NCBI GenBank assembly: GCA_020053305.1
Contig: JAGVNJ010000018.1
Span: 1,910 to 65,909, forward strand
Source of the DNA: Candidatus Edwardsbacteria bacterium
GTDB lineage: Bacteria > Edwardsbacteria > AC1 > EtOH8
Direction: 5' to 3'
Length of the DNA: 64,000 nt
Part shown: in pieces, positions 1-64,000 of the stretch
Layout: the number at the start of each line of letters is the position of its first letter
Position numbering within the stretch: the first letter of the stretch is position 1
The notes under the pieces: model-generated
The model's database searches: none
Seen by the model: the letters and a program-made list of their open reading frames with translations, nothing else
Told to the model about the DNA's origin: nothing
Position numbers and translations under genes: made by a program

Positions 1-1
1 C

Positions 2-592
2 CTGACCCGTTTTGATTTTAAGTGGGAAGGCCCGGCAGGGCCGCTGGCCGACGGGCGGGGGACGGCCCCGGGCTTCTCGGCCGGGATGTGGGCCGACCTG
101 GGACAGGATTTCTTCTTCTCGTCCGGATTCAGGAGCAAGACCGAAATGTCCTGCCAGACGATATTCTATGGGGACTCTATAAGGGATCAACTGAAGCTGG
201 CCGGGACCGTTCCTCCAGCCAGCTGGCTGAGCATCGCCTACACCCCGGAGCCGGGTTTTGAGGCCCAGGCCGGAATGGAACTGAACGGATGGCACCTGGT
301 GTCGTCGGGATACCTGGAGCAGATGGATTATCACCTGGGCTGCCGGATCGAATTGATTCCGGGGCGGCTGGATGCCCTGGCCGGAAGCTACAGCCTGCGG
401 CACCCGCTGGATCCTTTCCTGCGGCGCTACGATCCCCACCTGCAGGACCTGTATTTTATCAGCGGCGGGCTGGCCTGCCGCTACGGCCCCTTAAGGCTGG
501 TCTGTTCGGGGGCCACCAGCCAGCCGCTTTCCGGGAAGGGGCTGAATCAAAACATATTATCGGTTAGTATTGAATATCAGGCTCAGCCATGA
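2..592 (+). CDS. 5'-truncated hypothetical protein. The ORF is open to the window edge and the listed 86..592 segment is only its internal Met.
   Basis: The frame has no stop from nt 2 and the codon usage is GC-rich. There are no recognisable motifs. Confidence 0.35.
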   Translation: MTRFDFKWEGPAGPLADGRGTAPGFSAGMWADLGQDFFFSSGFRSKTEMSCQTIFYGDSIRDQLKLAGTVPPASWLSIAYTPEPGFEAQAGMELNGWHLVSSGYLEQMDYHLGCRIELIPGRLDALAGSYSLRHPLDPFLRRYDPHLQDLYFISGGLACRYGPLRLVCSGATSQPLSGKGLNQNILSVSIEYQAQP

Positions 593-615
593 TATAAATG
601 ATTAGGAGGATCGCC

Positions 616-2016
616 ATGAATAACCGGATAAGATTTGATTACAATAACCTGATGACCGACCGGCTGGGGGCTTACGGCCTCAGCCCGGCCGAACTGGAGG
701 GGGCCGGGAAGCTTGCAGCCCAAGCCAGCCAATGGTTCTACGCCAAACATGGGGCCGGGAAGATGGATTTCTTCGACCTGCCGGACACCGACCAGCATTT
801 AAAAGCCAGCCTGAAGCTGGCGGCAAAGTGTAAGGGGAAGTACCACGACCTGGTGGTGCTGGGGATCGGGGGCTCGGCCCTGGGAACCATCGCCATCCAC
901 TCGGCCCTCAATCCCGCCAGCTACAACCTGGATAAAAAGATTCGCCAGGGGCGGCCCCGGCTGTGGGTGCTGGACAACGTGGACCCGGAAAAGCTGCAGG
1001 CGGTGCTGTCCCTGCTCAAAGCCAAGAGGACCCTGGTCAACCTGATCAGTAAATCCGGCACCACCGCCGAGACCAGCGCCCAATTCCTGTGGATCAGGCA
1101 GTGGCTGATCAAAGGCACCGGTAGGGACTGGTCAAAAAACATGGTGGTCACCACCGACCCGGCCGGAGGGATCATGCGGCAGATCGTGAGCCGGGAGAAG
1201 CTGGCCAGCCTGGAGGTGCCCTCCGGGGTGGGCGGGCGGTTCTCGGTGCTGACCCCGGTGGGCCTGTTCCCCCTGGCCGCGGCCGGGGTGGACATAAAAT
1301 CCCTGCTGGATGGCGCCAACCAGATGCGGAAGACGACCCTGAATGAGAACCCCTGGAGGAACCCGGCCCGGCTCTACGCCCTAAGCCAATACCTGCTTTA
1401 CCAAAAGGGCTGCCGGATCAACGTGATGATGCCCTATTCCGACAGCCTGTACCTGATGGCCGACTGGTTCCGGCAGCTGTGGGCCGAGAGCCTGGGCAAG
1501 AGGGTGGACAATCAGAATCAGACGGTGGAGACCGGACCCACCCCCATCAAGGCCCTGGGGGCCACCGACCAGCACTCCCAGCTACAGCTGTATATCGAAG
1601 GCCCCCGGGACAAGGCGATCACCTTTCTGATGGTGGAGAAATTCCGCAACGATATAATCATACCCCGGGCCTATCCCAAGATCGCTGATATATCCTACCT
1701 GGGCGGCAAAACCTTCGGACAGTTGTTAACTGCCGAGGCCCGGGCCACCGCCATGGCCCTGGCCAAGAACGGCCGACCCAACTGCAGTTTCATCATTCCG
1801 GAGATAAGCCCCCGGACAGTGGGCCAGCTGGTATTCCTGCTGGAGACCGCCACCGCCTACGCCGGCGGGCTGTTCGATATCAACCCCATGGACCAGCCGG
1901 GGGTGGAGGAGGGCAAACGCTACACCTACGGCCTGATGGGCCGGGCGGGGTTCGAGAACCGCAAGGCCGAGGTGGAGAAGTTCGAGGCGAGGAATTCAAA
2001 AAAATATATTGTTTGA
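616..2016 (+). CDS. pgi: Glucose-6-phosphate isomerase
   Basis: PGI signatures GIGGSALG and SKSGTTAET are present. AGGAGG at 604-609 precedes the ATG at 616. The track ORF starts earlier at 598. Confidence 0.85.
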   Translation: MNNRIRFDYNNLMTDRLGAYGLSPAELEGAGKLAAQASQWFYAKHGAGKMDFFDLPDTDQHLKASLKLAAKCKGKYHDLVVLGIGGSALGTIAIHSALNPASYNLDKKIRQGRPRLWVLDNVDPEKLQAVLSLLKAKRTLVNLISKSGTTAETSAQFLWIRQWLIKGTGRDWSKNMVVTTDPAGGIMRQIVSREKLASLEVPSGVGGRFSVLTPVGLFPLAAAGVDIKSLLDGANQMRKTTLNENPWRNPARLYALSQYLLYQKGCRINVMMPYSDSLYLMADWFRQLWAESLGKRVDNQNQTVETGPTPIKALGATDQHSQLQLYIEGPRDKAITFLMVEKFRNDIIIPRAYPKIADISYLGGKTFGQLLTAEARATAMALAKNGRPNCSFIIPEISPRTVGQLVFLLETATAYAGGLFDINPMDQPGVEEGKRYTYGLMGRAGFENRKAEVEKFEARNSKKYIV

Positions 2017-2107
2017 CAAATATTTTGTGAATCCAGAATAGGGAATATGGAATTTAGAACAGGGTTGTCAAACCTCAGCAATTACTGCCAGACAGGGAAG
2101 ATTTACA

Positions 2108-3616
2108 GTGAAGCAATCAAATAAAAACACCCTCAGATCAACCATTGTAATAATTTCAGGATTGGCCTTGCTGGCCGGTTGCGCTCACCGGGGCCGGCCG
2201 GAAGCTTTTGTTCAACAGACCGCTGTTGCCGCCGCCGACAGTTTTAATCTGCGGCGGGAGTCGCTGCAGCAGGCCATTGATTCCATCCTGTCCGATACCC
2301 TGCTGTTCCAGTCCAACCGGGCGGTGTACATCATCTCCCTGGACCCGGAGCGGGAGATCTATTCCCTGAACCGTTCCAGCCTGATGATACCGGCCTCGGT
2401 CAACAAGCTGTTCGTCAGCGCCGCGGCCCTCCGCCAACTGGGCGTCAACTACAGCTTCCGCACCGCGGTCTACGGCGACAGCATCGAAAACCCGGGAAGG
2501 ATAAAAGGGGATCTGTACCTGAAGGGCTTCGGCGACCCGGAGCTGAAGACCGCCGACCTGGAGGCCCTGGCTTTCCGTCTGAGGGCCATGGGGCTGAAAC
2601 AGGTGTCCGGGGATCTTGTCGCCGATGCCGGCTATTTTGATACCACCAGCTTCGGCTACGGCTGGATGTGGGACGAGGGCCCCTACGCCTACAATGCCCC
2701 GATATCGGCCCTGTCGCTTAACCGCAACACCTTTGAGATAGGGCTGCGTCCCGGGGCCAAGCCGGGCCGCAGGCCGCAGGCCGAGCTCAATCCCCGAGCA
2801 GCCTATCTATCCATTGAAAACAAAGCGACCACCATAAAGCCCGGGAACAAAGCCCGAATCAAGGCCGACCGCTCTTTCGCCGGGGACGGCGACCTGGTCA
2901 GCATCACCGGGACCATGACGGCCGATGAGGGCGTCAACTACCTGGTCCGGACGGTTACCAATCCCGCGCTGTATTGCGGCACGGTCTTTCGGGAAGCGCT
3001 GGCCGCCAACGGCATCAAGATACTGGGGACGGTCAAAAGCGGGATGGTACCATCCGATAAGCCGGAATTGATCCGGCATGCTTCGCCTCCGCTGTACCAG
3101 ATAATCCGCGGCATGAACAAGGAGAGCGATAATTTTACCGCCGAGATGATCTTCCGCCAGCTGGGCAGCGGACAGGATTCCCTTTCGTCCGATCCGGCAA
3201 AAAACAGCAAGTTGACGGAGATGCTTAAAAATATGGGCTTTGGCGAGGAAAGCTTCCGGATTGCCGACGGCTCCGGCCTGTCGCGCTATAACCTGTGCTC
3301 GGCCGAACAGCTGGTCAAGGTGCTTTCGGAAACCTACCGCGACCCGGCCCTCCGGCCGGAGCTGCTGGCCTCGCTGCCCATCGCCGGCGCCGACGGCACT
3401 TTGGCCCGGCGGCTGATGGGGGAAGAGTATAAGGGGATCATCCGGGCCAAGACCGGGACCCTGACCGGAGTCTCCTCGCTGGCCGGGTTTGTGTCCGGCC
3501 CCGATAACAAAACCTACTGTTTCGCCATCATGTTCAATAATTACACCGCCAAGGCCAACCAGGTCCGGGCCATTCAGGATTCCATCGTGGCCCGGCTGGC
3601 CAGGGCGGCGCCCTGA
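2108..3616 (+). CDS. dacB: D-alanyl-D-alanine carboxypeptidase/endopeptidase, PBP4 (S13) family
   Basis: SxxK (PASVNKL), SDN (KESDNF) and KTG (RAKTGTL) motifs are present. There is an N-terminal signal/lipobox-like segment (LLAGC) and a GTG start. Confidence 0.8.
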   Translation: MKQSNKNTLRSTIVIISGLALLAGCAHRGRPEAFVQQTAVAAADSFNLRRESLQQAIDSILSDTLLFQSNRAVYIISLDPEREIYSLNRSSLMIPASVNKLFVSAAALRQLGVNYSFRTAVYGDSIENPGRIKGDLYLKGFGDPELKTADLEALAFRLRAMGLKQVSGDLVADAGYFDTTSFGYGWMWDEGPYAYNAPISALSLNRNTFEIGLRPGAKPGRRPQAELNPRAAYLSIENKATTIKPGNKARIKADRSFAGDGDLVSITGTMTADEGVNYLVRTVTNPALYCGTVFREALAANGIKILGTVKSGMVPSDKPELIRHASPPLYQIIRGMNKESDNFTAEMIFRQLGSGQDSLSSDPAKNSKLTEMLKNMGFGEESFRIADGSGLSRYNLCSAEQLVKVLSETYRDPALRPELLASLPIAGADGTLARRLMGEEYKGIIRAKTGTLTGVSSLAGFVSGPDNKTYCFAIMFNNYTAKANQVRAIQDSIVARLARAAP

Positions 3617-3704
3617 CTTTTTAATGCAGTTTATTTTCTTGAACCCAGATTCAAAGCTAATGATGTCCAAAATAAACCGGAAAATGTAAAATAATAATCA
3701 GGAG

Positions 3705-5168
3705 ATGACCATGAAAAGAATCATCATTTGGGTTTTCATGATGTTGCATTTTTCAGTGTATCCCATTTGGGCATTGGAAGGGGTCGGTCCCGCAGTACTG
3801 GTAAGCGGACAGGCCGGAAATAACATCAACCCGGCCATATCGCATTTCAATGCGTGGCTGGATGTCGAGCCGGTATTCATGACCGTTTGGCAGAACGATT
3901 CAGCCGGCAATCAGGATATTTACGCCAAATGGGGCTACTTATGGACCGATCCCTGGTTATCGGATAAAATAATTCCGGTAACGGTCCATTCCGATTCCGA
4001 CATCTGCCCCAAAGTGGACAGAGATACCTGGCAGGATCGTTATTATTGCGTTTGGCAAAGCGATCGCACCGGCGAGTGGCAGATATTTGTTTCCAAGGGG
4101 GACACATTGTCGTGGTCCGATGCGGTACAAATATCCACAGGAATAAATTGCGGCCATCCAGCACTGGACTGCTCCTATAATACGGCTAGCAACGATACCG
4201 CTGTCTATTTTGCATGGCAGCAGGATTCCGCGGGATATTCCAACATCTATTGCCGCCGGTTTTCCATCCCTGATTCTTCCTGGGGGCCGGTCGAAGCCAT
4301 TACTTCAGACACCTTTGAGAATAGCCAGCCCACTATCCAGGCAAAGAGCGGCGGAGACTTTGTAATAATCTGGCAAAAATTATCCGGCGATTCCTCGGAC
4401 CTCTGGCAGAGGGAAAAAACCGCCGGGTCCTGGCAGTCTCCCCAGCGGATAACTTTTGACGGTCGTAGCAGCAACCCGTATTATTTTTATTATGACTTCG
4501 GTGGTTGTCTTGGCTGGCAAAGCGACAGTTCTGGGAATAGTGAGATATATTCCATTGATTATAATTATACAAAATTTCAAATTACCGATAATTCAAGCAT
4601 CGACCGTAATCCGGCAAACCAATTCGTTCATCTAGTATGGGAAGGAAATCAGGCCGGCAATTTTGACATTTTCTATACCAATTTCTATCTTTCTGAACCT
4701 TGCCTGGCTTTTTTGGACAGCAATCCATCAATCGATATAAATCCGGCGCTCATGATCTATTTCTGCCCGGAATCCGAGCCGGGCGCCTGCCTTTGGCAGA
4801 GCGACCGCAATGGCAAGTGGGACATCTACGGCGTCAGCGGGTTCTTTGGCCCCGGCGGAGTGGCGGGAAAAAAAGACAAGGAAAACATTGGGAAAATATT
4901 TCTGAGTCAGAACGCCCCCAATCCGGCTTCGGGAAAAACATCGATAGATTATCAAATAGCCCAGACCGGGCAGGTAGAAATAAAAATGTTTAATGGCTTG
5001 GGGCAATTGGTAAAAATTCTGGTTGATAAACAACAAATGCCGGGGAAATACAGTATTGTTTGGAATGGGCAGAATTTGGCCGGAAATAAAGTCCCGTCGG
5101 GCATTTACTTCTATCGCCTGGAGGTCGGCGGAAAAAGCACTGCCAAAAAAATGATTTATCTCCGGTAG
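3705..5168 (+). CDS. Secreted PD40/TolB-like beta-propeller repeat protein with a T9SS C-terminal sorting domain
   Basis: It has a signal peptide. It has repeated W-Q-x-D-x-x-G-x-x-(I/E)-I-(Y/F) units (WQSDRTGEWQIF, WQQDSAGYSNIY, WQSDSSGNSEIY, WQSDRNGKWDIY). The C-terminus (KTSIDYQIAQTGQVEIKMFNGLGQLV...GIYFYRLEV) is a typical Por_Secre_tail. Confidence 0.7.
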   Translation: MTMKRIIIWVFMMLHFSVYPIWALEGVGPAVLVSGQAGNNINPAISHFNAWLDVEPVFMTVWQNDSAGNQDIYAKWGYLWTDPWLSDKIIPVTVHSDSDICPKVDRDTWQDRYYCVWQSDRTGEWQIFVSKGDTLSWSDAVQISTGINCGHPALDCSYNTASNDTAVYFAWQQDSAGYSNIYCRRFSIPDSSWGPVEAITSDTFENSQPTIQAKSGGDFVIIWQKLSGDSSDLWQREKTAGSWQSPQRITFDGRSSNPYYFYYDFGGCLGWQSDSSGNSEIYSIDYNYTKFQITDNSSIDRNPANQFVHLVWEGNQAGNFDIFYTNFYLSEPCLAFLDSNPSIDINPALMIYFCPESEPGACLWQSDRNGKWDIYGVSGFFGPGGVAGKKDKENIGKIFLSQNAPNPASGKTSIDYQIAQTGQVEIKMFNGLGQLVKILVDKQQMPGKYSIVWNGQNLAGNKVPSGIYFYRLEVGGKSTAKKMIYLR

Positions 5169-5246
5169 TTTCTCTCCATAGAAGCCCGGCTGATAAGGAC
5201 CGTGCCCTGACAATTAAACCTGGGCAATGAATCGAAAGGGGGCATC

Positions 5247-6641
5247 ATGGACTGCAATAAAAAATACCGCGCCTTCAGCATGATATTATACGGCCTGATC
5301 GGGACGGCGGTTTTCTGGATCGCGGACACCCTCATCGACACCTACCTGTTCCGGGAGGGCAGCCTGGTTCAGCAGGTACTGCACCCCGAACCGATGGAGA
5401 TATATTTCCGGGGAGCCATCGGAGCGCTGTTCGTCATATTCGGGATACTGGGCCAGCGGCTTTTGAACCAGCGGAGGAAGGCCGAATGCCTGCTGGAGCA
5501 GACCAACCGGGAGCTGGAGGAAAAAATATCGCAGCGGACCGCCCAGCTGGAGGAGGTCAATCAAAAACTCAAGGACGAACTGGAGGACCGGAGCCGGAAC
5601 GACGAGAGGATCAACTATCTGAGCTTTCACGACAAGCTGACCGGGCTGTACAACCGGGCCTACTTCGAGGAGGAGCTGAGCCGGTTGGACAACGAAAGGT
5701 TTTTTCCCATCAGCCTGATAGTCGGGGACGTCAACGGGCTGAAGCTGATCAACGACGCCTTCGGGCACCACCAGGGGGACAAGTTCCTGATCCGGACCGC
5801 CGAGATCATCAAAAAGCAGTGCCGCAGGAGCGACCTGGTGGCCCGCTGGGGCGGCGACGAGTTCGCGGTGCTGCTGCCCAAAACCGGGGCCGAGACCGCC
5901 ATCCGGATCTGCGAGAAGATACGTCAGGGCTGCAGCCGCAGCCCCAAAAAACCCATCCAGCTGAGCGTGGCCCTGGGCACCGCCACCAAGCAGGACAAGA
6001 ACCAGGACATCGACCGGGTGCTCAAAAAGGCCGAGGACTGGATGTACCAGTACAAGATGATGGAGGGCAAGACCGTCCGGAGCCGGATACTGAGTTCTTT
6101 AGAGAAAACGTTGTGGGAGTCGGCCTACGAGACCGAGGAACATACCAAGCATCTGCAGAAATATCTTCTGAAAATGGCCCTGGAGCTGAAACTGCAGGAT
6201 TCCGAGATAGACGATCTGATGCTGCTGGCCTCGTTTCATGATGTGGGAAAGATCGCCATATCCAATGCCATCCTTTCCAAGCCCGGCCAGCTGAACCCCA
6301 AGGAGTGGGAGGCGGTCAAGAAGCATTCCGATATCGGCTACCGGATCGCCCTGGCCACCCCGGAGATATCGGCGGTGGCCGACCAGATCCTGCATCATCA
6401 CGAATGGTGGGACGGCACCGGATATCCCCGGGGGCTCAAGGGCGAGAAGATCCCGCTGGCCTCGCGGCTGCTGAGCATCGCCGACGCCTACGATGTCAAG
6501 CGGAACATCCGCCCCTATAAAACGGCCAAGACCAGGACCCAGGCCCTCAAGGAGATCAGGGAGGCCTCCGGTAAACAGTTCGATCCCCGGCTGATAAAAT
6601 TATTTCTCAAGCTGGAATCGGCCGAAAAAGGAAAGGGCTGA
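5247..6641 (+). CDS. Membrane-anchored GGDEF diguanylate cyclase fused to an HD-GYP phosphodiesterase domain
   Basis: There are two N-terminal TM helices and a coiled coil. RWGGDEFAVLLP is a canonical GGDEF. HD (FHDVGK) and GYP (DGTGYPRGL) motifs are present. Confidence 0.85.
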   Translation: MDCNKKYRAFSMILYGLIGTAVFWIADTLIDTYLFREGSLVQQVLHPEPMEIYFRGAIGALFVIFGILGQRLLNQRRKAECLLEQTNRELEEKISQRTAQLEEVNQKLKDELEDRSRNDERINYLSFHDKLTGLYNRAYFEEELSRLDNERFFPISLIVGDVNGLKLINDAFGHHQGDKFLIRTAEIIKKQCRRSDLVARWGGDEFAVLLPKTGAETAIRICEKIRQGCSRSPKKPIQLSVALGTATKQDKNQDIDRVLKKAEDWMYQYKMMEGKTVRSRILSSLEKTLWESAYETEEHTKHLQKYLLKMALELKLQDSEIDDLMLLASFHDVGKIAISNAILSKPGQLNPKEWEAVKKHSDIGYRIALATPEISAVADQILHHHEWWDGTGYPRGLKGEKIPLASRLLSIADAYDVKRNIRPYKTAKTRTQALKEIREASGKQFDPRLIKLFLKLESAEKGKG

Positions 6642-6656
6642 GGCCGGTCCCGGCCA

Positions 6657-9600
6657 ATGGTCCCGGTATTAGGGAACAGTCCGGAGATGCCCCGGGTAAA
6701 CTTTTTTAAAATGGCGGAGCGCGTTATGGAAAGATTGAAAGATAAGATCAGATCGGCCCGGCAGCCGCTGTTGATATTCTTCCTGCTGTCGCTGAGCATC
6801 GTGGCGGTCGGCTGGCTGTACTCGTTTTACCACCTCCGGGAGCACCGGAAGGAGATAACCCGGGACCTGGAGTCGGTGGCCAGCCTTAAGGAGAACCAGA
6901 TCGACAGCTGGCTGGCCGAAAGGATGTCCGATGCCCAGAACATAATAGACAACCCCTACATAGGCGAAAGGGTGGGGCAGCTTTTCCGGGAGCCCTACTC
7001 CGAAAACATCGGGTTGGACCGGCTCAAATGGATGCGCTCCCTGCAGAATCTTAAGCAGTACCAGAACGTTCTGCTGCTGGACATAAAGGGGCGGATCAGG
7101 ATGCAGACCGGAAAAACGGTGCATAAGATAGGTCCGGAAACCGGCACCCTGGCCGGAAAAACGGTGATCACTGGGCAGGCCAGTTTCAGCGATTTCTATT
7201 ACTGCACCGAGTGCCAGACGGTGCATCTGGATGTTTTGGCCCCGGTGATCCATTACAACCGCCAACGGGATTCGGTGGTCGGGGTGATCATCCTGCGGAT
7301 CGAGCCCGAGAATCTGCTATACCCTCTCATTCAGCAGTGGCCGGTGCCCAGTAAAAGCGCCGAGACCTATCTGGTCAGAAGGGACAACGGGGAAGTGCTG
7401 TACCTTACCGAGCTGAGGTTCCAGAAAGGCTCAGCCGCCAAATTAAGGCATCCCCTAAGCCGTAAAGAGCTTCCCGAGGTGATGGCCATCAACGGCAGCA
7501 CCGGCAATGTTACGGCGGTGGATTACCGCGGCAAAAAAGTGTACGCCTATCTTCACAATATGCCGGCCAATCCCTGGTATATCATCGCCAAGACCGACCG
7601 GCGGGAGGCTGAGGCCATTGCCTGGTTCATCGGATTCATCGTGATAGTATTGATCATCGCCGCCGGTGGGGTAATAGGGTCCCTGTGGAACCGCCAGCAA
7701 AAGAGTTATTTCCGCAATCAACTGGAACAGGAACGGGAGAGGCAGGCCCTGTCCAAACATTATGAATATCTTACCAAGTATGCCAACGACATCATCCTGC
7801 TGTTGGACGAGGACCTGAACATCCTGGAGGCCAATGACAAGGCGGTCGCGGCCTATGGCTATTCCCGGGAAAAGATACTGACCCTGGATATTTACCGCCT
7901 GAGAAAATCGGACTCCCGGTCCTCGGTGGACGACCAGTACCGCAAGGTGGTGGACGATAACGGCCTGCTTTTCGAGGCCATTCACAAGCGCAGCGACGGC
8001 TCCACCTTTCCGGTGGAGGTCAGCGCCCGGATGATGGAGGTGGAGGGCCAGAAATATTTTCAGATTATAATCCGGGACATCTCCGAACGGAAGCGCGACC
8101 AGGAAATCCTGCAATCACAGAAGGAGGAGTTGGAGGCCGCCAACGAAGAACTGATGGTGACCAACCAAAAACTACTGTCCTCCGAGCAGGAATTGATCCA
8201 GGCCGACGAAGAACTCCGGTCCCAGCTGGCCGAAGTGCAGGAGAGCCGGGATGCCCTGGAGAGGAGCCAGACCTCGCTGAAGCGGATGGAGGAGATGTTC
8301 GACCAGTTCCTGAAATACAGCCCGGTCTACGTGTTCTTCAAGGACGAGAATATCCGGCCGCTCAAGTTGAGCCGCAACTACGAGCAGATGCTGGGCCGGC
8401 CTCTGCAGGAGCTGCTGGGCAGGAACATGGACGAGCTGTTCCCCTCGGACCTGGCCAAGGGCATGGTGGAGGACGACAAAAAGATCCTGCGGGAGGGCAA
8501 GGTGATCGAGGTGGATGAGGAGTTCAACGGCCGGCATTATCGGACCATCAAATTTCCCATCCTGCAGGAGGGCCGGCCCAAAATGCTGGCCGGATTCACC
8601 ATGGACGTCACCGAACAAAAACGTTCGGAGGAAGCCCTCCGGAAAAGCGAGGAGCGTTTCAAAAAGCTGATCGACACAGCCTACGACGCCATTTTTATTG
8701 CCGATGCCGAAACGGGAATGATCATAGACGCCAATGCTCAGGCTGGCGTGCTGTTGGGCATGCCGGTGGAGCAAATAAAGGGTATGCACCAGTCACAACT
8801 CCACCCCTCCGAACTTGCCGAACATTACCGGGAGGTTTTTCGCAGACATCTGGAAAGCGGCCGGGCCATCACCGAAAATCTATATGTTTGCCGCAAGGAC
8901 GGCGCCAGGATCCCGGTCGATATAAGCGCCAGCGTCATCGAACTTGAGGGTCGCAGGGTGAATCAAGGCGTCTTTAGGGATATCACCCAGCGAAAGCGTT
9001 CGGAGGAGGCTCACCGGAAAAGCGAGGAGCGCTTTAGACAGGTGGCCGAAAGCGCCGGAGAGTGGATATGGGAGGTCAACATGGAGGGATTGTATACCTA
9101 TTCCAGCCCGGCGGTGGAGAAGATTTTGGGATACAGCGCTCAGGAGATAGTGGGGCAAAAACATTTCTTCGATTTATTCGCTCCGGAGATAAGGGAGGAG
9201 TATAAAAAGATCGCCTTTGAGGTCTTTGCCAAAAAGGAATCCTTCAAAGGATTCATAAATATCAATATAAACAAGAACGGCGAAAAGGTCTTATTGGAGA
9301 CCAGCGGTCTGCCTGTTTTTGGCAATGACGGGGCGCTCAATGGGTACTGCGGAGCCGATACTAATGTCACCGAGCGGGAAAAGGCGGAGGAGCAGATAAA
9401 GGCCTCCCTCAAGGAGAAGGAGGTCCTGCTGCGGGAGATACACCACCGGGTGAAGAACAACCTGCAGGTGATATCCAGCCTGCTGAACCTGCAATCCGGA
9501 TACATAACCGACCAGCGGGCGCTGGAGCTTTTCAAGGAGTGCCAGACCCGGGTGCGTTCCATGTCCCTGATCCATGAAAGGCTTTATCAGTCGGAGGCCC

Positions 9601-10031
9601 TCTCCCGCTTAAGCTTCTCCGGCTATGCCCAGGCCCTGATCGAGGACCTGTTCCACAGCTACGGCGCTGACCGGGGAATGGTATCCTATTCCTTGGATAT
9701 AATTAATCAGCCGATGAAGATAGACACTGCCATCCCCTGCGGGTTGATCGTCAACGAACTGGTCTCCAACAGCCTGAAATACGCCTTTCCCGGTTATCAC
9801 AAGATAGGACGGCCGGGCCTGATCAAAATCAGCCTGGTCCGGGAGGGAGACGGGAGCCTGGCTTTGAGCGTAAGCGACAACGGGATCGGAATGCCCCAAG
9901 GTTTCAATATCAATAAGGTGGAATCGCTGGGGCTGCAGTTGGTGACCACCCTGGTCGAACAGCTGGACGGACGGCTGGAGGTAAAAAACAAAGACGGGGC
10001 CTGCCTCAGAATTATTTTTAGGGCCCAATAG
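6657..10031 (+). CDS. Multi-PAS sensor histidine kinase, HisKA_2/HWE-type
   Basis: It has an N-terminal TM, a periplasmic region, a second TM, coiled coils and several PAS/PAC segments. The H-box EIHHRVKNNLQVISSLLNLQ and a C-terminal HATPase (DNGIGMP...GLGLQLV) are present. The true start may be the ATG at 6711 or 6726. Confidence 0.8.
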   Translation: MVPVLGNSPEMPRVNFFKMAERVMERLKDKIRSARQPLLIFFLLSLSIVAVGWLYSFYHLREHRKEITRDLESVASLKENQIDSWLAERMSDAQNIIDNPYIGERVGQLFREPYSENIGLDRLKWMRSLQNLKQYQNVLLLDIKGRIRMQTGKTVHKIGPETGTLAGKTVITGQASFSDFYYCTECQTVHLDVLAPVIHYNRQRDSVVGVIILRIEPENLLYPLIQQWPVPSKSAETYLVRRDNGEVLYLTELRFQKGSAAKLRHPLSRKELPEVMAINGSTGNVTAVDYRGKKVYAYLHNMPANPWYIIAKTDRREAEAIAWFIGFIVIVLIIAAGGVIGSLWNRQQKSYFRNQLEQERERQALSKHYEYLTKYANDIILLLDEDLNILEANDKAVAAYGYSREKILTLDIYRLRKSDSRSSVDDQYRKVVDDNGLLFEAIHKRSDGSTFPVEVSARMMEVEGQKYFQIIIRDISERKRDQEILQSQKEELEAANEELMVTNQKLLSSEQELIQADEELRSQLAEVQESRDALERSQTSLKRMEEMFDQFLKYSPVYVFFKDENIRPLKLSRNYEQMLGRPLQELLGRNMDELFPSDLAKGMVEDDKKILREGKVIEVDEEFNGRHYRTIKFPILQEGRPKMLAGFTMDVTEQKRSEEALRKSEERFKKLIDTAYDAIFIADAETGMIIDANAQAGVLLGMPVEQIKGMHQSQLHPSELAEHYREVFRRHLESGRAITENLYVCRKDGARIPVDISASVIELEGRRVNQGVFRDITQRKRSEEAHRKSEERFRQVAESAGEWIWEVNMEGLYTYSSPAVEKILGYSAQEIVGQKHFFDLFAPEIREEYKKIAFEVFAKKESFKGFINININKNGEKVLLETSGLPVFGNDGALNGYCGADTNVTEREKAEEQIKASLKEKEVLLREIHHRVKNNLQVISSLLNLQSGYITDQRALELFKECQTRVRSMSLIHERLYQSEALSRLSFSGYAQALIEDLFHSYGADRGMVSYSLDIINQPMKIDTAIPCGLIVNELVSNSLKYAFPGYHKIGRPGLIKISLVREGDGSLALSVSDNGIGMPQGFNINKVESLGLQLVTTLVEQLDGRLEVKNKDGACLRIIFRAQ

Positions 10032-10068
10032 CCATTACCGGGGGAGAGTTTGTTTGGTTAAAAAATGC

Positions 10069-10097
10069 TTAACTTTTAATCTAAAATCGGTTATAAT
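10069..10097 (+). promoter_or_regulatory. Candidate sigma70-like promoter for the receiver gene
   Basis: TTAACT (10069-10074), a 17-nt spacer, then TATAAT (10092-10097), about 30 nt before the ATG at 10129. Confidence 0.35.
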
Positions 10098-10128
10098 CAC
10101 GGTGTTTTAAGGGAAGGGGCGATAAGCA

Positions 10129-10521
10129 ATGGAAAACAAACCCGGAAGGGTTCATAAGATACTGGTGGCCGACGATGACAGCAATATGCTGTTCATGGTC
10201 TCCGAGATACTGGCCCGTCAGGGCTACGAGGTCTTTCAGGCGGTCAACGGCGACCAGGCGCTTAAGGACGCCGGATCCCTTCGGCCCGACCTGATGGTGC
10301 TGGATATAATGATGCCGGTGGTGGACGGGATCGAGGTCTGCCGCAGGATAAAGGCCGCCCCCGAGACCCGCGATATCAAGGTGATAATGCTTACCGCCAA
10401 GACCGGCGGCAAGGATCTGGAGGCCGGCATGGCCGCCGGGGCCGATCATTACATGACCAAGCCTTTCAAAATCGCCGAGCTGTCGGGAAAGATAGAAGAG
10501 CTGATAGGCACTAACAAATGA
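10129..10521 (+). CDS. Single-domain response regulator receiver (CheY-like)
   Basis: VADDD, LDIMMP..DG and a conserved Lys (MTKPF) are present. There is no output domain. Confidence 0.85.
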   Translation: MENKPGRVHKILVADDDSNMLFMVSEILARQGYEVFQAVNGDQALKDAGSLRPDLMVLDIMMPVVDGIEVCRRIKAAPETRDIKVIMLTAKTGGKDLEAGMAAGADHYMTKPFKIAELSGKIEELIGTNK

Positions 10522-10783
10522 AATTCTAGGCATACGGCAAGGGATATTTGACAGGATTTACAGGATGATCAAGGGTTTGCATAATAAGCAATTTAAAACC
10601 TAGATCCAATAAATCATGTTAATCGTCCGACGCCATAGCTTACCGCCCTGAATACCGGCTATGGCCGACGGCGTCCTGTCCAATTTGATTCCGGCCTGCC
10701 CGCCTCTGGCGGGCTTGCCCGGGTTAGGATAACAGGTTTATTTCGTTCATTAAATCCGCAATATATTTCTTGACAGGAGAAAA

Positions 10784-11884
10784 ATGGAAAGCAAAACGCC
10801 CTTCTATGAGCAGCATGTGGCCGCTGGCGGGAAGATGGTGCCCTTCGCCGGATTTTTAATGCCGGTGCAGTATGCCGGGATCATAGAGGAACACCGGCAT
10901 GTCAGAAGCGCCGTCGGCCTGTTCGATGTCTCCCATATGGGCGAGATCGAGGTTTGGGGCCCGGAGGCCCTGAAATTCGTTTCCTATGTGACCGTCAACG
11001 ACCCGGCCGCCCTGGAGGTTGACCAGGCGCAGTACTCGGCCATGTGCTACCCGGATGCCGGCATCGTGGACGATCTTTTGGTCTACCGCTACCCCGATCA
11101 TTATTTCCTGGTGGTCAACGCCTCCAACTTAGACAAGGATTTCGCCTGGCTCCAGGAGCAGGCCAAAAAATTCGACGTCAGCTTGAAGAACACCAGCGAC
11201 GGCATTGCCCAGCTGGCCCTGCAGGGCCCCAAGGCCGAGTCCCTGCTGCAGAAGATCTGCGACTTAAAACTTTCCGACATGAAATTTTACTGGTTCAAGG
11301 TCGGAAAAGTGGATGGGGTGGATATGCTGGTCTCCCGAACCGGCTACACCGGCGAGGACGGCTTCGAGCTGTATTTCGATAAAAGATACGCCGGGCAGAT
11401 ATGGGAGTCCTTATTCAAGGCTGGCAAAGAATTCGATCTCAAACCCAGCGGCCTGGGCGCCAGGGATTCACTCAGATTGGAAATGAAATACTGCCTGTAT
11501 GGCAACGATATAGATAAAACAACCTCGCCGCTGGAGGCCGGCCTGGGCTGGATCACCAAGCTCAAAAAAGCCGGCGAGTTCAACGGCAGGGATGTCCTTT
11601 TAAAGCAGAAAGCGGATGGTGTAAAGCGGAAACTCATTGGGTTCGAGGTTGAAGGGAACGCCTTTCCCCGCCAGCATTACAAGGTGTTCAAGAACGGCGT
11701 TCAGGTGGGCGAGGTGGCCAGCGGGGTCTTTTCTCCCTCGGTGGCCAAGGGCATCGGCACCGCCTATGTCCCAAGCGAGTTCGCCAAGACCGGCACCGAC
11801 CTACAGGTGGAGATCCGCGGCAGGATGATACCGGCCAGGGTGGCCGAGACCCCGTTTTGGAAGCACAGCTCGATCAAGAAATAA
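10784..11884 (+). CDS. gcvT: Glycine cleavage system T protein (aminomethyltransferase)
   Basis: The N-terminus TPFYEQHVAAGGKMVPFAGFLMPVQY is typical of GcvT. The length is 366 aa and an RBS AGGAGA is present. Confidence 0.9.
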   Translation: MESKTPFYEQHVAAGGKMVPFAGFLMPVQYAGIIEEHRHVRSAVGLFDVSHMGEIEVWGPEALKFVSYVTVNDPAALEVDQAQYSAMCYPDAGIVDDLLVYRYPDHYFLVVNASNLDKDFAWLQEQAKKFDVSLKNTSDGIAQLALQGPKAESLLQKICDLKLSDMKFYWFKVGKVDGVDMLVSRTGYTGEDGFELYFDKRYAGQIWESLFKAGKEFDLKPSGLGARDSLRLEMKYCLYGNDIDKTTSPLEAGLGWITKLKKAGEFNGRDVLLKQKADGVKRKLIGFEVEGNAFPRQHYKVFKNGVQVGEVASGVFSPSVAKGIGTAYVPSEFAKTGTDLQVEIRGRMIPARVAETPFWKHSSIKK

Positions 11885-11912
11885 AAGACCATCGTATTTC
11901 CCCGGGGGATTT

Positions 11913-12007
11913 TTATCCACAGATTAACGCAGATTATAATTGATGGTTTTATTTACAGTAAACTAATATTAAGAGATAAATCTGTGTAAATCTGTGAAAT
12001 CTGCGGA
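11913..12007 (+). promoter_or_regulatory. Intergenic module: TTATCCACA, AACGCAGATTATAAT, then three tandem AAATCTG(T/C)G repeats upstream of gcvH
   Basis: The 15-mer at 11926-11940 is exact and contains a TATAAT -10 hexamer. Inverted copies ATCTGCG/ATCTGTG lie at 11978-12007. The same module recurs at 13915-14019. Confidence 0.4.
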
Positions 12008-12053
12008 AAAGAAAAAACTAAATAATTAAAATAAATAATTACGGAGAAATGAA

Positions 12054-12440
12054 ATGAATTTTCCCAAGGACCTCAAATATACCGCCAGCCATGAATGGGC
12101 CCGGATCGAAGGCGACACCGCCACCATCGGCATCAGTGATTTCGCCCAGGGCGAACTGGGGGACATCGTTTTCGTGGAGATGCCGGCCATCGGTTCCAAA
12201 GTCGAGATGGGCAAGCCCTTCGGCACCGTGGAGGCGGTCAAGGCGGTATCCGACCTGAACGCCCCGCTGTCCGGCGAGGTGGCCGAGATAAACGGCGAAC
12301 TTGAAGGCACCCCCGATCTGGTCAACAAAGATGCCTACGGAAAAGGCTGGATGGTCAAGATCAAGCTGTCCAACCCCGGCGAAACCGCCAAACTTATGGA
12401 GGCCGAGGCTTACGAAAAGATGGAAAAACACGGACATTAA
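12054..12440 (+). CDS. gcvH: Glycine cleavage system H protein
   Basis: The lipoyl-lysine motif VEAVKAVSDL is present. The length is 128 aa and the start ASHEWARIEGD is typical. Confidence 0.9.
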   Translation: MNFPKDLKYTASHEWARIEGDTATIGISDFAQGELGDIVFVEMPAIGSKVEMGKPFGTVEAVKAVSDLNAPLSGEVAEINGELEGTPDLVNKDAYGKGWMVKIKLSNPGETAKLMEAEAYEKMEKHGH

Positions 12441-12530
12441 ACCAGGCAGGGAACCCCGAAATTGTTTAAAATGTTTAAAGGGCTTAAACGTTTTAAACGT
12501 CTGAAACGTTTTTAACTTTCAAGGAACAAG

Positions 12531-13847
12531 ATGCCATATATTGCCAATACGCCGGAAAATATTCAGGAGATGCTGGCCCGGATAGGGGTCAAGGATTTCA
12601 AAGAACTAATTTCGGACATACCCCAGGATATCCTCTTAAAATCCAAACTGGATCTGCCGCCAGCGCTGTCCGAGATGGAAGCGGCCAAAGAGATCTCCGG
12701 GATCTCCAAAACCAATGGACCGGCCGGGGAGATGATATCCTTCCTGGGCGGGGGGGCTTACGATCATTATATCCCCGCAGCAGTGGACCACATCCTGTCC
12801 CGCCCGGAGTTCTATACCGCCTACACCCCCTATCAGGCCGAGGTCAGCCAGGGCACCCTGCAGGTCATCTGGGAGTTCCAGAGCCTGATCACCGCATTGA
12901 CCGGCATGGACGCCGCCAACGCCTCGATGTACGACGGAGCCACCGCCCTGACCGAGGCCGGGCTGATGGCCTGCGGCCATACCAAGCGCAAAAAACTGGT
13001 CATATCCAGCACCGTCCATCCGGAATACCGCCAAGTGCTGAAAACCTACTGCCGGGGGTTGAACATCGAGATAATCGAGGTCCCCTGGAAGGACGGAGTC
13101 ACCAGCCTGGAGGAACTAGAAAAAACCATTGACGATAGAACCGCGGCCGTCCTGATCCAGCATCCCAATTTCTTCGGCGCGCTGGAGCCGGTCGAAGAGA
13201 TATCCGACCTCGTCCATAAGAAAGGCGCGCTGTTGGTGGTCTCGGCCGATCCGATCTCGCTGGGCATCTTGAAAACGCCCGGGTCTTACGGGGCGGATAT
13301 CGTCACCGGCGAGGGACAGCCGTTGGGGATTCCCCTGGGGCTGGGCGGGCCATACCTGGGGCTGCTGGCCGCCAAGAATGCGTTGCTGCGGCTGATGCCG
13401 GGCAGGATCGTGGGCCTGACCACCGACAGCCAGGGCCGGGAGGGGCTGGTGCTGACCATGCAGGCCAGGGAACAGCATATCCGCCGGGAAAAGGCTTCCT
13501 CAAATATCTGCTCCAACCAGGCCCTGTGCGCCCTGGCGGCCACCGTCTACCTGTCGCTGATGGGCCGGGACGGCATCAAACAGGTGGCCGAGCTTTGCCT
13601 GCAGAAAAGCCACTATCTGGCGCAGCAGCTGGAGCCGGCCTTCAAGGCACCGTTCTTCAAGGAATTCGTCTATAAGACCAAAAGGCCGACCGCTCAAGTC
13701 CTGGCAGAACTAAAGCGGAAGGGCATCATCGCCGGGCTGGATATGGGCCGATTCTTTAAGCAATTGGAGGGCCACCTGCTGATCTCGGTCACCGAGAAGA
13801 GGACCCGGGGGGAATTGGACCTGCTGGTCCAGGCGCTGACAAAATAA
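12531..13847 (+). CDS. gcvPA: Glycine dehydrogenase (decarboxylating) subunit 1
   Basis: The N-terminus MPYIANTPENIQEMLARIGV is typical of GcvPA. The length is 438 aa. Confidence 0.9.
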   Translation: MPYIANTPENIQEMLARIGVKDFKELISDIPQDILLKSKLDLPPALSEMEAAKEISGISKTNGPAGEMISFLGGGAYDHYIPAAVDHILSRPEFYTAYTPYQAEVSQGTLQVIWEFQSLITALTGMDAANASMYDGATALTEAGLMACGHTKRKKLVISSTVHPEYRQVLKTYCRGLNIEIIEVPWKDGVTSLEELEKTIDDRTAAVLIQHPNFFGALEPVEEISDLVHKKGALLVVSADPISLGILKTPGSYGADIVTGEGQPLGIPLGLGGPYLGLLAAKNALLRLMPGRIVGLTTDSQGREGLVLTMQAREQHIRREKASSNICSNQALCALAATVYLSLMGRDGIKQVAELCLQKSHYLAQQLEPAFKAPFFKEFVYKTKRPTAQVLAELKRKGIIAGLDMGRFFKQLEGHLLISVTEKRTRGELDLLVQALTK

Positions 13848-13914
13848 ACTAATCCACGCCGTTCTCATCAAATGGGGACGGCTTCCAAATCTATGTACAG
13901 GAATTTCAATCTTT

Positions 13915-14019
13915 GGACGCAGACTTCGACAAGATCAGTTCATGGATAAACGCAGATTATAATGATTTATAATAAGGAACAAGGAAAGTATCTGCGGATA
14001 TCAGCGTAAATCTGCGTCC
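13915..14019 (+). promoter_or_regulatory. Second copy of the AACGCAGATTATAAT / ATCTGCG module, flanked by the outer inverted repeat GGACGCAGA...TCTGCGTCC
   Basis: GGACGCAGA at 13915-13923. The exact 15-mer at 13949-13963. ATCTGCGG at 13990-13997. AAATCTGCGTCC at 14008-14019. It lies upstream of the TTG-start WecA-like gene. Confidence 0.4.
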
Positions 14020-14044
14020 CAGCCTAATTTGAAAAGGACTTATA

Positions 14045-15073
14045 TTGCATTATCTGACAGCGTTCTTCATAGCCGCCGTATTGAGCCTACTGTTTACTCC
14101 GCTGGCCCTGTATGTTTCGGTCAAGGGCAAGATATTTGACCGGCCCGGCCTGAGAAAGATACACCAAAAGGCCATGCCCTGCCTGGGAGGAGCGTCCGTA
14201 GCTGTGGCGGTGCTGATAACCATCTGGCTGATAAAATCGTTATGGCCCGGCATCTTCTACGGATTGACCGGGAAATTCACGGCCATAACCTTCGGAGGCC
14301 TGCTGATCCTGGGGGTGGGGTTATATGATGATCTGAAAAGCGCCTCGGTGGCCCTGCGGCTGGTCTTTCAATTCACCGCCGCCAGTATTCTGATAGCCGG
14401 GGGCTTTTGCGTGACCATTCTGCCCAGCCCGCTGGGGGGCGTCTTCGAACTGGGTCTTTTCAGCATACCATTTACGGCCCTATGGATCGTGTTCATAATC
14501 AACGCCATCAATTTCATCGATGGGCTGGACGGGCTGGCGGCCGGCATCGCCATCATAGTTGCCGCCGCCATCTTTGTTTCGGCCGAGGCCTCCGGGGAGG
14601 GGCTGATCGGCCTGCTGGCTATAGTCACCGTCGGCGCCTTGCTGGGCTTCCTGCCGTTCAATTTCCATCCGGCTCGCATATTTTTGGGGGATTCGGGGGC
14701 CACCTTCATCGGCTTCATTCTGGCGGCCATGACCACCCTGGGGACCATGAAAAGCATCGCCACCGTGGCCCTGCTGATACCCATAGCCGCCCTGGGGGTG
14801 CCGATGGTGGATACCTTCAGCGCCGTTCTGCGCCGGACCTGGCGGGGACAGATGTTCTACCGGGCCGACAAGGAGCACGTCCACCACACCCTGCTGACCA
14901 TCGGCTTCAGCCATCAGGGAGCGGTGATGTTCCTGTACGGCATAACCGTCTTTCTGGCGATCTTGGCCATGCTGCTGTCGCTGGCCGACCGTCGGCTGAT
15001 CTCGATACTGGTCGGCCTGTTTTTGATCCTGGTATGGATTTTCTTCAAAAAATGGCAAAAGGGCAGAGATTAA
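14045..15073 (+). CDS. Glycosyltransferase family 4, WecA/MraY-type polyprenyl-phosphate N-acetylhexosamine-1-phosphate transferase
   Basis: It is polytopic and has the DRPGLRKIH...P.LGG cytoplasmic loop motif typical of the MraY/WecA superfamily. The start is TTG, with AAAGGA 8 nt upstream. Confidence 0.75.
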   Translation: MHYLTAFFIAAVLSLLFTPLALYVSVKGKIFDRPGLRKIHQKAMPCLGGASVAVAVLITIWLIKSLWPGIFYGLTGKFTAITFGGLLILGVGLYDDLKSASVALRLVFQFTAASILIAGGFCVTILPSPLGGVFELGLFSIPFTALWIVFIINAINFIDGLDGLAAGIAIIVAAAIFVSAEASGEGLIGLLAIVTVGALLGFLPFNFHPARIFLGDSGATFIGFILAAMTTLGTMKSIATVALLIPIAALGVPMVDTFSAVLRRTWRGQMFYRADKEHVHHTLLTIGFSHQGAVMFLYGITVFLAILAMLLSLADRRLISILVGLFLILVWIFFKKWQKGRD

Positions 15074-15092
15074 TTTTTAGCGGTAAATATAA

Positions 15093-16091
15093 TTGGCCAA
15101 AACATTCGATCCAAATATTCTAAAGGGCCGGGCGGTGTTGGCCCCGATGGCGGGGATCACCGACTCGGCCTTTCGCCTTATCTGCCGCCGCTACGGCGCC
15201 GCCTTGGTGTATTCCGAGATGATATCGGCCGAGGCCCTGTCCCGGGGGCATTCCAAGACCATCAAGATGTTATCATTCCGGGAGGAGGAGCGGCCCATCG
15301 CCGTCCAGCTGTTCGGCACCCGGCCTGCGGCTTTTGCCGAGTCGGTGGAGAGGCTGGAAAGGGATATCCATCCTGATTTCTATGACCTGAATTTCGGCTG
15401 TCCGGCCCCCAAGATAGTCAAGAACGGCGGCGGGTCGGCCCTGCTTAAATCTCCGGAAAAAATAGCCGAGATAGCCAGGGCGGTGGTCAATATCGCCAAG
15501 CGCCCGGTGCTGGCCAAGATCCGCAGCGGCTGGGAGGTGGGATCGGAGAACGCTCTGGATGTGGCCAAACTCCTGGAGGACTGCGGCATATCTGCCATCG
15601 CCATCCATGGCCGGACCAGAAGCCAGATGTTCTCGGGGAAGGCCGACTGGGAGATCATCGCCAAGATAAAACAGCAGGCGAAGATACCGGTGATCGGCAA
15701 CGGCGATGTAACCTCGGGAGCCGATGCCCGGAGGATGGTCCAGCAGACCGGCTGCGACCTGGTGATGGTGGGCCGGGCGTCGCTGGGGAACCCCTTTTTG
15801 TTCGCCGAGATCAAGGCGGCCCTGAATACAGAAGGCGGAAGGCAGAATTCAGAAGTGCCGCCGGTAAGCTGGCCGGAGCGGATGGAGGTCGTCAAAGAAC
15901 ATATAAAAATGTCGATGAACGATAAGGGAGAACTCCGGGGCATTCGGGAGATGCGCAAGCACCTGGGCTGGTATATCAAGGGTATCCCCGGGGCGGCGGC
16001 CCTCCGTCAGGAATTGATGCAGGCCGAGACCGAGGAGGAGACCTTAAAAATATTGACAAGGATAGGCTGGGAAAAGGAAAACGATGAATAA
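15093..16091 (+). CDS. dusB: tRNA-dihydrouridine synthase
   Basis: The LAPMAGITDSAFR TIM-barrel FMN motif and the catalytic-Cys region NFGCPAPKI are present. Confidence 0.85.
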   Translation: MAKTFDPNILKGRAVLAPMAGITDSAFRLICRRYGAALVYSEMISAEALSRGHSKTIKMLSFREEERPIAVQLFGTRPAAFAESVERLERDIHPDFYDLNFGCPAPKIVKNGGGSALLKSPEKIAEIARAVVNIAKRPVLAKIRSGWEVGSENALDVAKLLEDCGISAIAIHGRTRSQMFSGKADWEIIAKIKQQAKIPVIGNGDVTSGADARRMVQQTGCDLVMVGRASLGNPFLFAEIKAALNTEGGRQNSEVPPVSWPERMEVVKEHIKMSMNDKGELRGIREMRKHLGWYIKGIPGAAALRQELMQAETEEETLKILTRIGWEKENDE

Positions 16092-16788
16092 GGCTCTTTC
16101 GGTAAAAAATAAAAAGGAACTGTCCCTTTTGCTGGCGGTGCTCACCCTGACCCCGGCCCTGGTGAACTGGCTGGCCCTGTGGCTGCTGAACGACGCCTGG
16201 CTGGCCATCATCCTCTCCTCGGTGGTGTTTTACGGCGGGGCCTTCTGGCAGATCAAAGCCTACGGCCTGGAGGAGCGGGTGAGACTGCCAGCTGTCGGAA
16301 TTTTTAACAGCCTGGGCCTGGGAACATTGGCGGCGGTCTTGGTGGCGGCGCTCAGCATATACATCGGGAACTTTTACTTCGGAAAAGCCATTCCGGACAA
16401 TATGCTGAAAATATGTTCCCAAAGACTCTACCAAAGCAATGCTTTTCCCACCGGCTTTTTCCAGTTCTTCCTTTTTGTGGCCCTGATCATCCCTCTGGGC
16501 GAGGAACTATATTGGAGGGCCGGCATTCAGGGATTGCTGGCCCGGCGGGCGGGGTTCAAAAGGCATATTCTGATATCGGCCCTGTTGTTCACCGTCTATC
16601 ATCTGGTGACCATCAGTTTTCTGATGCCGGGCTGGACCGGGTTGCCGCTGATGGCCATCGTCTTTGCCGGGGGACTGACCCTGGCCTGGCTGACCGAGTA
16701 CACCGGGAACATCTGGGCGGCGGTGCTATGCCACGGCCCCGGGGCCTGGGGGGCCACCATTTATCTGATCTGGAAATTCCTAAGGTGA
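16084..16788 (+). CDS. CPBP-family (CAAX/Abi) intramembrane metalloprotease
   Basis: It is polytopic. EELYWR (EExxxR), FTVYH (FxxxH) and HGPGAW motifs are present. Confidence 0.65.
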   Translation: MNKALSVKNKKELSLLLAVLTLTPALVNWLALWLLNDAWLAIILSSVVFYGGAFWQIKAYGLEERVRLPAVGIFNSLGLGTLAAVLVAALSIYIGNFYFGKAIPDNMLKICSQRLYQSNAFPTGFFQFFLFVALIIPLGEELYWRAGIQGLLARRAGFKRHILISALLFTVYHLVTISFLMPGWTGLPLMAIVFAGGLTLAWLTEYTGNIWAAVLCHGPGAWGATIYLIWKFLR

Positions 16789-16803
16789 TCTTAACCTTTA
16801 AAG

Positions 16804-16834
16804 TAAAAAGCCATCCATCGGATGGCTTTTTTAT
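16804..16834. terminator. Bidirectional rho-independent terminator between convergent genes
   Basis: AAAAAG-GCCATCC-ATC-GGATGGC-TTTTTT hairpin with A/T runs on both sides. Confidence 0.6.
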
Positions 16835-16864
16835 TAATATTGATTGGCAGCTAGGACTTATATT

Positions 16865-18616
16865 TTATGTCGGAAATTCAATCCAAAAAGCGCTTCCTTT
16901 TCCCAGTTGGCTCGAAACGCCAACTGTACCCCTATGCATTTCTATTATATGCTTTACGATGGCCAATCCCAAGCCGGTGCCGCCCACTTCCCGGGAGCGT
17001 CCTTTGTCCACCCGATAAAATCTTTCAAACAGGCGGGGCAAATGATCTGATGTAATCCCCGGTCCGGTATCAGAGACCGTAAGGCGGATCTTGTTTTCTT
17101 TCAATTCGGCTGATAATTCTATGGTTCCTTTCGTTGGCGTGTATTTGGAGGCGTTGTCCAGTAGATTGGTCAGGGCCTGGATCAATTTATCGTCATCAGC
17201 AGATACCATAATTTCCGGCAGGGGCTGCCGTATCTTTAGATCCTGTTGTTTTTGGGAAACCTGCTGCTGGACATTGTCTACAGCCCGTTCAACCATCTCT
17301 GCCAGCCTGTTTTGGCGCGGGTTGAACTGGTAACTGCCGGTTTCCAGGGCCGACAGGGTCAGCAGATCACTGACAATCCGGTCCATGCGTTCGGACTGGC
17401 GGCGTATCCTTTCCAAAAAATCCCGCAACTGCTCCTGTCCATGATATTGTTCGTCATGTATGGCCTGGGTATAACCTATTATGGCCGACAAAGGAGTTTT
17501 CAATTCGTGGGAAACGTTGGCCACGAAATCCTGGCGGATGCCTTCCAGTCTTTTATAATCGGTCACATCGGTCACAACTATCACGATGCCGGATCCTATG
17601 TCGTCTCTCTCCAACAATGTGCCGTGAGCCAGGTATTTTCTGCCGGCCAGTTCGAATTCAAGGTTTGACCGCCGGTCTTTGACCCAGTCCCCGATATTAG
17701 GGTGCCGGATGACCTCTATAAGCAGTTTTCCCAGAAATTCCGCCGGGGTTGTCCCGAACATTCTGCAAGCTGACGTGTTGATCAGCTTTATCTTCATCAT
17801 TTTATCTATGACGATCACCCCTTCGGTCATGCCTTCCAAAACCGCCGCCAGATGAAGACTCCGATTTTTGAGATCGCTTAATGACTTCTCCCATGATTGA
17901 GCCATTTGATTGAGAGATGCGGCAATGGTGTTGATTTCGGAACTTCCTTGGTTGGTGGGGGCCCTGGCGGTCAGATCTCCGGCGCTTATCCTGGCCGCTG
18001 CACCTTCGACCTTTTTTATGGCCTTGATGATGGTATTCCAGTAAACATTGTAGATGGCTAATAGTATCACCGCGGACAGAAGTAATCCCGATATCAGAGA
18101 AATGAACAGATGCCAGCGGTAAGCTGCGAAATCGTTAAAGGGCCAGGCTATCCGGCAATAACCCCAGAATTTATTTTTTATGATGATAGGTACTGCAAAA
18201 TATATCAGTTCTTTTTTCAGGGTTTGACTGTAGCGCAAGGAATGCCCGCTCCCCGCCTCCAAAGCTTTTCTTATTTCCGGACGGCCCAGATGATTATCCA
18301 TTGCCAATAGACCCGCCCCATCCTCGTCCGAATCTCCCAGCACCCTGCCGGAACTGTCTATGACGGTTATGCGGTAACCTATGGTGCGGGAATAGCTGTC
18401 TGCCAACGAATCGATATCAACCGAAGGGCGGTCTAAAAACACACCGGAGATGTTGCCAGACACCAATCTTGCCTGGGAGGCCATTCCTCTCAGGGCGATA
18501 TTAAGAAGATAATGGCGGCTGACCACAGACAGGTAGATGCTCAGCAAACCGATCATGATGACAATGGTCAGCAGGGTGGTCGAAAGGAGCCGTGATTTCA
18601 AACTCTTGATGATCAC
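16865..18616 (-). CDS. phoR: PhoR-like sensor histidine kinase (TM-HAMP-PAS-HisKA-HATPase)
   Basis: HisKA ANVSHELKTPLSAI and HATPase DTGPGI...GGTGLGLAIVK are present. The GTG start overlaps the stop of the upstream regulator (GTGA). Confidence 0.8.
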   Translation of the reverse strand: MIIKSLKSRLLSTTLLTIVIMIGLLSIYLSVVSRHYLLNIALRGMASQARLVSGNISGVFLDRPSVDIDSLADSYSRTIGYRITVIDSSGRVLGDSDEDGAGLLAMDNHLGRPEIRKALEAGSGHSLRYSQTLKKELIYFAVPIIIKNKFWGYCRIAWPFNDFAAYRWHLFISLISGLLLSAVILLAIYNVYWNTIIKAIKKVEGAAARISAGDLTARAPTNQGSSEINTIAASLNQMAQSWEKSLSDLKNRSLHLAAVLEGMTEGVIVIDKMMKIKLINTSACRMFGTTPAEFLGKLLIEVIRHPNIGDWVKDRRSNLEFELAGRKYLAHGTLLERDDIGSGIVIVVTDVTDYKRLEGIRQDFVANVSHELKTPLSAIIGYTQAIHDEQYHGQEQLRDFLERIRRQSERMDRIVSDLLTLSALETGSYQFNPRQNRLAEMVERAVDNVQQQVSQKQQDLKIRQPLPEIMVSADDDKLIQALTNLLDNASKYTPTKGTIELSAELKENKIRLTVSDTGPGITSDHLPRLFERFYRVDKGRSREVGGTGLGLAIVKHIIEMHRGTVGVSSQLGKGSAFWIEFPT

Positions 18617-19299
18617 TTTTCTTCCTTTAACTTGTAGCCGAAGGACTTTATGGTGGTCAGGGCGGATTTTAAAAGCGGGATCTTTTCCCGCAGATGCCGG
18701 ATATGGACGTCGATGGTTCGATTGCCGCCGTAATAATCCATGCCCCAAACGGCGTCCAGAATATTATCACGCGAGACCAACCGTCCTTTGCGCAGCATCA
18801 GGTATTCCAGCAGGGCGAATTCCTTGGCGGTAAGGATGACCTCTTTCTGGTTCAACAATACGGCATGGGCCTCGGTGTCCAGCAATAGCTTGCCGTATTG
18901 GACCTTTTTGACCTTGTCTACGTCAGGCTCGTTGCGTCGGAAAAGCGCCTTGACCCGGGCCACCAGTTCCTTGGGGCTGAAAGGCTTGGTGATATAGTCA
19001 TCGGCTCCCATTTCCAGGCCGACTATCTTGTCGGTCTCCTCTCCTTTGGCGGTGAGCATTATGATCGGCAATTTTTTGGTTTGGGGTTCCGACCTTAACA
19101 GACGGCACAGCTCCAGGCCATCCATTCCGGGCAGCATCAGGTCCAACAACAACATATCCGGGGCCGATACTCTGATCCGTCGCAGGGCGTTTTCTCCGTC
19201 ATCAAAATTTTCGACGGCGTATCCGGCATTCTTCAGGTAATGCCTGACGATGTCGGCTATGTCCTTTTCGTCTTCCACGATATATATCTTTTTGGGCAT
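18613..19299 (-). CDS. phoB: OmpR/PhoB-family response regulator
   Basis: It has a receiver plus winged-helix domain (DVHIRHLREKI). The start ATG is at 19299 with a GAGAGG RBS. The track ORF is extended by 17 spurious codons. Confidence 0.8.
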   Translation of the reverse strand: MPKKIYIVEDEKDIADIVRHYLKNAGYAVENFDDGENALRRIRVSAPDMLLLDLMLPGMDGLELCRLLRSEPQTKKLPIIMLTAKGEETDKIVGLEMGADDYITKPFSPKELVARVKALFRRNEPDVDKVKKVQYGKLLLDTEAHAVLLNQKEVILTAKEFALLEYLMLRKGRLVSRDNILDAVWGMDYYGGNRTIDVHIRHLREKIPLLKSALTTIKSFGYKLKEEK

Positions 19300-19367
19300 A
19301 TCACGGCCTCTCTTATCATATGGTTGAATGATAATAAAAATTATAGGCAAAGTAAAGGAAAAAAGGG

Positions 19368-19417
19368 TTAAGGGTTTGTTAAATTGGGGTTAATTATCAT
19401 TTAACATAAAATTAACA
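19368..19417. promoter_or_regulatory. Pho-box array: five TTAA-hexamer direct repeats at exact 11-bp phase
   Basis: TTAAGG 19368, TTAAAT 19379, TTAATT 19390, TTAACA 19401 and TTAACA 19412. The array sits in the divergent region between the phoB-like and PHP genes. Confidence 0.55.
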
Positions 19418-19479
19418 CCATGCCAACGCCGCCATAATAGCCAGGCATTATATTTAGGCATAAATTATAAAATGGATTT

Positions 19480-20190
19480 ATGGGCAAAGCAGATCTACAT
19501 ATTCACACTGTTTACTCGGACGGATCTTCCTCCATCGAAGAGGTCCTGCATAAGTCCCTGGCCGAGGGGCTTGATACCATCGCCATAACCGACCACAACG
19601 AGATTGAAGGTGCGGTCAAGGCCCGGGAACTGGCCGAAAGATGGGGATTCAATATTAATGTGATAATTGGTGAGGAGATAACCACTTCGGACGGGCATGT
19701 GGTGGGCCTGTTTTTAAAAAACAGGATCCGGCCGCTATTGACCGCCGAGGCCACGGTGGATGAGATCCACCGGCAAGGCGGCCTGGCGGTGGCGGTTCAT
19801 CCCTTTTCAGTATGGCTTAAGTTGTTTAAGTGCGGCGGGGTGGGAACTCTGGTGGAACGCCTGCAGTTTGACGCCATAGAGACGGTTAACGGCTCCCTCA
19901 CCGAAGGATTTAGCAATGTCTTCACGCAAAAATTCAACTCCAAGCTCAGGCTGGCAGGTGTGGGTGGTTCCGATGCTCACACTCCGGAAGCCATCGGCCA
20001 GGGATATACGGTTTTTCCGGGAAGAGGTTCAGTCATGCTGTATTCAGCCATCAGGAACAAGACGGTGCAGGCCCAAAGCGGCCGGTCGGCCGGCAAGGCA
20101 TTATGGGACTTTCTTATGAAATACCTATGGGGCAAAATGGCCCTGTATGGACCTAAAGGCGGGGCGATTGACCAGATGGCGACCAGTTAA
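19480..20190 (+). CDS. PHP-domain metal-dependent phosphoesterase
   Basis: DLHIHTVYSDGS, AITDHN and GGSDAHT are histidinol-phosphatase-fold metal ligands. Confidence 0.75.
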   Translation: MGKADLHIHTVYSDGSSSIEEVLHKSLAEGLDTIAITDHNEIEGAVKARELAERWGFNINVIIGEEITTSDGHVVGLFLKNRIRPLLTAEATVDEIHRQGGLAVAVHPFSVWLKLFKCGGVGTLVERLQFDAIETVNGSLTEGFSNVFTQKFNSKLRLAGVGGSDAHTPEAIGQGYTVFPGRGSVMLYSAIRNKTVQAQSGRSAGKALWDFLMKYLWGKMALYGPKGGAIDQMATS

Positions 20191-20240
20191 CGCATTATTA
20201 ACTTTGCCGCAATTTATTCGTAACGCCCGAAATGTATAAT
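20187..20240 (+). promoter_or_regulatory. Pho-box-like repeats plus -10 for the porin-pst operon
   Basis: TTAACG 20187 and TTAACT 20198 are at 11-bp spacing. A degenerate GTAACG follows at 20220, then TATAAT at 20235-20240. Confidence 0.4.
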
Positions 20241-20281
20241 TGCAAAACAAAATCAAAATTAAATAAACACAGGGAGCAGAA

Positions 20282-21598
20282 ATGAACAAGGTAAAGGTGC
20301 TTGTAACCAGTCTGGCAATAGTGATGATCTGCCAGACAGCATTTGCCCAGAGATCAAGAACCGCGAAGCCAGACACTGCAGTAGTAAACCTTCAGCAGAA
20401 AATGGAGGCCCTGACTTTTCAGGTCAACTCGCTGGGCCAGGAATTAAATGCCGCCAAGGATCAACTTAACAAACAGGAACAAACCCCGGTTCAGGCTGTC
20501 GAGGAAAAGGTCTCGGCCGCCCACGACAAGCTGGCCGGAATGGAAGAGAGGATGCTGACTGCCGAGAGCGATATCGGTGGGATGAAAAAACTTAAGGTCT
20601 CCGGCTATATCCAGACCCGGTTCGAGTATATCAACCACGACAGGATCGACAGCGCCGCCGGCTTCACCGACAGCCGGACGGATTCCAGCTGGTTCTACGT
20701 CCGCCGGGGCCGGATCAAGTTCGTCTACACTCCAACATCCACTTCGCAGTATTGCATCTATCCTGACTTCTCCAAGGATAAGGTTACCCTCAAAGAGGCT
20801 TGGATAACCCTGACAGAGCCTTGGACCAAAATGAAATTCAACCTGACCATGGGCCAGATGAACTGGCCATTTGGGGTGGAGATCGAAAGGTCCTCCTCGG
20901 TGCGCGAGGTGCCTGAGAGAAGCATCATGTCCAATGCTCTGTTCAAAGGAGAGCGGGACCGGGGCGTCAAGCTAAACTTCACTCCCGTCCAGAACCTGAC
21001 CGTAGACCTGGGGGTTTACAACGGCTACGGGGTGGACAACTCCACCTTCACTTTGACTGACCCCACCAAACCCAAGGATTTTGTCGGCCGGGTGCGCTAC
21101 GACTTCGGCCTGGTAGCCCTGAGCGGGTCATGGTACGAGGGCCGGGAAAAATTCTCCACCAATAAGGACTCGGCCGATCATTACAAGGGCCGGATGGGCG
21201 GGGCCCTGGAGTTCTACCACCAGTTCCTGCCGGTGGGCGGCACCGGCCTGCTGGCCGAGGTGGTCAAGGGCGAATCGCGGGAAAAAGAGGTGATGGGTTA
21301 TTATGTAATGGGCATCCAGAACGTGGGCGAGAGGCTGGGATTTGCCCTACGGGTGGACAGCTACGATCCCAACATCTCCTCGGACACCACCGCCTTTAAC
21401 ACCACCGCTAACAGCCTGAAATACGACCAGACTACCAACATCAGCCTGGCCGTCAATTACTGGTGGGATGCCGCGGTCAGACTGACCTTGGCATTAGACC
21501 GGACCCTGTATCATACCGACATGACGATGGGGCAGGACTCCAAGTACGCCAGCTACCAGGATGACAAGATCACCATGCAGATGCAGATCAAATTCTAG
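20282..21598 (+). CDS. Outer-membrane porin, phosphate-selective porin O/P-like
   Basis: It has a signal peptide, a coiled-coil N-terminal region and beta-strand-rich alternating residues. The C-terminal ...QMQIKF ends in Phe. It lies immediately upstream of pstS. Confidence 0.6.
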   Translation: MNKVKVLVTSLAIVMICQTAFAQRSRTAKPDTAVVNLQQKMEALTFQVNSLGQELNAAKDQLNKQEQTPVQAVEEKVSAAHDKLAGMEERMLTAESDIGGMKKLKVSGYIQTRFEYINHDRIDSAAGFTDSRTDSSWFYVRRGRIKFVYTPTSTSQYCIYPDFSKDKVTLKEAWITLTEPWTKMKFNLTMGQMNWPFGVEIERSSSVREVPERSIMSNALFKGERDRGVKLNFTPVQNLTVDLGVYNGYGVDNSTFTLTDPTKPKDFVGRVRYDFGLVALSGSWYEGREKFSTNKDSADHYKGRMGGALEFYHQFLPVGGTGLLAEVVKGESREKEVMGYYVMGIQNVGERLGFALRVDSYDPNISSDTTAFNTTANSLKYDQTTNISLAVNYWWDAAVRLTLALDRTLYHTDMTMGQDSKYASYQDDKITMQMQIKF

Positions 21599-21626
21599 TA
21601 AATATTATAATTAAGGAGATATTCAG

Positions 21627-22460
21627 ATGAAATTAAAGACTATCATGTTTTGGGCATCGCTGGCGCTGGTGGTCATAATGGCCTGCAACTTTGTAATGGC
21701 CGGGAAAGCCATCACCCTCAAGGGTTCGGACACCCTGCTGATGCTGGGCCAAAGGTGGGCCGAACTGTACATGCAGAAGAACCCCGGGGTGGTGATCCAG
21801 GTGACCGGAGGCGGTTCGGGAGTGGGCATCGCTGCTCTGATCAACGGCTCCACTGACATCTGCCAGGCCTCCCGGTCGATGAAGGATTCCGAGAGGAAAA
21901 AGATCCGCGAACGTTATTTCAACCTGGGCAGCGAGATCCCGGTGGCCAAGGACGGCGTGACCCTGTATCTTAACGAAAAGAATCAGATCAGCGAACTGAC
22001 ACTGGACCAGATCAAGGATGTCTACACCGGCAAGACCACCAACTGGTCCCAGCTGGGCGGGCCGGATGCCAAAATAATAGTATACGGCCGCGAGAACAGC
22101 TCGGGCACCTACGCCTTCTTCCGGGAAGCAGCCATGAAGAACGCCGATTACACCTCCAGCATGCAGTCGCTGCCGGGAACATCGGCGGTGGTCAATGCCG
22201 TGGCAAAGGATAAATACGGAGTAGGTTTCGGCGGAGCGGCCTACGCCAAGGGGGTCAAGGAAGTGGCCATAAAGACGGCCAAAGGTTCTTTTAAACCTAC
22301 CGCTGAGACCGTCAAGAGCGGCCAGTATCCCCTGTCCCGCAACCTCTACTGGTATGTGCGGGGCAAGCCCAGCGGCGAGATCAAAAAGCTGGTGGACTGG
22401 GTGCTTTCCCCCGAGGGCCAGGAAGTGGTGAAAACGGTGGGGTACTTTACCGTAAAATAA
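21627..22460 (+). CDS. pstS: Phosphate ABC transporter substrate-binding protein
   Basis: The PstS-family fold motifs GSDTL and GGGSGVG are present, with a signal peptide. Confidence 0.85.
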   Translation: MKLKTIMFWASLALVVIMACNFVMAGKAITLKGSDTLLMLGQRWAELYMQKNPGVVIQVTGGGSGVGIAALINGSTDICQASRSMKDSERKKIRERYFNLGSEIPVAKDGVTLYLNEKNQISELTLDQIKDVYTGKTTNWSQLGGPDAKIIVYGRENSSGTYAFFREAAMKNADYTSSMQSLPGTSAVVNAVAKDKYGVGFGGAAYAKGVKEVAIKTAKGSFKPTAETVKSGQYPLSRNLYWYVRGKPSGEIKKLVDWVLSPEGQEVVKTVGYFTVK

Positions 22461-22546
22461 TATTACCGACATTTATGGGCCTGATCCAGGGGGTTTCGTG
22501 ACCAAAGAGACCCCTTGGATTTCCCATTATCAAAGGAACCAAGAAC

Positions 22547-23473
22547 ATGAGTCTTAAGAAAACGAGATTCAAATACCTCGGAGAATCTCTGATAGAGGGT
22601 AACATAAAGATCACCGCCATATTGGCCATAATCGCGGTGTTCCTGATATTTTTCTTCATTCTGCGGGAGTCGCTGCCGATATTCTTCAACGGCGAGGTGC
22701 AGCAGGAGATAACCTTCGGGAAATTCTTCCAAGGGATCCAATGGCAGCCGGTGTCGGATCATCCCCGGTTCTCGCTGTGGCCGATAATTATGGGCAGTTT
22801 AAAAGTGACCATGATCGCCCTGGTTTTCGCGGTCCCGGTTGCCATCGGGGCGGCTCTTTACAGTTCGGAATTTGCCGGGCGCCGGTTGAAGGAATTTATC
22901 AAACCGGTGGTGGAACTGCTGGCCGGCATTCCCTCGGTGGTGCTGGGTTTCTTCGCCCTGATAATCATGGCTTCGTTTCTGAAAAATATCTTCGGCTGGA
23001 CATACCGTCTCAATGCGGTCAATGCCGGGATAGCCTTGGGGTTTGCCATAATCCCGGCCATTTACTCGCTGGCCGAGGACGCTCTGAATGCAGTGCCCAA
23101 ATCGTTCCGCGAGGCGGCCCTGGGCTTGGGGGCCACCCCCTGGCAGACCGCGGTCAAAGTGGTCCTGCCGGCGGCCCTCCCCGGCGTTTCGGCGGCGGTT
23201 CTGTTCGGCATGGGGCGGGCGGTGGGGGAGACCATGGTGGTGCTGATGGCCGCCGGCAACGCCCCGCTGTTCTCCTTAAATCCATTGGAATCCACCCGAA
23301 CCATGACCGCCACCATTGCAGCCGAGCTGGGAGAGGTGGTCTTTGGCAGCGGGCATTATCATGCTCTGTTCTTCATCGGCCTGACCTTATTTACGGTAAC
23401 TTTTGTGATCAACCTGATATCCTGGGCTTTATTCGACGGCCTGATGAGCAAGCTTTATGGGGCAAAGAAATAG
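22547..23473 (+). CDS. pstC: Phosphate ABC transporter permease
   Basis: It has six TM helices and the EAA-like loop EAALGLGATPWQT. Confidence 0.85.
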   Translation: MSLKKTRFKYLGESLIEGNIKITAILAIIAVFLIFFFILRESLPIFFNGEVQQEITFGKFFQGIQWQPVSDHPRFSLWPIIMGSLKVTMIALVFAVPVAIGAALYSSEFAGRRLKEFIKPVVELLAGIPSVVLGFFALIIMASFLKNIFGWTYRLNAVNAGIALGFAIIPAIYSLAEDALNAVPKSFREAALGLGATPWQTAVKVVLPAALPGVSAAVLFGMGRAVGETMVVLMAAGNAPLFSLNPLESTRTMTATIAAELGEVVFGSGHYHALFFIGLTLFTVTFVINLISWALFDGLMSKLYGAKK

Positions 23474-23480
23474 GTGATAT

Positions 23481-24395
23481 ATGAACAGTAAGGGACACTT
23501 AAGAAAGATCAAGGATAGAATTAAAATAGGGCTGACCGGATCGGCGGTGCTGCTGATACTGGCCATCCTGGCGGTGATACTGGGTACGGTTATTATCGGC
23601 GGATACAAAAGCATCAGTTGGGAATTTCTGACCCAACCGCCCAAGGAAGGCATGACCAAGGGGGGAATTTTTCCGGCCATTTTCGGAATGGTGTTCTCCC
23701 TGCTGATGATGCTGATCGCGGTGGTGCCGGTAGGGGTGGCCACCGCGGTATATCTCCACGAGTATGCCCGGCCCGATTTTATCCTGACCAAACTGATCCG
23801 CGGAGCGGTCAACAACCTGGCCGGTGTGCCATCCATCGTGTTCGGACTTTTCGGACTGGGTTTCTTCATTCAGTTCATCGGCGGAAGCCTTGACCGGTCG
23901 CTGGGGCAGAGCGGCCTGTTCGGCCAGCCATGCATCCTGTGGGCTTCGCTGACTCTGGCCCTGATGAACTTGCCGATGATAATCGTGGCCACCGAGGAAG
24001 CATTGAGGGCGGTGCCCCAGGCAGAGCGGGCCGGTGCCCTGGCCCTGGGGGCGACCAAATGGCAGACCATACAGAACGTGGTGCTTCCCCAAGCGATCCC
24101 CGGCATACTGACCGGAGTGGTGCTGGTGGTCAGCCGGGGGGCCGGTGAGGTGGCGCCCATCATGTTCACCGGTGCAGCCTATTATCTGCCGTATCTGCCC
24201 AAGCTGCCCACCGATCAGTTCATGACCCTGGGCTACCATATATTCGTGATGACCACCCAATCGCCGGATATTGACGCCACGATGCCGATAGCCATGGGAG
24301 CCACCCTGGTACTATTGGCCCTTACCTTTTCGCTCAATATCATTGCCATAATCATAAGATCCCGCACCAGAAGCCAGCTTAGAAAGGGAAGATAA
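23481..24395 (+). CDS. pstA: Phosphate ABC transporter permease
   Basis: It is polytopic and has the loop [14 protein letters not shown]. Confidence 0.85.
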
Positions 24396-24396
24396 T

Positions 24397-25164
24397 ATGC
24401 AGACAGGAATCAACCGTTTGGAAATAAAGGATTTCAACCTATACTATCACCGCACCAAGGCCCTGGAGGACATCTCGATGATGATCCCCGAAAAAAAGGT
24501 GACCGCCATCATCGGGCCGTCGGGCTGCGGGAAGTCCACCCTGCTACGCTCCATTAACCGGATGAACGAAATGATTGACGGCGTGACGGTAGAGGGGCAG
24601 GTCCTGCTGGATGGGGAGGACATTTATCAACAGGATATAGACGTGGTGGAGCTGAGACGCAAGGTGGGCATGGTGTTTCAGCGCCCCAACCCGTTCCCTA
24701 AATCAATATTCGAGAATGTAGCCTTCGGAGTGAGGATGGGCGATAACGTACCGGCCAAGCAAAAATTGGAAGAAGTGGTGGAGCGATCATTAAAGGAGGC
24801 CGCTATCTGGGACGAGGTAAAGGACCGGCTGCACCGTTCGGCCATGGAGCTTTCCGGTGGGCAGCAACAGCGGATATGTATCGCACGCGCCTTGGCGGTC
24901 GAGCCGGAGGTCATTCTGATGGACGAGCCGGCCTCGGCCCTGGACCCCATTGCCACTGCCAAGATCGAAGAACTTATATTCCGCCTCAAGGAAAAATATA
25001 CCATCGTCATCGTCACCCATAACATGCAACAGGCCGCCAGGGTGTCAGATTTCACCGCCTTTTTGATGCTGGGCAAACTGGTGGAATTCGGCCCTACCGA
25101 GAAGATGATGACCAATCCCGGCAGTAAGCTGACCGAAGATTATATCACCGGAAGATTCGGATGA
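24397..25164 (+). CDS. pstB: Phosphate ABC transporter ATP-binding protein
   Basis: Walker [10 protein letters not shown], signature LSGGQQQR and Walker B ILMDEP are present. Confidence 0.9.
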
Positions 25165-25197
25165 TATTCAATAAATAAAAGAATAAGGAGGGACATT

Positions 25198-25863
25198 ATG
25201 GAACAATCCAGGCATATCGATCGTGAGCTGGAGCAGATAAAGGAAAAACTGCTTTTGATGGCGGCCAAAGCCGAGCAGATAATCAGCCAGGCCGTGGAGT
25301 CTCTTCTGCAGAGGAATATGACCAGAGCCGAACAGATCATGGCCTCGGACAAGGAGATCGACAAATTGGAGATAGAGATAGAGAATGAGGCTATCTCACT
25401 AATAGCCCGCCATCAGCCAGTTGCCAAGGATCTGCGATTACTGATAGGCATAATAAAGATAAACAGCGATATCGAGCGCATTGGTGATCACGGAGTGAAT
25501 ATCGCTCAATGTACGTTGAAACTAGGGCAGGAGCCACCCTTGAAGCCGCTGGTAGACATACCCAGGATGGCCCAACTGGCGACCGCCATGCTCAAAGACA
25601 GCCTGGACAGTTTTGTGCATGAAGACCCGGAGAAGGCCCGCCGGGTATGCGCCAGCGATATCCAGGTAGACCAGCTTAAGGATCAGACCCTGCGGGAACT
25701 GATGACCTATATGTTCGAAAGGCCGGAAGCGATCAGCCGGGCCATGGGCCTGATACTGATCAGCCGCAACTTGGAAAGGATAGCCGACCTTTCAACCAAC
25801 ATCAGCGAAGAGGTGATATATATTTCCCAGGCCAAGGTCATCAAACACCATCAGGAAAAATGA
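25198..25863 (+). CDS. phoU: Phosphate uptake regulator
   Basis: It is 221 aa, all-helical, with two PhoU repeats (DxxxD-like ERIGDH, ERIADL). Confidence 0.85.
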
Positions 25864-25864
25864 A

Positions 25865-26299
25865 ATGGAAAAGATAAAGGTTCTTTTCATATGCCGCCAT
25901 AATGCGGCCCGCAGCCAGATGGCGGAAGCCCTGCTGAATCACCTGGCTGGAGACCGGTTCCTGGCCGAAAGCGCCGGTCTGGAGCCGGGTCCCCTCAATC
26001 CTTATGCGGTCAAGGCAATGGCGGATATGGGCGTCGATATTTCCGGTAATAAGGTCAAAAGTGTTTTTGACAAATATTTAAAAGGCGATCTTTTTAACTA
26101 TGTGATCACTGTTTGCAATATCGAAGATCAGGAGAGATGTCCGGTCTTTCCGGGTATAACCCAGAGACTTCATTGGAACTTTCCGGATCCCTTGTCGTTT
26201 AACGGCAGTGACCGGGAAAGGCTTGAAAAGACCATCGAGATCAGGGACAGCATCAAAAAAAACATAGAGGATTTCGTCAAGTCCACCAAGATTCAATAA
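25865..26299 (+). CDS. arsC: Thioredoxin-coupled arsenate reductase (LMW-PTP fold)
   Basis: The P-loop [12 protein letters not shown] is present. The downstream Cys pair [12 protein letters not shown] matches the Cys82/Cys89 arrangement of Bacillus-type ArsC. The start overlaps the phoU stop. Confidence 0.7.
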
Positions 26300-26321
26300 T
26301 TATAAAATAGAGGAGACCGCA

Positions 26322-26495
26322 ATGAACATGCGCGATATCATTCTCAAAGTGCTGGAACAGGAAACGGACGGCTTCAAGGACGAATAGAAGCTAGCGGAAT
26401 TGGCCAAGAATGAAAATGCCCGCGAAAAACTGCTGAAAAAGAACCAGGACATTATGGATGTCGGCAATAAAATATTTTCCGAAAGTGAACGTTAA
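26322..26495 (+). pseudogene. Small ORF (57 codons) interrupted by an in-frame TAG at codon 22
   Basis: GAGGAG RBS sits 6 nt before the ATG. Both halves are in frame and helical-looking (MNMRDIILKVLEQETDGFKDE*KLAELAKNENAREKLLKKNQDIMDVGNKIFSESER). TAG is used as a normal stop elsewhere in the window. Confidence 0.3.
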
Positions 26496-26519
26496 CAAAA
26501 TAAACATCGGATGAAAAGA

Positions 26520-26555
26520 AAAGCCCCGCAATGCTGTTGCGGAGCTTTTTTTTTA
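26520..26555 (+). terminator. Rho-independent terminator ending the pst-phoU-arsC transcription unit
   Basis: CCGCAA-TGCTG-TTGCGG stem-loop followed by a T9 run. Confidence 0.7.
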
Positions 26556-26683
26556 TGGTGGACGGTACCCCGAAAATTATTGTCTCAAGGTCCGGCATCG
26601 GGGTTGTAGTAAAGTTTCGCTTTTATGGTAGGTGCCCCGATACGTATGATTATCGGGGCTTCTGTGCGATCTTGGAGCATATA

Positions 26684-26760
26684 TGGTGGGCGGTACAAGA
26701 TTCGAACTTGTGACCTCTGGTATGTGAGACCAGCGCTCTAACCAGCTGAGCTAACCGCCC
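26684..26760 (-). tRNA. tRNA-Val (anticodon CAC), CCA encoded
   Basis: It folds by hand into a cloverleaf. The acceptor is GGGCGGT/ACCGCCC, the D-arm GCTC-AGCTGGTTA-GAGC, the anticodon arm CTGGT-CTCACAT-ACCAG and the T-arm ACAAG-TTCGAAT-CTTGT. It is 77 nt. Confidence 0.8.
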
Positions 26761-27159
26761 GACTCCAAAGTTTTGCTTCTTCACCCCGATGGCTTGCGTG
26801 ATATTTATTATTTCCAATCGGGGCCGCCCGACTTATATTATTGCTCCGTCATCCCGAGTGGAATACTATGCTTCGCTTTCGAAGGACGCCCGAATTTTAT
26901 TATTGCCACATTATCCTAACAGTAAATAAGTATATCAGTAATATGCTTTTTTTTCAAGGTAATTTTAGCCAGGGAAGTTCAATTTTTCAAAAAATTGGCA
27001 AAATATGGATAATTATCATTATTGCGGTATGTAACATTATGAAACATAAGATGTTACATAACATAAAACAAATAAAAAACCTTTGCATTTTATCTATATG
27101 TTGTGGTATAATTAACCATTAAATACATCACTTTGGGTATTAGAAAACAGGGAAGTAGA

Positions 27160-28260
27160 ATGTTTATCAAGACGGTAAAAGGAAGCAATTTCAGGAATCT
27201 GTCTGCCTTTGATCTGGAATTTGCCCCGGGCAAGAATCTATTTTTAGGCATCAACGGGTCGGGCAAGACCAACCTACTGGAGGCCATCCATTACCTGTGC
27301 ATCGGGCGTTCCATGAGGAGCGTGGCCGAGGATGAACAGATGATAGGATTTACCCGGGAATGGTTCCGGCTGGAGGGCCAGGCCCAAACGACCGAGGGCG
27401 ACATCAATGTCGAGGCGGCATATAATAAGGAAGAGAAACGGCTGAAGATCAACGGCGAGCTGCAGCAAAAATTATCGGAGCTGATCGGCCGGATGCCGGT
27501 GATCAGCCTGTCTCAGGAGGACGATGACCTCTGCAAGGCCGGCCCCGGAGTGAGGCGCCGCTTCATGGACCTGGCCATCTCCCAGTTCTCCAAAACCTAT
27601 CTGGCCGACCTGCAGGATTACAACCGAATTTTGAAACAGCGGAACCATCTGCTGTATGCCATCAAGGAAGGGCGCAGCAACGCCGGCTCGCTGGAGGCCT
27701 GGAACCAGCAGCTGGTGGAATGCGGAATGAAGCTGGTCCGGAAGCGGATGGAGGTCATTGACGACCTGAAGGAGATGGCCGGCAGCCGGTACGTGGGCGT
27801 CTCCGGCGGGCGGGAGCGGCTGGGGTTGCGCTACCACCTGTCCTACAAATACGAACCGGGCCAGCCGATAGAGGAGGCCTTTGCCAAGGCCCTGGCCACC
27901 GGATTCGAATTCGAGCGCCGGCGGGGCATTACCATGTTCGGGCCGCACCGGGACGATATGGAGATATCGCTGGCCGGGATGCGCATCCGCCAGTTCGGCT
28001 CGCAGGGCCAGCAACGGACCGCGGCCATCGCCTTAAAGCTGGCGGTGGCCGAGATCATGGCCGCCCAGCTGAAGGAGAAACCGGTGATCCTGCTGGATGA
28101 GATTTTTGCCGAGCTGGACAGCCAACGGGCCGGCCTGCTGATCCGGCAGCTGGATCCGGAATGTCAGGTGTTCATCGCCTCGGCCCACGAGAATGACATC
28201 ACCCGGCAGGACGGGTTTAAGAAATTCCGGGTGGAGGATGGGCGAATTGTACAGGAATGA
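27160..28260 (+). CDS. recF: DNA replication and repair protein RecF
   Basis: The N-terminal Walker A GINGSGKTNLLEAI and the C-terminal signature/Walker B ILLDEIFAELD are present. The start is taken at MFIK (27160) rather than the track start at 27133. Confidence 0.85.
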   Translation: MFIKTVKGSNFRNLSAFDLEFAPGKNLFLGINGSGKTNLLEAIHYLCIGRSMRSVAEDEQMIGFTREWFRLEGQAQTTEGDINVEAAYNKEEKRLKINGELQQKLSELIGRMPVISLSQEDDDLCKAGPGVRRRFMDLAISQFSKTYLADLQDYNRILKQRNHLLYAIKEGRSNAGSLEAWNQQLVECGMKLVRKRMEVIDDLKEMAGSRYVGVSGGRERLGLRYHLSYKYEPGQPIEEAFAKALATGFEFERRRGITMFGPHRDDMEISLAGMRIRQFGSQGQQRTAAIALKLAVAEIMAAQLKEKPVILLDEIFAELDSQRAGLLIRQLDPECQVFIASAHENDITRQDGFKKFRVEDGRIVQE

Positions 28261-28432
28261 TGTTTTTTTGCACACTGATAAACACGGATTTTTTAACCAC
28301 AGAGCGATGTACTGAGTCCGCCTTAGGCGGATCGAAATAGCACAAAGGTCTCAAAGATCGATTGCTTTTCCGTGATAATTATTTTGGACATAATATCCCC
28401 TATCATCCGATAACCGTAACTTATACCCTATT

Positions 28433-28891
28433 ATGAAGCTAGCCACATTGTGTTATATCAAAAAAGACGGGCGGACCCTAATGATGCACCGCATCAAACG
28501 GAAGGACGACCTGCATTTCGGCAAATGGAACGGCCTGGGCGGCAAAATGCAGCCGGGGGAGACCCCCGAGGAGTGCGTCATCCGGGAGGTAAGGGAGGAA
28601 AGCGGCCTGCTGGTAAAAGATCCCCAGCTGAACGGGTTTCTCACCTTTCCCTCGTTCGACGAATGGGACGACTGGTATGTGTTCGTCTTCACCGCTCAAA
28701 GGTTCCGGGGGAAGCTGCTGGATTCGGCCGAGGGTTATTTGAAATGGGTTAAAGACGAAGAACTTTTAAAGCTGGACCTGTGGGAGGGCGACCATATCTT
28801 CCTGCCCTGGCTGGATGATAATAAGTTTTTCTCGGCCAAATTCAACTATCAGGATGGCCGGCTGAAGGACCATTCGGTTAATTTCTACTGA
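28433..28891 (+). CDS. NUDIX hydrolase
   Basis: The Nudix box GGKMQPGETPEECVIREVREESGL is present. Confidence 0.8.
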   Translation: MKLATLCYIKKDGRTLMMHRIKRKDDLHFGKWNGLGGKMQPGETPEECVIREVREESGLLVKDPQLNGFLTFPSFDEWDDWYVFVFTAQRFRGKLLDSAEGYLKWVKDEELLKLDLWEGDHIFLPWLDDNKFFSAKFNYQDGRLKDHSVNFY

Positions 28892-28896
28892 TCGCC

Positions 28897-29637
28897 ATGC
28901 AGCATTCCATCACATCGGCCAGGGCCTTTATCGAGGACAGCATCTCCCAGGACGGGTTGACCATCAAAGATGTCATGCTGGAATACCCGGCGGTGCTTTC
29001 TTTTCGATATTTATGGCATCAGGTCAAGGACCAGGCGGGCCTTCAGGAGTTCAGTCATCAGGTGCTAAAGGGCGCCTATATCCACCACGACACCCTTTTC
29101 ATCGAGAGCCGGATATCGTCGCCGGCCATGGCCATACAGGTGGAAACCCTGCTGGCCCTGGGGGTGAAAAAGATAATCTACATAGGCATCGCCGGCTCCA
29201 TATCCCCGGAGCTGAGCATCGGGGGCCTGGTGGTCTCCACCGGGGCCATCAACGAGACCGGCACCGGGATATGTTACGGGTACGACTCCCAGTCGGTGAT
29301 CCCGGCCGACAGCGAACTTACCCATCAGGTGCATGCCCGCTTAAAGGAACAGGGATTGGACCCCCGTTTAACCGTTCACTGGTCCACCGATGCGCCGTAC
29401 CAGGAGACCGAGGCCAAGGTCAAGGAATACCGCAAAATGGGGGCGGCCTGTGTGGAGATGGAGGGGGCCGGACTTTTTGCCGTGGCCAGGGCATATGCCA
29501 TCCCGGCGGCGGCGGTATTTGTGATCTCCGACGAGCTCAAGGAGACCGGGTGGATCCAGGGCTGGGGGGATCCGAGGTTCAAGCATACCATGTCGAACCT
29601 GACCGGGGCCATGATTCATCTGTCCCGCGATCTGTGA
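28897..29637 (+). CDS. Nucleoside phosphorylase-family protein (PNP_UDP_1; MTA/futalosine-nucleosidase-like)
   Basis: GIAGS...G and the ACVEMEGAGLFAVA motif are characteristic of the PNP/MTAN fold. Confidence 0.55.
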   Translation: MQHSITSARAFIEDSISQDGLTIKDVMLEYPAVLSFRYLWHQVKDQAGLQEFSHQVLKGAYIHHDTLFIESRISSPAMAIQVETLLALGVKKIIYIGIAGSISPELSIGGLVVSTGAINETGTGICYGYDSQSVIPADSELTHQVHARLKEQGLDPRLTVHWSTDAPYQETEAKVKEYRKMGAACVEMEGAGLFAVARAYAIPAAAVFVISDELKETGWIQGWGDPRFKHTMSNLTGAMIHLSRDL

Positions 29638-29644
29638 GGTAAGA

Positions 29645-29941
29645 ATGAAAAAACTGGAAGCGGTGGGGGATATTTTAAGCCGGGTCCTGAGATCCTTGGA
29701 GATAGACCAGAGGATGAACGAAGCCAGGGCCCTGGCGGCCTGGCCGGAGGCGGTGGGCCCCAAGATCGCCGCCAACACCCGGGCGGTCTCGATGATCCGG
29801 GGCCGGCTGCTGGTGGAGGCCAAGAGCCCGGCCTGGGTGCAGGAGTGTACCCTGCTGAGGGTCAGGTTCAAGGGAAAAATAAATAAGCTGATCGGGGCCG
29901 AGGCCGTCAAGGATATCACTTTCAAGGTGGGGCCATTCTAA
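29645..29941 (+). CDS. DUF721 / DciA-like protein (helicase-loader-associated), at the usual position upstream of gyrB
   Basis: It is 98 aa with a basic N-terminus. The recF-gyrB synteny is typical of DUF721. Confidence 0.6.
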   Translation: MKKLEAVGDILSRVLRSLEIDQRMNEARALAAWPEAVGPKIAANTRAVSMIRGRLLVEAKSPAWVQECTLLRVRFKGKINKLIGAEAVKDITFKVGPF

Positions 29942-29958
29942 AGGAAGAAAAATCATAA

Positions 29959-31884
<1,926 letters not shown>

Positions 31885-32014
31885 ATTGCCACTCCGCCAA
31901 AGGCGGACCCGCCTATATGTACTACCCTGCGGTGGCGGGAGAGACACCAAGACGCAGAGATAGTACCAGGCATTCAATCATTGAGCATATAAATGAAATT
32001 TATTTGGAGGCGAT

Positions 32015-32347
32015 ATGGCCGCCAGGTATTACGGGGTTAAAAAAGTTATGGAGAAGGCCCAGAGGATCGGGCCAGCCACCGAAAAGATGTTCTATGTGAA
32101 GAACGACGAGGTGCTGGTGGGCATCGTCAAGGGAAGCAAATACACCATAGCGGCCGACCTGACCGACAAGAAGGAATATTTCGCTTTTTATGAAGCCTGC
32201 CAGAAGGGCCATTGGGTGGATATCGAACTGTACCGGATGCCCCGGGAACAGGCCGAAAACTGCCCGGACGAAGGACGATTTACCCTCGCGGACCTGAAGG
32301 CGCTGGATAAAAAAGCCCCGCCCAGGAGCAGGACCAAGAAAAAATAA
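32015..32347 (+). CDS. Small hypothetical protein between gyrB and gyrA with a basic C-terminal tail
   Basis: It is 110 aa. Codon usage is consistent with neighbours. There are no recognisable motifs. Confidence 0.45.
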   Translation: MAARYYGVKKVMEKAQRIGPATEKMFYVKNDEVLVGIVKGSKYTIAADLTDKKEYFAFYEACQKGHWVDIELYRMPREQAENCPDEGRFTLADLKALDKKAPPRSRTKKK

Positions 32348-32363
32348 TATAAAGGATATATAG

Positions 32364-34841
32364 ATGGCACTTGAGAGAGAGAGAATAATCGGCTGCGAGA
32401 TCGAGGAGGAGATGAAAACCTCCTACCTGAACTATTCCATGTCGGTGATCGTGGGCCGGGCGCTGCCGGATGTCAGGGACGGCCTGAAGCCGGTGCACCG
32501 CCGGATACTGTACGCCATGAGCGAGCTGGGCATGGCCCATAACAAGCCCTATAAGAAGAGCGCCCGCATCGTGGGGGAGGTGATGGGTAAATTCCATCCC
32601 CATGGCGATCAGGCCATCTACGACTCCATGGTGAGGATGGCTCAGGATTTCTCGCTGCGCTACATGCTGGTGGACGGCCAGGGCAACTTCGGCTCGGTGG
32701 ACGGCGATCCGCCGGCCGCCCAGCGCTACACCGAGGCCAGGCTGTCCCGGATCTCGGCCGAAGTGCTCAAGGATATAGATAAGGACACCGTCAAGTTCGT
32801 GGACAACTACGACGGGTCGCTTCAGGAGCCCTCGGTGCTTCCCTCGCTGTTGCCCGGCCTGCTGGTCAACGGCTCCTCGGGGATCGCGGTGGGCATGGCC
32901 ACCAATATACCGCCCCACAACCTGGGCGAGGTCTGCGACGCCGTCACCGCCCTGATCGACGAGCCGGAGCTGAAGCCGGAGAAACTGCTGAAGATAGTCA
33001 AGGGTCCGGATTTTCCCACCGGCGGCATGATCATGGGGGTCTCCGGGATCCGGGACGCCTACCAGACCGGCCGGGGCAAGGTGGTCATCCGGGGCAAGGT
33101 GATGGTGGAGACCGCCAAGAGCGGCAAGGAATACATCATCATCTCCGAGCTGCCCTACGAGGTCAACAAGGCCAGCCTGATAGGGAAGGTGGCCGAGCTG
33201 GTGCGGGACAAGAAGATCGACGGGATCGCCGACATCAACGACGAATCCGACCGGGACGGCATGAGGGTGGTGATCACCATGAAGCGGGACAGCGATCCCC
33301 GGGTGACCATCAACCAGCTGTACCAGCACACCCAGCTGCAGAACAGCTTCGGGGTGATCATGCTGGCCCTGGTGGACGGGGTCCCCAAGGTGCTGAACCT
33401 GCATCAGGTGCTGAACCATTTCATCGACTTCCGGGTGGAGGTGGTCACCCGGCGCACCAAATACGAACTGGCCCAGGCCGAGAAACGGGCCCACATCCTG
33501 GAGGGCCTGAAGATAGCCATCGAGAACATCGACGAGGTGGTCAGGATAATCAAGAAATCGGCCAACGTCGAGGCGGCCAAGGAATCATTAAAGAAGAAGT
33601 TCAAGCTCTCCGATGAACAGGCCCAGGCCATATTAGACATGACCCTCAAGCGGCTGACCAGCCTGGAGACCAAGAAGATCGAGGAGGAGTACACGGAGCT
33701 GATAAAGCTGATATCCAAGCTGAAGGGGATACTGGAGAGCAAACGCCGGCTGATGGGCGTCATCCGGGAGGAGATCGCCGAGCTGAAGAAGAAGTACGGC
33801 GACGAGCGCCGCACCGAGATCCACGCCGCGGCCGAGGAGAAGTTCTCCATCGAGGACCTGATAGTCGACGAGGAGATGGTAATCACCATCAGCCATGCCG
33901 GGTACATCAAGCGCCTGTCGGTAACGGCCTACAAGCGGCAGGGTCGGGGCGGCAAGGGGGTGACCGGCATGAAGACCAAGGACGAGGATTTCGTGGAGGG
34001 GATGTTCATCGCCTCCACCCACCATTACATCCTGTTCTTCACTGATAAGGGCCGCTGCTACTGGCTCAAAGTCTACGAGGTTCCGGAGGGAGGCCGGGCC
34101 ACCAAGGGCCGGCAGATCAGCAACATTCTGGAGCTGAAGGCCGACGAGAAGATCGCCGCCTATATCGCGGTCAAGGAATTCGACGACCAGCATTTCGTGG
34201 TGATGGCCACCAGCAGCGGGGTGATCAAGAAGACCGCCCTGTCGGTATTCTCCAATCCCCGCAAGGCCGGCATCATCGCCGCCTCGGTGGACGACACTGA
34301 TCATCTGATAGAGGCCAAGCTGACCGACGGGACCGAGGATGTCATCCTGGTCACCCGCCAGGGGCAGGCCTGCCGCTTCCACGAATCGGACGTCCGCTCC
34401 ATGGGCCGGACCGCCGGCGGGGTACGGGGCATCACCCTGGAGAAGAAGGATTACGTGATCGGGATGGTGGTGGTCAAGCGGGAGGGCAGCCTGCTGACCA
34501 TCTGCGACCGGGGCTACGGCAAACGCAGCGATATCGCCGATTACCGGGTGACCCGGCGGGGCGGCAAGGGCGTCATCAGCATGAAGCTCACCGACAAGAC
34601 CGGCGAACTGGTGGCGGTCAAGGAGGTGGTGGACAGCGACGAATTGATGATCATCTCGACCGAGGGCCAGGTGATACGTCTGACCCTCAAGAACGTCAGG
34701 GTGATGGGCCGGGCCACCCAGGGGGTGCGCCTGATCAATCTGGACGGCAAGGACAAGGTGGTGGATGTGGCCCGTCTGGCAGCCAAGGATGACGAGGAGA
34801 ATGGGGATAATGGAGATAACGGGGAACCCGAAAATCAGTAA
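32364..34841 (+). CDS. gyrA: DNA gyrase subunit A
   Basis: The N-terminal [21 protein letters not shown] with the active-site Tyr region is present. GyrA-box-like C-terminal beta-pinwheel repeats are present. The C-terminal tail is acidic. Confidence 0.95.
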
Positions 34842-34850
34842 TAATTGCCT

Positions 34851-34876
34851 GAGCCGCTCTTTTAAAGGAGCGGCTC
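34851..34876 (+). terminator. Perfect hairpin downstream of gyrA
   Basis: GAGCCGCTC-TTTTAAAG-GAGCGGCTC followed by A/T-rich sequence. Confidence 0.55.
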
Positions 34877-35020
34877 ATAAATTTTAATGGTCGGTAACTG
34901 TTTAAGCGATGCCGGAATGCACCGGGCCAAGCAACAGGATCGTGCCCAGATCATGTATCAATTATTATTCTGGCAATTACATAGATTAAAATCTTTGCCC
35001 GTTTTTTTGAACGTTCTTGT

Positions 35021-35103
35021 TGTCATGCCCGTGAAACTTGTCCTCGACACAGATCGGGGAACGGGCATCCAGGACTGGATTCCCGCATTCGCGGGAATGA
35101 CAC
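35021..35103. repeat. Hairpin/MITE-like repeat, copy A (TTGTCATGCC...CTGGATTCCCGCATTCGCGGGAATGACA)
   Basis: Terminal inverted segments GTCATGCCCG / CGGGAATGAC are present. The internal palindrome is ATTCCCGC-ATTC-GCGGGAAT. It is related to copy B at 36103-36292. Confidence 0.55.
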
Positions 35104-35152
35104 ATTGAGTAATTTATTTTGCCGAAGCAATAAAAGGATTGGATTAATAATC

Positions 35153-35491
35153 ATGACCGGAGATTGGATAGAAGGATTTAGCGGAGCGGTCACCGTTTGC
35201 GACAAGGAAGGGATCATCCTTTACATGAACGATAAGGCCGTTACCACCTTCGCCAAGTACGGCGGACGGGAACTGATCGGCCGGAACCTCTTCGACTGCC
35301 ACCCTGAGCCGGCCCGGTCCAAGCTTAAAACCATGATGGATGAGCAGCAGACCAATATCTACACCATTGGGAAGAACGGGGTGAAGAAGCTGATCCACCA
35401 AAGCCCCTGGTATAAAAACGGGGTATACCAGGGTTTCGTGGAATTGTCCCTGGAGATCCCCTTCCAGATGCCGCACCATGAAAGAAAATGA
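35153..35491 (+). CDS. Small PAS-like domain protein
   Basis: It is 112 aa from the ATG at 35153. The track ORF begins at a TTG inside the repeat. There are no output domains. Confidence 0.45.
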   Translation: MTGDWIEGFSGAVTVCDKEGIILYMNDKAVTTFAKYGGRELIGRNLFDCHPEPARSKLKTMMDEQQTNIYTIGKNGVKKLIHQSPWYKNGVYQGFVELSLEIPFQMPHHERK

Positions 35492-35564
35492 TTTTTCTGC
35501 TTGCTTTTTATAATGCATCGTAGTATAGTTCAAAGGTAAATATTCCCAAAACATAACTGGAGGT

Positions 35565-35990
35565 ATGAAGATGGAAGATCAAATCGGTGCCGGTTTGCTG
35601 GCGGCGATGGGCGTGGTCTGGGTGTTCGTGGGACTGGCCGCCTACCTGTTCTCAGCCTTTGCCTTGATGGCCATTGCCAAAAAGACCAACACTCCCAACG
35701 GATGGCTGGGCTTTATTCCCATCGGCAATGTGTATCTGATGACCCAGATAGCCAAATTGCCCTGGTGGTGGACGCTGTCGATCCTGTTAGCCATCATTCC
35801 GATACTGGGAGCAATCGTCATGATGGTGGCCATGATCTACATCTGGTGGAAGATCGCCGAGAGGTTGGGCAAGCCCGGGTGGTGGAGCCTGCTCTTGTTG
35901 ATACCGATCGCCAATATCGTGATAATCGCCATTCTGGCCTGGGGCAAAGATACTCCGGGCAAGGATACTCCAGCCCCGGCCCAGGTCTAA
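35565..35990 (+). CDS. Small integral membrane protein with an internally duplicated GW..(F/L)IPI(G/A)N(V/I) motif
   Basis: It has 3-4 TM helices. NGWLGFIPIGNVYLM and PGWWSLLLLIPIANIVII are internal repeats. A good RBS (GGAGG) is present. Confidence 0.55.
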   Translation: MKMEDQIGAGLLAAMGVVWVFVGLAAYLFSAFALMAIAKKTNTPNGWLGFIPIGNVYLMTQIAKLPWWWTLSILLAIIPILGAIVMMVAMIYIWWKIAERLGKPGWWSLLLLIPIANIVIIAILAWGKDTPGKDTPAPAQV

Positions 35991-36021
35991 ATAATTTCCC
36001 GCCAAGTTAGATCCATTTTAA

Positions 36022-36059
36022 GCCGTTCTGTCGATAGCACAGAACGGCTTTTTATTTTT
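36022..36059 (+). terminator. Rho-independent terminator
   Basis: GCCGTTCTGT-cgatagc-ACAGAACGGC followed by TTTTTATTTTT. Confidence 0.7.
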
Positions 36060-36102
36060 GGACTCTTGGTAACTCGGTAATTGAATAGGTCATTAATACC
36101 AG

Positions 36103-36292
36103 TTGTCATGCCATTCCCGCATCATGTGCCCACGGCCCCGCTGCAAGCGGAGCCTCGACTTCCTCCTTCGTTCACACTACGGCGGACAGGTTGTCGGGGC
36201 GTGGTGGGATAAATTCCGAATGGCATCCATGCCTGGATTCCCTCTCCCCGCTTTCGCGAGGACATGTTTCGAGGGAATGACAAATCGCTTTA
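36103..36292. repeat. Hairpin/MITE-like repeat, copy B (TTGTCATGCC...CCTGGATTCCC...GAGGGAATGACA)
   Basis: It has the same termini as copy A with a longer internal region containing several palindromes (CCGCTGCAAGCGG). The track ORF 36103-36303 inside it is judged spurious. Confidence 0.5.
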
Positions 36293-36330
36293 TAGCAAGG
36301 TGAAACGTCTAGAATTTTGATTATATATCC

Positions 36331-38433
36331 ATGTTTCTTTTATTGACATCATCGGCGCATAAAAAGTATAATCCTTTCATGAAAATAATCCTGATAATCC
36401 TCATAACGGCCCTGTCCTTTTGGTCGCTGGCAAGCGAAAAGGAAAGGTTCGGCCATAAGCTGTGGCTGGGCTTTGCCGGAATACGGCTGTTGGTCATCAT
36501 CTTTTTCGCTTTGACCCTATGGGGAATTTCCCTTGACCTTAATATTTTTGCCAGACAACAAAACAGCATAGCCCTGGTAGTCGATGCCAGCCGCAGCATG
36601 ACCCAGCGTGACGGCCGGACGGCCAGTCGTTTTGACCGGGCGATGGACCTCCTGGGCAAAATATCCCCCCGGCAGGATATGAAAAAATATATTTATGACC
36701 AGAACGGCCTGGGGGAGGCCGGGCCTGGCAGGCCGGTTGGGTATTCCGACACCACCGACCTGATAAAGATTATCAAAGCGGCGGTCTCCTTAAAGCCGAA
36801 AGCGGTGGTGCTCTTATCGGACGGAAATCATAATGCGGCGGGAAACCCGGCATCCGAAATAGCCGGCGGGGATGTCCCGATATACGCCATCGGCGTCGGC
36901 CCGGAGGCTGATATTCAATATCCTTCGATATCCCGGATAAATTCACCGGAGGAGATTTCACCGGGGCAAAAAGCCTCAATAGAGCTGCAGCTGGACAATG
37001 TCAAGGACAGGGGAAGGCTGGTCCTGAGCGACGACCGGGGAAGAACCCTGCAGCAGGCGGAATACTCTTCCGGTAAAAGAACAATCGCCCTGGAAGCGAC
37101 CCCTTCTGCTTTGGGGCTCATTCGTTATACGGTGAATATGCTGTCCGGGGGCGATACCATCGACCAAAAGAATGTGGTAATAAACGTAAAAAAAGACCGG
37201 ATCAATGTTCTCTACCTGTCAGGCGATCCGGGGTGGGACCTGCGGTTCATGCACCAGGCGACGGCCAATGCCAAAAACATCGTATTAGATCCCTATCTTT
37301 GGAAGAATAACAACTGGTCAGGCATTGGCAACCAGGAAAAAACCAAACAGGATTTGGGTGATAAGCTAAAAACGGCCGATGTGATAATCCTGCATGATGT
37401 CACGGAAAACATGCTGGACAGAGGCCTGGAGGGCGATATCGCCGCCAGGGTGCAGAACGAAGGGTGCGGACTTTTGATAATGGGCCTGGATTGGCTCTGG
37501 GCGTTCCGCAGCCGTCAGCTGTATGCCATCGCACCCATAATGCCTTCGTCCAACAGCGGGCTCACCGAGGGAACCATCTCGCTGTCAAAATATTTTCTTG
37601 CCTCCGGCATGTTCGATCAGTCCCTGACCGAACAGATCGCTAAACGGATTGTAAAATATCCTCCATTGAACATAAGGGGGAAGGTCAAACAGTTGGCCAC
37701 CGATGCGGTACTGTTTGGAAGCATTGAAAATAAGAAAGAGAACATTCCCTTTTGGGGTCGTCGCTATCTCGGTCGGGGACGCGTAATGCAGATAACGACA
37801 TCATCGCTATGGCCCTGGAAAATGACCGCCCAGGGGATGCTGGAAGACAGCCTGGTCTATTCCGCATTGATCACCGGGAGCTTTCGCTGGCTGGCCGGCA
37901 TGGAGGAACAGAACATAACCCTATCCACCGATCGAAGCTTTTATTATCCCGACGAAAAGATCATTTTCCAGGGAACCAGGCCGGCGGAAAACAGCCGAGA
38001 CCAAGGCATGGAATGGTCGGTTGAGATCAAAGGGAGAAATGGCTTCCGGCAAAAACGGAGAATGTCCCATTGGGGACCGGGGCGCTATATATTCGACGCC
38101 GGGGCCATGCCGCCGGGGGAATACGGTTATGAATCTATCCTTTCCTCTGACGGCAAAAAACTGGCAGATCTCTCCGGCAGGTTCTGGGTGGAGCCATTCC
38201 CTTATCAGGAAAAGGAGCGTTTCCAGAACCGGGAATTGTTAAGTGAGATATCCCGGATCACTCAGGGCAGATATTGGGATATAGATTCTTTGGCCGGCAA
38301 TAATTGGCTGGATCAGGTCAAGCCACAACCAGCGGCAGAAAAGAAAACCCCGATATTCTGGCTGCCCCTGCTGATAATGGCCTTTCTGCTGACCGGGGAA
38401 TGGTATTGGCGGCGTCGCTCCGGCTTGAGCTGA
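36331..38433 (+). CDS. BatA-like membrane protein: N-terminal double-TM, von Willebrand A domain, large extracytoplasmic region, C-terminal TM
   Basis: The VWA MIDAS motif VVDASRSM is present, with two N-terminal TM helices and a C-terminal TM (IFWLPLLIMAFLL). Confidence 0.55.
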   Translation: MFLLLTSSAHKKYNPFMKIILIILITALSFWSLASEKERFGHKLWLGFAGIRLLVIIFFALTLWGISLDLNIFARQQNSIALVVDASRSMTQRDGRTASRFDRAMDLLGKISPRQDMKKYIYDQNGLGEAGPGRPVGYSDTTDLIKIIKAAVSLKPKAVVLLSDGNHNAAGNPASEIAGGDVPIYAIGVGPEADIQYPSISRINSPEEISPGQKASIELQLDNVKDRGRLVLSDDRGRTLQQAEYSSGKRTIALEATPSALGLIRYTVNMLSGGDTIDQKNVVINVKKDRINVLYLSGDPGWDLRFMHQATANAKNIVLDPYLWKNNNWSGIGNQEKTKQDLGDKLKTADVIILHDVTENMLDRGLEGDIAARVQNEGCGLLIMGLDWLWAFRSRQLYAIAPIMPSSNSGLTEGTISLSKYFLASGMFDQSLTEQIAKRIVKYPPLNIRGKVKQLATDAVLFGSIENKKENIPFWGRRYLGRGRVMQITTSSLWPWKMTAQGMLEDSLVYSALITGSFRWLAGMEEQNITLSTDRSFYYPDEKIIFQGTRPAENSRDQGMEWSVEIKGRNGFRQKRRMSHWGPGRYIFDAGAMPPGEYGYESILSSDGKKLADLSGRFWVEPFPYQEKERFQNRELLSEISRITQGRYWDIDSLAGNNWLDQVKPQPAAEKKTPIFWLPLLIMAFLLTGEWYWRRRSGLS

Positions 38434-38449
38434 ACCTGAAAGGCAAACC

Positions 38450-39121
38450 ATGATACCGCTCAAGGACGACATACCCTCATCCAGCTTTCCGGTGGCCAAT
38501 ACCCTGCTGATCGCCCTCAACGGCCTGGTCTTTCTCTATGAGGTCGGCCTGGGTCGGGATGTTTCTCAATTCATCCAGCGATTCGGATTGGTGCCGGTCA
38601 ATGTATTGAGCCTGGGGATCCCGGGCTGGGGAAGCATTTTTTCCTCCATGTTCATCCACGGCGGCTGGGAGCACATCATCGGCAATATGCTGTATCTTTT
38701 CATCTTCGGAGACAACGTGGAGGATGCTTTGGGGCATGCCAAATATCTGTTCTTTTATCTGTTGTGCGGCATAGCCGCTGCCTGGGGGCATATATTATTC
38801 AATACTCAATCGGCCATCCCCACAGTGGGGGCCTCCGGAGCGGTGGCCGGAGTGCTGGGGGCCTATCTGCTGTTGTATCCCCGGGCCGGGGTGCTGACGG
38901 TGATACCCCTGGGCATCTTCATCCGGATAATAAAGGTTCCGGCGGTCCTGGTGCTGGGGTTCTGGATAGTGCTGCAGTTATTGTTCGGGCTGATCAGCCT
39001 GCCCCTGCCGGGCGAGCAGTCCGGAGGGATCGCCTGGTTCGCCCATATCGGGGGCTTCTTTGCCGGGATGCTGCTGGCCAGCCCATTTATTCGCCGGAGA
39101 AATAAAGGGTCTTTTATTTAA
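38450..39121 (+). CDS. Rhomboid-family intramembrane serine protease
   Basis: GASGAVAGVLGAY (GxSG catalytic Ser) and FAHIGGF (catalytic His) are present in a polytopic protein. Confidence 0.8.
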   Translation: MIPLKDDIPSSSFPVANTLLIALNGLVFLYEVGLGRDVSQFIQRFGLVPVNVLSLGIPGWGSIFSSMFIHGGWEHIIGNMLYLFIFGDNVEDALGHAKYLFFYLLCGIAAAWGHILFNTQSAIPTVGASGAVAGVLGAYLLLYPRAGVLTVIPLGIFIRIIKVPAVLVLGFWIVLQLLFGLISLPLPGEQSGGIAWFAHIGGFFAGMLLASPFIRRRNKGSFI

Positions 39122-39211
39122 AAAAATGTTGCAAAAGAGCCCGGTTTCTGACATAATTAAAATTCAGACCTGCGGTCAACTTATATCTTACATCATATCA
39201 AGGAACCATCC

Positions 39212-39940
39212 ATGGAATACCGAATGGAGAGATTGAACTGGAAGCAGTTCAAAAAGATCGTTCCGGGGAAGACAGACATCGTCCTGCTGCCGGTGGGGAC
39301 CATCGAGGCCCACGGGCCCGGGGCCCTGGGCACCGATGCCATAATCCCCGGCTACCTGGCCGAGCGGCTTTCCCGGCCGCTTAACGCCATGGTGGCCCCG
39401 GCCATCAACTACGGTGTCACCAATTCCCTGATCGCCTTTCCGGGGTCGCTGACCGTCAGCCCCCCGACCCTTAGGGCTTATGTCAGGGAGACGGCCTTCA
39501 GCCTGGCCGACGCCGGTTTTAAAAAGATCATCGTGCTCAACGGCCACGGCGGGAATATCGACAGCCTGGATGATCTGGGGGCCGGGCTGTGGAAGGAGAA
39601 GAAGGCCGGGTGCCTGGTGATCCACTGGTGGATGGCGGCCGAAGAGGCCTCCGCTAAATATTTCGACGGCTCCGGCCATGCCGGGGCTGACGAGCTGGCG
39701 GCCCTGATGGCCGTCGACCCAACCCTGGTCTCAAAAGCGGACTACCGCCGGGAGGAGGCCGGCCACCGATTCCAGGGCATCAGCATGCATCCCTTCTATA
39801 GGAGCATGATATTGAACCAGCCGGGGAAGGGCTATCCGGTATTCGATACCGGCCGGGCCAGGAAATACATGGAGGCGGTGGTGATGAGATTGACCTTGGA
39901 CATCAAGCAGATATTGGCCGGCTGGGAGAAGATCATCTGA
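39212..39940 (+). CDS. Creatininase-family amidohydrolase
   Basis: The N-terminal LLPVGTIEAHGPGALGTD metal-binding signature is present. The length is 242 aa. Confidence 0.7.
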   Translation: MEYRMERLNWKQFKKIVPGKTDIVLLPVGTIEAHGPGALGTDAIIPGYLAERLSRPLNAMVAPAINYGVTNSLIAFPGSLTVSPPTLRAYVRETAFSLADAGFKKIIVLNGHGGNIDSLDDLGAGLWKEKKAGCLVIHWWMAAEEASAKYFDGSGHAGADELAALMAVDPTLVSKADYRREEAGHRFQGISMHPFYRSMILNQPGKGYPVFDTGRARKYMEAVVMRLTLDIKQILAGWEKII

Positions 39941-42732
39941 TGGATAACGGGAATTTCAAGATATCGGAATTTGAGAAGATCATCAAGACCAGCAGCCGCT
40001 ACATTTCCAGGACCGATGAAACGCTGGGACAGCCGGAACAAGCCCGGGAGAAGATAAGCCTGGTATCCCGGTTCCTCAAAGAGCGAAGGCTGAGCGGCGA
40101 GATCCTTTCGGTGTTCGGGGAGGCCAAGAACCCAGGGCTGGTCTATGTGGAGCTTCCCCAGGGCACCAGGGAGTTTCACGGACAGGCGGCCCAGATGCTG
40201 TTGGAATGCTGCCTTTACGATGCCGACGGACAGCCCAACGAAAGGGCCTGGGACCGGTGGCGCGATTTTGGGAGGAACATCTACTACGGCACGGTGGAGG
40301 AGATCTACCACAATTTCACTTCGGCCCGGCCGGAGCTGGCCCTGATATTCGAGCTGGCCTACCGCCAGTTGATGTCCGAGGCTTCGGTATTATGGTGGGA
40401 ACAGCAGCCGGGAGCGGTAAGAAGCAAGGAGCCCCAGGTGATGCGAAGGTTTAATCTGGAGCTGACCGCCCTGCTTCGCCCCATCAGGGACAAGGTGCTA
40501 CAGAAGCACTCCATCGACACCGAGCTTTTCGAGAAACTGCTGGATCACGGCTGGAACGTAGAATTCGACCTGGAAAGCCCCCAGGCCGTGAATTTTGCCC
40601 CGCTGCTCAGGGAACTGAATCTTTCCCAGGGGATGGTCTCGGAGCTATTCCACCTGCTGTACACCGAGCAACTGAAGGCCAACGAGGAGGCGCTTTGGGA
40701 GAAACTGGGCAGCAGCAGCTTTGCCAAACCCGAAGAGATAACCAGCATGATCTCCGGCAGCCTGTCCCAGATCACCGAGATCGCCGCCCGGGAGATCCAG
40801 AAGGTACTGATCAAGCGGGCCTCCGAGCTGGAGGTCAAGCTCAACCAGGAGCTGGCCGACCTCCAGAAATTCACCAGCCGGGTCAAAAAGCAGACCCAGG
40901 AACTGGTGATGCTGAACAACGGAGATATGTCCAAGGTGGTGGAGGCCAAACTCTATTCCGAGAATCTGCTGAACCTTTCGGCCAAGGTCACCGATTCGCT
41001 GATGCAGTTCCAGAGGAATCTCACCGGCCAGCTGTGGTATCTGCAGGACCTGGAACGCAAGGAGAAAACCCTCCAGACATCCATCGAGAGATGCCAGTCG
41101 CTGCAGCGGATGCCCCTGAAGGACCTGACGGCAATGCTCAGCTCCCACTCCAGAGAGATCAGCACCGATCTCCTGAAGCATCTGGAATTTTTCAACAATC
41201 TTGACCAGTCAATAAAACGCGACTGGGAGGGGCTTACCAAGAACCTGGCCAAGATCCTGGTGGAGATGATCCGGCAGGGGCTGGAGCAGGCCAACATCAA
41301 GGTGAAAACCCTGGACCGGGAGGCGGCCCGGCGCAATCCCAACGATTCTCATGCGGCGGCCGTCCTGATCGAAATGGAGCAGGCCCAGGCCGACGGCCGG
41401 GCCATCTCCGGGCTGATAGAGGAACAGGGAGGGAACCGGGCCTATCATGTGGAGCTGCTGATAGAGAACTACCGGAAATTTCTCACTGAGGTGGCCGAAC
41501 CGATCATGAACTTCCGCCGGCTGGCCTCGCTAGTCAAGCTGTGGCCGCCCCTGATGACGAAGGATCCGCCTGTTTTGAGACAGCAGGAACTATGCGACGA
41601 GGTTTTCTATCTTTCGGAAAGGCTCAAGAGGTATAATCGGTGCTATTCTTTCGTGGCCCAGGGGGCGGTCCTGCCCCAGTCCTCGGCCGTCCTGAAAAAC
41701 GACGGCGAGGTGCGGGAAAAGGTGCACAAGCATTTCTCCCGGGTGATCACGGTAATGGTCTACGACATCCGGGGCTCCAGTTTCATGAGCTCCAAACTTA
41801 TGAACGCCGACAAGGAAAGGGAGATCAAGAACAAGCTGGGCTATATGATCGCCCAAGTCATCAGGCAGCATGGCGGGTTCATCGTCAAGGACACCGGGGA
41901 CGGCGGGCTGGCCTGGTTCGGGGACAACGCCCATGAAACCTACGAAAAATGCTACAAGGAGGTCTTCACCGGCAAGGGCCTCAAGCTGCGGCATTCCATC
42001 AGTTCGGGAACGGAACTGAACATCCTGCCGGCCACCGAGTCCACCAAACAGGCGGTGGACTGCGCCAATGAAATGCTTAGTATGGCTGAGAAGTTCATCC
42101 AGGAGAATTTCAGCAACTACCGGGACTGGTTCCGGGACGCCAAGGAAAGGGAGATTCTCTACGAAGGGATAAACTACGCGGTTTTGCCGCCGGCCTTCAA
42201 GTCGCTGTTCCGGATAGGGGTGGGGATATCCTCCGGCTCCTCCGGCAAAGAGGTCAACCTGTCGCTCAACTCTTTCGGCGATACCGACCTTTGCGGGGCG
42301 GCGGTAAACAATGCCAGCCTGTACGCCGCCGGCAAGGACCCCAGCCGTTCGGTGATACTGCTGGATCACGTTTCTTTCGCCAATATGATGCTCAACACCG
42401 AGAGGTTCACCTCTTTATATCAAGAGCAATTATGGAGGACCAAGGCCACCGGGATTGATGGCTGGGAAAGCAAGCTCCGGGATAGCCTCAAGCTGTGCGA
42501 TTCCGTTGCCGATGACGGCAGTTATTATATTCCCGGCAAGAACTATTCGATAAAGAGAACCGGCTATCAGATTTTGGGGCTGTCGAACACATCCAAGGAG
42601 GCCAGCCTGCGGATGGAGGCCGGAGACAAGGTGGCAGCCATGCAGGATGACGGCCGGTTCATGGATCCCCAGACCAAGACAGAGATAAAATTCGTATACG
42701 AAGTTCAACCCCAGGAGAAGGGGGGTAAGTAA
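39940..42732 (+). CDS. Large soluble protein with a divergent class III nucleotidyl (adenylyl/guanylyl) cyclase catalytic domain
   Basis: MVYDIRGSSF matches FxDIxGFT. VKDTGDGGLAWFG matches KxxGDxxMAxF. FRIGVGISSGSSG matches RIGIHTGxV. GDTDLCGAAVNNASLYAAG matches GDTVNLASRMES. A roughly 570-aa helical N-terminal region is present and no TM helices are seen. Confidence 0.6.
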   Translation: MDNGNFKISEFEKIIKTSSRYISRTDETLGQPEQAREKISLVSRFLKERRLSGEILSVFGEAKNPGLVYVELPQGTREFHGQAAQMLLECCLYDADGQPNERAWDRWRDFGRNIYYGTVEEIYHNFTSARPELALIFELAYRQLMSEASVLWWEQQPGAVRSKEPQVMRRFNLELTALLRPIRDKVLQKHSIDTELFEKLLDHGWNVEFDLESPQAVNFAPLLRELNLSQGMVSELFHLLYTEQLKANEEALWEKLGSSSFAKPEEITSMISGSLSQITEIAAREIQKVLIKRASELEVKLNQELADLQKFTSRVKKQTQELVMLNNGDMSKVVEAKLYSENLLNLSAKVTDSLMQFQRNLTGQLWYLQDLERKEKTLQTSIERCQSLQRMPLKDLTAMLSSHSREISTDLLKHLEFFNNLDQSIKRDWEGLTKNLAKILVEMIRQGLEQANIKVKTLDREAARRNPNDSHAAAVLIEMEQAQADGRAISGLIEEQGGNRAYHVELLIENYRKFLTEVAEPIMNFRRLASLVKLWPPLMTKDPPVLRQQELCDEVFYLSERLKRYNRCYSFVAQGAVLPQSSAVLKNDGEVREKVHKHFSRVITVMVYDIRGSSFMSSKLMNADKEREIKNKLGYMIAQVIRQHGGFIVKDTGDGGLAWFGDNAHETYEKCYKEVFTGKGLKLRHSISSGTELNILPATESTKQAVDCANEMLSMAEKFIQENFSNYRDWFRDAKEREILYEGINYAVLPPAFKSLFRIGVGISSGSSGKEVNLSLNSFGDTDLCGAAVNNASLYAAGKDPSRSVILLDHVSFANMMLNTERFTSLYQEQLWRTKATGIDGWESKLRDSLKLCDSVADDGSYYIPGKNYSIKRTGYQILGLSNTSKEASLRMEAGDKVAAMQDDGRFMDPQTKTEIKFVYEVQPQEKGGK

Positions 42733-42734
42733 TC

Positions 42735-44150
42735 ATGGCGGAGATACTGATCGTTGACCAGGACCGGCTCTTTGCCCTGACCCTGGTCCATGTCCTGAGC
42801 GGCCATCACCACCAATCGGTGCTGGCCTCCGATGAAAAGGAAGTGGTGAGCATCATCCGGGACCGCAACATCGACCTGATCCTGGTGGACGCCGAGCTGG
42901 CCAGCCGGAAAAATCTCCACCTGCTTAAGCATTTGAGGCAGGCCAATCCCGACATCCCGGTGGTGCTTTCGATATCCAAGAAGGTTGATAAGGACGACCG
43001 GGAGCAGCTTCGGAGCGGGCTGTACGATTATATCAACAAGCCGTTCGGACATGAGGAACTGTTGCTGGCGGTGGAACGGGGCCTGGAAAGGCGTCGCCTC
43101 CAGAACGAGAATCGCCTGCTGCTGGGGGACCTCAAGCAGCGGATCAGAGAGTTGTCCACCTTCAACACCATAGCCAAAACCCTCAACTCCACCCTCAATC
43201 TCAAAGAGGTGCTGGACATCGTGATGGGCAAGGTCAAGGAGCTGATCAAAGCCGAGGCCTGGTCCATTTTGATGCTGGATGAGAAGACCAACGAACTGGT
43301 GTTCGAGGTGGCCACCGGGGAGAAGGGGCAGCAGGTCAAGGAGATGAGGCTGGGCATGGGGCAGGGGGTGGCCGGCTGGGTGGCCCAGCACCAGCGGCCG
43401 GTAATCGTGCCGGACACCGCCAATGACCAGCGTTTCTTCAAGGGGCTGGACCAGAAGACCGGGTTCCGCACCAGATCCATCATCGCCACCCCCCTGGTGT
43501 CGCGGGGCCGGCTGATAGGAGTGGTGGAGATAATAAATAAACTGGGCGACGCTTCTTTCGACCAGAAGGACCTGGATCTGCTGCAGACTTTGACCGACCA
43601 TGCCGCCATAGCCATAGAGAACGCCCGGCTGTATGAGAAGGCCCGGAGGCTGGCCGTCACCGACGACCTGACCGGACTGTTCAACTCCCGGCACTGCGAC
43701 ATGTTCCTGAAGAAGGCCCTGGATGAGGCGGTAAAAAAAGACCAGCCGCTGTCCCTGTTATTCATAGATCTGGATCACATGAAAGAGGTGGACGATACCT
43801 ACGGCCATCTGATGGGCGGGCACGCCCTGAAGGAGGTGGCCGACCGGATAGCCGGGGAGGTCAAACCGCCTGATATGGCTTCGCGCTACGGCGGGGATGA
43901 ATACGTGATCGTCCTGCCCGGCAAGAACTCCAGGCAGGCCCTGGAGCTGGCCGAGATTATCAGGAGGAGGATCGAGGCCGAGCCGTTTCTGACCTATCAC
44001 AAACTGTCGTGCCGAATAACTGCCAGCATCGGCATTGCCAATTATCCGGAGCAGGCCGGAAGCACCGACGAGCTGTTCTCCAAGGCCGACCAGGCCATGT
44101 ACCAGGTCAAGGAATCGGGAAAGAACCGGGTCAAATTGTCCGATAAATGA
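42735..44150 (+). CDS. Response regulator with REC-GAF-GGDEF architecture (diguanylate cyclase, GGDEY variant)
   Basis: There is a receiver (LIVDQD...D), a GAF domain, then RYGGDEYVIVLPG. It is separated by 2 nt from the cyclase gene stop. Confidence 0.75.
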   Translation: MAEILIVDQDRLFALTLVHVLSGHHHQSVLASDEKEVVSIIRDRNIDLILVDAELASRKNLHLLKHLRQANPDIPVVLSISKKVDKDDREQLRSGLYDYINKPFGHEELLLAVERGLERRRLQNENRLLLGDLKQRIRELSTFNTIAKTLNSTLNLKEVLDIVMGKVKELIKAEAWSILMLDEKTNELVFEVATGEKGQQVKEMRLGMGQGVAGWVAQHQRPVIVPDTANDQRFFKGLDQKTGFRTRSIIATPLVSRGRLIGVVEIINKLGDASFDQKDLDLLQTLTDHAAIAIENARLYEKARRLAVTDDLTGLFNSRHCDMFLKKALDEAVKKDQPLSLLFIDLDHMKEVDDTYGHLMGGHALKEVADRIAGEVKPPDMASRYGGDEYVIVLPGKNSRQALELAEIIRRRIEAEPFLTYHKLSCRITASIGIANYPEQAGSTDELFSKADQAMYQVKESGKNRVKLSDK

Positions 44151-44168
44151 TCGCAGGAGGATAATACC

Positions 44169-44546
44169 ATGACGCCTTTCTGTCCCGACTGCCGGGCCGA
44201 ATACCGTGAAGGATTCAAGAACTGCTCGGATTGCGGATCCGACCTGTCGGCAGCCCTGCCGCCGGAGGCCGACAACCGGGAGGAGGTCAATTCGGACATG
44301 CTGGCGGTTTATGATGCCCCGGACCAGATGTCAGCCCTGACCCTGTCGTCATTTTTGAATGACAACAATATTCGGACCGTCATCAAATCGGAACAGATCC
44401 CCATGTACGACGGGGTGGCCATGATGCTTTTTCCCCGCTGGGGCCGGGTGATGGTTTTGGAAAACCAATATGAAAAAGCCCGGGCGTTGATAGATGAATA
44501 TCTGTCCGGGGAGACGCTGGCCGAAGATGAATCTCCGCCAGCATAG
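44169..44546 (+). CDS. Zinc-ribbon plus DUF2007-like (PII-fold putative signal transducer) protein
   Basis: CPDC...CSDCG is an N-terminal zinc ribbon. The C-terminus LAVYDAPDQMSALTLSSFLNDNNI...ARALIDEYL resembles DUF2007. Confidence 0.5.
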   Translation: MTPFCPDCRAEYREGFKNCSDCGSDLSAALPPEADNREEVNSDMLAVYDAPDQMSALTLSSFLNDNNIRTVIKSEQIPMYDGVAMMLFPRWGRVMVLENQYEKARALIDEYLSGETLAEDESPPA

Positions 44547-44580
44547 AAAAAAGCCGCAAACCTTAAGTTTGCGGCTTAAA
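44547..44580 (-). terminator. Terminator downstream of tRNA-Leu (minus strand), also usable by the plus-strand gene
   Basis: GCCGCAAAC-CTTAA-GTTTGCGGC has a T6 run on the minus strand. Confidence 0.6.
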
Positions 44581-44593
44581 AATGTCGGTAAAA

Positions 44594-44680
44594 TGGTGCC
44601 GAGGGGGGGAGTCGAACCCCCATGCCCTTGCGAACACTAAGTTCTGAGCCTAGCGCGTCTACCAGTTCCGCCACCTCGGC
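44594..44680 (-). tRNA. tRNA-Leu (anticodon CAG), long variable arm, CCA encoded
   Basis: Hand fold: acceptor GCCGAGG/CCTCGGC, anticodon arm CTAGG-CTCAGAA-CTTAG, a 15-nt variable arm, T-arm GGGGG-TTCGACT-CCCCC. It is 87 nt. Confidence 0.8.
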
Positions 44681-44735
44681 ATAACCATAAAACATCATTA
44701 TAATATAAAATACGCACCACTGTCAAGATTATATA

Positions 44736-45188
44736 ATGATCGAAAGCATATTAAATAAGAAGGCCCGGTATGATTACGAGATAATCGACCGGCTGGAGAC
44801 CGGGATCGTTCTGCGGGGCACCGAGGTCAAGTCCATCCGCCAGGGGCAGGCCAACCTCAAGGACAGTTTTGCCATGGTCAAGGGCCGGGAGCTGTTCCTG
44901 TTCAATATGCATGTTTCGCCCTATGATCACGGCAACCGCTACAACCTGGAGGCCACCCGCCCCAGAAAACTGCTGCTCCACCGGGAGCAGATCCGGAAAT
45001 TGACCGCCCAGCAAAAAGAGAAGAACCTGTCCCTGATTCCGCTGTCGCTGTATTTTAAAAAGGGAAAGGTGAAGATCGACCTGGCTCTGGCCAAAGGCAA
45101 GAAACAGTATGACCGGCGGGAGGACATCAAGAAACGGGACGTGGATAGGGAGATGAGAGGCACCAACAAGGGGAGGTTCCGGGGATAG
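44736..45188 (+). CDS. smpB: SsrA-binding protein
   Basis: It is 150 aa. RYDYEI...GIVLRGTEVKSIR is typical of SmpB. Confidence 0.9.
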   Translation: MIESILNKKARYDYEIIDRLETGIVLRGTEVKSIRQGQANLKDSFAMVKGRELFLFNMHVSPYDHGNRYNLEATRPRKLLLHREQIRKLTAQQKEKNLSLIPLSLYFKKGKVKIDLALAKGKKQYDRREDIKKRDVDREMRGTNKGRFRG

Positions 45189-45190
45189 CC

Positions 45191-46189
45191 TCACCACCAG
45201 ACCGAAAAATAGCGGCAGTGCCGGCAGAGGGATATTTGGTCCCTTTGGCCGGCATTATGTTTTTGCCGCAGGCCGCCCAAAACAGCTCCTTTCCAGATCC
45301 CGGCCAAAGCCTCTGTCCCGGCGTTCCCGATGATTTGCCGGGCCTCGTAATCCAGGCAGCAGGCCGGCACTGTCCCGTCCCAGTAGATGTTCAGTTGGTC
45401 CCAGAGGTACCGGCAGGGCGGCCAAAGCTTCCGTTCCATCAGGTGCGGGCTGTGCTCCCGGTCGGGGAGGGGCACCTGGCCGGCCCAGTCCTGGGCCTGC
45501 CGGAAAATAAGACGGTCGGCCCTGCGCTCCCATAAACGCCGTAGGTTTGATATCTCTTTTTCATTATCGCTAAGGGTAACCACCTGGATAAAGATCTTGG
45601 GCCTGGGTGAAAGCGACAGGATATGGTCTATATTCTCAACCACTTTATGGTAATCAAGTCCGGGGCGCAGCCGGTGGTAGGTTTTCGGAGAAGCTCCATC
45701 CAGGCTGATATGCATCAGGCCCAGCCCGGCCGAGATCAGCCGGACGGCCTTTCCCGGGTAGAGCAGGGAGGCATTGCTGACCAGGCCGATATTCCCAAAG
45801 CCTTTTAACTTTGCCAGGGATATGCGCTCTTCCAGATGGGGGTCCAGCAGTGGCTCCCCGAACCCCGAGAGCAGAAGGCATTCGATGGGCCAATCCTGCA
45901 GCTGCCCCAAAACCCTCTGGTACAACTCCATTGACATCACCCCCTTGTCCCGTTTCATATTCTTGTGCCCGCACATGATGCAGGCCGAATTGCAGGCGTT
46001 GGTGCCTTCGATGGCCACCGTCTTGGGACAGAGCAACCTGCTCTCCTGGACTTTTTTTATACGCCGGGAATAGAGGTGCCGGTACATAGGGTTCCGGCTA
46101 AGCCGGTCCGATGAAACCAAGCGGTAAGCCATGGGCCTTAAGTAAGGCGAGTCTGACAAAAAGTGAAGGGATTTAAAACGTTCCATCAT
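45191..46189 (-). CDS. Radical SAM protein with a C-terminal SPASM/twitch-like Cys-rich domain
   Basis: CNSACIMC (Cx3Cx2C) is present, and the C-terminal region has CC...C..C cysteines. Confidence 0.75.
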   Translation of the reverse strand: MMERFKSLHFLSDSPYLRPMAYRLVSSDRLSRNPMYRHLYSRRIKKVQESRLLCPKTVAIEGTNACNSACIMCGHKNMKRDKGVMSMELYQRVLGQLQDWPIECLLLSGFGEPLLDPHLEERISLAKLKGFGNIGLVSNASLLYPGKAVRLISAGLGLMHISLDGASPKTYHRLRPGLDYHKVVENIDHILSLSPRPKIFIQVVTLSDNEKEISNLRRLWERRADRLIFRQAQDWAGQVPLPDREHSPHLMERKLWPPCRYLWDQLNIYWDGTVPACCLDYEARQIIGNAGTEALAGIWKGAVLGGLRQKHNAGQRDQISLCRHCRYFSVWW

Positions 46190-47300
46190 TCAATATCCGC
46201 AATAATTCTCCCTGTGAATGGAGCCAAAGAAAATATTTTGATGTTATGACACCTTGGGCGGAAATATGCTTTCGGATATTCCTATCATTCACCAAGCGCA
46301 TGATATGCTTGGCCAGTGATCTGCTGTCCCCGGGCCGATAGGTCAGGCAGTTATGCCCCGGGCGTGCATATTCGGAACATCCGCCATTCTCGCTAAGGAT
46401 AACGGCACAGCCGCAGGCCATGGCTTCCAGGGCGGGTAAACCGAAGCCTTCGCTTAAGCTGGTGGATACAAACACATCACTACAGTTATATATTCCAGCC
46501 AGGGCGGTATCATTTCGAGGGCTTTCCAACTGCCATTCCCGGGGGATATCATAACCGATAAGGTTATCCGGGGTTACTATTGTAACCGATAGCTGCTGCC
46601 TTATATTTTCCGGCAGGTGCCTAAAGGCCGTGATCATGGTTTGAAGTCCTTTTATGGGATGAAACCTGGCTAGATAAACCAAATGGACCTTGTCTCCGGG
46701 TGTCTTGTTTTGGCCCGGGGAATGATTAAAAACGCTGGGGTTTACGCCGGGGCGGACCAGCGCCGGAGGAATACAATCCCTTTTGGAATTGAACAGAAAC
46801 CGGCGATAAGTATGACGGGAGTTGAAAATATAGCAGACGTTTGGATATCTATAGCTTAGGAAAGTCAGGATTTTATAAAGGCCATAAAAAAAGTTATTTC
46901 GCAATAGTGCCAAATCGCTGAATATTTGAAAGTCATCCGCCTGAATAAAGTTGTAAACGGGATCCCTGCGAATGAAAAGTAAAAGAGGGCCGAGCATCTG
47001 CCCGGTGGAAATTATATGTTTGAATCTACTAGCAGACAGGTTGATGAAAAAAAACAGCAATAATATATTTATAGCGCGAATGATAAGACCACCTCCGAAA
47101 AGGCCAATGGCCCTGACCTGTACCCCTGGGGCAGTTCTATAATAACATTCACCGGGTCCCCTGGGATACCATATGGCTATGCGGTATTTTTCAATCAAGC
47201 CGTTGGCCAATTCAAAGACAACCCTATTGCCTCCGCCGATCTTGACGGAGGGCAATAAAAACAGAATTGAATTTTGCGGATTTCGTTTCATGACAAACAA
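46173..47300 (-). CDS. Glycosyltransferase family 4 (GT-B, group 1)
   Basis: The C-terminal EGFGLPALEAMACGCAVI nucleotide-sugar-binding motif is present. Confidence 0.8.
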   Translation of the reverse strand: MFVMKRNPQNSILFLLPSVKIGGGNRVVFELANGLIEKYRIAIWYPRGPGECYYRTAPGVQVRAIGLFGGGLIIRAINILLLFFFINLSASRFKHIISTGQMLGPLLLFIRRDPVYNFIQADDFQIFSDLALLRNNFFYGLYKILTFLSYRYPNVCYIFNSRHTYRRFLFNSKRDCIPPALVRPGVNPSVFNHSPGQNKTPGDKVHLVYLARFHPIKGLQTMITAFRHLPENIRQQLSVTIVTPDNLIGYDIPREWQLESPRNDTALAGIYNCSDVFVSTSLSEGFGLPALEAMACGCAVILSENGGCSEYARPGHNCLTYRPGDSRSLAKHIMRLVNDRNIRKHISAQGVITSKYFLWLHSQGELLRILNDGTF

Positions 47301-47309
47301 AATGAAAAA

Positions 47310-48587
47310 TCAAATATTCGGGGCACCATCTTCAGCTGTCAGCCTATCAAGATGAACAGCCAGTTGGCGGGCGATCAGCCGGCGATCATATTTCTGCAAG
47401 GCTTTTGCATCGGGTCGAAAGTCTATCCTATTTGTCTGCCACTGATGAAAAAGCCGCTCGATCAAATCTGCCAACCCCAGATAATCATCTGGCTCTAGTA
47501 CTGTTCCGGTGCTTGTTTCACTGATCAATTGGGCGGCCGGGCTGAAACTCGGGACCGATGCCAGGATCGGCTTTCGCGCTCCCAAATATTCGTAGACCTT
47601 GCTAGTGGAGACGGTCGGGCCCTCTTCCCGTCCTATTGTAAACCATAGGATCGTAGCTTCTTCCAGTATTTCGATCACCCGATTATGAGCCAAATGTCCC
47701 CTAAATTCGAAATAATCAGAGACTCCCAAATGCCGGGCAATCTTCAGATCTTCCGATTTATATACTCCGGCCACAATTATTCTGATGTTTTGAGCCAGGT
47801 GCTGTTTTCTTTTGAGCAATTCACGAAAGGCTCGGGCCAAAACATCTATCCGGCGGTATTTGGTCAAAGAACCGGTGTAGGCTATTGTAAATTTGTCCGA
47901 TCTTGGCCGGGTATTGTTCAAAGGGAAATCCAGGGGATCAAATCCTTGGGGCAGGATGCCGTTAGCCGTGCTTTTTTTTAGGCCGATATTTTGCAGGCCC
48001 TCAAGGATGGGGGCATTGATGGCCGTTATCATATCGGCCTGCTTGACGACCAAGCCCTCAATGTTGCGATTAAGCTGCAACCGGAAAGAAGAATAGCCCC
48101 GGTTAAGGGTATTGGGCTGGGACCAGGCATCCCGAAAGTCACAGATCAGAGGCCGGTCGACCAGGCGTTTGATAAATAGACCGGCCAGATGCGAGGAAAA
48201 AGGCGGAGCGGAAGAGAATATGGCGTCGAAGGGGTTTTGCCGAAAGATTTTCAAGGCGGCCTGAACGGCGAACGGGACCCAGCCGATCTTATTGTCGGGG
48301 ATAAAGAAGTTGTTGATAAAACCGATGAAGCCGCGATGGCGGCTGACCGTCTGGGGATCAAGCCTAGAAAAAGAAAGATGCATGGGGTCCAATGAAGGGG
48401 TGCGGAATACCTGAGATTGCTGCAGATCTTTAGAAAGAGAATCATCATAGCGGTATATGCCCCGGGGATAGGGGGCTATTACAACGGGTTGCCAGTTGTT
48501 GTCGGGCAGATATTTTATGAATTTGACTATCCTGTGAACGCCGCCTTGGGGTGGGTGATAGTAATTGAGTATCAGCAGGCGTTTCAT
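47310..48587 (-). CDS. Glycosyltransferase, GT4-like (GT-B)
   Basis: The start ATG at 48587 overlaps the wecB stop (ATGA). The track ORF has a 56-codon spurious Pro/Gly-rich extension. It has the GT-B two-Rossmann architecture. Confidence 0.65.
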   Translation of the reverse strand: MKRLLILNYYHPPQGGVHRIVKFIKYLPDNNWQPVVIAPYPRGIYRYDDSLSKDLQQSQVFRTPSLDPMHLSFSRLDPQTVSRHRGFIGFINNFFIPDNKIGWVPFAVQAALKIFRQNPFDAIFSSAPPFSSHLAGLFIKRLVDRPLICDFRDAWSQPNTLNRGYSSFRLQLNRNIEGLVVKQADMITAINAPILEGLQNIGLKKSTANGILPQGFDPLDFPLNNTRPRSDKFTIAYTGSLTKYRRIDVLARAFRELLKRKQHLAQNIRIIVAGVYKSEDLKIARHLGVSDYFEFRGHLAHNRVIEILEEATILWFTIGREEGPTVSTSKVYEYLGARKPILASVPSFSPAAQLISETSTGTVLEPDDYLGLADLIERLFHQWQTNRIDFRPDAKALQKYDRRLIARQLAVHLDRLTAEDGAPNI

Positions 48588-49660
48588 CTGCCCAGGTGCC
48601 TTTCCAAGTGTCCCGCTATCAGACGGGCGGACTGTCCCTGGCCGTAAAGGCTGGGGTGAGAGGCTGGCGGTCTCAAATAGGCCAGGGCTTTTAGAATGCG
48701 TTTTTTGTCCGGTCCCACCAGGCGATTCCATCCGGTCTTGACCGTCTCCACCCACTCGGTCTCATGGCGCACCGTCAAACAGGGAGTCTTTAGCAGATAG
48801 GCTTCTTTTTGGATGCCCCCGGAATCGGTGATCACTGCATAGGCTGCCGATTGCAGGGCCAGCGACTCCCGGTATCCCTGGGGAGGTATCAGCATTACGT
48901 TTTCCGATCCTTCCAGCTTATCCCAAAGCGAAATATCCTTCAGCTTCCTCTCGGTGCGGGGATGAACCGGGAAGACTGCCTTTTTCCCGGATGAGAGCAG
49001 GGCCTCCATTATGGCGGATAAATTCTCCGCGTCATCTGTGTTCTCCGCCCGATGGATGGTGACAAACAGATAATTTCCCGGCACCAGTGACAGCTTCTTG
49101 ATTATTTTTGCAGTCTGGTCTTTGGTTGGTAGAATATATTTCATGGCATCGTACATGATGTCGCCCACCATGTAGAGGCCGCTGGTGATCCCCTCTTTTT
49201 TAAGATTCTCCATCGCAGTATTAGTGGAGCAGAAATGCATGTTGGACAGGTGATCGGCCACCACCCGGTTGACCTCCTCCGGCATCATCCGGTTGAAGCT
49301 GCGCATGCCGGCCTCGATATGGGCCAGCGGGATGTGCAGCTTGGCGGCGATCAGCGCCCCGGCCAGTGTGGAGTTGGTGTCGCCGAAGATTATAATGGCA
49401 TCGGGTCTTTGTTTGATGACCACCGGCTCCAGCTTGGCCAGCATGGCGGCGGTTTGGGCTCCGTGCAGGCCGGAACCGACCTCCAGGTTGAAATCGGGTC
49501 GGGGGATACCCAACTCTCTAAAGAACTGCTGGGACATTGCGTAGTCGTAATGCTGTCCGGTGTGCACCAGGATCTCACGGTGTTTTTTTCTGAGGGCCCG
49601 GGAGAGAGGGGCGGCCTTGATGAACTGGGGCCGGGCGCCGATGACGGTCAGAAATTTCAT
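48584..49660 (-). CDS. wecB: UDP-N-acetylglucosamine 2-epimerase (non-hydrolysing)
   Basis: The N-terminus KFLTVIGARPQFIKAAPL...HTGQHYD is characteristic. Confidence 0.9.
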   Translation of the reverse strand: MKFLTVIGARPQFIKAAPLSRALRKKHREILVHTGQHYDYAMSQQFFRELGIPRPDFNLEVGSGLHGAQTAAMLAKLEPVVIKQRPDAIIIFGDTNSTLAGALIAAKLHIPLAHIEAGMRSFNRMMPEEVNRVVADHLSNMHFCSTNTAMENLKKEGITSGLYMVGDIMYDAMKYILPTKDQTAKIIKKLSLVPGNYLFVTIHRAENTDDAENLSAIMEALLSSGKKAVFPVHPRTERKLKDISLWDKLEGSENVMLIPPQGYRESLALQSAAYAVITDSGGIQKEAYLLKTPCLTVRHETEWVETVKTGWNRLVGPDKKRILKALAYLRPPASHPSLYGQGQSARLIAGHLERHLGR

Positions 49661-51822
49661 CTTACTATCACCAATTTGCAGATATAAGGTTTTTGTACGG
49701 ATGAGCGGATGCGGCAGAGGTAGATACCAGAGGCCGGCCGCCGGGTAAACTCGGCATCCGGACGGATGGTCAGGGTGTGGGCCGGGGCCGACGGGCCGTA
49801 GAAAGTGCCGCAGGGTCGGCCGTCTATGGTATAGATGTCTATCCGGGCCTCGGTAGGCAGATTGCTGAAATAAACATAACCATCTTTGGTAACATTGAAT
49901 GGGTTGGGCGCCACACAGGGATTGGCAACGGGTCTTTGTGCGACAGCATCATACCTTAAAACGCTTAGGCCTTTAGCGGTGGCTATGTAGATATCGTCGC
50001 CGGATTGGTCCTGCGGGCAGGCAGCTATCTGCTGAATATCATTGCTGATCAAAGAACTATAATTCTGATCAAAATTTACCCATTTCCCGTCCCAGGTCAG
50101 CAAGGACAGGCCCCGCTCGGTCCCGATCCATTTATTATCAGAGCGGTCTATAACTATCGACCGAATATCATTTCCTAAAATTGGAGAACTGTTCGTTTGA
50201 AAAACCGTTGATCTCAGAGTATGTGTAATCGGGTCATACTCGGAACGGCAAAGGCCGTTTCCGGTGGCCAGCCAAATAATATTGCTGTTGTCAATGGCGA
50301 TCTGGCGGATATTGATGTCCGGAAGACCGGACTCTACGCCGAAATGCTCCCAGGTGTTTTCCTGCGGTTTAAAGTAGGTGAGATCATTATAATATGATCC
50401 CAGCCATAAACCGCCTGACAGGTCTTGGGCGATGGAGATGATCCACATGGCATTGTTATAGGCCCCGCGGGGCGAGGGATCGGTGTAGCTGGTCCATACG
50501 GAATCATTCGGAGAGACGGAGAAAATGGCGAAATTATAGGCCGTGAAGTATTTAGTGTTGTTATTGTCAACCAGGCCAGTCCAGACGCCACAGCCGGAAG
50601 GCACCCGGGGTGTGGAGAAGATGCTGGTAAGACTGTCCTCGCTGTATTTCAGAATGTAAGAATTATTGAATCCGTCCCACCAGCCCAAGCCGACCCAAGC
50701 GTTATGGTTCTGATCCACTGTTATAGAAGTCAAAGGAATGCCCGATATGGGGTTTATAAAAGTGCTCCAGATGTTATTTTTATAATTGCAGACCAGCGTA
50801 TTGCCGTCGATGGCCCAAAGGGTGCCTGTTTTCGAAACAGAGATCTCTTTAACATAATTAAAGGCAATGCTGGGGAATGGATAATTATTCCAGCTTCCCC
50901 CGGTACGGCAGCAGAGGCCAGCGGCACTGCCGGCCCATAACCTTTGATCTCCGTCAACCGACAATGAAAGCACATTATAACTCAATAGCCCGGGGCTGAT
51001 GTCGCTCAGGATATTCTGATGCCAGAGTTTTACCCCGTTATTGGTGGCAAAATACAAAGAGTCCCCGATCTGGGCCAGGCTTCTTATCTGATCTCCCAGC
51101 CCCGGGATCCTCTGCCAGGCTCCGCCGACCAACCGGGCCGCGCCGTTGGCGGCGCCGATCATCGACAGGGTGTCGGTCAGCAGGATGCATCTTATATCCG
51201 ATGACAAGCCATCATAGTTGGCGAAAGTTTTCCAGTTATTGGTATCGCGTATCGCGGACAGGGGGAATATTTTTACGATACGCAGACCCTGGTCGGTGGC
51301 GATCCACAGGGAGTCGTTCCTGGCCGACAGGGCCTGGGTCTGGTTGCCCAGTTCATATCCCTGCTGGGCCAGCAGGGAGAACCAGTTGTAGCCGTCATAA
51401 TAGGAGAGGGAGCCATACCCTCCGGCAAAAACATTCTGCCCGTTGGCCGCCGCGCAGAAGATTGTGTCCGAGGCCAGGCCGTCGTTTCGGGTGAACACTG
51501 TCCAGGCATTGCCGGCCGAATCCAGTCGGGCCAGGCCGCCGCCCAGGGTGCCGATCCACTTGTGGTGACGGGCATCCAAAGTTATCGAAGAAGCCTCGAT
51601 ATACGGCAGGCCGTCCACGTTGGTGTAATGCTTGATCAAAACAGTATCGGTGGAGGAGAAAGAGAATATACCGCCCGGGGTGGCTCCCCAGATGATATTA
51701 CCTCCCGGCTGGAAGACTATCTGGGAAACATTATTGAAATTGGTGTAGCTTATCCAGTGCTGGGCTTGGGATGTCAGGCAGAGGATAAGCAGCGATGATA
51801 TTGCCAGGCAAATCTTTTTCAT
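49657..51822 (-). CDS. Secreted beta-propeller (two-component-regulator-propeller-like repeats) protein with a T9SS C-terminal domain
   Basis: It has a signal peptide and many W/G-rich propeller blades. The C-terminus (RIDIYTIDGRPCGTFYG...SGIYLCRIRS) is Por_Secre_tail-like. Confidence 0.6.
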   Translation of the reverse strand: MKKICLAISSLLILCLTSQAQHWISYTNFNNVSQIVFQPGGNIIWGATPGGIFSFSSTDTVLIKHYTNVDGLPYIEASSITLDARHHKWIGTLGGGLARLDSAGNAWTVFTRNDGLASDTIFCAAANGQNVFAGGYGSLSYYDGYNWFSLLAQQGYELGNQTQALSARNDSLWIATDQGLRIVKIFPLSAIRDTNNWKTFANYDGLSSDIRCILLTDTLSMIGAANGAARLVGGAWQRIPGLGDQIRSLAQIGDSLYFATNNGVKLWHQNILSDISPGLLSYNVLSLSVDGDQRLWAGSAAGLCCRTGGSWNNYPFPSIAFNYVKEISVSKTGTLWAIDGNTLVCNYKNNIWSTFINPISGIPLTSITVDQNHNAWVGLGWWDGFNNSYILKYSEDSLTSIFSTPRVPSGCGVWTGLVDNNNTKYFTAYNFAIFSVSPNDSVWTSYTDPSPRGAYNNAMWIISIAQDLSGGLWLGSYYNDLTYFKPQENTWEHFGVESGLPDINIRQIAIDNSNIIWLATGNGLCRSEYDPITHTLRSTVFQTNSSPILGNDIRSIVIDRSDNKWIGTERGLSLLTWDGKWVNFDQNYSSLISNDIQQIAACPQDQSGDDIYIATAKGLSVLRYDAVAQRPVANPCVAPNPFNVTKDGYVYFSNLPTEARIDIYTIDGRPCGTFYGPSAPAHTLTIRPDAEFTRRPASGIYLCRIRSSVQKPYICKLVIVR

Positions 51823-51956
51823 GGATGAATATTACCTTAAGTAGGCCTTTAAAGTCAATGGTTTTGGAGCAGTTTATTGAAGTAACTATTTTTATCAACG
51901 CGATTTTATATTCTCTATTGAAATACCAAAGCCACCTGTGATAACATAACGACACT

Positions 51957-53135
51957 ATGTTCAAATCAGATTCTTACGATGTTATAGTAGTGGGCGGCGG
52001 GCCGGCCGGGTCCATGGCCGCCAAAGAGATAGCCCAAGCCGGGCATTCAGTCCTAATGGTGGAGAAGCACCGGGAGATCGGCATCCCGCTGTGCTGTGCC
52101 GAGGCTACCAGCCTCAGGAGCCTGGGGCTGTTCATGAAACCCGATCCCAAATGGGTGGCGGCTCCCATCAACGGGGCTATTCTCTATTCCCCGGACGGGA
52201 CCGAGGTGGCGGTGCCCTGGGCCGAGGTGGGGGTGGTGCTGGAGCGTAAGATCTTCGACCGCCACCTGGCCGGGATGGCCGGAGCCGCCGGGGCCGAGGT
52301 GATGGTCAAAACCGAGGCGGTGGCAATCAAGATGAACGGCGAGACCGTCGAAGAAGTGACATTAAAATCAGGCAATGAAACAAGATCCATAAAATGCCGG
52401 GTGGTGATAGGCGCCGACGGGGTGGAATCCCTGGTCGGGGCCTGGGCCGGGATGGATACCCGGCTGGAGCCGGAACAATTTCACAGCTGCGCCCAATACT
52501 TGATGTCCAACGTGGATGGCTTGCCGGACATGGTCCGCTTCTGGGTGGGCCGGGATATCGCGCCGGGAGGCTATCTGTGGATATTTCCCAAAGGCAACGG
52601 ACTGGCCAATGTGGGACTGGGCATCGTGGCCTCGTTGGCCGGAGAGAAAAAACCGGTGCAATACCTGGATGAATTCATCGCCAAAAAACTGCCCGGGGCC
52701 AAAGTGATCGAAGCCATGGCGGGAGGCACGCCGGCCCTGGGTTCCGATCACCCGATGGTCAAGGGCAACGTCCTGCTGGCCGGGGATGCCGCCCGGCTGA
52801 CCGATCCTCTTTCTGGTGCCGGCATCGCCATAGCCATGGCCTCGGGCACGATGGCCGGAAATCTGGCCGCCGAATACCTTAAGACCAACGACATTTCACA
52901 ACTTAAGAAATATCCCAAGGAATGGTGGTCCGGCCCCTGGAAGGACCTTAAATTCCATCATTTGGTGCGGGAGGTGTTTTTGAAACTGTCCGACCAGGAG
53001 ATGGACCGGATCGCCAGATTGCTGGTCAATATCCTGGCCGGGAAGGATCCGGCCCGGATAAATCCCATAGACGTGGCCAAGACGGTCATCAGATCCGATC
53101 CGGGAATTTTATTATTGGGAAGGCATCTGCTGTGA
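51957..53135 (+). CDS. Geranylgeranyl reductase-family FAD-dependent oxidoreductase
   Basis: It has the FAD Rossmann fold VIVVGGGPAGSMAAKE. GGYLWIFPKG and LAGDAARLTDPLSGAG are GGR-family signatures. Confidence 0.8.
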   Translation: MFKSDSYDVIVVGGGPAGSMAAKEIAQAGHSVLMVEKHREIGIPLCCAEATSLRSLGLFMKPDPKWVAAPINGAILYSPDGTEVAVPWAEVGVVLERKIFDRHLAGMAGAAGAEVMVKTEAVAIKMNGETVEEVTLKSGNETRSIKCRVVIGADGVESLVGAWAGMDTRLEPEQFHSCAQYLMSNVDGLPDMVRFWVGRDIAPGGYLWIFPKGNGLANVGLGIVASLAGEKKPVQYLDEFIAKKLPGAKVIEAMAGGTPALGSDHPMVKGNVLLAGDAARLTDPLSGAGIAIAMASGTMAGNLAAEYLKTNDISQLKKYPKEWWSGPWKDLKFHHLVREVFLKLSDQEMDRIARLLVNILAGKDPARINPIDVAKTVIRSDPGILLLGRHLL

Positions 53136-54172
53136 GCAAAATAAAGATCATATCCATCGCACTTCTGGCATATCTGTTATTGCTGGCGGCTGACCTGAGG
53201 GCCGGCATCTCCCAAAACTTCGACGGCCGGGTAGACCAGGGGCTGGAGATCCTCTATCAGGGGGATTACGACAGCGCCCTGGTGATATTCGATTCCTTCA
53301 TCCGGGACAACCCGCAGAACCCGGCCGGGTATTTTTTCAAGGCCGGACTTTACCAGACCAGGATGTCGGCCTATGAAAGCGATTTCTGGCACAAGTATTA
53401 TAAGAATTCAGTGGACAGCGCCATAATGCTCTGCAACCTGGCCCTCGACGATGATCCCAAGGATGCCTGGGCTTATTTTGTCAGGGGCGGGAGTTTTTCC
53501 TACATCGCGGCCTGGGATGCCAAGCAGGGCAAATACCTGGCGGCCTTCCGGAACGGCCTGAAGGCGGTGTCAGATTTCAAAAAGGCCCGGGCGATCGATC
53601 CCGCCCTGTATGACGCCTATATTGGGATAGGCTCCTATCATTATTTCCGGACCAAGGCCACCGGTTTTATAAAGTGGCTGCCCTTCATCGGAGACGACCG
53701 GGACCAGGGGATCTCGGAGATAATCACCGCCATCGAGAAGGGGCGCTACTCCCGGGTGATGGGGCAGAACGCCCTGCTGTGGATCTACACCGATTACGGC
53801 CGGGAGAAAAAAGCCCTGGAGCTGGGCGGGGCGCTGGAAAAGCTGTATCCCAACAATCCTTTCTTCCACTGGGCGGTGCCGGAGGTATTGTGGCGGCAGA
53901 AAAGATGGCCGGAGGCCGAGGCCGCTTACGGCAAACTGATGAAGCTATTGGAACGGCAGAATGCCCTCAACAATTACAACAAGGTGGTGGCCTCCTATAA
54001 GCTGGCCAAATGTTTTTTGGAGAATGGGAAATACCAGGACGCTTACCGGGTTGCCCAGCAATCCATCAGCTATCCCCTGGACCAGGAGACCGCCGGCCGG
54101 CTGGTGAACGAGCGCCGCAGGGCCCAGGAGGTGATGCTTCAGGCCGAAAAGAAGATCAGGGAAAACAAGTGA
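53132..54172 (+). CDS. Secreted TPR-like repeat protein
   Basis: It has a signal peptide and helical repeat content. Its start overlaps the GGR stop (ATGA). Confidence 0.5.
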   Translation: MSKIKIISIALLAYLLLLAADLRAGISQNFDGRVDQGLEILYQGDYDSALVIFDSFIRDNPQNPAGYFFKAGLYQTRMSAYESDFWHKYYKNSVDSAIMLCNLALDDDPKDAWAYFVRGGSFSYIAAWDAKQGKYLAAFRNGLKAVSDFKKARAIDPALYDAYIGIGSYHYFRTKATGFIKWLPFIGDDRDQGISEIITAIEKGRYSRVMGQNALLWIYTDYGREKKALELGGALEKLYPNNPFFHWAVPEVLWRQKRWPEAEAAYGKLMKLLERQNALNNYNKVVASYKLAKCFLENGKYQDAYRVAQQSISYPLDQETAGRLVNERRRAQEVMLQAEKKIRENK

Positions 54173-54840
54173 AAAAAGTAACCGTTGCCATAATCGCCAG
54201 GGACGAGGCGGCCACCATAGTTCAAATAGTTGAGGCAGCCCGGCCCTTGGCGGATGAGCTACTGGTCATCGACGGCGGATCAACCGACGGCACCGCCCAG
54301 ATTGCGGCCGGAGCCGGGGCGACGGTGATATCGGACGACGGCCGCGGCAAGGGGGCCGGAGTCAGGGCCGCTATCCAGAAGGCTAAAGGAGAGGTGCTGG
54401 TGCTGATGGATGCCGACGGCTCCCACGAGCCGGCCGATATCCCGCGCCTAGCTGGCCCCATCATCGAGGCAAGGGCCGATATGGTGATAGCCTCGCGGCT
54501 GCGGGGAGGCTCGGATGAGTTCCACGGCACTTTGGACAACATCGTCCGGCAGACCGGCGGGGCGCTTATCAGCCTGATGTTGCTTTGGCGCTGGAAGGCG
54601 GACATCACCGACTGCGAGAACGGCTTCCGGGCCGTCGATACTGCCAAGGCCCGGCAGCTGGGATTGACATCCAACGGTTTTCTGATAGAACAGGAGATGG
54701 TGATAAAGGCCATCAAGCAGGGACTGGTCATAAAGGAGATCGCCAGCCATGAGTTTTCCCGGCAGGGGGGCGTCTCCAAGCTGAAGACCTCGCAGGGCTG
54801 GAGATTCCTATGGCACATCTTTAAGGAGATGATCTTTTGA
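54169..54840 (+). CDS. GT2 polyprenyl-phosphate sugar synthase (DPM1/GtrB/ArnC-like)
   Basis: ARDEAATI, LVIDGGSTDGT and LMDADGSH are GT-A DXD-type motifs. It is about 223 aa and soluble. The GTG start overlaps the upstream stop (GTGA). The track ORF start at 54010 is rejected. Confidence 0.75.
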   Translation: MKKVTVAIIARDEAATIVQIVEAARPLADELLVIDGGSTDGTAQIAAGAGATVISDDGRGKGAGVRAAIQKAKGEVLVLMDADGSHEPADIPRLAGPIIEARADMVIASRLRGGSDEFHGTLDNIVRQTGGALISLMLLWRWKADITDCENGFRAVDTAKARQLGLTSNGFLIEQEMVIKAIKQGLVIKEIASHEFSRQGGVSKLKTSQGWRFLWHIFKEMIF

Positions 54841-56243
54841 AGGTGCTGCTGATAAACCCTCCGGCCTATCTAGGGGTATCCCAGGTGCGGGAGGGTCGCT
54901 GCATGCAGAGGGCCGGGGCCTGGACCTCCGTCTGGCCGCCGCTCTCCCTGGCCCTGACGGCGGCCGTTCTGCGAAGGGCGGGCCATCAGGTGCGGCTGAA
55001 CGACTGCATCGTGGAAAATTTGTCCCGGGAAGGATTGGCGGAGAGCGCCCGGAATTTTAAGCCCGATTGGTGTCTGTTCAACAGCGCCACGCCTTCCATA
55101 GCCGGGGACACGGAGACGGTGGATGCGCTCAAGACAGCTTTTCCCGCTTGCCGCATGGCAGTGCTGGGCATTCATCCCACCGCCCTGCCGGAGGAGACCT
55201 TTGCCCTCTCCAAACATCTCGAAGTGATCATAAAGGGCGAGCCGGAACAGACCGCTCTGGAATTAATGTCAACTGTTGACCTTGATAGCGTGGCCGGAAT
55301 CAGCTATCGCATCAACGGCATCATAAAACACAACCCGCCGCGCCCGGCGCTGGAAGACCTGGACCGCCTGCCCTTTCCCGCCTGGGACCTGATCCAGCGG
55401 GACCTCTACAAGCTCCCCCTTTCGGACAAACCCTTTCTGCTGCTGGCCACCAACCGGGGATGTCCATTCAACTGTAAATTCTGCGCCGACCATGTCTATT
55501 ACGGACGAAGACTGAGGAAATTCTCCCCCCAAAGGATCGTCGATGAGATCGAGCACGATGTAAAAGAACTGGGAATAAGTGAATTCCTGTTCTGGGCCGA
55601 ATCCTTCACCCTGGACCGGCAGCATGCCCTGTCGGTAGCCAACGAGATCATCGCCCGGAAGCTGGATATCGGCTGGGTGTGCAACAGCCGGGTGAACCAG
55701 GTGGACCGGGAGATGCTGGAGGCCTTCAAGCGGGCCGGGTGCTGGATGATCGGTTTCGGGATCGAATCCGGCAGCCAGAGGGTGCTGGACCTGATGCACA
55801 AGGGCACCACCGTCGAGCAGTCACGGGAGGCGGTGAAGACGGCTCAGGAAGCAGGACTCCAGGTCACCGCCCATGTGATGATCGGCTACCCCGGGGAGAC
55901 GGCAGACGAGATAAAGCAGACCATCGCCTTGGTCAAGGAGCTGAATTTCGATTTCGCCCAGTTCTACGCGGCGGTGCCCTTCCCCGGCTCCGAATTATAT
56001 GCCGAGGTCAAAGCCAATGGCATGACCATCACCGACGACTGGCGGTATTACGAGCAGAATTTCTGCGTCATCAGGACCGATCAATTGGAACCCCGACAGG
56101 TGGAGAGACTGCGCAACCGGGCCTTCCGGGGGTTCTATCTTAGGCCGGGGCAGATCATCAAAACGATCTCTCATTTAAGAACACCGGGGGCCTGGCGGCA
56201 GGCGTTGAAGGCGGTATGGGAATTCAAGGATTGGGCGGGATAA
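54837..56243 (+). CDS. B12-binding (class B) radical SAM enzyme
   Basis: The N-terminus MKVLLINPP is a Rossmann-like B12-binding domain. CPFNCKFC is the Cx3Cx2C motif. The start overlaps the GT2 stop. Confidence 0.8.
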   Translation: MKVLLINPPAYLGVSQVREGRCMQRAGAWTSVWPPLSLALTAAVLRRAGHQVRLNDCIVENLSREGLAESARNFKPDWCLFNSATPSIAGDTETVDALKTAFPACRMAVLGIHPTALPEETFALSKHLEVIIKGEPEQTALELMSTVDLDSVAGISYRINGIIKHNPPRPALEDLDRLPFPAWDLIQRDLYKLPLSDKPFLLLATNRGCPFNCKFCADHVYYGRRLRKFSPQRIVDEIEHDVKELGISEFLFWAESFTLDRQHALSVANEIIARKLDIGWVCNSRVNQVDREMLEAFKRAGCWMIGFGIESGSQRVLDLMHKGTTVEQSREAVKTAQEAGLQVTAHVMIGYPGETADEIKQTIALVKELNFDFAQFYAAVPFPGSELYAEVKANGMTITDDWRYYEQNFCVIRTDQLEPRQVERLRNRAFRGFYLRPGQIIKTISHLRTPGAWRQALKAVWEFKDWAG

Positions 56244-56266
56244 AGGGATTTTATGATTAAAATTAC

Positions 56267-58156
56267 ATGAAAAAACAATATCTGCAAATATCGCTCATAT
56301 TGCTTCTGACGGTCCTGGTATATCTGCCGGCCCTGAAGGCCGACTTCATGTACGACGACCGTTTTTTTGTGCAGGAGAACACCAAGATCCGGGACTGGAA
56401 ATACGTCGGGGAATACTTTGCCAATTCCGGACGCTCCATAGCCAGCATCTTCTGGGACGGCATCTGGCGGCCACTGAGGACCATCACTTATCTTGTCGAC
56501 TACAAGGTTTGGGGTCTTAACCCATTCGGCTTCCACCTGACCAGCCTGCTGTGGCACCTGGCGAACATCACTCTGCTGTATTTTCTGCTGGGTCTGCTGT
56601 TCAAAGACAAAAGGCTGCCCCTGGCAGTCTGCCTGATATTCGCCCTCCATCCGGTGCAGACCGAGGCTGTGACCTGGATCTCCAGCCGGGGGGACCTTAT
56701 GTATGTGACCTTCGGCCTGCTGATGTTCATCTTGCATCACAGATATCGGGAAAATAAAAGAATATATTTACTGGGGCTGTCGCTTTTAAGCTTGACCCTG
56801 GCGCTACTGTCAAAGGAAACGGCGGTGGTCTTCCCATTGCTGGTCATGCTCTATGACTGGCTTTTTGATCAGAGGGGCCGGATCAAGACATTTCTGGCCG
56901 GATGGAAAATCTATCTTCCTTACCTGGTTTTGCTGGCCGTCTACCTAATAACCAGAAGACTGGCCTTGGGCCGGGTCTCCCAGTGCCCCTACTGGGGCGA
57001 TTCCCTCTGGACCACCATCTTCACCATGTTCCGGGCGGCCCTGGAGTATGTCCGGCTGTTATTCCTGCCCCTGTGGCTGAAGGTGGATTACGTGTACGAC
57101 CTGTCCACCTCTTTGCTGGATTGGAGGGTGCTGGGCTCGCTGGCGATCCTTGGGTCTATCAGCCTTCTGGCCGCCCGTGACATCAAAGGATCAAGATTCC
57201 TGGCCTTCGGCTGGCTGTGGCCGGTGATCGGCCTGCTGCCGGTCTCCAATCTTCTGCCGCTGACGGCCATTATGGCCGAGCGATTCCTGTACCTGCCGGT
57301 GATCGGATTTGCGGTTTGGGCCGGCTTTCTGCTGGGCGGCGTCCGGAACCAAAAAGTATTCCAGATGGTTGTGATTACATTGATACTGTTGATGGCCGGA
57401 CTGACAATAAAGCGTAATATAGAATGGCAGGAGCCGTTAAAATTCTGGCGGACCGAGACCGGGCGTTCGCCGGACTCCTATATTGCTCACGGCAATCTGG
57501 GGAATATCCTGTTCCTGAACGAAGATATGGCCGGGGCCGAAAGAGAATACCGCCGGGCGGTGGAGCTGGATTCCACCTATGACAATGCCCTGTCCGGGCT
57601 GGCCATAACCTGCGCCCAGTTGCAGAAATACCAGGAGGGGGAAAGGTATGCCCAAAAATGCCTGGCTCTGAATCCCGGCAATACCAATGCATTGCTGACA
57701 GTGGGTATCTGCCGGGCGGCCAACGATGATCTTGATTCGGCTGAAATTTATTTCTCCCGGGCCACCAATGCCGAACCGGAAAATGAAAAAGGATGGATCA
57801 ATCTGGGGATCATCCATAAGCGGCAGGGGAACTGGGGCAAAGCCGTTTCCGATTATGAACGTGCGATAAGGATACAGCCCGGGGCTCCAACCCTGTACTA
57901 TGAGCTGGGAACAATATGGGCCGAGCAGAATGAACTGACCAAAGCGGCTGCTTTATGGCAAAGGGCCCTGGACATCGATCCGGACTTTCTGCCGGCCAGG
58001 ATGAACCTGGCACTGGCCCTGGAGAAAAGCGACCCGGCCCGGGCGGCCGGGGAGTGGGAGATTTTTTTGCAGCGGGCCGGGGCCCAGGGCCAGCCGGTCA
58101 ACCAAGCATTAGTCAGAAAAAGAATAGCGGAGCTGAATGATAGAACAGGGAAATAA
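56267..58156 (+). CDS. PMT/ArnT-like (GT-C) polytopic membrane glycosyltransferase with C-terminal TPR repeats
   Basis: It has about 11 TM helices. A DD motif lies in the first extracytoplasmic loop (FMYDDRFF). About 250 aa of TPR repeats are present (NALSGLAITC..., WINLGIIHKRQGNW...). Confidence 0.6.
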   Translation: MKKQYLQISLILLLTVLVYLPALKADFMYDDRFFVQENTKIRDWKYVGEYFANSGRSIASIFWDGIWRPLRTITYLVDYKVWGLNPFGFHLTSLLWHLANITLLYFLLGLLFKDKRLPLAVCLIFALHPVQTEAVTWISSRGDLMYVTFGLLMFILHHRYRENKRIYLLGLSLLSLTLALLSKETAVVFPLLVMLYDWLFDQRGRIKTFLAGWKIYLPYLVLLAVYLITRRLALGRVSQCPYWGDSLWTTIFTMFRAALEYVRLLFLPLWLKVDYVYDLSTSLLDWRVLGSLAILGSISLLAARDIKGSRFLAFGWLWPVIGLLPVSNLLPLTAIMAERFLYLPVIGFAVWAGFLLGGVRNQKVFQMVVITLILLMAGLTIKRNIEWQEPLKFWRTETGRSPDSYIAHGNLGNILFLNEDMAGAEREYRRAVELDSTYDNALSGLAITCAQLQKYQEGERYAQKCLALNPGNTNALLTVGICRAANDDLDSAEIYFSRATNAEPENEKGWINLGIIHKRQGNWGKAVSDYERAIRIQPGAPTLYYELGTIWAEQNELTKAAALWQRALDIDPDFLPARMNLALALEKSDPARAAGEWEIFLQRAGAQGQPVNQALVRKRIAELNDRTGK

Positions 58157-59330
58157 AATATTCGCGATCTGCCTGCTGGGCGTATCAGCCATGATTCTGA
58201 ATTGCTCCCCGGTCTACCTCAGCCGCAAACCGCCGGAGGGCGAGATTCTGATAAGGATCGCCCTGCAGCGGCGCCAGCCCAGAGCGGTGGTCTACGGATC
58301 ATACAATATCACGGTCTGGGACCAGAACCATAAAAGCGCCATCCTGCCGGGCGAAAGCTGGAGCATCCTGCCGGCGGGCTTGGGATTGACGGCCGAAACG
58401 AACAGAGGCACTGCCATAGAAAACATCGAGGGGCGGATCCGGCTGTGGTCTACTGATGAATATTTCATCAATCAAAAACGAGTGAAGGGCGCGATCGAGA
58501 TCCGCCGGGATAATGACCAGGGACTGCTGGTCATTGCCGAGATGCCGCTGGAGGATTACCTGCCAGGGGTGCTGGCCAGTGAGATCGGCGGTTTGGCCGA
58601 CAAAGCGCCCCAGGCGGCCATGGCCCAGGCCATAATCTCCCGCAGCTACGCCTTTGCCAGGATCGGCGCCAAGCCGGAGAGTTATTATGACATCGAGGCC
58701 GGAACCTCGCACCAATGCTTTGACCTGGATAATGTGGCTTCGTCCACTATCAAACGTGCAGTCAATGATACCAAAGGGAAAGTACTGACCTTTCGGGGCA
58801 AGATGATATCGCCCAATTTCCATTCCACCTGTGGGGGCAGGACCGCCCGGCCCTCCGAGATCTGGAACGCCAGGGATGAAGAGTTCCCCTATCTGGAATC
58901 GGTGGAGGACAAATGGTGCGGCATCTCACCCAAATATAGCTGGAGCGATACCATCATGGCGGAGGAACTTGCTGTCACGGTATTCCCCGGGAAGCAAGAG
59001 ATTATAAAGGACGTAAAGGTTCTAAAGGTTGGAAAGTCAGGAAGGGTGATCTCTTTGCTTGTTTCCACCAGCGCCGGGGATAGCGTGCTGACCAAGGCGG
59101 CGGTGCGCAACGGGCTGAAGGACAAGCCTTTGCTCAGCACCTGGTTTGGTCTTGAGAATATTCGCAATGCCCAGGGAGATATTGAAAAGGTCATTTTGAC
59201 CGGACGGGGTTTCGGGCACGGGGTGGGGCTGTGCCAGTGGGGGGCAATCGGAATGGCCCGGGCCGGTAAAAACTATAAAAGCATTTTGAAGCATTTTTAC
59301 AAGGGAGTGGAGATAGATAGGATATATTGA
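58137..59330 (+). CDS. SpoIID/LytB-domain protein
   Basis: RSYAFAR and HSTCGGRTA are characteristic of SpoIID-like lytic transglycosylases. Confidence 0.7.
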   Translation: MIEQGNKIFAICLLGVSAMILNCSPVYLSRKPPEGEILIRIALQRRQPRAVVYGSYNITVWDQNHKSAILPGESWSILPAGLGLTAETNRGTAIENIEGRIRLWSTDEYFINQKRVKGAIEIRRDNDQGLLVIAEMPLEDYLPGVLASEIGGLADKAPQAAMAQAIISRSYAFARIGAKPESYYDIEAGTSHQCFDLDNVASSTIKRAVNDTKGKVLTFRGKMISPNFHSTCGGRTARPSEIWNARDEEFPYLESVEDKWCGISPKYSWSDTIMAEELAVTVFPGKQEIIKDVKVLKVGKSGRVISLLVSTSAGDSVLTKAAVRNGLKDKPLLSTWFGLENIRNAQGDIEKVILTGRGFGHGVGLCQWGAIGMARAGKNYKSILKHFYKGVEIDRIY

Positions 59331-59520
59331 CCTTGTTTAATTTTGAAAATAATCATTGACAAATATTAATCCTGTGCTATACTAACCAAGTAAATATTAC
59401 AAGGAGTCATTTCAAATGACAGTTACCATAAATGTCGTTTTTGGAGTGGCTGGAAAAATAAAAACCAAGCCCGGCCGCAGATAATTTGCGGGTGCCGGGC
59501 TTTTTATTTTTGGAGGCGGT

Positions 59521-60690
59521 ATGAGAAATATTTTACTGTCGGTGTTATTTGCATTGGCCGCAAGTGCGGCTTTTGCCGACAGCTGGACAACGCCCACGCC
59601 GATAAATATTAATTCGTTTTATTTTGATCATGAAATGCCTTCAATAAGTAATGATGGCTCTAAATTATTCTTTTCATCGGATAGTGATGGGATTGCCAAC
59701 GGTCCGGCGGATATCTATTATTCACTAAAAAGTGAAAGCGGATGGGGCATGCCGATCTTTCTGGGAAATATTGTAAATGATACGATACAGGGACGTATTG
59801 AGTCGTCCCCCTGCATCGGATACGACGATACCACGCTTTATTTTGCAAGAAGTTATGTAAATGACAGCATCTGGGTAACATACTACACCAATGGAGACTG
59901 GCTATTACCGCAGCCCTTAGACAGCACTATAAATAAATTTCCGGCCGGTGGTCCGGCAGTTTCCCAAGATGGGCAAAGATTATATTTTCATTCAAACCGC
60001 CCGGGAGGTTACGGCGGTTACGATATCTGGATGTCCCAGAAAACCGGCGGGGCTTGGCAGGAGCCGGTAAATATGGGGCCGGAGATAAACACATCATTCA
60101 ACGAAAAAGAGCCGTCAATAGCGGGAAATGATTCCGATTTTGTTTTCTGGCGGTCAGGCAGCGTTTCGGATACATGCAATATATGGTATCATAAGCTCGG
60201 TTCCGAGGATTCGGCAAAGTGCATATTTTTCGGGCATTATGAGCCGTATCCCCATTATGGATGGTGCTGGCACGAAGCTCCCTGCATAAGTTGGGATGGA
60301 CAGAAAATTTACCTTACGTATGCATCCTTTAATGTTGAGCCTTTAAGTTACATCTACTTATCAAATCGTATAACCGGCGTCGCCGGGAAACCGGAGAACA
60401 ACGTCTCCAAAACAACCTTGAGCCTATCACCGAATTTCCCCAATCCCTTCAGCCAGTTTACAGGCATCAGTTATCAATTGCCAGCATCAGGGTATGTCAA
60501 TCTATCCATATACAACATTGCCGGGCAATTGGTAAGAACCCTGGTAAATGAAGATAAAAAGGCCGGTAAATATAAAACAATTTGGAATGGCAATGATGAA
60601 AGCAGTAAAAAAGTAGCCCAGGGCATCTATTTCTGCAAACTTCAATCGGGCAATGGGCAGATAATACATAAAATGGTGCTGGTAAAATAG
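59521..60690 (+). CDS. Secreted PD40/TolB-like beta-propeller protein with a T9SS C-terminal sorting domain
   Basis: It has a signal peptide and PD40-like repeats (DGQRLYFHSNRPGGYGGYDIW). The C-terminus NLSIYNIAGQLVRTL...GIYFCKLQ...KMVLVK is a textbook Por_Secre_tail. Confidence 0.75.
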   Translation: MRNILLSVLFALAASAAFADSWTTPTPININSFYFDHEMPSISNDGSKLFFSSDSDGIANGPADIYYSLKSESGWGMPIFLGNIVNDTIQGRIESSPCIGYDDTTLYFARSYVNDSIWVTYYTNGDWLLPQPLDSTINKFPAGGPAVSQDGQRLYFHSNRPGGYGGYDIWMSQKTGGAWQEPVNMGPEINTSFNEKEPSIAGNDSDFVFWRSGSVSDTCNIWYHKLGSEDSAKCIFFGHYEPYPHYGWCWHEAPCISWDGQKIYLTYASFNVEPLSYIYLSNRITGVAGKPENNVSKTTLSLSPNFPNPFSQFTGISYQLPASGYVNLSIYNIAGQLVRTLVNEDKKAGKYKTIWNGNDESSKKVAQGIYFCKLQSGNGQIIHKMVLVK

Positions 60691-60836
60691 TCAAATTCCA
60701 GTTGGCATCAACAATTACAAGGGCGGGTTAAAACCGCCCTTTTTTCTTTAAAAATGCTTAATTTTAAGCTTGCAAATATCTTTTTTTTCAGTTAATATTA
60801 TAGTCTAATTGGATTATTTTTCAAGGAGTTAATATA

Positions 60837-61694
60837 ATGGACTACCTAAAATTTTATGGGATGACCGACCAGCCCTTTTCCAACGCTCCCGACAACCGAT
60901 TCTACTACGACAGCCCCCAGCATTCCAAGGCCATCCTCAAGCTGTCCCATGCCGCCGAAATGATGAAGGGCCTGGCAGTGGTTTTGGGCGATATCGGCAC
61001 CGGAAAGACCACCATCTCCCGGCGGATGCTGGAGATCCTGCCGGACGACCAGTTCGAGACCGGCCTGCTGGTGATCGTTCACTCCGAGGTCACCCCGGGC
61101 TGGCTGATCTCCAAGATCGCCCTGCAGATGGGGGTGGAGAAGCCGGCCGACACCAAGGCCGGGATGGTGGGTCAGCTCTACGAACAGCTGATGAAGATCT
61201 ACAACGAGGGCCGCAAGGCGGTGATCATCATTGACGAGGCCAACATGCTCAAGAGCAAGGAGATCATGGAGGAGATGCGGGGCCTGCTGAACATGGAGGT
61301 CTCCGGCAGCATGCTGATAACCTTCCTGCTGTTCGGACTGCCCGATCTGGAGCAGTGCCTGGCCCTGGACCCGCCCCTAAGGGAACGGATAGCGGTCAAG
61401 CACAAGCTGGAGCCCCTGACCTCGGAGTCCACCCGGGGCTACATCCAGTACCGCCTGGCGGTGGTGGGCTGCCAGCACGAGCTGTTCACCGATTCGGCCT
61501 ACGAGTTCATCCATTTCTACTCCGACGGCAAACCCCGCCTGATAAACACCATCTGCGACAACGCCCTGCTGGAGGGCTCCATGAGCGGCATCCAGCAGAT
61601 AGACGAATCGCTGATCGAGACGGTGGTCAGCGACCTGGGCCTCAAGAGCGAGGCCGACGAAACGGGCGGCAAGAACAAACAGCCGGTGTTTTGA
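60837..61694 (+). CDS. ExeA/GspA/MshM-like AAA+ ATPase
   Basis: Walker A GDIGTGKTT and Walker B IIIDEAN are present in the typical ExeA layout. Confidence 0.75.
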   Translation: MDYLKFYGMTDQPFSNAPDNRFYYDSPQHSKAILKLSHAAEMMKGLAVVLGDIGTGKTTISRRMLEILPDDQFETGLLVIVHSEVTPGWLISKIALQMGVEKPADTKAGMVGQLYEQLMKIYNEGRKAVIIIDEANMLKSKEIMEEMRGLLNMEVSGSMLITFLLFGLPDLEQCLALDPPLRERIAVKHKLEPLTSESTRGYIQYRLAVVGCQHELFTDSAYEFIHFYSDGKPRLINTICDNALLEGSMSGIQQIDESLIETVVSDLGLKSEADETGGKNKQPVF

Positions 61695-61697
61695 TCC

Positions 61698-62546
61698 ATG
61701 ACCAGCCAGCAATATTTCGTAGACCTGCATATCCACACGGCGGCCTCCGACGGGGTTTTCCTCCCGGAGGAGCTGGTGAAGCAGGCGTCATTGAAAGGGC
61801 TCAAGGCCATCGCCATCACCGACCATGATGCTTGGGATGCCATTGAACCGATCTCCAGCCTGGCTTTCAAGGTGGGGATCGAGGTCATTCCCGGGATAGA
61901 ACTGTCCACCAACATCGAGGGGGCCGAGATCCACATCCTGGGATATTTCATCGATTACACCCAAAGCCAATTCCAGGAGAGGGTGCTGCATTTCAAGAAC
62001 GCCCGGATCGAACGGGCCCACCGGATGGTGGAGAAGCTGGCCGAGCTGGGGGTGCGCCTGGAGATAGACAGGGTGCTGGAGATCGCCGGCTCGGGCTCGG
62101 TGGGCCGCCCCCATGTGGCCCGGGCCCTGGCCGAGGAGGGCTATGTGGGCGGCACCGATGAGGCCTTCACCAGGTATCTGGGCAACGGGTGTCCGGCCTA
62201 TGTGCCCAAGAATTTTCTGACCCCCCAGGAGTCCTTCGACCTGGTTCATTCGGTGGGAGGGCTGGCTTTCTTCGCCCATCCCGGGATTGAGAACCGGGAT
62301 GAACTGATAGCCCAGTTCGCCACCCAGGGCCTGGACGGGCTGGAGGTGTGGCATTCCAAGCATTCCAACAGCCAAGTGAAGAACTACCTGGAGATCGCCC
62401 GGCAGAAGAATCTTTTAGCCTGTGGCGGCTCCGACTGCCACAGCGACAACCTGATGAACAACGGCGGCGGCTCGGTAAAAGTGCCCTACAGCGTGGTGGA
62501 GCAGATGAAACGGCACCTGGCGAATAAAAAACAAAAGCAAGCTTAA
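61698..62546 (+). CDS. PHP-domain metal-dependent phosphoesterase (TrpH/YciV-like)
   Basis: DLHIHTAASDG and AITDHD are present, and the C-terminus has GGSDCHS. Confidence 0.8.
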   Translation: MTSQQYFVDLHIHTAASDGVFLPEELVKQASLKGLKAIAITDHDAWDAIEPISSLAFKVGIEVIPGIELSTNIEGAEIHILGYFIDYTQSQFQERVLHFKNARIERAHRMVEKLAELGVRLEIDRVLEIAGSGSVGRPHVARALAEEGYVGGTDEAFTRYLGNGCPAYVPKNFLTPQESFDLVHSVGGLAFFAHPGIENRDELIAQFATQGLDGLEVWHSKHSNSQVKNYLEIARQKNLLACGGSDCHSDNLMNNGGGSVKVPYSVVEQMKRHLANKKQKQA

Positions 62547-62560
62547 CCTAGGAGCAATAT

Positions 62561-63772
62561 ATGCTGGACGATTCATTATTGCAGGAACTGCTGGTCAGCA
62601 ATGACAAGAAGATAGTGCTGATCGTGGCCGACGGCCTGGGCGGCCTGCCCCGGGAGAGAGACGGCCAGACCGAGCTGGAGGCGGCCGCCAAACCCCATAT
62701 CGACGCCCTGGCCATCAAGTCGGTCTGCGGGCTGACGGTCCCCATATCCTACGGCATCACCCCCGGCAGCGGGCCGGCCCATCTGTCGCTGTTCGGATAC
62801 GACCCCATCAAATACCAGATCGGCCGGGGGGTGCTGGAGGCACTGGGCATCGGCCTGGAGATGACCCCCCGGGATGTGGCGGCCCGGGCCAACTTTGCCA
62901 CCATGGAGCCCGGCGGGTTGATAACCGACCGCCGGGCCGGCCGGATCCCCACCGAGAAGAACATGGAGCTGTGCGCCAAGTTGCAGGCGGCCATCCCGGC
63001 CATCGACGGGGTGGAGGTGATCATCCGGCACGGCAAGGAGCACCGCTTTGTGGTGCTGTTCCGGGGCGACGGGCTCTCCGGCAACCTGCATGACACCGAT
63101 CCCCAGCGGGAGGGTTTGACGGCCATAGCACCCAAGGCCTTTTTCGAGGAGGACCTCAAGCTGGCCGCCGTGACGGCCAAATTCATCGCCCAGGCCAACC
63201 AGGTGCTGAAGGACCAGCATCCGGCCAACACCCTTTTGATGCGGGGCTTTGCCAAGCATCCCGACATTCCCTCCATGAACAAGAGGTTCGGCCTCAAGGC
63301 CGCGGCCATCGCCGCCTATCCCATGTACAAGGGGCTGGCCAAGCTGGTGGGCATGACCGAGCTGGACACCGGCCAGACCATCGAGGATGAATTCGAGACC
63401 CTGAGGCTCTACTATAACGATTTCGATTTCTTCTACATTCACATCAAAAAGACCGATTCCTACGGCGAGGACGGCGATTTCAACGCTAAGGTTCAGGTGA
63501 TCACCGAGCTGGATGACGCCATGCCGATGGTCAGCAAGCTTAATCCTGACGTGCTGGTGATAACCAGCGACCATTCCACCCCGGCCCGGATGAAGGGCCA
63601 TAGCTGGCACCCCAACCCCTTCATGCTGTACTCCCCGTATGTCCGGCCGGACGGGCTGGACAGTTTCAACGAGCGGAACTGCGCCTACGGCAGCCTGGGA
63701 TGCTTTCCGGCAGTGGAGGCCATGCCCCTGATGCTGGCCAACGCCCTCAAGCTGGGCAAATTCGGGGCCTAG
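62561..63772 (+). CDS. apgM: 2,3-bisphosphoglycerate-independent phosphoglycerate mutase, archaeal type
   Basis: The N-terminus KIVLIVADGLGG and the C-terminus TSDHSTP are metalloenzyme-superfamily motifs in the ApgM arrangement. Confidence 0.8.
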   Translation: MLDDSLLQELLVSNDKKIVLIVADGLGGLPRERDGQTELEAAAKPHIDALAIKSVCGLTVPISYGITPGSGPAHLSLFGYDPIKYQIGRGVLEALGIGLEMTPRDVAARANFATMEPGGLITDRRAGRIPTEKNMELCAKLQAAIPAIDGVEVIIRHGKEHRFVVLFRGDGLSGNLHDTDPQREGLTAIAPKAFFEEDLKLAAVTAKFIAQANQVLKDQHPANTLLMRGFAKHPDIPSMNKRFGLKAAAIAAYPMYKGLAKLVGMTELDTGQTIEDEFETLRLYYNDFDFFYIHIKKTDSYGEDGDFNAKVQVITELDDAMPMVSKLNPDVLVITSDHSTPARMKGHSWHPNPFMLYSPYVRPDGLDSFNERNCAYGSLGCFPAVEAMPLMLANALKLGKFGA

Positions 63773-63794
63773 AAATCACACACAAAAAAATTAT

Positions 63795-64000
63795 ATGCAA
63801 ACAAACCATAAAATAATAATCGGCGATTCCCGCTGTATGCAGGTGGTGAAAGACCAATCCGTACACTTGGTCGTTACTTCGCCGCCCTATTGGCAATTGA
63901 AAGACTATGGCCATGAAAACCAAATAGGTTTTGATCATAGCTACGAAGATTATATTAATAATCTCAATCTTGTCTGGAAGGAATGCCACCGGGTTTTGCA
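63795..64000 (+). CDS. DNA methyltransferase (N4/N6 amino-MTase, SPPY motif IV), 3'-truncated by the window edge
   Basis: MQTNHKIIIGDSRCMQVVKDQSVHLVVTSPPYWQLKDYGHENQIGFDHSYEDYI matches the beta-class MTase layout (motif IV SPPY followed by YEDYI). The DNA is noticeably AT-richer than the rest of the window. Confidence 0.6.
   Translation, partial: MQTNHKIIIGDSRCMQVVKDQSVHLVVTSPPYWQLKDYGHENQIGFDHSYEDYINNLNLVWKECHRVL

Follow-up and report, generated by a model that had tools for sequence, protein, structure and literature searches.

SRM-type hairpin doublets, probable members of the Ssn nuclease target family, beside resident genes downstream of gyrA in a Candidatus Edwardsbacteria genome

Two small repeats lie downstream of gyrA in the 64-kb stretch of Candidatus Edwardsbacteria DNA that we analyzed (the window), and we consider it very probable that both copies, A (35020-35103) and B (36103-36284, hairpin part), are tail-to-tail doublets of SRM hairpins of the Ssn nuclease target family that were gained after the split from the relatives, the two enclosed genes (PAS and DUF5684) being resident. 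We base this reading on the observed anatomy of the repeats, their family identity, the conservation of their structure, their gain relative to the relatives, and the recurrence of the doublets in other genomes. The features of the locus are as follows.

32364..34841, plus strand: gyrA, the anchor for synteny and taxonomy
34850-34877: terminator-like hairpin after gyrA
34870..35146: site-A block, 277 bp, holding copy A (blastn boundaries against relative L122)
35022..35072, plus strand: H1, two-tier SRM-type hairpin (hairpin scan, covariance model, fold)
35075..35102, minus strand: H2, simple near-canonical NTS/SRM hairpin, TGTCATTCCCGCGAATGCGGGAATCCAG (motif scan, blastn)
35153..35491, plus strand: resident gene for a 112-aa PAS-domain protein (PAS_9 at 1.1e-6 in Pfam; synteny)
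35565..35990, plus strand: resident gene for a DUF5684 membrane protein (two stretches in Pfam; synteny); the gene may start at 35571
36020-36050: terminator-like hairpin after the DUF5684 gene, followed by a T-run
36054..36333: site-B block, 280 bp, holding copy B, with the DUF5684 terminator on one side and the next promoter on the other
36075..36097, plus strand: 23-nt motif CGGTAATTGAATAGGTCATTAAT, abutting the H3 end of copy B
36105..36230, plus strand: H3, SRM-type hairpin (hairpin scan)
36130..36205: 76-nt nested insertion in the H3 inner hairpin, with its own inverted ends CCACGGCCCCG...CGGGGCGTGG
36232..36283, minus strand: H4, two-tier SRM-type hairpin (hairpin scan, covariance model)
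36343-36372: promoter of the gene after copy B

The two related repeats of the original prediction are real. A strict hairpin scan (GTCAT, a 6-nt arm, a loop, the reverse-complement arm, and ATCC) finds exactly 4 hairpins in the 64 kb, every one of them inside copy A or B; 200 shuffles averaged 0.03. Each copy holds two convergent hairpins of the form GTCAT-stem-loop-stem-ATCC, one per strand (plus for H1 and H3, minus for H2 and H4), with a spacer of only ~2 nt between the paired hairpins. The predicted common sequences are all present: one terminus, GTTGTCATGCC, at 35019-35029 and 36102-36112; the other, TTCG[C/A]GGGAATGACA, at 35088-35102 and 36268-36282; and the internal motif GGCATCCAnGnCTGGATTCCC at 35064-35084 and 36222-36242. 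The 4 occurrences of TGTCATKCC in the window coincide with the four ends of copies A and B, and the outer ends of the repeat pair are inverted (TGTCAT...ATGACA). What had been described as one long palindrome per copy is instead a doublet of two convergent hairpins in each; the proposed ATTCCCGC-ATTC-GCGGGAAT palindrome exists in copy A and is missing from copy B, whose hairpin part stops at 36283/36284 rather than at 36292. As ssDNA, copy A folds at -22.9 kcal/mol (z = -4.7). A and B align best in opposite orientations (score 53; the highest null score was 27), the likeness is confined to the hairpin part with no extension into the unrelated flanks, and the two copies differ in their partner hairpins.

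The gene calls for the two small genes and the terminator-like sites hold by Pfam and terminator scan, and both copies are intergenic, small (83-181 bp), and non-coding. The PAS, GyrA, and DUF5684 proteins of the window gave no match in exact-protein searches. Rfam yields no family at the gathering threshold over the whole window, or at E <= 1 over the locus. The ORFs across copy B are translated hairpins and were rejected as small proteins; a CRISPR array was rejected too, since neither an array nor regular spacing is present; a literature search for peptide strings encoded by the hairpins gave no match. A spurious ORF derived from the hairpins also spans 34887-35108 and ends in WIPAFAGMT; hairpin-derived ORFs of this kind clutter protein databases.

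The GIY-YIG nuclease SsnA targets NTS/SRM hairpins as ssDNA (Chenal 2025, Nat Commun, PMC11893778), mutagenesis of the Neisseria NTS identified the 5' GTC and 3' C as determinants of cleavage and binding, and the published SRM search motif reads HGTCWY N(0-2) YYVSBRH N(0-5) WNVSBRG N(0-2) RNCYNB (PMC11893778). All four hairpins retain both determinants, GTC immediately before the stem and C immediately after it, and each carries GTCAT on the 5' side and ATC on the 3' side. H2 is the sole match to the search motif in the window and differs from the published 28-nt NTS consensus at 2 of 28 positions; blastn matches over exactly H2 are found in Neisseria gonorrhoeae, Azospirillum, and Halioglobus. 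It also holds the dRS3 palindrome ATTCCC-N8-GGGAAT, and the perfect 20-bp palindrome ATTCCCGCATTCGCGGGAAT at 35079-35098 (0.04 expected by chance) is found in H2 only, H1, H3, and H4 having variant arms. These other three fail the search motif because their loops are enlarged to 26, 28, and 103 nt.

H1 reads GTCAT GCCCGT (GAAACTTG TCCTCGA cacaga TCGGGGA) ACGGGC ATCCAG, the bracketed 28-nt loop containing an inner hairpin, and H4 reads GTCAT TCCCTC (GAAACATG TCCTCGC gaaa GCGGGGA) GAGGGA ATCCAG, with compensatory changes relative to H1 in both stems. Scores against a covariance model (R1 for H1) are 73.6 bits (E 1e-17) for H1 and 71.9 bits for H4, each hairpin being itself in the training set. 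H3 reads GTCAT GCCATTC ... GAATGGC ATCCAT; its 103-nt loop comprises an inner hairpin plus ATAAATTCC, split by the 76-nt nested insertion, and the same hairpin has a 27-nt loop in L240 and a 4-nt loop in L202. The insertion is absent from the L240 doublet (96% identical over 36206-36283), a search for it elsewhere found no other copy, and H3 with the insertion may be dead. In L240 (UBA4780) the H4 hairpin sequence is identical to ours. The 23-nt motif beside H3 abuts the same doublet in L202, with 20 of 23 bases identical (0 such matches expected by chance). A proposed counterpart in the flank of copy A was rejected, its 7 mismatches being at chance level.

A comparison of the gyrA neighborhood with those of relatives suggests when the doublets arrived. 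GyrA is 97% identical to the window protein in L122, 93% in L121, and 80% in L258/L259; identities of 97, 93, and 93% give the tree ((window, L122), L121). Downstream of gyrA, the order PAS-DUF5684-large protein-rhomboid is kept without hairpins in L122, L121, and L258/L259, and blastn homology to L122 runs unbroken through both small genes (35147-36053, 84%). At site B the closest relative has 13 bp where the window has 280 bp; at site A, L122 has 739 bp, including a 230-aa GGDEF gene present in both closest relatives, where the window has the 277-bp block, in which tblastn finds no GGDEF remnant. From these sequence comparisons, we take it that the doublets entered the lineage after the split from the nearest sampled relatives, copy B in an insertion of ~270 bp between a terminator and the next promoter, and copy A as part of a block that replaced the GGDEF gene. 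The inserted blocks exceed the doublets by ~100-190 bp, and the doublet alone may therefore not be the unit that moved. Against plasmids, blastn of the site-B block gave no match, and the site-A block matched only through H2.

The same comparison bears on the idea that the repeats are the ends of a composite, MITE-mobilized unit by which the two genes, PAS and DUF5684, would have reached this locus. The repeats do bracket both genes, and their outer ends are inverted as such a unit would have them. Nonetheless, relatives with both genes in place but no repeats refute the predicted cassette, and we regard it as highly improbable for further reasons as well: copies A and B have differing partner hairpins and unrelated flanks, no target-site duplication is seen at the repeat ends, and a non-systematic look beside the repeats recognized no transposase-type ORF. 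As for the suggestion that the locus is recombination-prone, the replacement of the GGDEF gene at the copy A site gives it circumstantial support.

Outside the window, the two-tier form of H1, H3, and H4 is widespread. A 22-nt two-tier pattern is found in at least 117 genome stretches from about 18 phylum-level groups among the matches listed, including Patescibacteria, Planctomycetota, Chloroflexota, Nitrospirota, Atribacterota, and Edwardsbacteria/UBP2, with the consensus GTCATTCCCGC-GAAACTTG-TCCTCGA-loop-TCGGGGA-GCGGGAATCCAG; the core GTCATTCCCGC-N4-GCGGGAATCC is found in at least 120 viral-contig stretches. Scans of viral contigs with the two-tier pattern or with the doublet junction had no match (0 each). 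In metagenomes, a scan for the exact 46-nt H4 gave 0 matches, and one for a broader 21-base half of H4 gave 14, mostly in unrelated organisms. Both stems have covariation support: pairing is maintained in 96.4% of cells (33-57% in slid controls), 7 pairs have changed at both positions, and none of 500 shuffles reaches the observed values. Part of the outer-stem signal is built in, since only hairpins with a closed stem passed the filter and columns 5-26 were fixed by the search pattern; this bias does not touch those inner-stem positions that vary (columns 27-30, paired with 40-43). The unpaired GTCAT, GAAAC-TG, and ATCCAG are conserved base for base across phyla. In 32 of 50 two-tier hairpins the inner stem has a T.G pair, where the opposite strand would have A.C; this hints indirectly at strand specificity. 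Of 50 two-tier hairpins taken from other genomes, not one fits the published SRM motif. Judging by these sequences, the two-tier form is best described as an uncatalogued structural variant of a known repeat family, to which H1, H3, and H4 belong.

The doublet arrangement recurs too. An inverted partner lies downstream of 40 of 87 two-tier hairpins (tail-to-tail), compared with 3 head-to-head and 2 in the same orientation. Near-identical doublets (88-96% identity) occupy other, unrelated loci in UBP2 MAGs (UBA2255, UBA4780), and a simple doublet is present in the Edwardsbacteria relative L256. The prediction that the repeats might represent a dispersed REP-like family is thus borne out, and the family can be named: the very widespread Ssn-related motifs, to which the NTS and dRS3 repeats of Neisseria belong.

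At two loci the hairpins directly adjoin a candidate enzyme. In L246 the order is two-tier hairpin, 97-aa GIY-YIG gene, inverted simple SRM, and in L237 a GIY-YIG gene lies within a cluster of 7 hairpins; both proteins are single-domain (Pfam GIY-YIG, 7e-18 and 2e-16, respectively) and candidate members of cd10448, the GIY-YIG class associated with SRMs. Such linkage was found in the flanks examined at only 2 of ~131 two-tier loci, and we found no Ssn-like gene in the 64-kb window or in ~110 kb of relatives' DNA. As ssDNA, hairpins of the SRM family are both bound and cleaved by SsnA, a small GIY-YIG nuclease; we infer that i) the hairpins described here would be live substrates of an Ssn encoded elsewhere in the genome; ii) Ssn, or an SRM-ssn-SRM unit, may spread the hairpins; and iii) by analogy with Neisseria, flanking a segment on both strands could alter the recombination of incoming ssDNA. 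More speculatively, the two-tier hairpin may be a distinct SRM class that usually travels in tail-to-tail doublets and spreads horizontally among phyla as a mobile non-coding element, moved in trans by a GIY-YIG nuclease of ~100 aa that would act as a minimal transposase-like enzyme, the gains at sites A and B, beside the lost GGDEF gene, being its fresh footprints; we hold this only tentatively.

The hairpins might instead be inert relics, SRM-family sequences from horizontally acquired DNA that are now decaying in a genome without Ssn. The lack of an Ssn gene in the window and the relatives' fragments, the disruption of H3, and the low density of doublets (2 in the 64-kb window, 1 in ~110 kb of relatives' DNA) are what one would expect of relics, and 19% of surveyed genomes with more than 200 SRMs have no detectable ssnA (PMC11893778). 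On the other hand, the stems and GTC/C flanks are intact in H1, H2, and H4, compensatory changes maintain the pairing of both stems, and the identity of H4 to the UBA4780 copy, in surroundings 96% identical, argues for recent spread or constraint; we therefore view decay as possible but doubtful. Function at the level of transcription, as REP-like terminators or nuclease-independent mRNA stabilizers, could draw on the stability and intergenic position of the hairpins and on the frequent inner-stem T.G, a good G.U pair in RNA. Yet copy B, lying after a canonical terminator and before the next promoter, is probably little transcribed, the hairpins have no following T-run, each doublet presents one hairpin per strand, Rfam has no match, and cross-phylum conservation of the unpaired segments would be unexpected for terminators; we judge this explanation unlikely.

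Since dRS3 has been cited as a phage recombinase target, and a parallel with REPINs and BIMEs has been drawn as well (PMC11893778), the hairpins could also be recombinase sites, as dRS3 is for the Piv/IS110-type enzyme of a filamentous prophage, or REPINs moved by a RAYT (Y1) transposase. The perfect dRS3 palindrome in H2 fits the former, and the doublet layout resembles REPINs and BIMEs. Nevertheless, the genes recognized directly adjoining hairpins are GIY-YIG genes (L246, L237), with no integrase or Y1 transposase noticed there in a non-targeted look, the window repeats neither enclose nor adjoin a prophage or other large mobile element, the inserted blocks measuring only 277 and 280 bp, and no REP hallmarks were seen; we think either mechanism very unlikely. 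By definition, REPs have a GTAG-type 5' tetranucleotide and RAYT linkage.

The preferred reading, SRM doublets of the Ssn target family, can be set against known systems. As in the NTS/SRM and SsnA system, the window repeats are intergenic on both sides of genes (an 'NTS-gene-NTS' layout), and elsewhere the two-tier form occurs in SRM-GIY-YIG-SRM units (L246, L237); the differences are i) the enlarged loops of H1, H3, and H4, with their conserved inner hairpin; ii) the absence of an ssn gene from the window and the relatives' DNA, together with a low window copy number; and iii) the host, candidate phylum Edwardsbacteria/TA06, which lies outside the Pseudomonadati where Ssn homologs are mainly found (PMC11893778). 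With Neisseria dRS3 and NIMEs, the locus shares ATTCCC-N8-GGGAAT and repeats that flank short intergenic blocks near variable regions, but there are hundreds of dRS3 copies per genome as opposed to two sites in the window, and the RS sequences between dRS3 pairs are absent from our doublets. REPs, BIMEs, and REPINs are likewise dispersed, short extragenic palindromes read as ssDNA hairpins, form inverted doublets, and are associated with one small 'domesticated' nuclease gene that has its own repeats on either side; the REP enzyme, however, is an HUH/Y1 transposase rather than a GIY-YIG nuclease, and REPs differ by species whereas the two-tier sequence is conserved across phyla. Like MITEs such as the Correia elements of Neisseria, the window repeats are small, non-coding, intergenic, and nested, with inverted ends; unlike MITEs, they show no target-site duplication, and their 'terminal inverted repeats' are complete hairpins. 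We know of no related transposase-bearing parent.

We wish to emphasize the consequences for the family as a whole. The published SRM pattern cannot match the two-tier form, so that the existing census probably undercounts the family, likely most strongly among uncultured phyla, in which two-tier hairpins are common. The two-tier hairpin provides a defined, covariation-supported candidate substrate for asking how a nuclease of ~100 residues reads a more complex ssDNA fold, a question relevant to the suggested application of Ssn enzymes as tools for ssDNA. Finally, the locus itself offers a clean before-and-after comparison with repeat-free relatives, both for the spread of the repeats and for their possible promotion of gene loss.

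The two related repeats that bracket a PAS gene (35153-35491, +) and a DUF5684 gene (35565-35990, +), copy A (35020-35103) and copy B (36103-36284), have the predicted common ends (left GTTGTCATGCC, right GGGAATGACA) and the predicted common internal motif GGCATCCAnGnCTGGATTCCC. They had also been read as long imperfect palindromes; a scan for GTCAT, a 6-nt arm, a loop of <=140 nt, the exact reverse-complement arm and ATCC instead found four hairpins in the 64-kb window (0.03 in shuffles), all inside copies A and B, which makes each copy a convergent pair of hairpins (a doublet):

H1, 35022-35070, + strand, copy A, loop of 28 nt
H2, 35077-35101, - strand, copy A, loop of 4 nt
H3, 36105-36228, + strand, copy B, loop of 103 nt
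H4, 36235-36281, - strand, copy B, loop of 26 nt

The ATCCAG tails of copy A nearly touch (...ATCCAG-GA-CTGGAT...), and the junction of copy B reads ...ATCCAT-GC-CTGGAT.... All four occurrences of TGTCATKCC in the 64 kb mark the ends of the two copies, one at each end, and the palindrome ATTCCCGCATTCGCGGGAAT is found once in the window (0.04 expected). The best alignment of the copies, which ends at the hairpins, pairs copy A in reverse orientation with the right part of copy B (score 53, null maximum 27). The inner hairpin of H3 carries a 76-nt insertion (36130-36205) with inverted ends of its own, CCACGGCCCCG...CGGGGCGTGG, which is missing from an otherwise 96% identical doublet in a UBA4780 genome; no further copy was found among the fetched loci and viral contigs.

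At least 120 viral-contig stretches contain the core GTCATTCCCGC-N4-GCGGGAATCC, some with a typical Neisseria repeat landscape. The 28-nt Neisseria repeat NTS, CGTCATTCCCGCGMAVGCGGGAATCYRG, takes in the dRS3 repeat and has been generalised to Ssn-related motifs (SRM); SsnA, a single-domain GIY-YIG nuclease, binds and cuts NTS as single-stranded DNA, on one strand only, the key for binding being the C directly 3' of the palindrome and for cleavage the three bases 5' of it; ssn genes usually have their own motif on their flanks, and NTS-gene-NTS layouts reduce Neisseria transformation and integration of transforming DNA (Chenal et al. 2025, PMC11893778). Specifically, i) H2 departs from the NTS consensus at 2 positions; ii) H2 alone in the window matches the published SRM motif; iii) in a blastn search with the block around copy A (34870-35146), Neisseria gonorrhoeae, Azospirillum, Halioglobus and Photobacterium matched over H2 alone; and iv) the GTC and C determinants are kept in H1, H2, H3 and H4. 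We conclude that the window repeats are members of a known, recently characterised family, and the original prediction's alternative of a dispersed REP-like family was correct. Open reading frames of 73 codons (34887-35108, +) and 66 codons (36103-36303, +) traverse the hairpins, and the C-terminus of the former, ...WIPAFAGMT, is simply the SRM hairpin translated; frames of this kind are commonly miscalled as genes when MAGs are annotated. One viral contig (L008, 2753-2897) carries 6 tandem 20-nt half-sites (GTCATTCCCGCTTCCCATCC) followed by one complete hairpin, and four other loci (L019, L078, L091, L115) have single half-site repeats akin to these.

H1 and H4 are two-tier: their enlarged loop, GAAAC-W-TG TCCTCG-N-loop-N-CGGGGA, holds a second conserved hairpin, with compensatory differences between the two in both the outer stem (GCCCGT/ACGGGC vs TCCCTC/GAGGGA) and the inner stem (...CGA/TCG... 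vs ...CGC/GCG...). A genome scan with the pattern GTCATKCCCKYGAAACWTGTCC gave at least 117 stretches, about one chance match being estimated, and the hairpin closed in 95 of 119 among the matches listed. Read from record titles, the carriers among the matches listed are Dehalococcoidia and other Chloroflexota; Phycisphaerae and Pirellulales; Thermodesulfobacteriota, Syntrophia and other 'Deltaproteobacteria'; Patescibacteria including Saccharibacteria and Paceibacterota; Nitrospirota, Nitrospinota and Acidobacteriota; Schekmanbacteria, Omnitrophota and Latescibacterota; Vampirovibrionales, Atribacterota and Ignavibacteria; Actinomycetota, Aegiribacteria and Methylomirabilis; Alpha-, Beta- and Gammaproteobacteria; and UBP2. 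In an alignment of 50 distinct two-tier sequences, 96.4% of cells in the two helices were paired (shuffles 87.5%, slid partners 33-57%), 7 pairs had changes on both sides, and none of 500 shuffles reached the observed scores; outer-stem pairing is partly built in by the closure filter and the fixed search pattern, and the variable inner-stem positions, free of this bias, account for most of the double changes. A single inner pair (alignment A4 columns 27/43, for example window 35044/35060) is T.G in 32 of the 50 sequences and C-G in 17; since T.G is A.C on the complementary strand, the full fold would form only on the GTCAT strand, a strand-specific structure. A covariance model recovered H1, H4 and H2 in the window and nothing more, H1 and H4 being members of its training set.

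None of the 50 two-tier hairpins matches the published SRM motif, the hairpins have no match in Rfam, and we were unable to find the two-tier sequence by full-text literature search. Two loci at which an Ssn-like gene is present bear on whether the form is an SRM or a look-alike; both are compact, with a hairpin, a GIY-YIG gene and an inverted hairpin in turn, and in L246 this unit takes up the whole locus. In L246 a two-tier hairpin is directly followed by a 97-aa GIY-YIG gene and then by an inverted simple SRM; in L237 (6950-7650) a GIY-YIG gene of ~100 aa lies within a cluster of seven hairpins, two-tier and three-tier forms among them. The proteins match Pfam GIY-YIG at 7e-18 and 2e-16, and NCBIfam and PDB returned nothing specific for them. 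Both layouts match the published SRM-ssn-SRM arrangement, which argues for the two-tier form being an SRM and not a look-alike. The final codons of the L246 gene (DWIPD) extend into the hairpin, and the three-tier hairpin of L237 lies at 7538-7601.

Among the matches listed, 40 of 87 two-tier hairpins with enough flank have an inverted downstream partner, tail to tail, against 3 with an upstream inverted partner and 2 with a same-orientation neighbour; two-tier hairpins, like REPINs, thus usually come as doublets. Three loci in other genomes have doublets close to those of the window:

L200 (UBA2255), H1-type plus inverted two-tier partner, 88% over 66 nt
L202 (UBA2255), H4-type plus H3-type with 4-nt loop, 92% over 77 nt
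L240 (UBA4780), H3-type with 27-nt loop plus identical H4 hairpin, 96% over 78 nt

These doublets adjoin unrelated genes, and nucleotide similarity to the window is confined to the repeats plus one 42-nt L202 match at window 5631-5672. A 23-nt motif, CGGTAATT(G/A)(A/C)ATAGGTCA(T/A)TAAT, immediately adjoins the H3 end in the window (36075-36097) and again in L202 (477-499, minus strand); its presence beside the same doublet in two genomes suggests that the repeated unit is somewhat larger than the hairpin pair or, alternatively, that the doublet inserts beside a preferred site. Upstream of the L240 doublet (1297-1460), AACTCTGCAAAA...TTTTGCAGAGGT enclose another small palindromic insertion, and these genomes seem to carry nested mini-palindromes of several classes.

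The best GyrA matches carry the label Candidatus Edwardsbacteria or candidate division TA06. Gene order is gyrA-GGDEF-PAS-DUF5684-large protein (679-684 aa)-rhomboid in L122 (GyrA 97%) and L121 (93%), where creatininase follows in L121 and the L122 contig ends before that point, and gyrA-two unknown genes-PAS-DUF5684-689 aa-rhomboid in L258/L259 (80%). Neither an exact scan nor the covariance model found hairpins at these gyrA loci; the relatives keep the two genes and lack the repeats, and this synteny rules out the original proposal that PAS and DUF5684 were mobilised as a two-gene cassette. A window-against-L122 blastn set the block boundaries:

Window blocks compared with L122
Window 32335-34869; L122 357-2879; homologous, 94%
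Window 34870-35146 (277 bp, copy A inside); L122 2880-3618 (739 bp, GGDEF gene inside); replaced, unrelated sequence
Window 35147-36053; L122 3619-4505; homologous, 84%
Window 36054-36333 (280 bp, copy B inside); L122 4506-4518 (13 bp); insertion
Window 36334-39099; L122 4519-7301; homologous, 85%

By GyrA identity (97, 93 and 93%) the window groups with L122, and L121 falls outside the pair, ((window, L122), L121), so the hairpin-free, GGDEF-bearing state is ancestral and both blocks were gained in the window's lineage. The 230-aa GGDEF (diguanylate cyclase) gene between gyrA and PAS in L122 (within 2880-3618) and L121 (within 12443-13222), probably co-transcribed there with PAS, left no remnant at the copy A site detectable by tblastn, which found only paralogues elsewhere (about 35% identity); the window PAS gene thus lacks its former neighbour upstream, and a strong sigma-70-type promoter could not be identified for this gene. 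The GGDEF loss is an association with copy A, not a demonstrated consequence, and the gyrA-PAS interval also differs in L258/L259 and so is itself a variable spot. The gyrB-gyrA spacer (L256 9116-9967, L257 2603-3454) holds different small genes in each relative, one for a TIR_2-domain protein in L256, for instance, and a methyltransferase gene in L123; the gyrase gene neighbourhood is a variable spot in the window's lineage. L256 (GyrA 83%) has a simple SRM doublet elsewhere, between PD40 and NUDIX genes, so this lineage does contain such doublets. At its C-terminus the window DUF5684 protein has an in-frame 15-nt tandem duplication (GGGCAAAGATACTCC / GGGCAAGGATACTCC; 35942-35971) that is absent from L122.

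Copy B lies 3' of a terminator-like hairpin (36020-36050) and 5' of a perfect TTGACA-18-TATAAT promoter (36343-36372), a position more in keeping with a role at the DNA level, or with selfish persistence, than with one in RNA. The mechanical ORF of the 700-aa protein starts at 36331; the promoter and the L122 alignment make the ATG at 36379 its likely start.

Beyond the published description are the predicted two-tier form, with its covariation support; its tail-to-tail doublet organisation, as read from sequence; the occurrence, judged by sequence matches, of near-identical two-tier sequence over about 18 phylum-level groups among the matches listed; and the failure of the published search motif to pick up this form. 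Since the two hairpins of a doublet lie on opposite strands, each strand of the ~1-kb PAS-DUF5684 segment would have a site on both sides, much as in Neisseria, where similarly placed sites lower integration of transforming DNA. Searches by HMM and phmmer, based on Ssn-like proteins from the viral matches, found no Ssn-like gene in the 64-kb window; under this mechanism the organism would have an Ssn and would take up DNA, and the Ssn would move the repeats.

Follow-up and report, generated by a model that had tools for sequence, protein, structure and literature searches.

A divergent class III cyclase-like protein encoded beside a GAF-GGDEF diguanylate cyclase in five candidate phyla

In a 64,000-nucleotide stretch of a Candidatus Edwardsbacteria genome (the window), a gene for a 930-residue protein, here called X930, runs almost directly into a gene for a diguanylate cyclase. 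An earlier reading of the sequence alone had proposed that X930 is a soluble class III nucleotidyl cyclase and that the GAF domain of its neighbor senses the product, so that a cyclic mononucleotide (cNMP) would be relayed into c-di-GMP from a single operon. Is X930 a cyclase, and do the two genes form a relay?

Gene order in the window

The three open reading frames of the proposed operon lie where that reading had placed them (positions are those of the window, plus strand unless noted). The X930 gene occupies 39940..42732 and ends in TAA; after a 2-nt spacer, the ATG at 42735 opens a 471-aa REC-GAF-GGDEF (GGDEY) diguanylate cyclase gene (42735..44150), identified by ORF and Pfam. A 125-aa gene assigned as zinc ribbon plus DUF2007 follows 18 nt past it (44169..44546). 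Pfam upholds the DUF2007 half of that assignment (PF09413, 37.2 bits against a cutoff of 25.7, E 3e-9), whereas the zinc ribbon is weak and falls below threshold.

Upstream, a creatininase-family gene (39212..39940; PF02633, E 7e-46) shares the sequence TGATG with X930, its stop overlapping the X930 start codon. In the window's clade the operon probably begins with this gene, but the conserved module excludes it: a Usp gene is found instead in locus L004, and elsewhere the gene is absent. The operon may start at a promoter-like site (TTGCAA-17-CATAAT with TG, 39129..39157) within the 90-nt gap downstream of a rhomboid gene, a site found by a consensus scan alone, which says nothing on function. 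Directly 3' of the DUF2007 stop lies a hairpin with a 12-bp stem (44551..44577, assigned to neither strand). With its T-run on the minus strand, the hairpin most likely terminates the convergent tRNA-Leu(CAG) gene (44594-44680, minus strand); possibly it also serves as a bidirectional end of the operon. The surroundings of the module, with gyrB/gyrA, rhomboid, tRNA-Leu and smpB, are conserved housekeeping synteny.

Fold and family of X930

X930 is soluble by prediction, as had been supposed: its highest Kyte-Doolittle 19-residue mean is 1.05, and there is no TM helix. All four cyclase motifs quoted earlier are in its translation (VYDIRGSSF at 607-615, KDTGDGGLAWFG at 650-661, RIGVGISSG at 758-766 and GDTDLCGAAVNNAS at 780-793). 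The earlier cyclase call rested on these motifs alone, because X930 has no Pfam or NCBIfam cyclase match at E<=0.1. Structure and profile comparisons now back it. When the full-length AlphaFold2 model (pLDDT 84.9, pTM 0.74) was compared with the PDB by Foldseek, all 50 of the 50 matches listed were class III cyclase domains, with target TM scores of 0.62-0.71. Those listed include CyaB (3r5g, with the lowest E, 1.3e-7), CyaC, Cya2 and Rv1900c (TM 0.71); the cUMP synthase 7r65 was also among the fold matches. The predicted order of secondary structure elements fits the class III fold, and hhalign aligned the X930-family domain to canonical cyclase-homology domains (CHDs) with 99.25% probability and all motifs in register. 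HMM matches, weak but consistent, were to cyclases, to Rv1900c/CyaB and to PycC (E 1e-4), the PycC matches being limited to residues 603-671, which make up the fold's generic first half. By model and profile, then, the C-terminal part of X930 is a divergent class III CHD.

The family to which X930 belongs, class III cyclase-like proteins invisible to Pfam, is small, with 30 close homologs and just 54 representatives in 1.84e9 proteins; at E<=0.01, PF00211 matched 0 of 40 family representatives. Such a divergent cyclase domain escapes the standard domain databases. Class membership is split here, X930 lying inside class III by fold and outside it by the PF00211 sequence model, and profile-profile comparison alone detects it.

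The N-terminal region (residues 1-490, 39940..41409) is all-helical by predicted secondary structure and contains, in the model, two helices of ~50-55 residues (280-336 and 343-389). The predicted helical stretch ahead of the catalytic domain measures ~490-590 residues. This region had been called novel, and it indeed matched no Pfam or NCBIfam domain and no structure in the PDB by Foldseek (best E 0.16, TM<=0.26). It is conserved in the closer relatives only, distant members having a different N-terminus, and is therefore presumed to be a sensor and/or a dimerization scaffold.

What follows it is kept throughout the family. A pre-catalytic alpha/beta module (residues ~491-600, 41410..41739) carries an invariant LWPP at 534-537, and both it and the catalytic domain are conserved in distant members, whose profile matches begin at ~470-500. 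Foldseek, hhalign and conservation counts support the CHD itself (~601-825, 41740..42414). Two gaps in the hhalign alignment mark insertions within it. The first (~662-698, 41923..42033) forms a beta-hairpin bearing R684 (codon 41989-41991) and is modeled with low confidence over residues 671-690 (pLDDT 54-59). The second (~723-757, 42106..42210) is partly disordered in the model (pLDDT <50 at 736-744) and has conserved Y727, W730, F731 and LPP (749-751). An alpha+beta tail domain, delimited by predicted secondary structure (~826-930, 42415..42729), has no Pfam match and is likewise conserved family-wide, with profile matches of distant members reaching 922-929.

Known class III CHDs (PF00211; CyaB from P. 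aeruginosa, 3r5g; CyaC from S. platensis, 1wc1; Rv1900c, 1ybt) share with X930 the fold and the order of motifs. In register are both metal Asps, the Lys that precedes the second of them by four residues, the Asp of the substrate pair and the start of the G-x-x-V-N helix. Unlike those CHDs, the X930 family has two ~35-residue insertions flanking helix alpha2, a catalytic domain with a conserved pre-domain ahead of it and a C-terminal tail domain behind it, and an alpha4 Arg position that is never Arg and mostly hydrophobic, with an Arg in insertion 1 or earlier on alpha4 instead.

The active site and the partner's GAF domain

Conservation was counted over 156 distinct X930-family domains of 35-93% identity. 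Both metal-binding Asps align to their canonical counterparts and are nearly always kept (D609 in 154/155, D654 in 155/156), as is the adenine-type substrate pair, in register with canonical cyclases (K650 in 155/156, D783 in 156/156). R611, adjoining the first metal Asp, is invariant (155/155), and the signatures YDIRGS and KDTGDGG are nearly so. The ribose Asn is present in X930 as N790 and in just 46 of the 156 domains, the others having R, A, S, D, G or H. At the position of the canonical transition-state Arg, X930 has L794 and no family domain has Arg (0/156; L86 F35 I18 V7 Y4 M3 T2 Q1). The expected alignment of catalytic residues therefore holds for both Asps and, in X930, for the Asn; it fails for the Arg and, in most of the family, for the Asn. 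With the one missing and the other variable, the catalytic core is non-canonical, and the failed alignment that had been named at the outset as a sign of a pseudo-cyclase is partly seen. In canonical class III cyclases, loss of the alpha4 Arg or of the Asn strongly lowers activity.

An Arg is nevertheless always available. R684 is found in 103 of 103 domains without an alpha4 Arg; the alternative alpha4 Arg sits at 790, one helical turn before the canonical position, and neither a single domain (0/156) nor a cluster at 60% identity (0/34) lacks Arg at both sites. With 7 clusters at 50% identity, the independent events in evolution behind this covariation are few. R684 is a candidate for a relocated catalytic or phosphate-binding Arg.

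The downstream protein had been read as REC-GAF-GGDEY, and Pfam finds all three domains: REC (E 1.5e-15; 42744-43073, with D8, D10, D52 and K102 intact), GAF (3e-21; 43194-43622) and a full-length GGDEF (PF00990, 4e-41; 43653-44129), whose RYGGDEY motif ends at 43904. Tyr replaces the Phe of the GGDEF motif in 65 of 67 partners, and the I-site is degenerate (KPPD). The best PDB match of the GAF domain is Lcd1 (5w10; 38% identity over 163 ungapped residues, E 2e-36), from the cAMP-activated GAF-GGDEF protein of Leptospira interrogans reportedly described by Vasconcelos et al. in 2017. CyaB2 (1e-32), PDE2A, PDE10A and PDE5 also match; cNMP-binding GAFs range from E 2e-36 to 1e-18, and GAFs outside that class match at 1e-12 or worse. 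Across 69 partners, the NK..F...D motif and the equivalents of the PDE2A cGMP contacts, on a residue list that we take to be that of Martinez et al. (2002), are 98-100% conserved. The base-discriminating positions (equivalents of PDE2A F438/D439) vary, being A/V and then A/I/S/F/T/L. By sequence, the partner GAF belongs to the cNMP-binding subgroup, which agrees with the receptor type first assigned to it, its nearest solved relative being cAMP-activated Lcd1.

With modest confidence, we lean toward a relay that starts from X930 as a nucleotidyl cyclase of class III type, soluble, dimeric and highly divergent, whose activity would most likely be that of an adenylate cyclase. The long helical N-terminal region of X930 would serve as input and dimerization module, and the hairpin R684 and/or R611 would replace the lost alpha4 Arg in binding the phosphates and the transition state. 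The product, most likely cAMP, would bind the Lcd1-like GAF of the partner, whose translation is coupled to that of X930, and activate c-di-GMP synthesis by the partner's GGDEY domain. A phosphorylation input would come in addition through the intact receiver domain. Signaling would most likely run, on this sequence evidence, from X930 to its partner as a cAMP to c-di-GMP relay.

X930 might instead be a pseudo-cyclase that binds nucleotide and metal and steers the diguanylate cyclase by stoichiometric protein contact, the GAF sensing a cNMP made elsewhere or another ligand. We regard this as unlikely, yet serious enough to weigh. The canonical Arg is missing family-wide, the Asn is variable, one metal Asp is lost in some close homologs (D654N in P0006, D609N in P0008), Pfam does not recognize the domain, and the overlap of start and stop codons suggests that the two proteins are translated together and form a complex. 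A pseudo-enzyme would, however, be expected to drift at the metal Asps and the K/D pair, and these are near-invariant over the 156 sequences, down to 35% identity; together with the retained Arg, they argue against it. An Arg that always occupies one of two alternative sites points to selection on chemistry as well as binding, and a GAF of cNMP-binding type fits a locally produced ligand. As to the Asn, Rv1900c is active without it (PMC4886424).

The product of an active X930 could also be cGMP, a pyrimidine cNMP or a non-canonical nucleotide in place of cAMP, with the GAF tuned to it, a reading that we consider rather improbable. PycC enzymes of Pycsar systems make pyrimidine cNMPs; outside the family, their HMMs match best, and the cUMP synthase 7r65 shares the fold. 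The variable base-discriminating positions of the GAF would also suit such a product, and the changed alpha4 residues could alter the chemistry. Against this, the PycC matches are confined to the partial span given above, and the closest solved GAFs, Lcd1 and CyaB2, bind cAMP. In canonical adenylate cyclases, moreover, the pair equivalent to the invariant K650/D783 selects adenine, Lys/Asp specifying ATP (PMC4886424).

Linkage across genomes and precedents for a relay

Co-conservation of the two genes, proposed at the outset as a check on their pairing, is borne out. A GAF-GGDEF gene lies directly downstream of the X930-family gene, on the same strand, in ~69 of 80 loci from five candidate phyla (Edwardsbacteria, WOR-3, Stahlbacteria, TA06 and Cloacimonadota), usually overlapping it, often by 4 nt, as against the 2-nt gap here. 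The flanking genes differ between loci, with PmbA/TldD, YceG and PRK in place of creatininase, rhomboid and SmpB. Pairing across five phyla points to a hard-wired relay of one second messenger into another.

Could the adjacency be inherited synteny without functional coupling? In the window's clade the entire neighborhood is syntenic, from a 700-aa protein to smpB. Outside it, however, the other neighbors change and the pair stays, and the 10 loci without a GAF-GGDEF neighbor form one separate subclade of the family, so that this reading is largely refuted and we give it very little credence. The third gene is a different matter. An iterative HMM search found the DUF2007 gene in 14 loci (L001-L013, L015), all in the window's clade, and in 0 of the other ~70; because its linkage is confined to that clade, membership in the module is inseparable from local synteny. 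The one-operon module originally proposed thus stands for the cyclase-like gene and its GAF-GGDEF partner, with the DUF2007 gene as a clade-specific neighbor.

A Pycsar-like anti-phage module, in which an effector reads the cyclase's cNMP alarm, is the most improbable reading of all: it would fit the weak, partial PycC matches, the shared fold and the layout of a cyclase next to a cNMP-binding protein, but the second gene encodes a diguanylate cyclase where a TM or TIR effector would be expected, the substrate residues are of adenine type, PADLOC gave no match for the neighbors of X930, there is no defense context, and the module sits in housekeeping synteny and is conserved vertically over whole phyla rather than patchily.

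The cAMP to c-di-GMP relay that we favor is not new as a concept; linkage and GAF subtype support the version first proposed, while its putative cyclase has lost the canonical Arg and has a non-canonical core. Experimental precedents for cNMP to c-di-GMP relays exist. XC_0250/XC_0249 of Xanthomonas campestris are adjacent genes for a class III guanylate cyclase and a cNMP-binding GGDEF enzyme, which together relay cGMP into c-di-GMP (PMC3770947). As at the X930 locus, a class III-type cyclase with an uncharacterized N-terminal region adjoins a diguanylate cyclase with a cNMP sensor. That sensor, however, is a CAP/CRP-type domain for cGMP, whereas the X930 partner has GAF and REC domains and the K/D pair predicts cAMP; the XC_0250 cyclase is canonical and the pair limited to xanthomonads, whereas X930 is non-canonical, spread over five candidate phyla and known from sequence. 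The other precedent is the cAMP-activated Lcd1 (PDB 5W10; PMC8846402, PMC6416229, PMC11800159), which has the GAF-GGDEF core in common with the X930 partner. The partner differs from it in its N-terminal receiver, GGDEY motif, KPPD I-site and linked cyclase-like gene, and the Lcd1 papers covered here describe no comparable cyclase-gene linkage.

A single X930 copy is present in the window's clade, and X930 is therefore presumed to be a homodimer there. In 35 loci from WOR-3, Stahlbacteria and related lineages, two diverged tandem paralogs occur as overlapping ORFs with complementary alpha4 residues, a pattern that suggests the halves of an asymmetric heterodimer and lends dimerization indirect support. 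They may be likened to the C1/C2 pseudo-heterodimer of mammalian adenylate cyclases; unlike C1 and C2, both tandem paralogs keep both metal Asps and the K/D pair.

The cyclase-like gene and its predicted fold

All three ORFs lie on the forward strand where the sequence-only reading had put them: a 930-aa cyclase-like protein (39940-42732), which we call X930, a 471-aa partner (42735-44150) and a 125-aa protein (44169-44546). The X930 stop codon, TAA, ends at 42732 and the next ATG follows after 2 nt, as claimed. The motifs quoted from X930 were all found in its translation, and, in line with its description as soluble, the protein has no TM-compatible hydrophobic segment (maximum 19-residue Kyte-Doolittle mean 1.05). 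Pfam recognized REC (E = 1.5e-15), GAF (3e-21) and GGDEF (4e-41) domains in the second protein and DUF2007 (3e-9) in the third, whose zinc ribbon matched below threshold. Upstream, a creatininase-family gene (39212-39940, plus strand) overlaps the X930 start codon (TGATG). Downstream, a perfect 12-bp hairpin (44551-44577) separates the DUF2007 stop from a convergent tRNA-Leu(CAG) gene (44594-44680, minus strand), with smpB beyond, and we therefore placed the end of the unit at 44546. The hairpin has a T-run on its minus strand alone, so it is probably the terminator of the tRNA gene; it may also close the plus-strand operon.

Pfam and NCBIfam searches with X930 gave no cyclase match at E<=0.1, and PDB searches with phmmer and a family profile returned cyclases only at E ~0.04, over residues 601-691. 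A full-length AlphaFold2 model (23 homologs in the alignment) was confident, with a pLDDT of 84.9 and a pTM of 0.74. The best 50 Foldseek matches of this model in the PDB were all class III catalytic domains, with CyaB (3r5g, E = 1.3e-7), CyaC, Cya2 and Rv1900c (TM 0.71) among the top names. When the family domain (40 sequences) was compared with canonical cyclase domains by hhalign, the probability was 99.25% and every motif was in register. X930 is a class III cyclase as judged by modeled structure and profile-profile comparison, not by the standard libraries.

In the hhalign register, the metal-binding Asps of X930 are D609 and D654. The Lys/Asp pair to which canonical adenylate cyclases owe their ATP specificity (PMC4886424) corresponds to K650, which precedes D654 by four residues, and D783. 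Helix alpha4 opens with G786-x-x-V789-N790, placing N790 at the canonical Asn, and L794 occupies the position of the transition-state Arg. The alignment of catalytic residues on which the sequence-only reading had staked its assignment thus held in X930 for the Asps and the Asn and failed for the Arg. Two family-specific insertions of ~35 residues each flank helix alpha2: the first (~662-698) is a beta-hairpin modeled with low confidence (pLDDT 54-59), and the second (~723-757) is disordered in part in the AlphaFold2 model.

The family and its active site

An exhaustive hmmsearch of 1.84 billion representative proteins yielded only 54 matches at E<=1e-3, 42 of them at E<=1e-30. PF00211 recognizes none of 40 family representatives; it does recognize the five weakest matches, which are canonical cyclases. 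About ten representatives match X930 over its full length. The others share profile positions ~480-930, in which the cyclase domain is preceded by a pre-catalytic alpha/beta module containing an invariant LWPP and followed by a C-terminal alpha+beta tail; their N-termini differ from that of X930 and are likewise unannotated. The modules before and after the cyclase domain (X930 residues 491-600, at 41410-41739, and 826-930, at 42415-42729) have no Pfam match; all parts of the family conserve them, and they may have a regulatory role or bind the partner. Among 185,579 species genomes scanned, 149 loci turned up, every one in a metagenome-assembled genome (MAG), from Candidatus Edwardsbacteria/UBP2, TA06, WOR-3, Stahlbacteria and Cloacimonadota. 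The closest relative of the window, L006, is 88% identical.

We assessed conservation in 156 distinct domains with 35–93% identity to that of the window. D609 is present in 154/155, D654 and K650 each in 155/156, D783 in 156/156, and R611, within the motif YDIRGS, in 155/155. Position 794 is never Arg (0/156), and position 790 is Asn in 46 domains, Arg in 53 and Ala, Ser, Asp, Gly or His in 57. To judge from these sequences, the active site of the family is non-canonical, yet its metal- and base-binding part is under very strong constraint. Two close homologs each have one metal Asp substituted: P0006 (69% identical) carries D654N, along with an Arg at the canonical position in the motif VDNARR, and P0008 (60% identical) carries D609N. 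These proteins may be inactive variants, or the metal site may tolerate change.

Canonical class III enzymes carry Asn at position i and Arg at i+4 on alpha4. The 53 domains with R790 have the motif V-R-E-A-N, in which an Arg at i is followed by an Asn at i+3, both facing the side of the helix that holds the canonical pair. All 103 domains without Arg at 790 have R684, in insertion 1; R684 is missing from 43 of the 53 R790 domains, mostly because the hairpin itself is missing. Neither any of the 156 domains nor any of 34 clusters at 60% identity lacks both residues. Clustering at 50% identity leaves 7 clusters only, so few independent events lie behind the pattern, which is suggestive of a family that needs one Arg, taken from either the 684 or the 790 site.

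In 35 loci (WOR-3, Stahlbacteria and L016), two diverged cyclase-like genes with overlapping ORFs stand in tandem, as at L048:6717-9134 and 9131-11398 (the others are L016, L018, L019, L021, L027, L031-L034, L039-L041, L050, L052, L053, L058, L061-L067, L069-L074, L077, L080 and L083-L085). The upstream copy, A (812-877 aa), has the motif VRE[AS]N and usually lacks insertion 1. The B copy (755-771 aa) follows, with [AS]DA[NH] and R684, and is itself followed by the GAF-GGDEY gene. Every B-type copy in our sample has an A-type copy upstream. By analogy with mammalian C1/C2, this arrangement suggests that A and B pair into an asymmetric dimer, an obligate heterodimer in WOR-3 and Stahlbacteria; unlike in C1/C2, both copies keep both Asps and the Lys/Asp pair. 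Genes of the window type (N790, R684) occur singly, no further copy being present in the 64 kb, and their product presumably forms a homodimer.

The partner gene and its GAF domain

We searched 85 loci with the window proteins by tblastn. In ~69/80 genome loci, a GAF + GGDEF gene comes directly after the cyclase-like gene and in the same orientation. In the two loci checked (L022 and L048), it is a separate gene, with a 4-nt overlap between its start and the stop of the gene before it. Within the clade of the window, the flanking genes encode creatininase, rhomboid and smpB products; outside it they encode PmbA/TldD, PRK and YceG. Since all other neighbors differ outside the clade, lineage synteny does not explain the pairing, and the co-conservation on which the sequence-only reading depended holds. 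Ten partnerless loci (L016, L030, L036, L038, L046, L049, L051, L060, L079 and L082) form one separate subclade of 854-870 aa proteins with the signature KETGDGG...IDIYG...INEAK, and no GAF-GGDEF gene was found within 6 kb of their cyclase-like genes. In L030, the upstream genes encode aspartate carbamoyltransferase and a dihydroorotase-like amidohydrolase. The third gene fared differently. It is present as claimed, and an iteratively built HMM placed a zinc-ribbon/DUF2007 gene behind the partner in 14 loci, all from the window's clade, whereas the other ~70 have none, so that its link to the module is inseparable from local synteny.

Partners have either a REC-GAF-GGDEF or a GAF-GAF-GGDEF architecture. 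The receiver phospho-acceptor Asp is retained in 33/52, and the window receiver is intact (D8, D10, D52, K102). The catalytic motif is RYGGDEY, not GGDEF or GGEEF, in 65/67 partners (43890-43904 in the window). The I-site RxxD is intact in ~40/69 and degenerate (KPPD) in the window protein.

The best PDB match of the window GAF (E = 2e-36, 38% identity over 163 ungapped residues) is 5w10, the GAF of Lcd1, a Leptospira GAF-GGDEF diguanylate cyclase in which cAMP binding to the GAF gates the GGDEF (PMC11800159, PMC8846402, PMC6416229). CyaB2 (1e-32), a GAF-HD-GYP protein and then PDE2A, PDE10A and PDE5 (1e-22 to 1e-18) follow, and GAFs for other ligands score 1e-12 or worse. We take the cGMP-contact residues of PDE2A GAF-B, reportedly listed by Martinez et al. 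2002, to be S424, F438/D439, I458/A459, D485, T488, T492 and E512, and verified the numbering offset against our GAF alignment. Across 69 distinct partners, the equivalents of S424, I458/A459, D485, T488, T492 and E512, as well as NK..F...D, are 98–100% conserved. At the base-discriminating F438/D439, the partners have Ala or Val and then a residue that varies, a pattern shared with CyaB2 and Lcd1, which bind cAMP. Between phyla, the partner GAF (46% identity between window and WOR-3) is better conserved than the cyclase-like proteins overall.

A putative relay and its surroundings

The best-supported model, towards which we lean, is a relay in which a signal would act, by way of the N-terminal helices, on a class III cyclase that would be dimeric and non-canonical, with R684 and R611 as candidate functional residues. 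Its product, predicted from the Lys/Asp pair to be cAMP, would be bound by the Lcd1-like GAF of the co-translated partner, turning on the synthesis of c-di-GMP; phosphorylation of the receiver domain would serve as a further input. The main rival, which we consider rather unlikely, is that X930 is a pseudo-cyclase controlling the diguanylate cyclase by contact: the canonical Arg is missing, the Asn is variable and P0006 and P0008 have each lost a metal Asp, set beside the near-invariant Asps and Lys/Asp pair of the family at large. A product other than cAMP seems improbable given that pair and the Lcd1-like GAF. The changed flanks and the separate subclade of partnerless loci effectively exclude mere synteny as the cause of the pairing. 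A Pycsar-type defence role for the module is effectively excluded as well.

Beyond the cAMP relay itself, we tentatively propose a new class III-derived cyclase lineage with a rebuilt active site, its Arg coming from the lineage-specific hairpin or from a shifted alpha4 site in a dedicated A/B heterodimer. Bound permanently to a cNMP-gated diguanylate cyclase, it would act in Edwardsbacteria, WOR-3, Stahlbacteria, TA06 and Cloacimonadota as a self-contained second-messenger converter, turning a signal into cAMP or another cNMP, perhaps a non-canonical product, and this in turn into c-di-GMP.

To our knowledge, experiments on cyclic-mononucleotide to c-di-GMP relays come only from xanthomonads, and on the receptor half alone from Leptospira Lcd1. 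In Xanthomonas, the class III guanylate cyclase XC_0250 and the adjacent XC_0249, a CAP-type cNMP domain joined to a GGDEF, make up a pathway that leads from cGMP to c-di-GMP (PMC3770947). The relay concept is the same, and so already known; there the ligand is cGMP and the sensor CAP-type, whereas here the sensor is GAF-type and the predicted ligand cAMP. Our literature searches turned up no account of the X930 family, nor of an operon of this kind in the phyla concerned. What is new is a lineage of cyclases that Pfam and NCBIfam miss, whose Arg/Asn half-site is rebuilt and whose helical N-terminal region is novel, together with a putative GAF-type relay hard-wired across five candidate phyla and its tandem-paralog variant. 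If X930 is active, cAMP-type signaling exists in several uncultivated phyla, where it is unannotated because the enzyme escapes both libraries. In that case the relay would also be the most widely conserved hard-wired one of its kind so far. As a natural experiment, the family also shows how plastic an active site can be: it has three different replacements for the canonical Arg/Asn pair, one of which, the tandem paralogs, resembles an independent origin of a C1/C2-type asymmetric dimer.

Several neighboring features were also seen. In two relatives (L001:2821-3513 and L002:968-1654), a stand-alone GGDEF gene (228-230 aa) is flanked by gyrA and a small PAS-domain gene. The corresponding place in the window (34842-35104) holds only an unrelated 73-aa ORF, so this diguanylate cyclase gene is missing from the window's genome. 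Upstream of X930, a 700-aa protein (36331-38433) with an N-terminal hydrophobic segment has only sub-threshold VWA matches; no Pfam family could be assigned to it in the window or in relatives, and it is conserved upstream, with the rhomboid gene, throughout the window's clade. Beyond the module, a convergent cluster on the minus strand (45191-49660) encodes a radical SAM/SPASM protein, glycosyltransferase-like ORFs and a UDP-GlcNAc 2-epimerase-like gene and, by analogy with locus L004, may be a polysaccharide or glycan-modification locus beside the c-di-GMP module.

What the first reader, a model, noticed from the sequence alone, without database searches (positions are those of the whole stretch)
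51957..58156. Translationally coupled operon GGR – TPR – DPM1-like GT2 – B12-radical SAM – PMT/ArnT-like TPR transferase: a putative saturated-polyprenol-phosphate-sugar glycosylation system
Five plus-strand genes are chained by overlapping stop/start codons (ATGA at 53132, GTGA at 54169, overlap at 54837). A DPM1/GtrB-type synthase next to a GT-C PMT/ArnT-type transferase is the classic two-step logic of polyprenyl-P-sugar formation and transfer. That logic is established for protein O-mannosylation, Ara4N lipid A modification and O-antigen glucosylation. Here the pair is embedded with a geranylgeranyl-reductase-family flavoenzyme and a class-B (B12) radical SAM enzyme, which those systems lack. 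GGR paralogues saturate dolichol in archaea. A B12-rSAM could C-methylate or otherwise modify the lipid or the sugar. The combination in an FCB-like bacterium suggests an undescribed glycoconjugate or lipid-modification pathway using a reduced, dolichol-like carrier. It sits beside a second glycan cluster at 45191-49660 and a T9SS-secreted propeller.
Basis: partly seen in the sequence, partly recalled or inferred. Interest (0 to 1): 0.8.

Follow-up and report, generated by a model that had tools for sequence, protein, structure and literature searches.

The report
Lipid-linked sugar transfer operon with radical enzyme
An uncultivated Edwardsbacteria-type bacterium carries an operon pairing a lipid-phosphate-sugar synthase with a membrane glycosyltransferase, the standard way bacteria glycosylate things outside the cytoplasm. 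A vitamin-B12 radical enzyme that recurs with this pair in several phyla is the new part, whereas the isoprenoid reductase that drew attention is a local add-on.

Summary
Five + strand genes (GGR, TPR, GT2, B12 radical SAM, GT-C/TPR) have the stated domains and are chained by 4-nt stop/start overlaps. The first overlap is GTGA, not ATGA. A sixth gene (SpoIID/LytB, 58137-59330) overlaps the last by 20 nt, so the operon is longer than reported.

The small DPM1/AglJ-type GT2 belongs to a conserved family. Of 45 metagenome loci with enough sequence, 31 hold a PMT_2-like GT-C and 12 have this radical SAM directly downstream of the GT2. The GT2-radical SAM pair occurs in Elusimicrobia, Actinobacteria, Patescibacteria, Omnitrophota, Planctomycetes and Thermodesulfobacteriota, often with a class-I methyltransferase that this window has lost. 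The GT-C has a confirmed GT-C fold and four TMTC O-mannosyltransferase motifs.

The GGR is a genuine archaeal-type geranylgeranyl reductase, but it is not part of the conserved system. It is missing from a sister lineage's orthologous operon and from 78 of 79 related metagenome loci. Its orthologues elsewhere follow a UbiA prenyltransferase. The "saturated dolichol-like carrier" idea is therefore weakly supported. What may be new is a B12 radical SAM enzyme built into a polyprenyl-P-sugar/GT-C pathway.

The parts
51957..53135 (+). Geranylgeranyl reductase family flavoprotein (392 aa). Co-transcribed here, but a clade-specific addition rather than part of the conserved glycosylation module.
   Evidence: TIGR02032 233.5 bits (cut-off 158.8) and PF22578 GGR_cat. 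221 bits to Thermoplasma DGGGPL reductase 3oz2 over the full length. Motifs GxGxxG 13-18, C46/C47 and PxxYxWxFP 203-211. Nearest relatives outside the clade are 44-47% identical and include archaeal reductases. Absent from L009/L010, and paired with UbiA in L091/L092.
53132..54172 (+). Membrane-anchored TPR protein (346 aa, one N-terminal TM segment). It is the 'hinge' gene shared by the GGR module and the glycosylation module.
   Evidence: TPR Pfam hits and TM 1-27. Its orthologue follows the GGR in L091 without glycosylation genes (34% identity, E 2e-61). Its orthologue precedes the GT2 in L009/L010 without a GGR.
54169..54840 (+). DPM1/AglJ-type GT2 (223 aa, no TM segment). Inferred polyprenyl-phosphate hexosyltransferase.
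   Evidence: PF00535 81 bits. Best NCBIfam hits are AglJ 132 bits, PpgS 64.5 bits and Dol-P-hexose transferase 59 bits, all below cut-off. Profile A4 gives 87 bits to P. furiosus DPMS 5mlz (positions 2-220) and 54 bits to ArnC (2-221); GpgS matches only the N-terminal half. DADGSH, NGFRA and IEQEM are invariant across phyla.
54837..56243 (+). Class-B (B12-binding domain) radical SAM enzyme (468 aa). Accessory tailoring enzyme of the GT2.
   Evidence: PF02310 plus PF04055; CxxxCxxC at 209-216. Best NCBIfam hits are HpnJ 246 bits (cut-off 578, aligned 1-447) and BchE 207 bits. Best PDB hit is AprD4 at 103 bits. About 50% identical family members occur in many phyla. A cognate GT2 lies directly upstream in 13 of the 15 loci whose rSAM scores at least 339 bits (L001-L011, L013, L015); L012 has only a weak GT2-like ORF downstream and the archaeal L014 has none adjacent.
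56267..58156 (+). GT-C glycosyltransferase with a C-terminal TPR domain (629 aa). TMTC-like architecture.
58137..59330 (+). SpoIID/LytB-domain protein (397 aa, N-terminal TM/signal).
   Evidence: TIGR02669 208.5 bits (cut-off 83.3). 20-nt overlap with the GT-C gene. The same position and overlap are kept in L005-L010.
51918..51947 (+). Promoter-like site in the 134-nt divergent intergenic region upstream of the GGR gene.
   Evidence: Consensus scan, 9 of 12 matches with a TG extension. This is a consensus match only.

Best explanation
The block is a composite operon. Its conserved core is a two-enzyme periplasmic glycosylation module.

Proposed steps (all inferred, none shown):
1. The soluble DPM1/AglJ-type GT2 loads a hexose from a nucleotide sugar onto polyprenyl phosphate at the cytoplasmic face of the membrane.
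2. The class-B radical SAM enzyme, translationally coupled to the GT2, chemically tailors that sugar. The reaction is most likely C-methylation, deoxygenation or an HpnJ-like rearrangement. The substrate is most likely the lipid-linked sugar, less likely the nucleotide sugar.
3. An unidentified flippase moves the lipid-linked sugar to the periplasmic face.
4. The TMTC-like GT-C transfers the sugar to an acceptor chosen by its periplasmic TPR domain, most likely Ser/Thr of envelope or secreted proteins.

Many relatives carry a class-I SAM methyltransferase between the radical SAM and GT-C genes. This lineage has lost it.

The upstream GGR-TPR pair is a separate, older module. Elsewhere it follows a UbiA prenyltransferase. 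It was joined to the glycosylation module only in this Edwardsbacteria/TA06 clade, and the GGR is not required by the glycosylation module. SpoIID/LytB is co-transcribed, which points to a cell-envelope role.

Shown here: gene order, overlaps, domain and fold assignments, and conservation patterns. Inferred: all substrates and the reaction of the radical SAM enzyme.
For: GT2 assignment:
- Full-length profile matches go only to polyprenyl-phosphate glycosyltransferases, DPMS at 87 bits and ArnC at 54 bits.
- The best curated families are AglJ, PpgS and Dol-P-hexose transferase.

GT-C assignment:
- The fold is GT-C.
- The TMTC catalytic and donor-binding motifs described in PMC7801869 are present.
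- Homologues pass PF08409 TMTC_DUF1736.

Linkage of GT2 and GT-C:
- Of 45 metagenome loci with at least 1.5 kb downstream of a family GT2, 31 contain a PMT_2-like GT-C.
- In 17 of them the GT-C is directly adjacent to the GT2 with no radical SAM gene.

Linkage of GT2 and radical SAM:
- 12 of those 45 loci have the radical SAM directly downstream, and 8 of the 12 also have a GT-C.
- The pair is kept with 1-4-nt overlaps or short gaps in Elusimicrobia, Actinobacteria, Patescibacteria, Omnitrophota, Thermodesulfobacteriota and Portnoybacteria. In Planctomycetes L173 the two genes are 1.8 kb apart, separated by a toxin-antitoxin insertion and a 217-aa ORF.
- GT2 and radical SAM similarity scores fall together across loci.

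Methyltransferase:
- It is present after the radical SAM gene in L001, L002 and L009, and upstream of the GT2 in L173 and L174. L007/L008 carry a truncated remnant.

GGR as a separate module.

Precedent for auxiliary enzymes acting on polyprenyl-P-sugars before GT-C transfer: the three-component systems with epimerases in PMC11127046. ArnD and DprE1/E2 are further examples from my own knowledge.

Precedent for an HpnJ-type radical SAM acting on a lipid-linked amino sugar made by a glycosyltransferase: PMC13459092.
Against: - No substrate has been shown for any of these enzymes.
- No flippase gene (GtrA, SMR or MATE type) is in the operon.
- The closest curated families of the radical SAM, HpnJ and BchE, are not methylases. 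An HpnJ-like ring contraction would give a carbocycle, which a GT-C could not transfer by the normal mechanism.
- In 4 of the 12 radical SAM loci no GT-C was seen, although many of those contigs are short. Planctomycetes L173 has none within 7 kb.
- The window GT-C itself does not reach PF08409, and it only just reaches the PMT_2 gathering score.
- The GGR is retained in the operon, with a 4-nt overlap into the TPR gene, throughout a clade spanning 71-100% radical SAM identity. A second, independent GGR-family gene lies 2.7 kb from the module in Omnitrophota L174. A functional link of the GGR to the pathway is therefore not excluded.
Confidence: 0.6

Rival explanations
1. All five genes form one pathway. 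The GGR saturates the polyprenyl (dolichol-like) carrier, the GT2 loads it with sugar, the radical SAM modifies the lipid or the sugar, and the GT-C transfers the sugar.
For: - The GGR is a bona fide prenyl reductase with the PxxYxWxFP pocket motif.
- It is translationally coupled into the operon.
- A distant GGR-family gene (TIGR02032 170.5 bits, cut-off 158.8) lies 2.7 kb downstream of MT-MT-GT2-rSAM-PMT_2 in Omnitrophota L174.
- GGR paralogues are implicated in archaeal dolichol saturation (PMC10821996, listed; not read in detail).
Against: - The orthologous operon in L009/L010 lacks the GGR but keeps everything else.
- No GGR is present in the other phyla sampled or in 78 of 79 metagenome loci.
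- Across 99 loci and 895 kb there are two independent co-locations, against roughly 0.45 expected by chance. This is not significant.
- GGR orthologues at 54-56% identity follow a UbiA prenyltransferase, and in L091 the GGR-TPR pair occurs without any glycosylation gene.
- GGR-family enzymes are not known to reduce the alpha-isoprene unit that defines dolichol (my own knowledge).
Confidence: 0.13
2. The GT2 and radical SAM make an end-product glycolipid rather than a donor. This would be an HpnI/HpnJ- or calditol-synthase-like route, in which a lipid-linked hexose is ring-contracted to a cyclitol head group on an isoprenoid lipid. In this clade the chains of that lipid might be reduced by the GGR. 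The GT-C would serve another purpose.
For: - HpnJ is the best-scoring curated family for the radical SAM, at 246 bits aligned end to end.
- HpnJ and the Sulfolobus calditol synthase are both proposed to contract a lipid-linked hexose (PMC13459092).
- Some GT2-radical SAM loci show no GT-C nearby (L004, L113, L124, L130, L168, L173).
- The GGR is archaeal-type.
Against: - The HpnJ score is far below the family cut-off of 578.
- The GT2 is of the DPM1/AglJ/ArnC type, not HpnI-like.
- The same GT2 family is most often a direct neighbour of a GT-C. 8 of 12 radical SAM loci also have a GT-C, and in L001, L015 and L174 it is directly downstream.
- No archaeal-lipid core genes are in the window.
Confidence: 0.12
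3. The neighbourhood is fortuitous. The genes are co-transcribed envelope genes without a shared pathway, and the radical SAM acts on an unrelated substrate such as a peptide or a cofactor.
For: - The closest families include BchE, and ApyD, a RiPP enzyme.
- The operon is visibly composite: GGR-TPR, the glycosylation genes and SpoIID have separate histories.
Against: - The GT2-radical SAM pair is conserved, with overlapping or abutting genes, across at least seven phyla, and the two proteins diverge in parallel.
- GT-C adjacency recurs.
Confidence: 0.1

Closest known systems
Three-component periplasmic glycosylation systems: polyprenyl-P-sugar synthase, flippase and GT-C. Examples are GtrB/GtrA/Gtr* O-antigen glucosylation, ArnC/ArnD/ArnEF/ArnT, and the PPPRS/MATE/GT136 pentofuranose systems (PMC11127046).
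   Same: - A small GT2 of the DPM1/ArnC type sits next to a GT-C transferase.
- Auxiliary enzymes that remodel the lipid-linked sugar before transfer are known: epimerases in PMC11127046, the ArnD deformylase, and DprE1/E2.
   Different: - No flippase gene is in the operon.
- The GT2 has no TM segment.
- The auxiliary enzyme is a class-B radical SAM, which none of these systems has.
- The GT-C carries TPRs rather than a carbohydrate-binding or plain periplasmic domain.
Eukaryotic DPM1 plus TMTC1-4 (GT-C with C-terminal TPRs): cadherin O-mannosylation.
   Same: - The transferase has the same architecture: an N-terminal multi-span GT-C domain with DD, YRP, KET and ERxxY motifs, followed by TPRs on the non-cytoplasmic side.
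- The donor synthase is DPM1-like and lacks a TM segment, as human DPM1 does.
- Bacterial full-length TMTC homologues are already noted in PMC7801869.
   Different: - The organism is bacterial, and the acceptor and sugar are unknown.
- The window protein does not itself reach the TMTC_DUF1736 Pfam threshold.
- A radical SAM tailoring step is inserted between synthase and transferase.
Hopanoid side-chain pathway HpnI (GT), HpnK and HpnJ (B12-type radical SAM); also Sulfolobus calditol synthase.
   Same: - A glycosyltransferase puts a hexose on a lipid, and a radical SAM enzyme then remodels that lipid-linked sugar.
- HpnJ is the best-scoring curated family for the window enzyme.
   Different: - The score of 246 bits is far below the HpnJ cut-off of 578.
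- The GT2 is DPM1-type, not HpnI-type.
- No hopanoid genes are present.
- The product here is probably a donor for a GT-C, not an end-product lipid.
Archaeal digeranylgeranylglycerophospholipid reductase / GGR family (Thermoplasma 3oz2).
   Same: - Full-length homology at 221 bits.
- FAD motif, catalytic Cys region and PxxYxWxFP prenyl pocket are present.
- 44-47% identity to proteins that their sources name as archaeal reductases (Methanolobus, Archaeoglobaceae).
   Different: - The host is bacterial.
- Scores are below all equivalog cut-offs (DGGGPL reductase, ChlP, MenJ).
- The conserved partner in relatives is an unassigned UbiA prenyltransferase, so the substrate is unknown.

Membership tests
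Geranylgeranyl reductase family (TIGR02032 / PF22578) | Score above the curated family cut-off | tested here: met
   TIGR02032 233.5 bits against 158.8; PF22578 94.3 bits against 27.
Geranylgeranyl reductase family (TIGR02032 / PF22578) | FAD GxGxxG motif, conserved Cys near the flavin, and the PxxYxWxFP prenyl-pocket motif. The motif definition is recalled from the Thermoplasma GGR structure paper and was not re-read here. | tested here: met
   GGGPAG 13-18, C46/C47 and PGGYLWIFP 203-211.
Specific GGR equivalogs (DGGGPL reductase, ChlP/BchP, MenJ) | Score above the equivalog cut-off | tested here: not met
   NF041160 226 bits against 780; TIGR02023 141 against 343; MenJ 78 against 700.
Polyprenyl-phosphate glycosyltransferase (DPM1/DPMS/AglJ/GtrB/ArnC type GT2) | GT2 catalytic domain with a DxD motif and homology extending through the C-terminal acceptor/interface half | tested here: met
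   PF00535 81 bits, with DAD at 81-83. The profile matches DPMS 5mlz over positions 2-220 and ArnC over 2-221, while GpgS/MpgS match only the N-terminal half.
Polyprenyl-phosphate glycosyltransferase (DPM1/DPMS/AglJ/GtrB/ArnC type GT2) | Score above a curated equivalog cut-off (AglJ, PpgS, Dol-P-hexose transferase, ArnC) | tested here: not met
   AglJ 132 bits against 325; PpgS 64.5 against 370; ArnC 23 against 529.
Polyprenyl-phosphate glycosyltransferase (DPM1/DPMS/AglJ/GtrB/ArnC type GT2) | Transfers sugar to polyprenyl phosphate | not testable with these tools
   This needs an enzyme assay. The only indirect support is genomic linkage to GT-C genes.
Class-B (cobalamin-domain) radical SAM | N-terminal B12-binding-type domain plus a radical SAM core with CxxxCxxC | tested here: met
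   PF02310 50.3 bits against 32.1; PF04055 98.1 bits against 29.5; CPFNCKFC at 209-216.
HpnJ (TIGR03471) | Score above the equivalog cut-off and a hopanoid gene context | tested here: not met
   246 bits against 578. No hopanoid genes were found among the window ORFs that were scanned.
GT-C glycosyltransferase superfamily | Multi-span GT-C fold | tested here: met
GT-C glycosyltransferase superfamily | Acidic DD/DE motif in the first extracytoplasmic loop | tested here: met
   D30 and D31 are invariant in 30 homologues and lie directly after TM1.
TMTC-type O-mannosyltransferase (GT-C plus TPR) | Motifs M1 DD, M2 ..YRP, M4 KET and M7 ERxxY, with C-terminal TPRs (PMC7801869) | tested here: met
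   DD 30-31, WRP 67-69 (family consensus YRP), KET 183-185, ERFLY 338-342, and TPRs at roughly 400-629.
TMTC-type O-mannosyltransferase (GT-C plus TPR) | Pfam TMTC_DUF1736 (PF08409) above the gathering score | tested here: not met
   The window protein has no hit at E up to 0.01. Homologues P0232, P0236 and P0196, which are 30-33% identical, pass at 30-36 bits against 27.
PMT_2 (PF13231; ArnT/PMT-like) | Score at or above the gathering score | tested here: inconclusive
   24.9 bits for the full-length protein is below the cut-off of 26.1. The N-domain alone scores 26.1 bits, equal to the cut-off. 7 of 14 homologues match.
Three-component periplasmic glycosylation system | A dedicated flippase encoded with the synthase and the GT-C | tested here: not met
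   The operon has no small multi-span protein. The only TM proteins are the TPR protein (1 TM), the GT-C and SpoIID.

The most novel reading that the evidence does not exclude
A class-B (B12-type) radical SAM enzyme remodels a polyprenyl-phosphate-linked sugar, by C-methylation, deoxygenation or skeletal rearrangement, between its synthesis by a DPM1-type GT2 and its transfer by a TMTC-like GT-C. This would define a widespread, undescribed fourth component of periplasmic glycosylation systems in Edwardsbacteria/TA06, Elusimicrobia, Omnitrophota, Patescibacteria, Actinobacteria and other mostly uncultivated lineages. It would yield an unusual sugar on envelope proteins or glycans. In this clade the carrier or another prenyl lipid might additionally be saturated by the co-transcribed GGR.
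Probability: 0.35. Interest if true: 0.75.

Novelty: new variant of a known kind. Interest (0 to 1): 0.55.

Why it matters
Radical SAM chemistry on a lipid-linked sugar donor has not, to my knowledge or in the papers searched, been described for any polyprenyl-P-sugar/GT-C pathway. If real, it would add a new class of tailoring step to bacterial surface glycosylation. It would predict unusual C-modified sugars on the envelopes of many uncultivated phyla, including Patescibacteria and Omnitrophota. It would also give bacterial TMTC-like transferases, whose function is unknown, a defined donor pathway to test.

The correction matters too. The attractive "bacterial dolichol" idea rests on a gene that comparative genomics shows to be a clade-specific passenger, whose deeper partner is a UbiA prenyltransferase.

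Tried and rejected
- An exact look-up of the window radical SAM protein found nothing, because the database copy uses a shorter start.
It was useful only as a negative control: the GT2 partner disappears below about 300 bits.
- A sequence-profile search of the GT-C N-domain against the PDB found nothing.
- Foldseek with the full-length model returned only TPR proteins. A separate N-domain model was needed.
- The afdb50 fold library was unavailable, so structural similarity to eukaryotic TMTC models could not be tested directly.
- No riboswitch or other Rfam family is present in the region.
- No UbiA gene is in the window, and none of the ORFs of at least 230 aa scanned in 1-42700 matched an isoprenoid or archaeal-lipid family.
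- Four literature searches combining radical SAM/B12 with polyprenyl, dolichyl-phosphate, GT-C or lipid-linked sugar terms found no description of such a system.
- Considered and rejected: that the GT2 starts at the ATG at 54010 (the alignment with orthologues puts the N-terminus at GTG 54169); that the GGR is a ChlP/BchP or MenJ orthologue (scores are far below the cut-offs); and that the radical SAM is a true HpnJ (below cut-off, and no hopanoid context).

Full report
**Observation.** The window is a chromosomal stretch. It carries pgi, a PBP4-type peptidase, glycine-cleavage genes, pst, recF, gyrB and gyrA. Its nearest relatives are Candidatus Edwardsbacteria and candidate division TA06 MAGs.

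At 51957-58156 the five + strand ORFs exist as described and carry the proposed domains:
- GGR: TIGR02032 233.5 bits against a cut-off of 158.8, plus PF22578.
- A TPR protein with a single N-terminal TM segment.
- A GT2: PF00535 81 bits.
- A B12-binding-domain radical SAM enzyme: PF02310 plus PF04055.
- A 629-aa protein with about nine hydrophobic spans, a borderline PMT_2 match and a C-terminal TPR array.

The GT2 is therefore the 223-aa protein starting at 54169, not the longer ORF from 54010. TTGA lies at 54837 behind an AAGGAGA Shine-Dalgarno sequence. A 23-nt gap follows. The next gene, a SpoIID/LytB-domain protein (58137-59330; TIGR02669 208.5 bits), overlaps the GT-C gene by 20 nt.

The same overlaps occur in orthologous loci. 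No convincing + strand terminator lies inside the block, and the PD40/T9SS gene downstream has its own promoter-like site and terminator. The unit is thus most likely six genes, 51957-59330.

**The glycosyltransferase pair.** A profile of nine GT2 orthologues from six phyla (A4; 56% mean column identity; invariant DADGSH, NGFRA and IEQEM) matches Pyrococcus furiosus Dol-P-Man synthase (87 bits, positions 2-220) and ArnC (54 bits, 2-221) over their whole length. Soluble GT2/GT81 enzymes such as GpgS align only to the nucleotide-binding half. The best curated families are AglJ, PpgS and Dol-P-hexose transferase, all below their cut-offs. This is family-level evidence for a polyprenyl-phosphate hexosyltransferase, not proof.

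The protein carries four motifs that Eisenhaber et al. (PMC7801869) define for TMTC O-mannosyltransferases:
- DD after TM1 (D30/D31, invariant in 30 homologues).
- YRP (WRP at 67-69).
- KET (183-185).
- ERxxY (338-342).

Homologues 30-33% identical to it pass Pfam TMTC_DUF1736, although the window protein itself does not. It is therefore a bacterial TMTC-like GT-C. That paper already notes that such bacterial homologues exist and are uncharacterised.

**Comparative genomics: what is conserved.** Radical SAM homologues about 50% identical occur in Elusimicrobia, Actinobacteria, Planctomycetes, Omnitrophota, Patescibacteria and others. In 13 of the 15 loci whose radical SAM scores at least 339 bits against the window protein, a strongly similar 222-249-aa GT2 lies immediately upstream. 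The two exceptions are L012, with only a weak GT2-like ORF downstream, and the archaeal L014, with none adjacent. The GT2 usually overlaps or abuts the radical SAM gene, and the two scores fall in parallel. Below about 300 bits, among other B12 radical SAM paralogues, the partner disappears.

Searching metagenomes with the GT2 profile gave 79 family loci. Among the 45 with at least 1.5 kb downstream:
- 12 have the radical SAM directly downstream.
- 17 have a PMT_2-like GT-C directly adjacent with no radical SAM.
- 31 have a GT-C somewhere in the often short contig.
- 8 of the 12 radical SAM loci also contain a GT-C.

The general core is therefore GT2 plus GT-C, and the radical SAM is a recurrent accessory in roughly a quarter of the family. 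In a neighbour-joining ordering, radical SAM-linked GT2s form about three clusters interleaved with GT-C-only ones.

A class-I SAM methyltransferase is a second recurrent accessory. It lies after the radical SAM gene in L001, L002 and L009, and before the GT2 in L173 and L174. The TA06 relative keeps a 100-aa remnant between the radical SAM and the GT-C (jackhmmer 231 bits). The window has lost it entirely.

**The GGR.** It is a genuine member of the family. It scores 221 bits against Thermoplasma DGGGPL reductase over the full length, has the PxxYxWxFP pocket motif, and is 44-47% identical to reductases of methanogens and Archaeoglobaceae.

Its link to the glycosylation genes is shallow, for these reasons:
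- It holds the same position in the four related loci that were read and in L093.
- The next lineage out (L009/L010, 62% identity) has identical flanks, from the divergent PorZ-like gene to PhosphMutase, but no GGR.
- No GGR accompanies the module in the other phyla or in 78 of 79 metagenome loci.
- GGR orthologues at 54-56% identity sit directly downstream of an unassigned UbiA-family prenyltransferase (L091, L092). In L091 they are followed by the orthologue of the window's TPR gene (34% identity, E 2e-61) and then by unrelated genes.

L091's TPR is more distant from the window's than L009's is (191 against 321 bits). The simplest history is therefore that GGR-TPR is an old pair associated with UbiA. 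The glycosylation module came to lie downstream of TPR, and L009 later lost the GGR without losing the module.

One caveat must be stated. In Omnitrophota L174 a distant GGR-family gene (TIGR02032 170.5 bits against 158.8; 26% identical) lies 2.7 kb downstream of MT-MT-GT2-rSAM-PMT_2. That makes two independent co-locations in 99 loci and 895 kb, against about 0.45 expected by a rough density estimate. This is suggestive at most.

**The radical SAM enzyme.** It has the canonical CxxxCxxC (209-216) and a class-B N-terminal domain. Its family is very conserved (61% mean column identity across phyla, with several extra invariant Cys/His). No curated family claims it. The best are HpnJ (246 bits against a cut-off of 578, aligned end to end) and BchE (207 bits). 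The best solved relative is the sugar diol-dehydratase AprD4.

HpnJ is genetically implicated in remodelling a lipid-linked glucosamine installed by the HpnI glycosyltransferase, and Sulfolobus calditol synthase does something similar (PMC13459092). Tailoring of a lipid-linked sugar is therefore a reasonable inference. The reaction cannot be decided from sequence. A ring contraction to a carbocycle would be hard to reconcile with subsequent GT-C transfer. I therefore favour C-methylation, deoxygenation or epimerisation-type chemistry on a donor that keeps its anomeric phosphate.

**Mechanism proposed and its status.**
- Shown: gene order, coupling, folds, motifs and conservation statistics.
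- Inferred: the GT2 makes a polyprenyl-P-hexose; the radical SAM tailors it (in relatives the methyltransferase does too); an unidentified flippase moves it, since none is encoded in the operon; and the TMTC-like GT-C transfers it to periplasmic acceptors selected by its TPR domain, probably proteins.
- Auxiliary enzymes acting on polyprenyl-P-sugars are established for other systems (PMC11127046). ArnD and DprE1/E2 are further examples from my own knowledge.
- The roles of the anchored TPR protein and of SpoIID/LytB are unknown beyond pointing to the envelope.

**Comparison and novelty.** The logic is that of known three-component systems and of eukaryotic DPM1/TMTC O-mannosylation. The differences are the embedded class-B radical SAM, the missing flippase and the TM-less synthase. 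Four full-text searches found no description of a radical SAM within such a pathway. Most subscription-journal papers are outside that library, so this is absence of evidence only.

I rate it a new variant of a known kind, with interest 0.55. The widespread GT2-radical SAM-GT-C module deserves experimental follow-up. The "saturated dolichol-like carrier" reading that motivated the original score of 0.8 is weakly supported (about 0.13).

Noticed in passing
window 45191-51822 (- strand): A divergent operon runs opposite the finding. It contains a PorZ-like T9SS propeller with a C-terminal sorting domain (NF052228 134.8 bits, below the cut-off of 260, aligned end to end), UDP-GlcNAc 2-epimerase, two GT4 genes and a radical SAM/SPASM enzyme. 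L005/L006 and L009/L010 keep the PorZ-like gene, the epimerase and a GT4 opposite the operon, and L009/L010 also keep the radical SAM/SPASM gene with a GT2. It may be a glycan pathway tied to T9SS cargo anchoring.
   Followed up: partly
L007/L008 9532-9834: In the TA06 relative, the 100-aa ORF between the radical SAM and the GT-C is a truncated remnant of the class-I methyltransferase that is intact in L009/L010 (jackhmmer 231 bits). The window lineage has deleted it completely, leaving a 23-nt gap.
   Followed up: yes
L091 505-3754; L092 4053-6408: UbiA-family prenyltransferase and GGR are adjacent, with a TPR orthologue added in L091, in more distant Edwardsbacteria-like genomes. The UbiA enzyme matches no curated equivalog; the best hits are PRK12875, ChlG/BchG and PRK12884. 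Its prenylated product, presumably reduced by the GGR, is unknown.
   Followed up: partly
L174 11105-12199: In an Omnitrophota genome, a distant GGR-family gene (TIGR02032 170.5 bits against 158.8) lies 2.7 kb downstream of MT-MT-GT2-rSAM-PMT_2. It is separated from the module by a ParE toxin gene and small ORFs. This is an independent second co-location of a GGR with the module.
   Followed up: partly
L016 (8 copies); L021, L028, L043, L070: Arrays of up to eight tandem B12-domain radical SAM paralogues occur in an unclassified bacterium (L016) and, in smaller arrays, in Bathyarchaeota (L021, L028), Omnitrophica (L043) and Bacteroidetes (L070) contigs, with PMT_2-like genes alongside only in L043. 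Function is unknown.
   Followed up: no
L173 5263-5911: In a Planctomycetes locus, a nucleotidyltransferase/HepT-like toxin-antitoxin pair and a 217-aa ORF with no family are inserted between the family GT2 and its radical SAM partner.
   Followed up: no
window 36331-38433 and 39940-42732 (+): Two large ORFs (700 and 930 aa) have no Pfam match at E up to 1e-5. They lie upstream of a response-regulator/GAF/GGDEF gene (42735-44150).
   Followed up: no
window 14045-15073 (+): A MraY/WecA-family polyprenyl-phosphate sugar-1-phosphate transferase (PF00953 133 bits) is elsewhere in the window. This shows that the organism uses polyprenyl-P carriers. It is not linked to the operon.
   Followed up: no
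window 44597-44680 (-), 26687-26760 (-), 44736-45188 (+): Two tRNA genes (Rfam) and smpB lie here. The tRNA at 44597-44680 and smpB at 44736-45188 sit just beyond the end of the - strand glycan operon.
   Followed up: no
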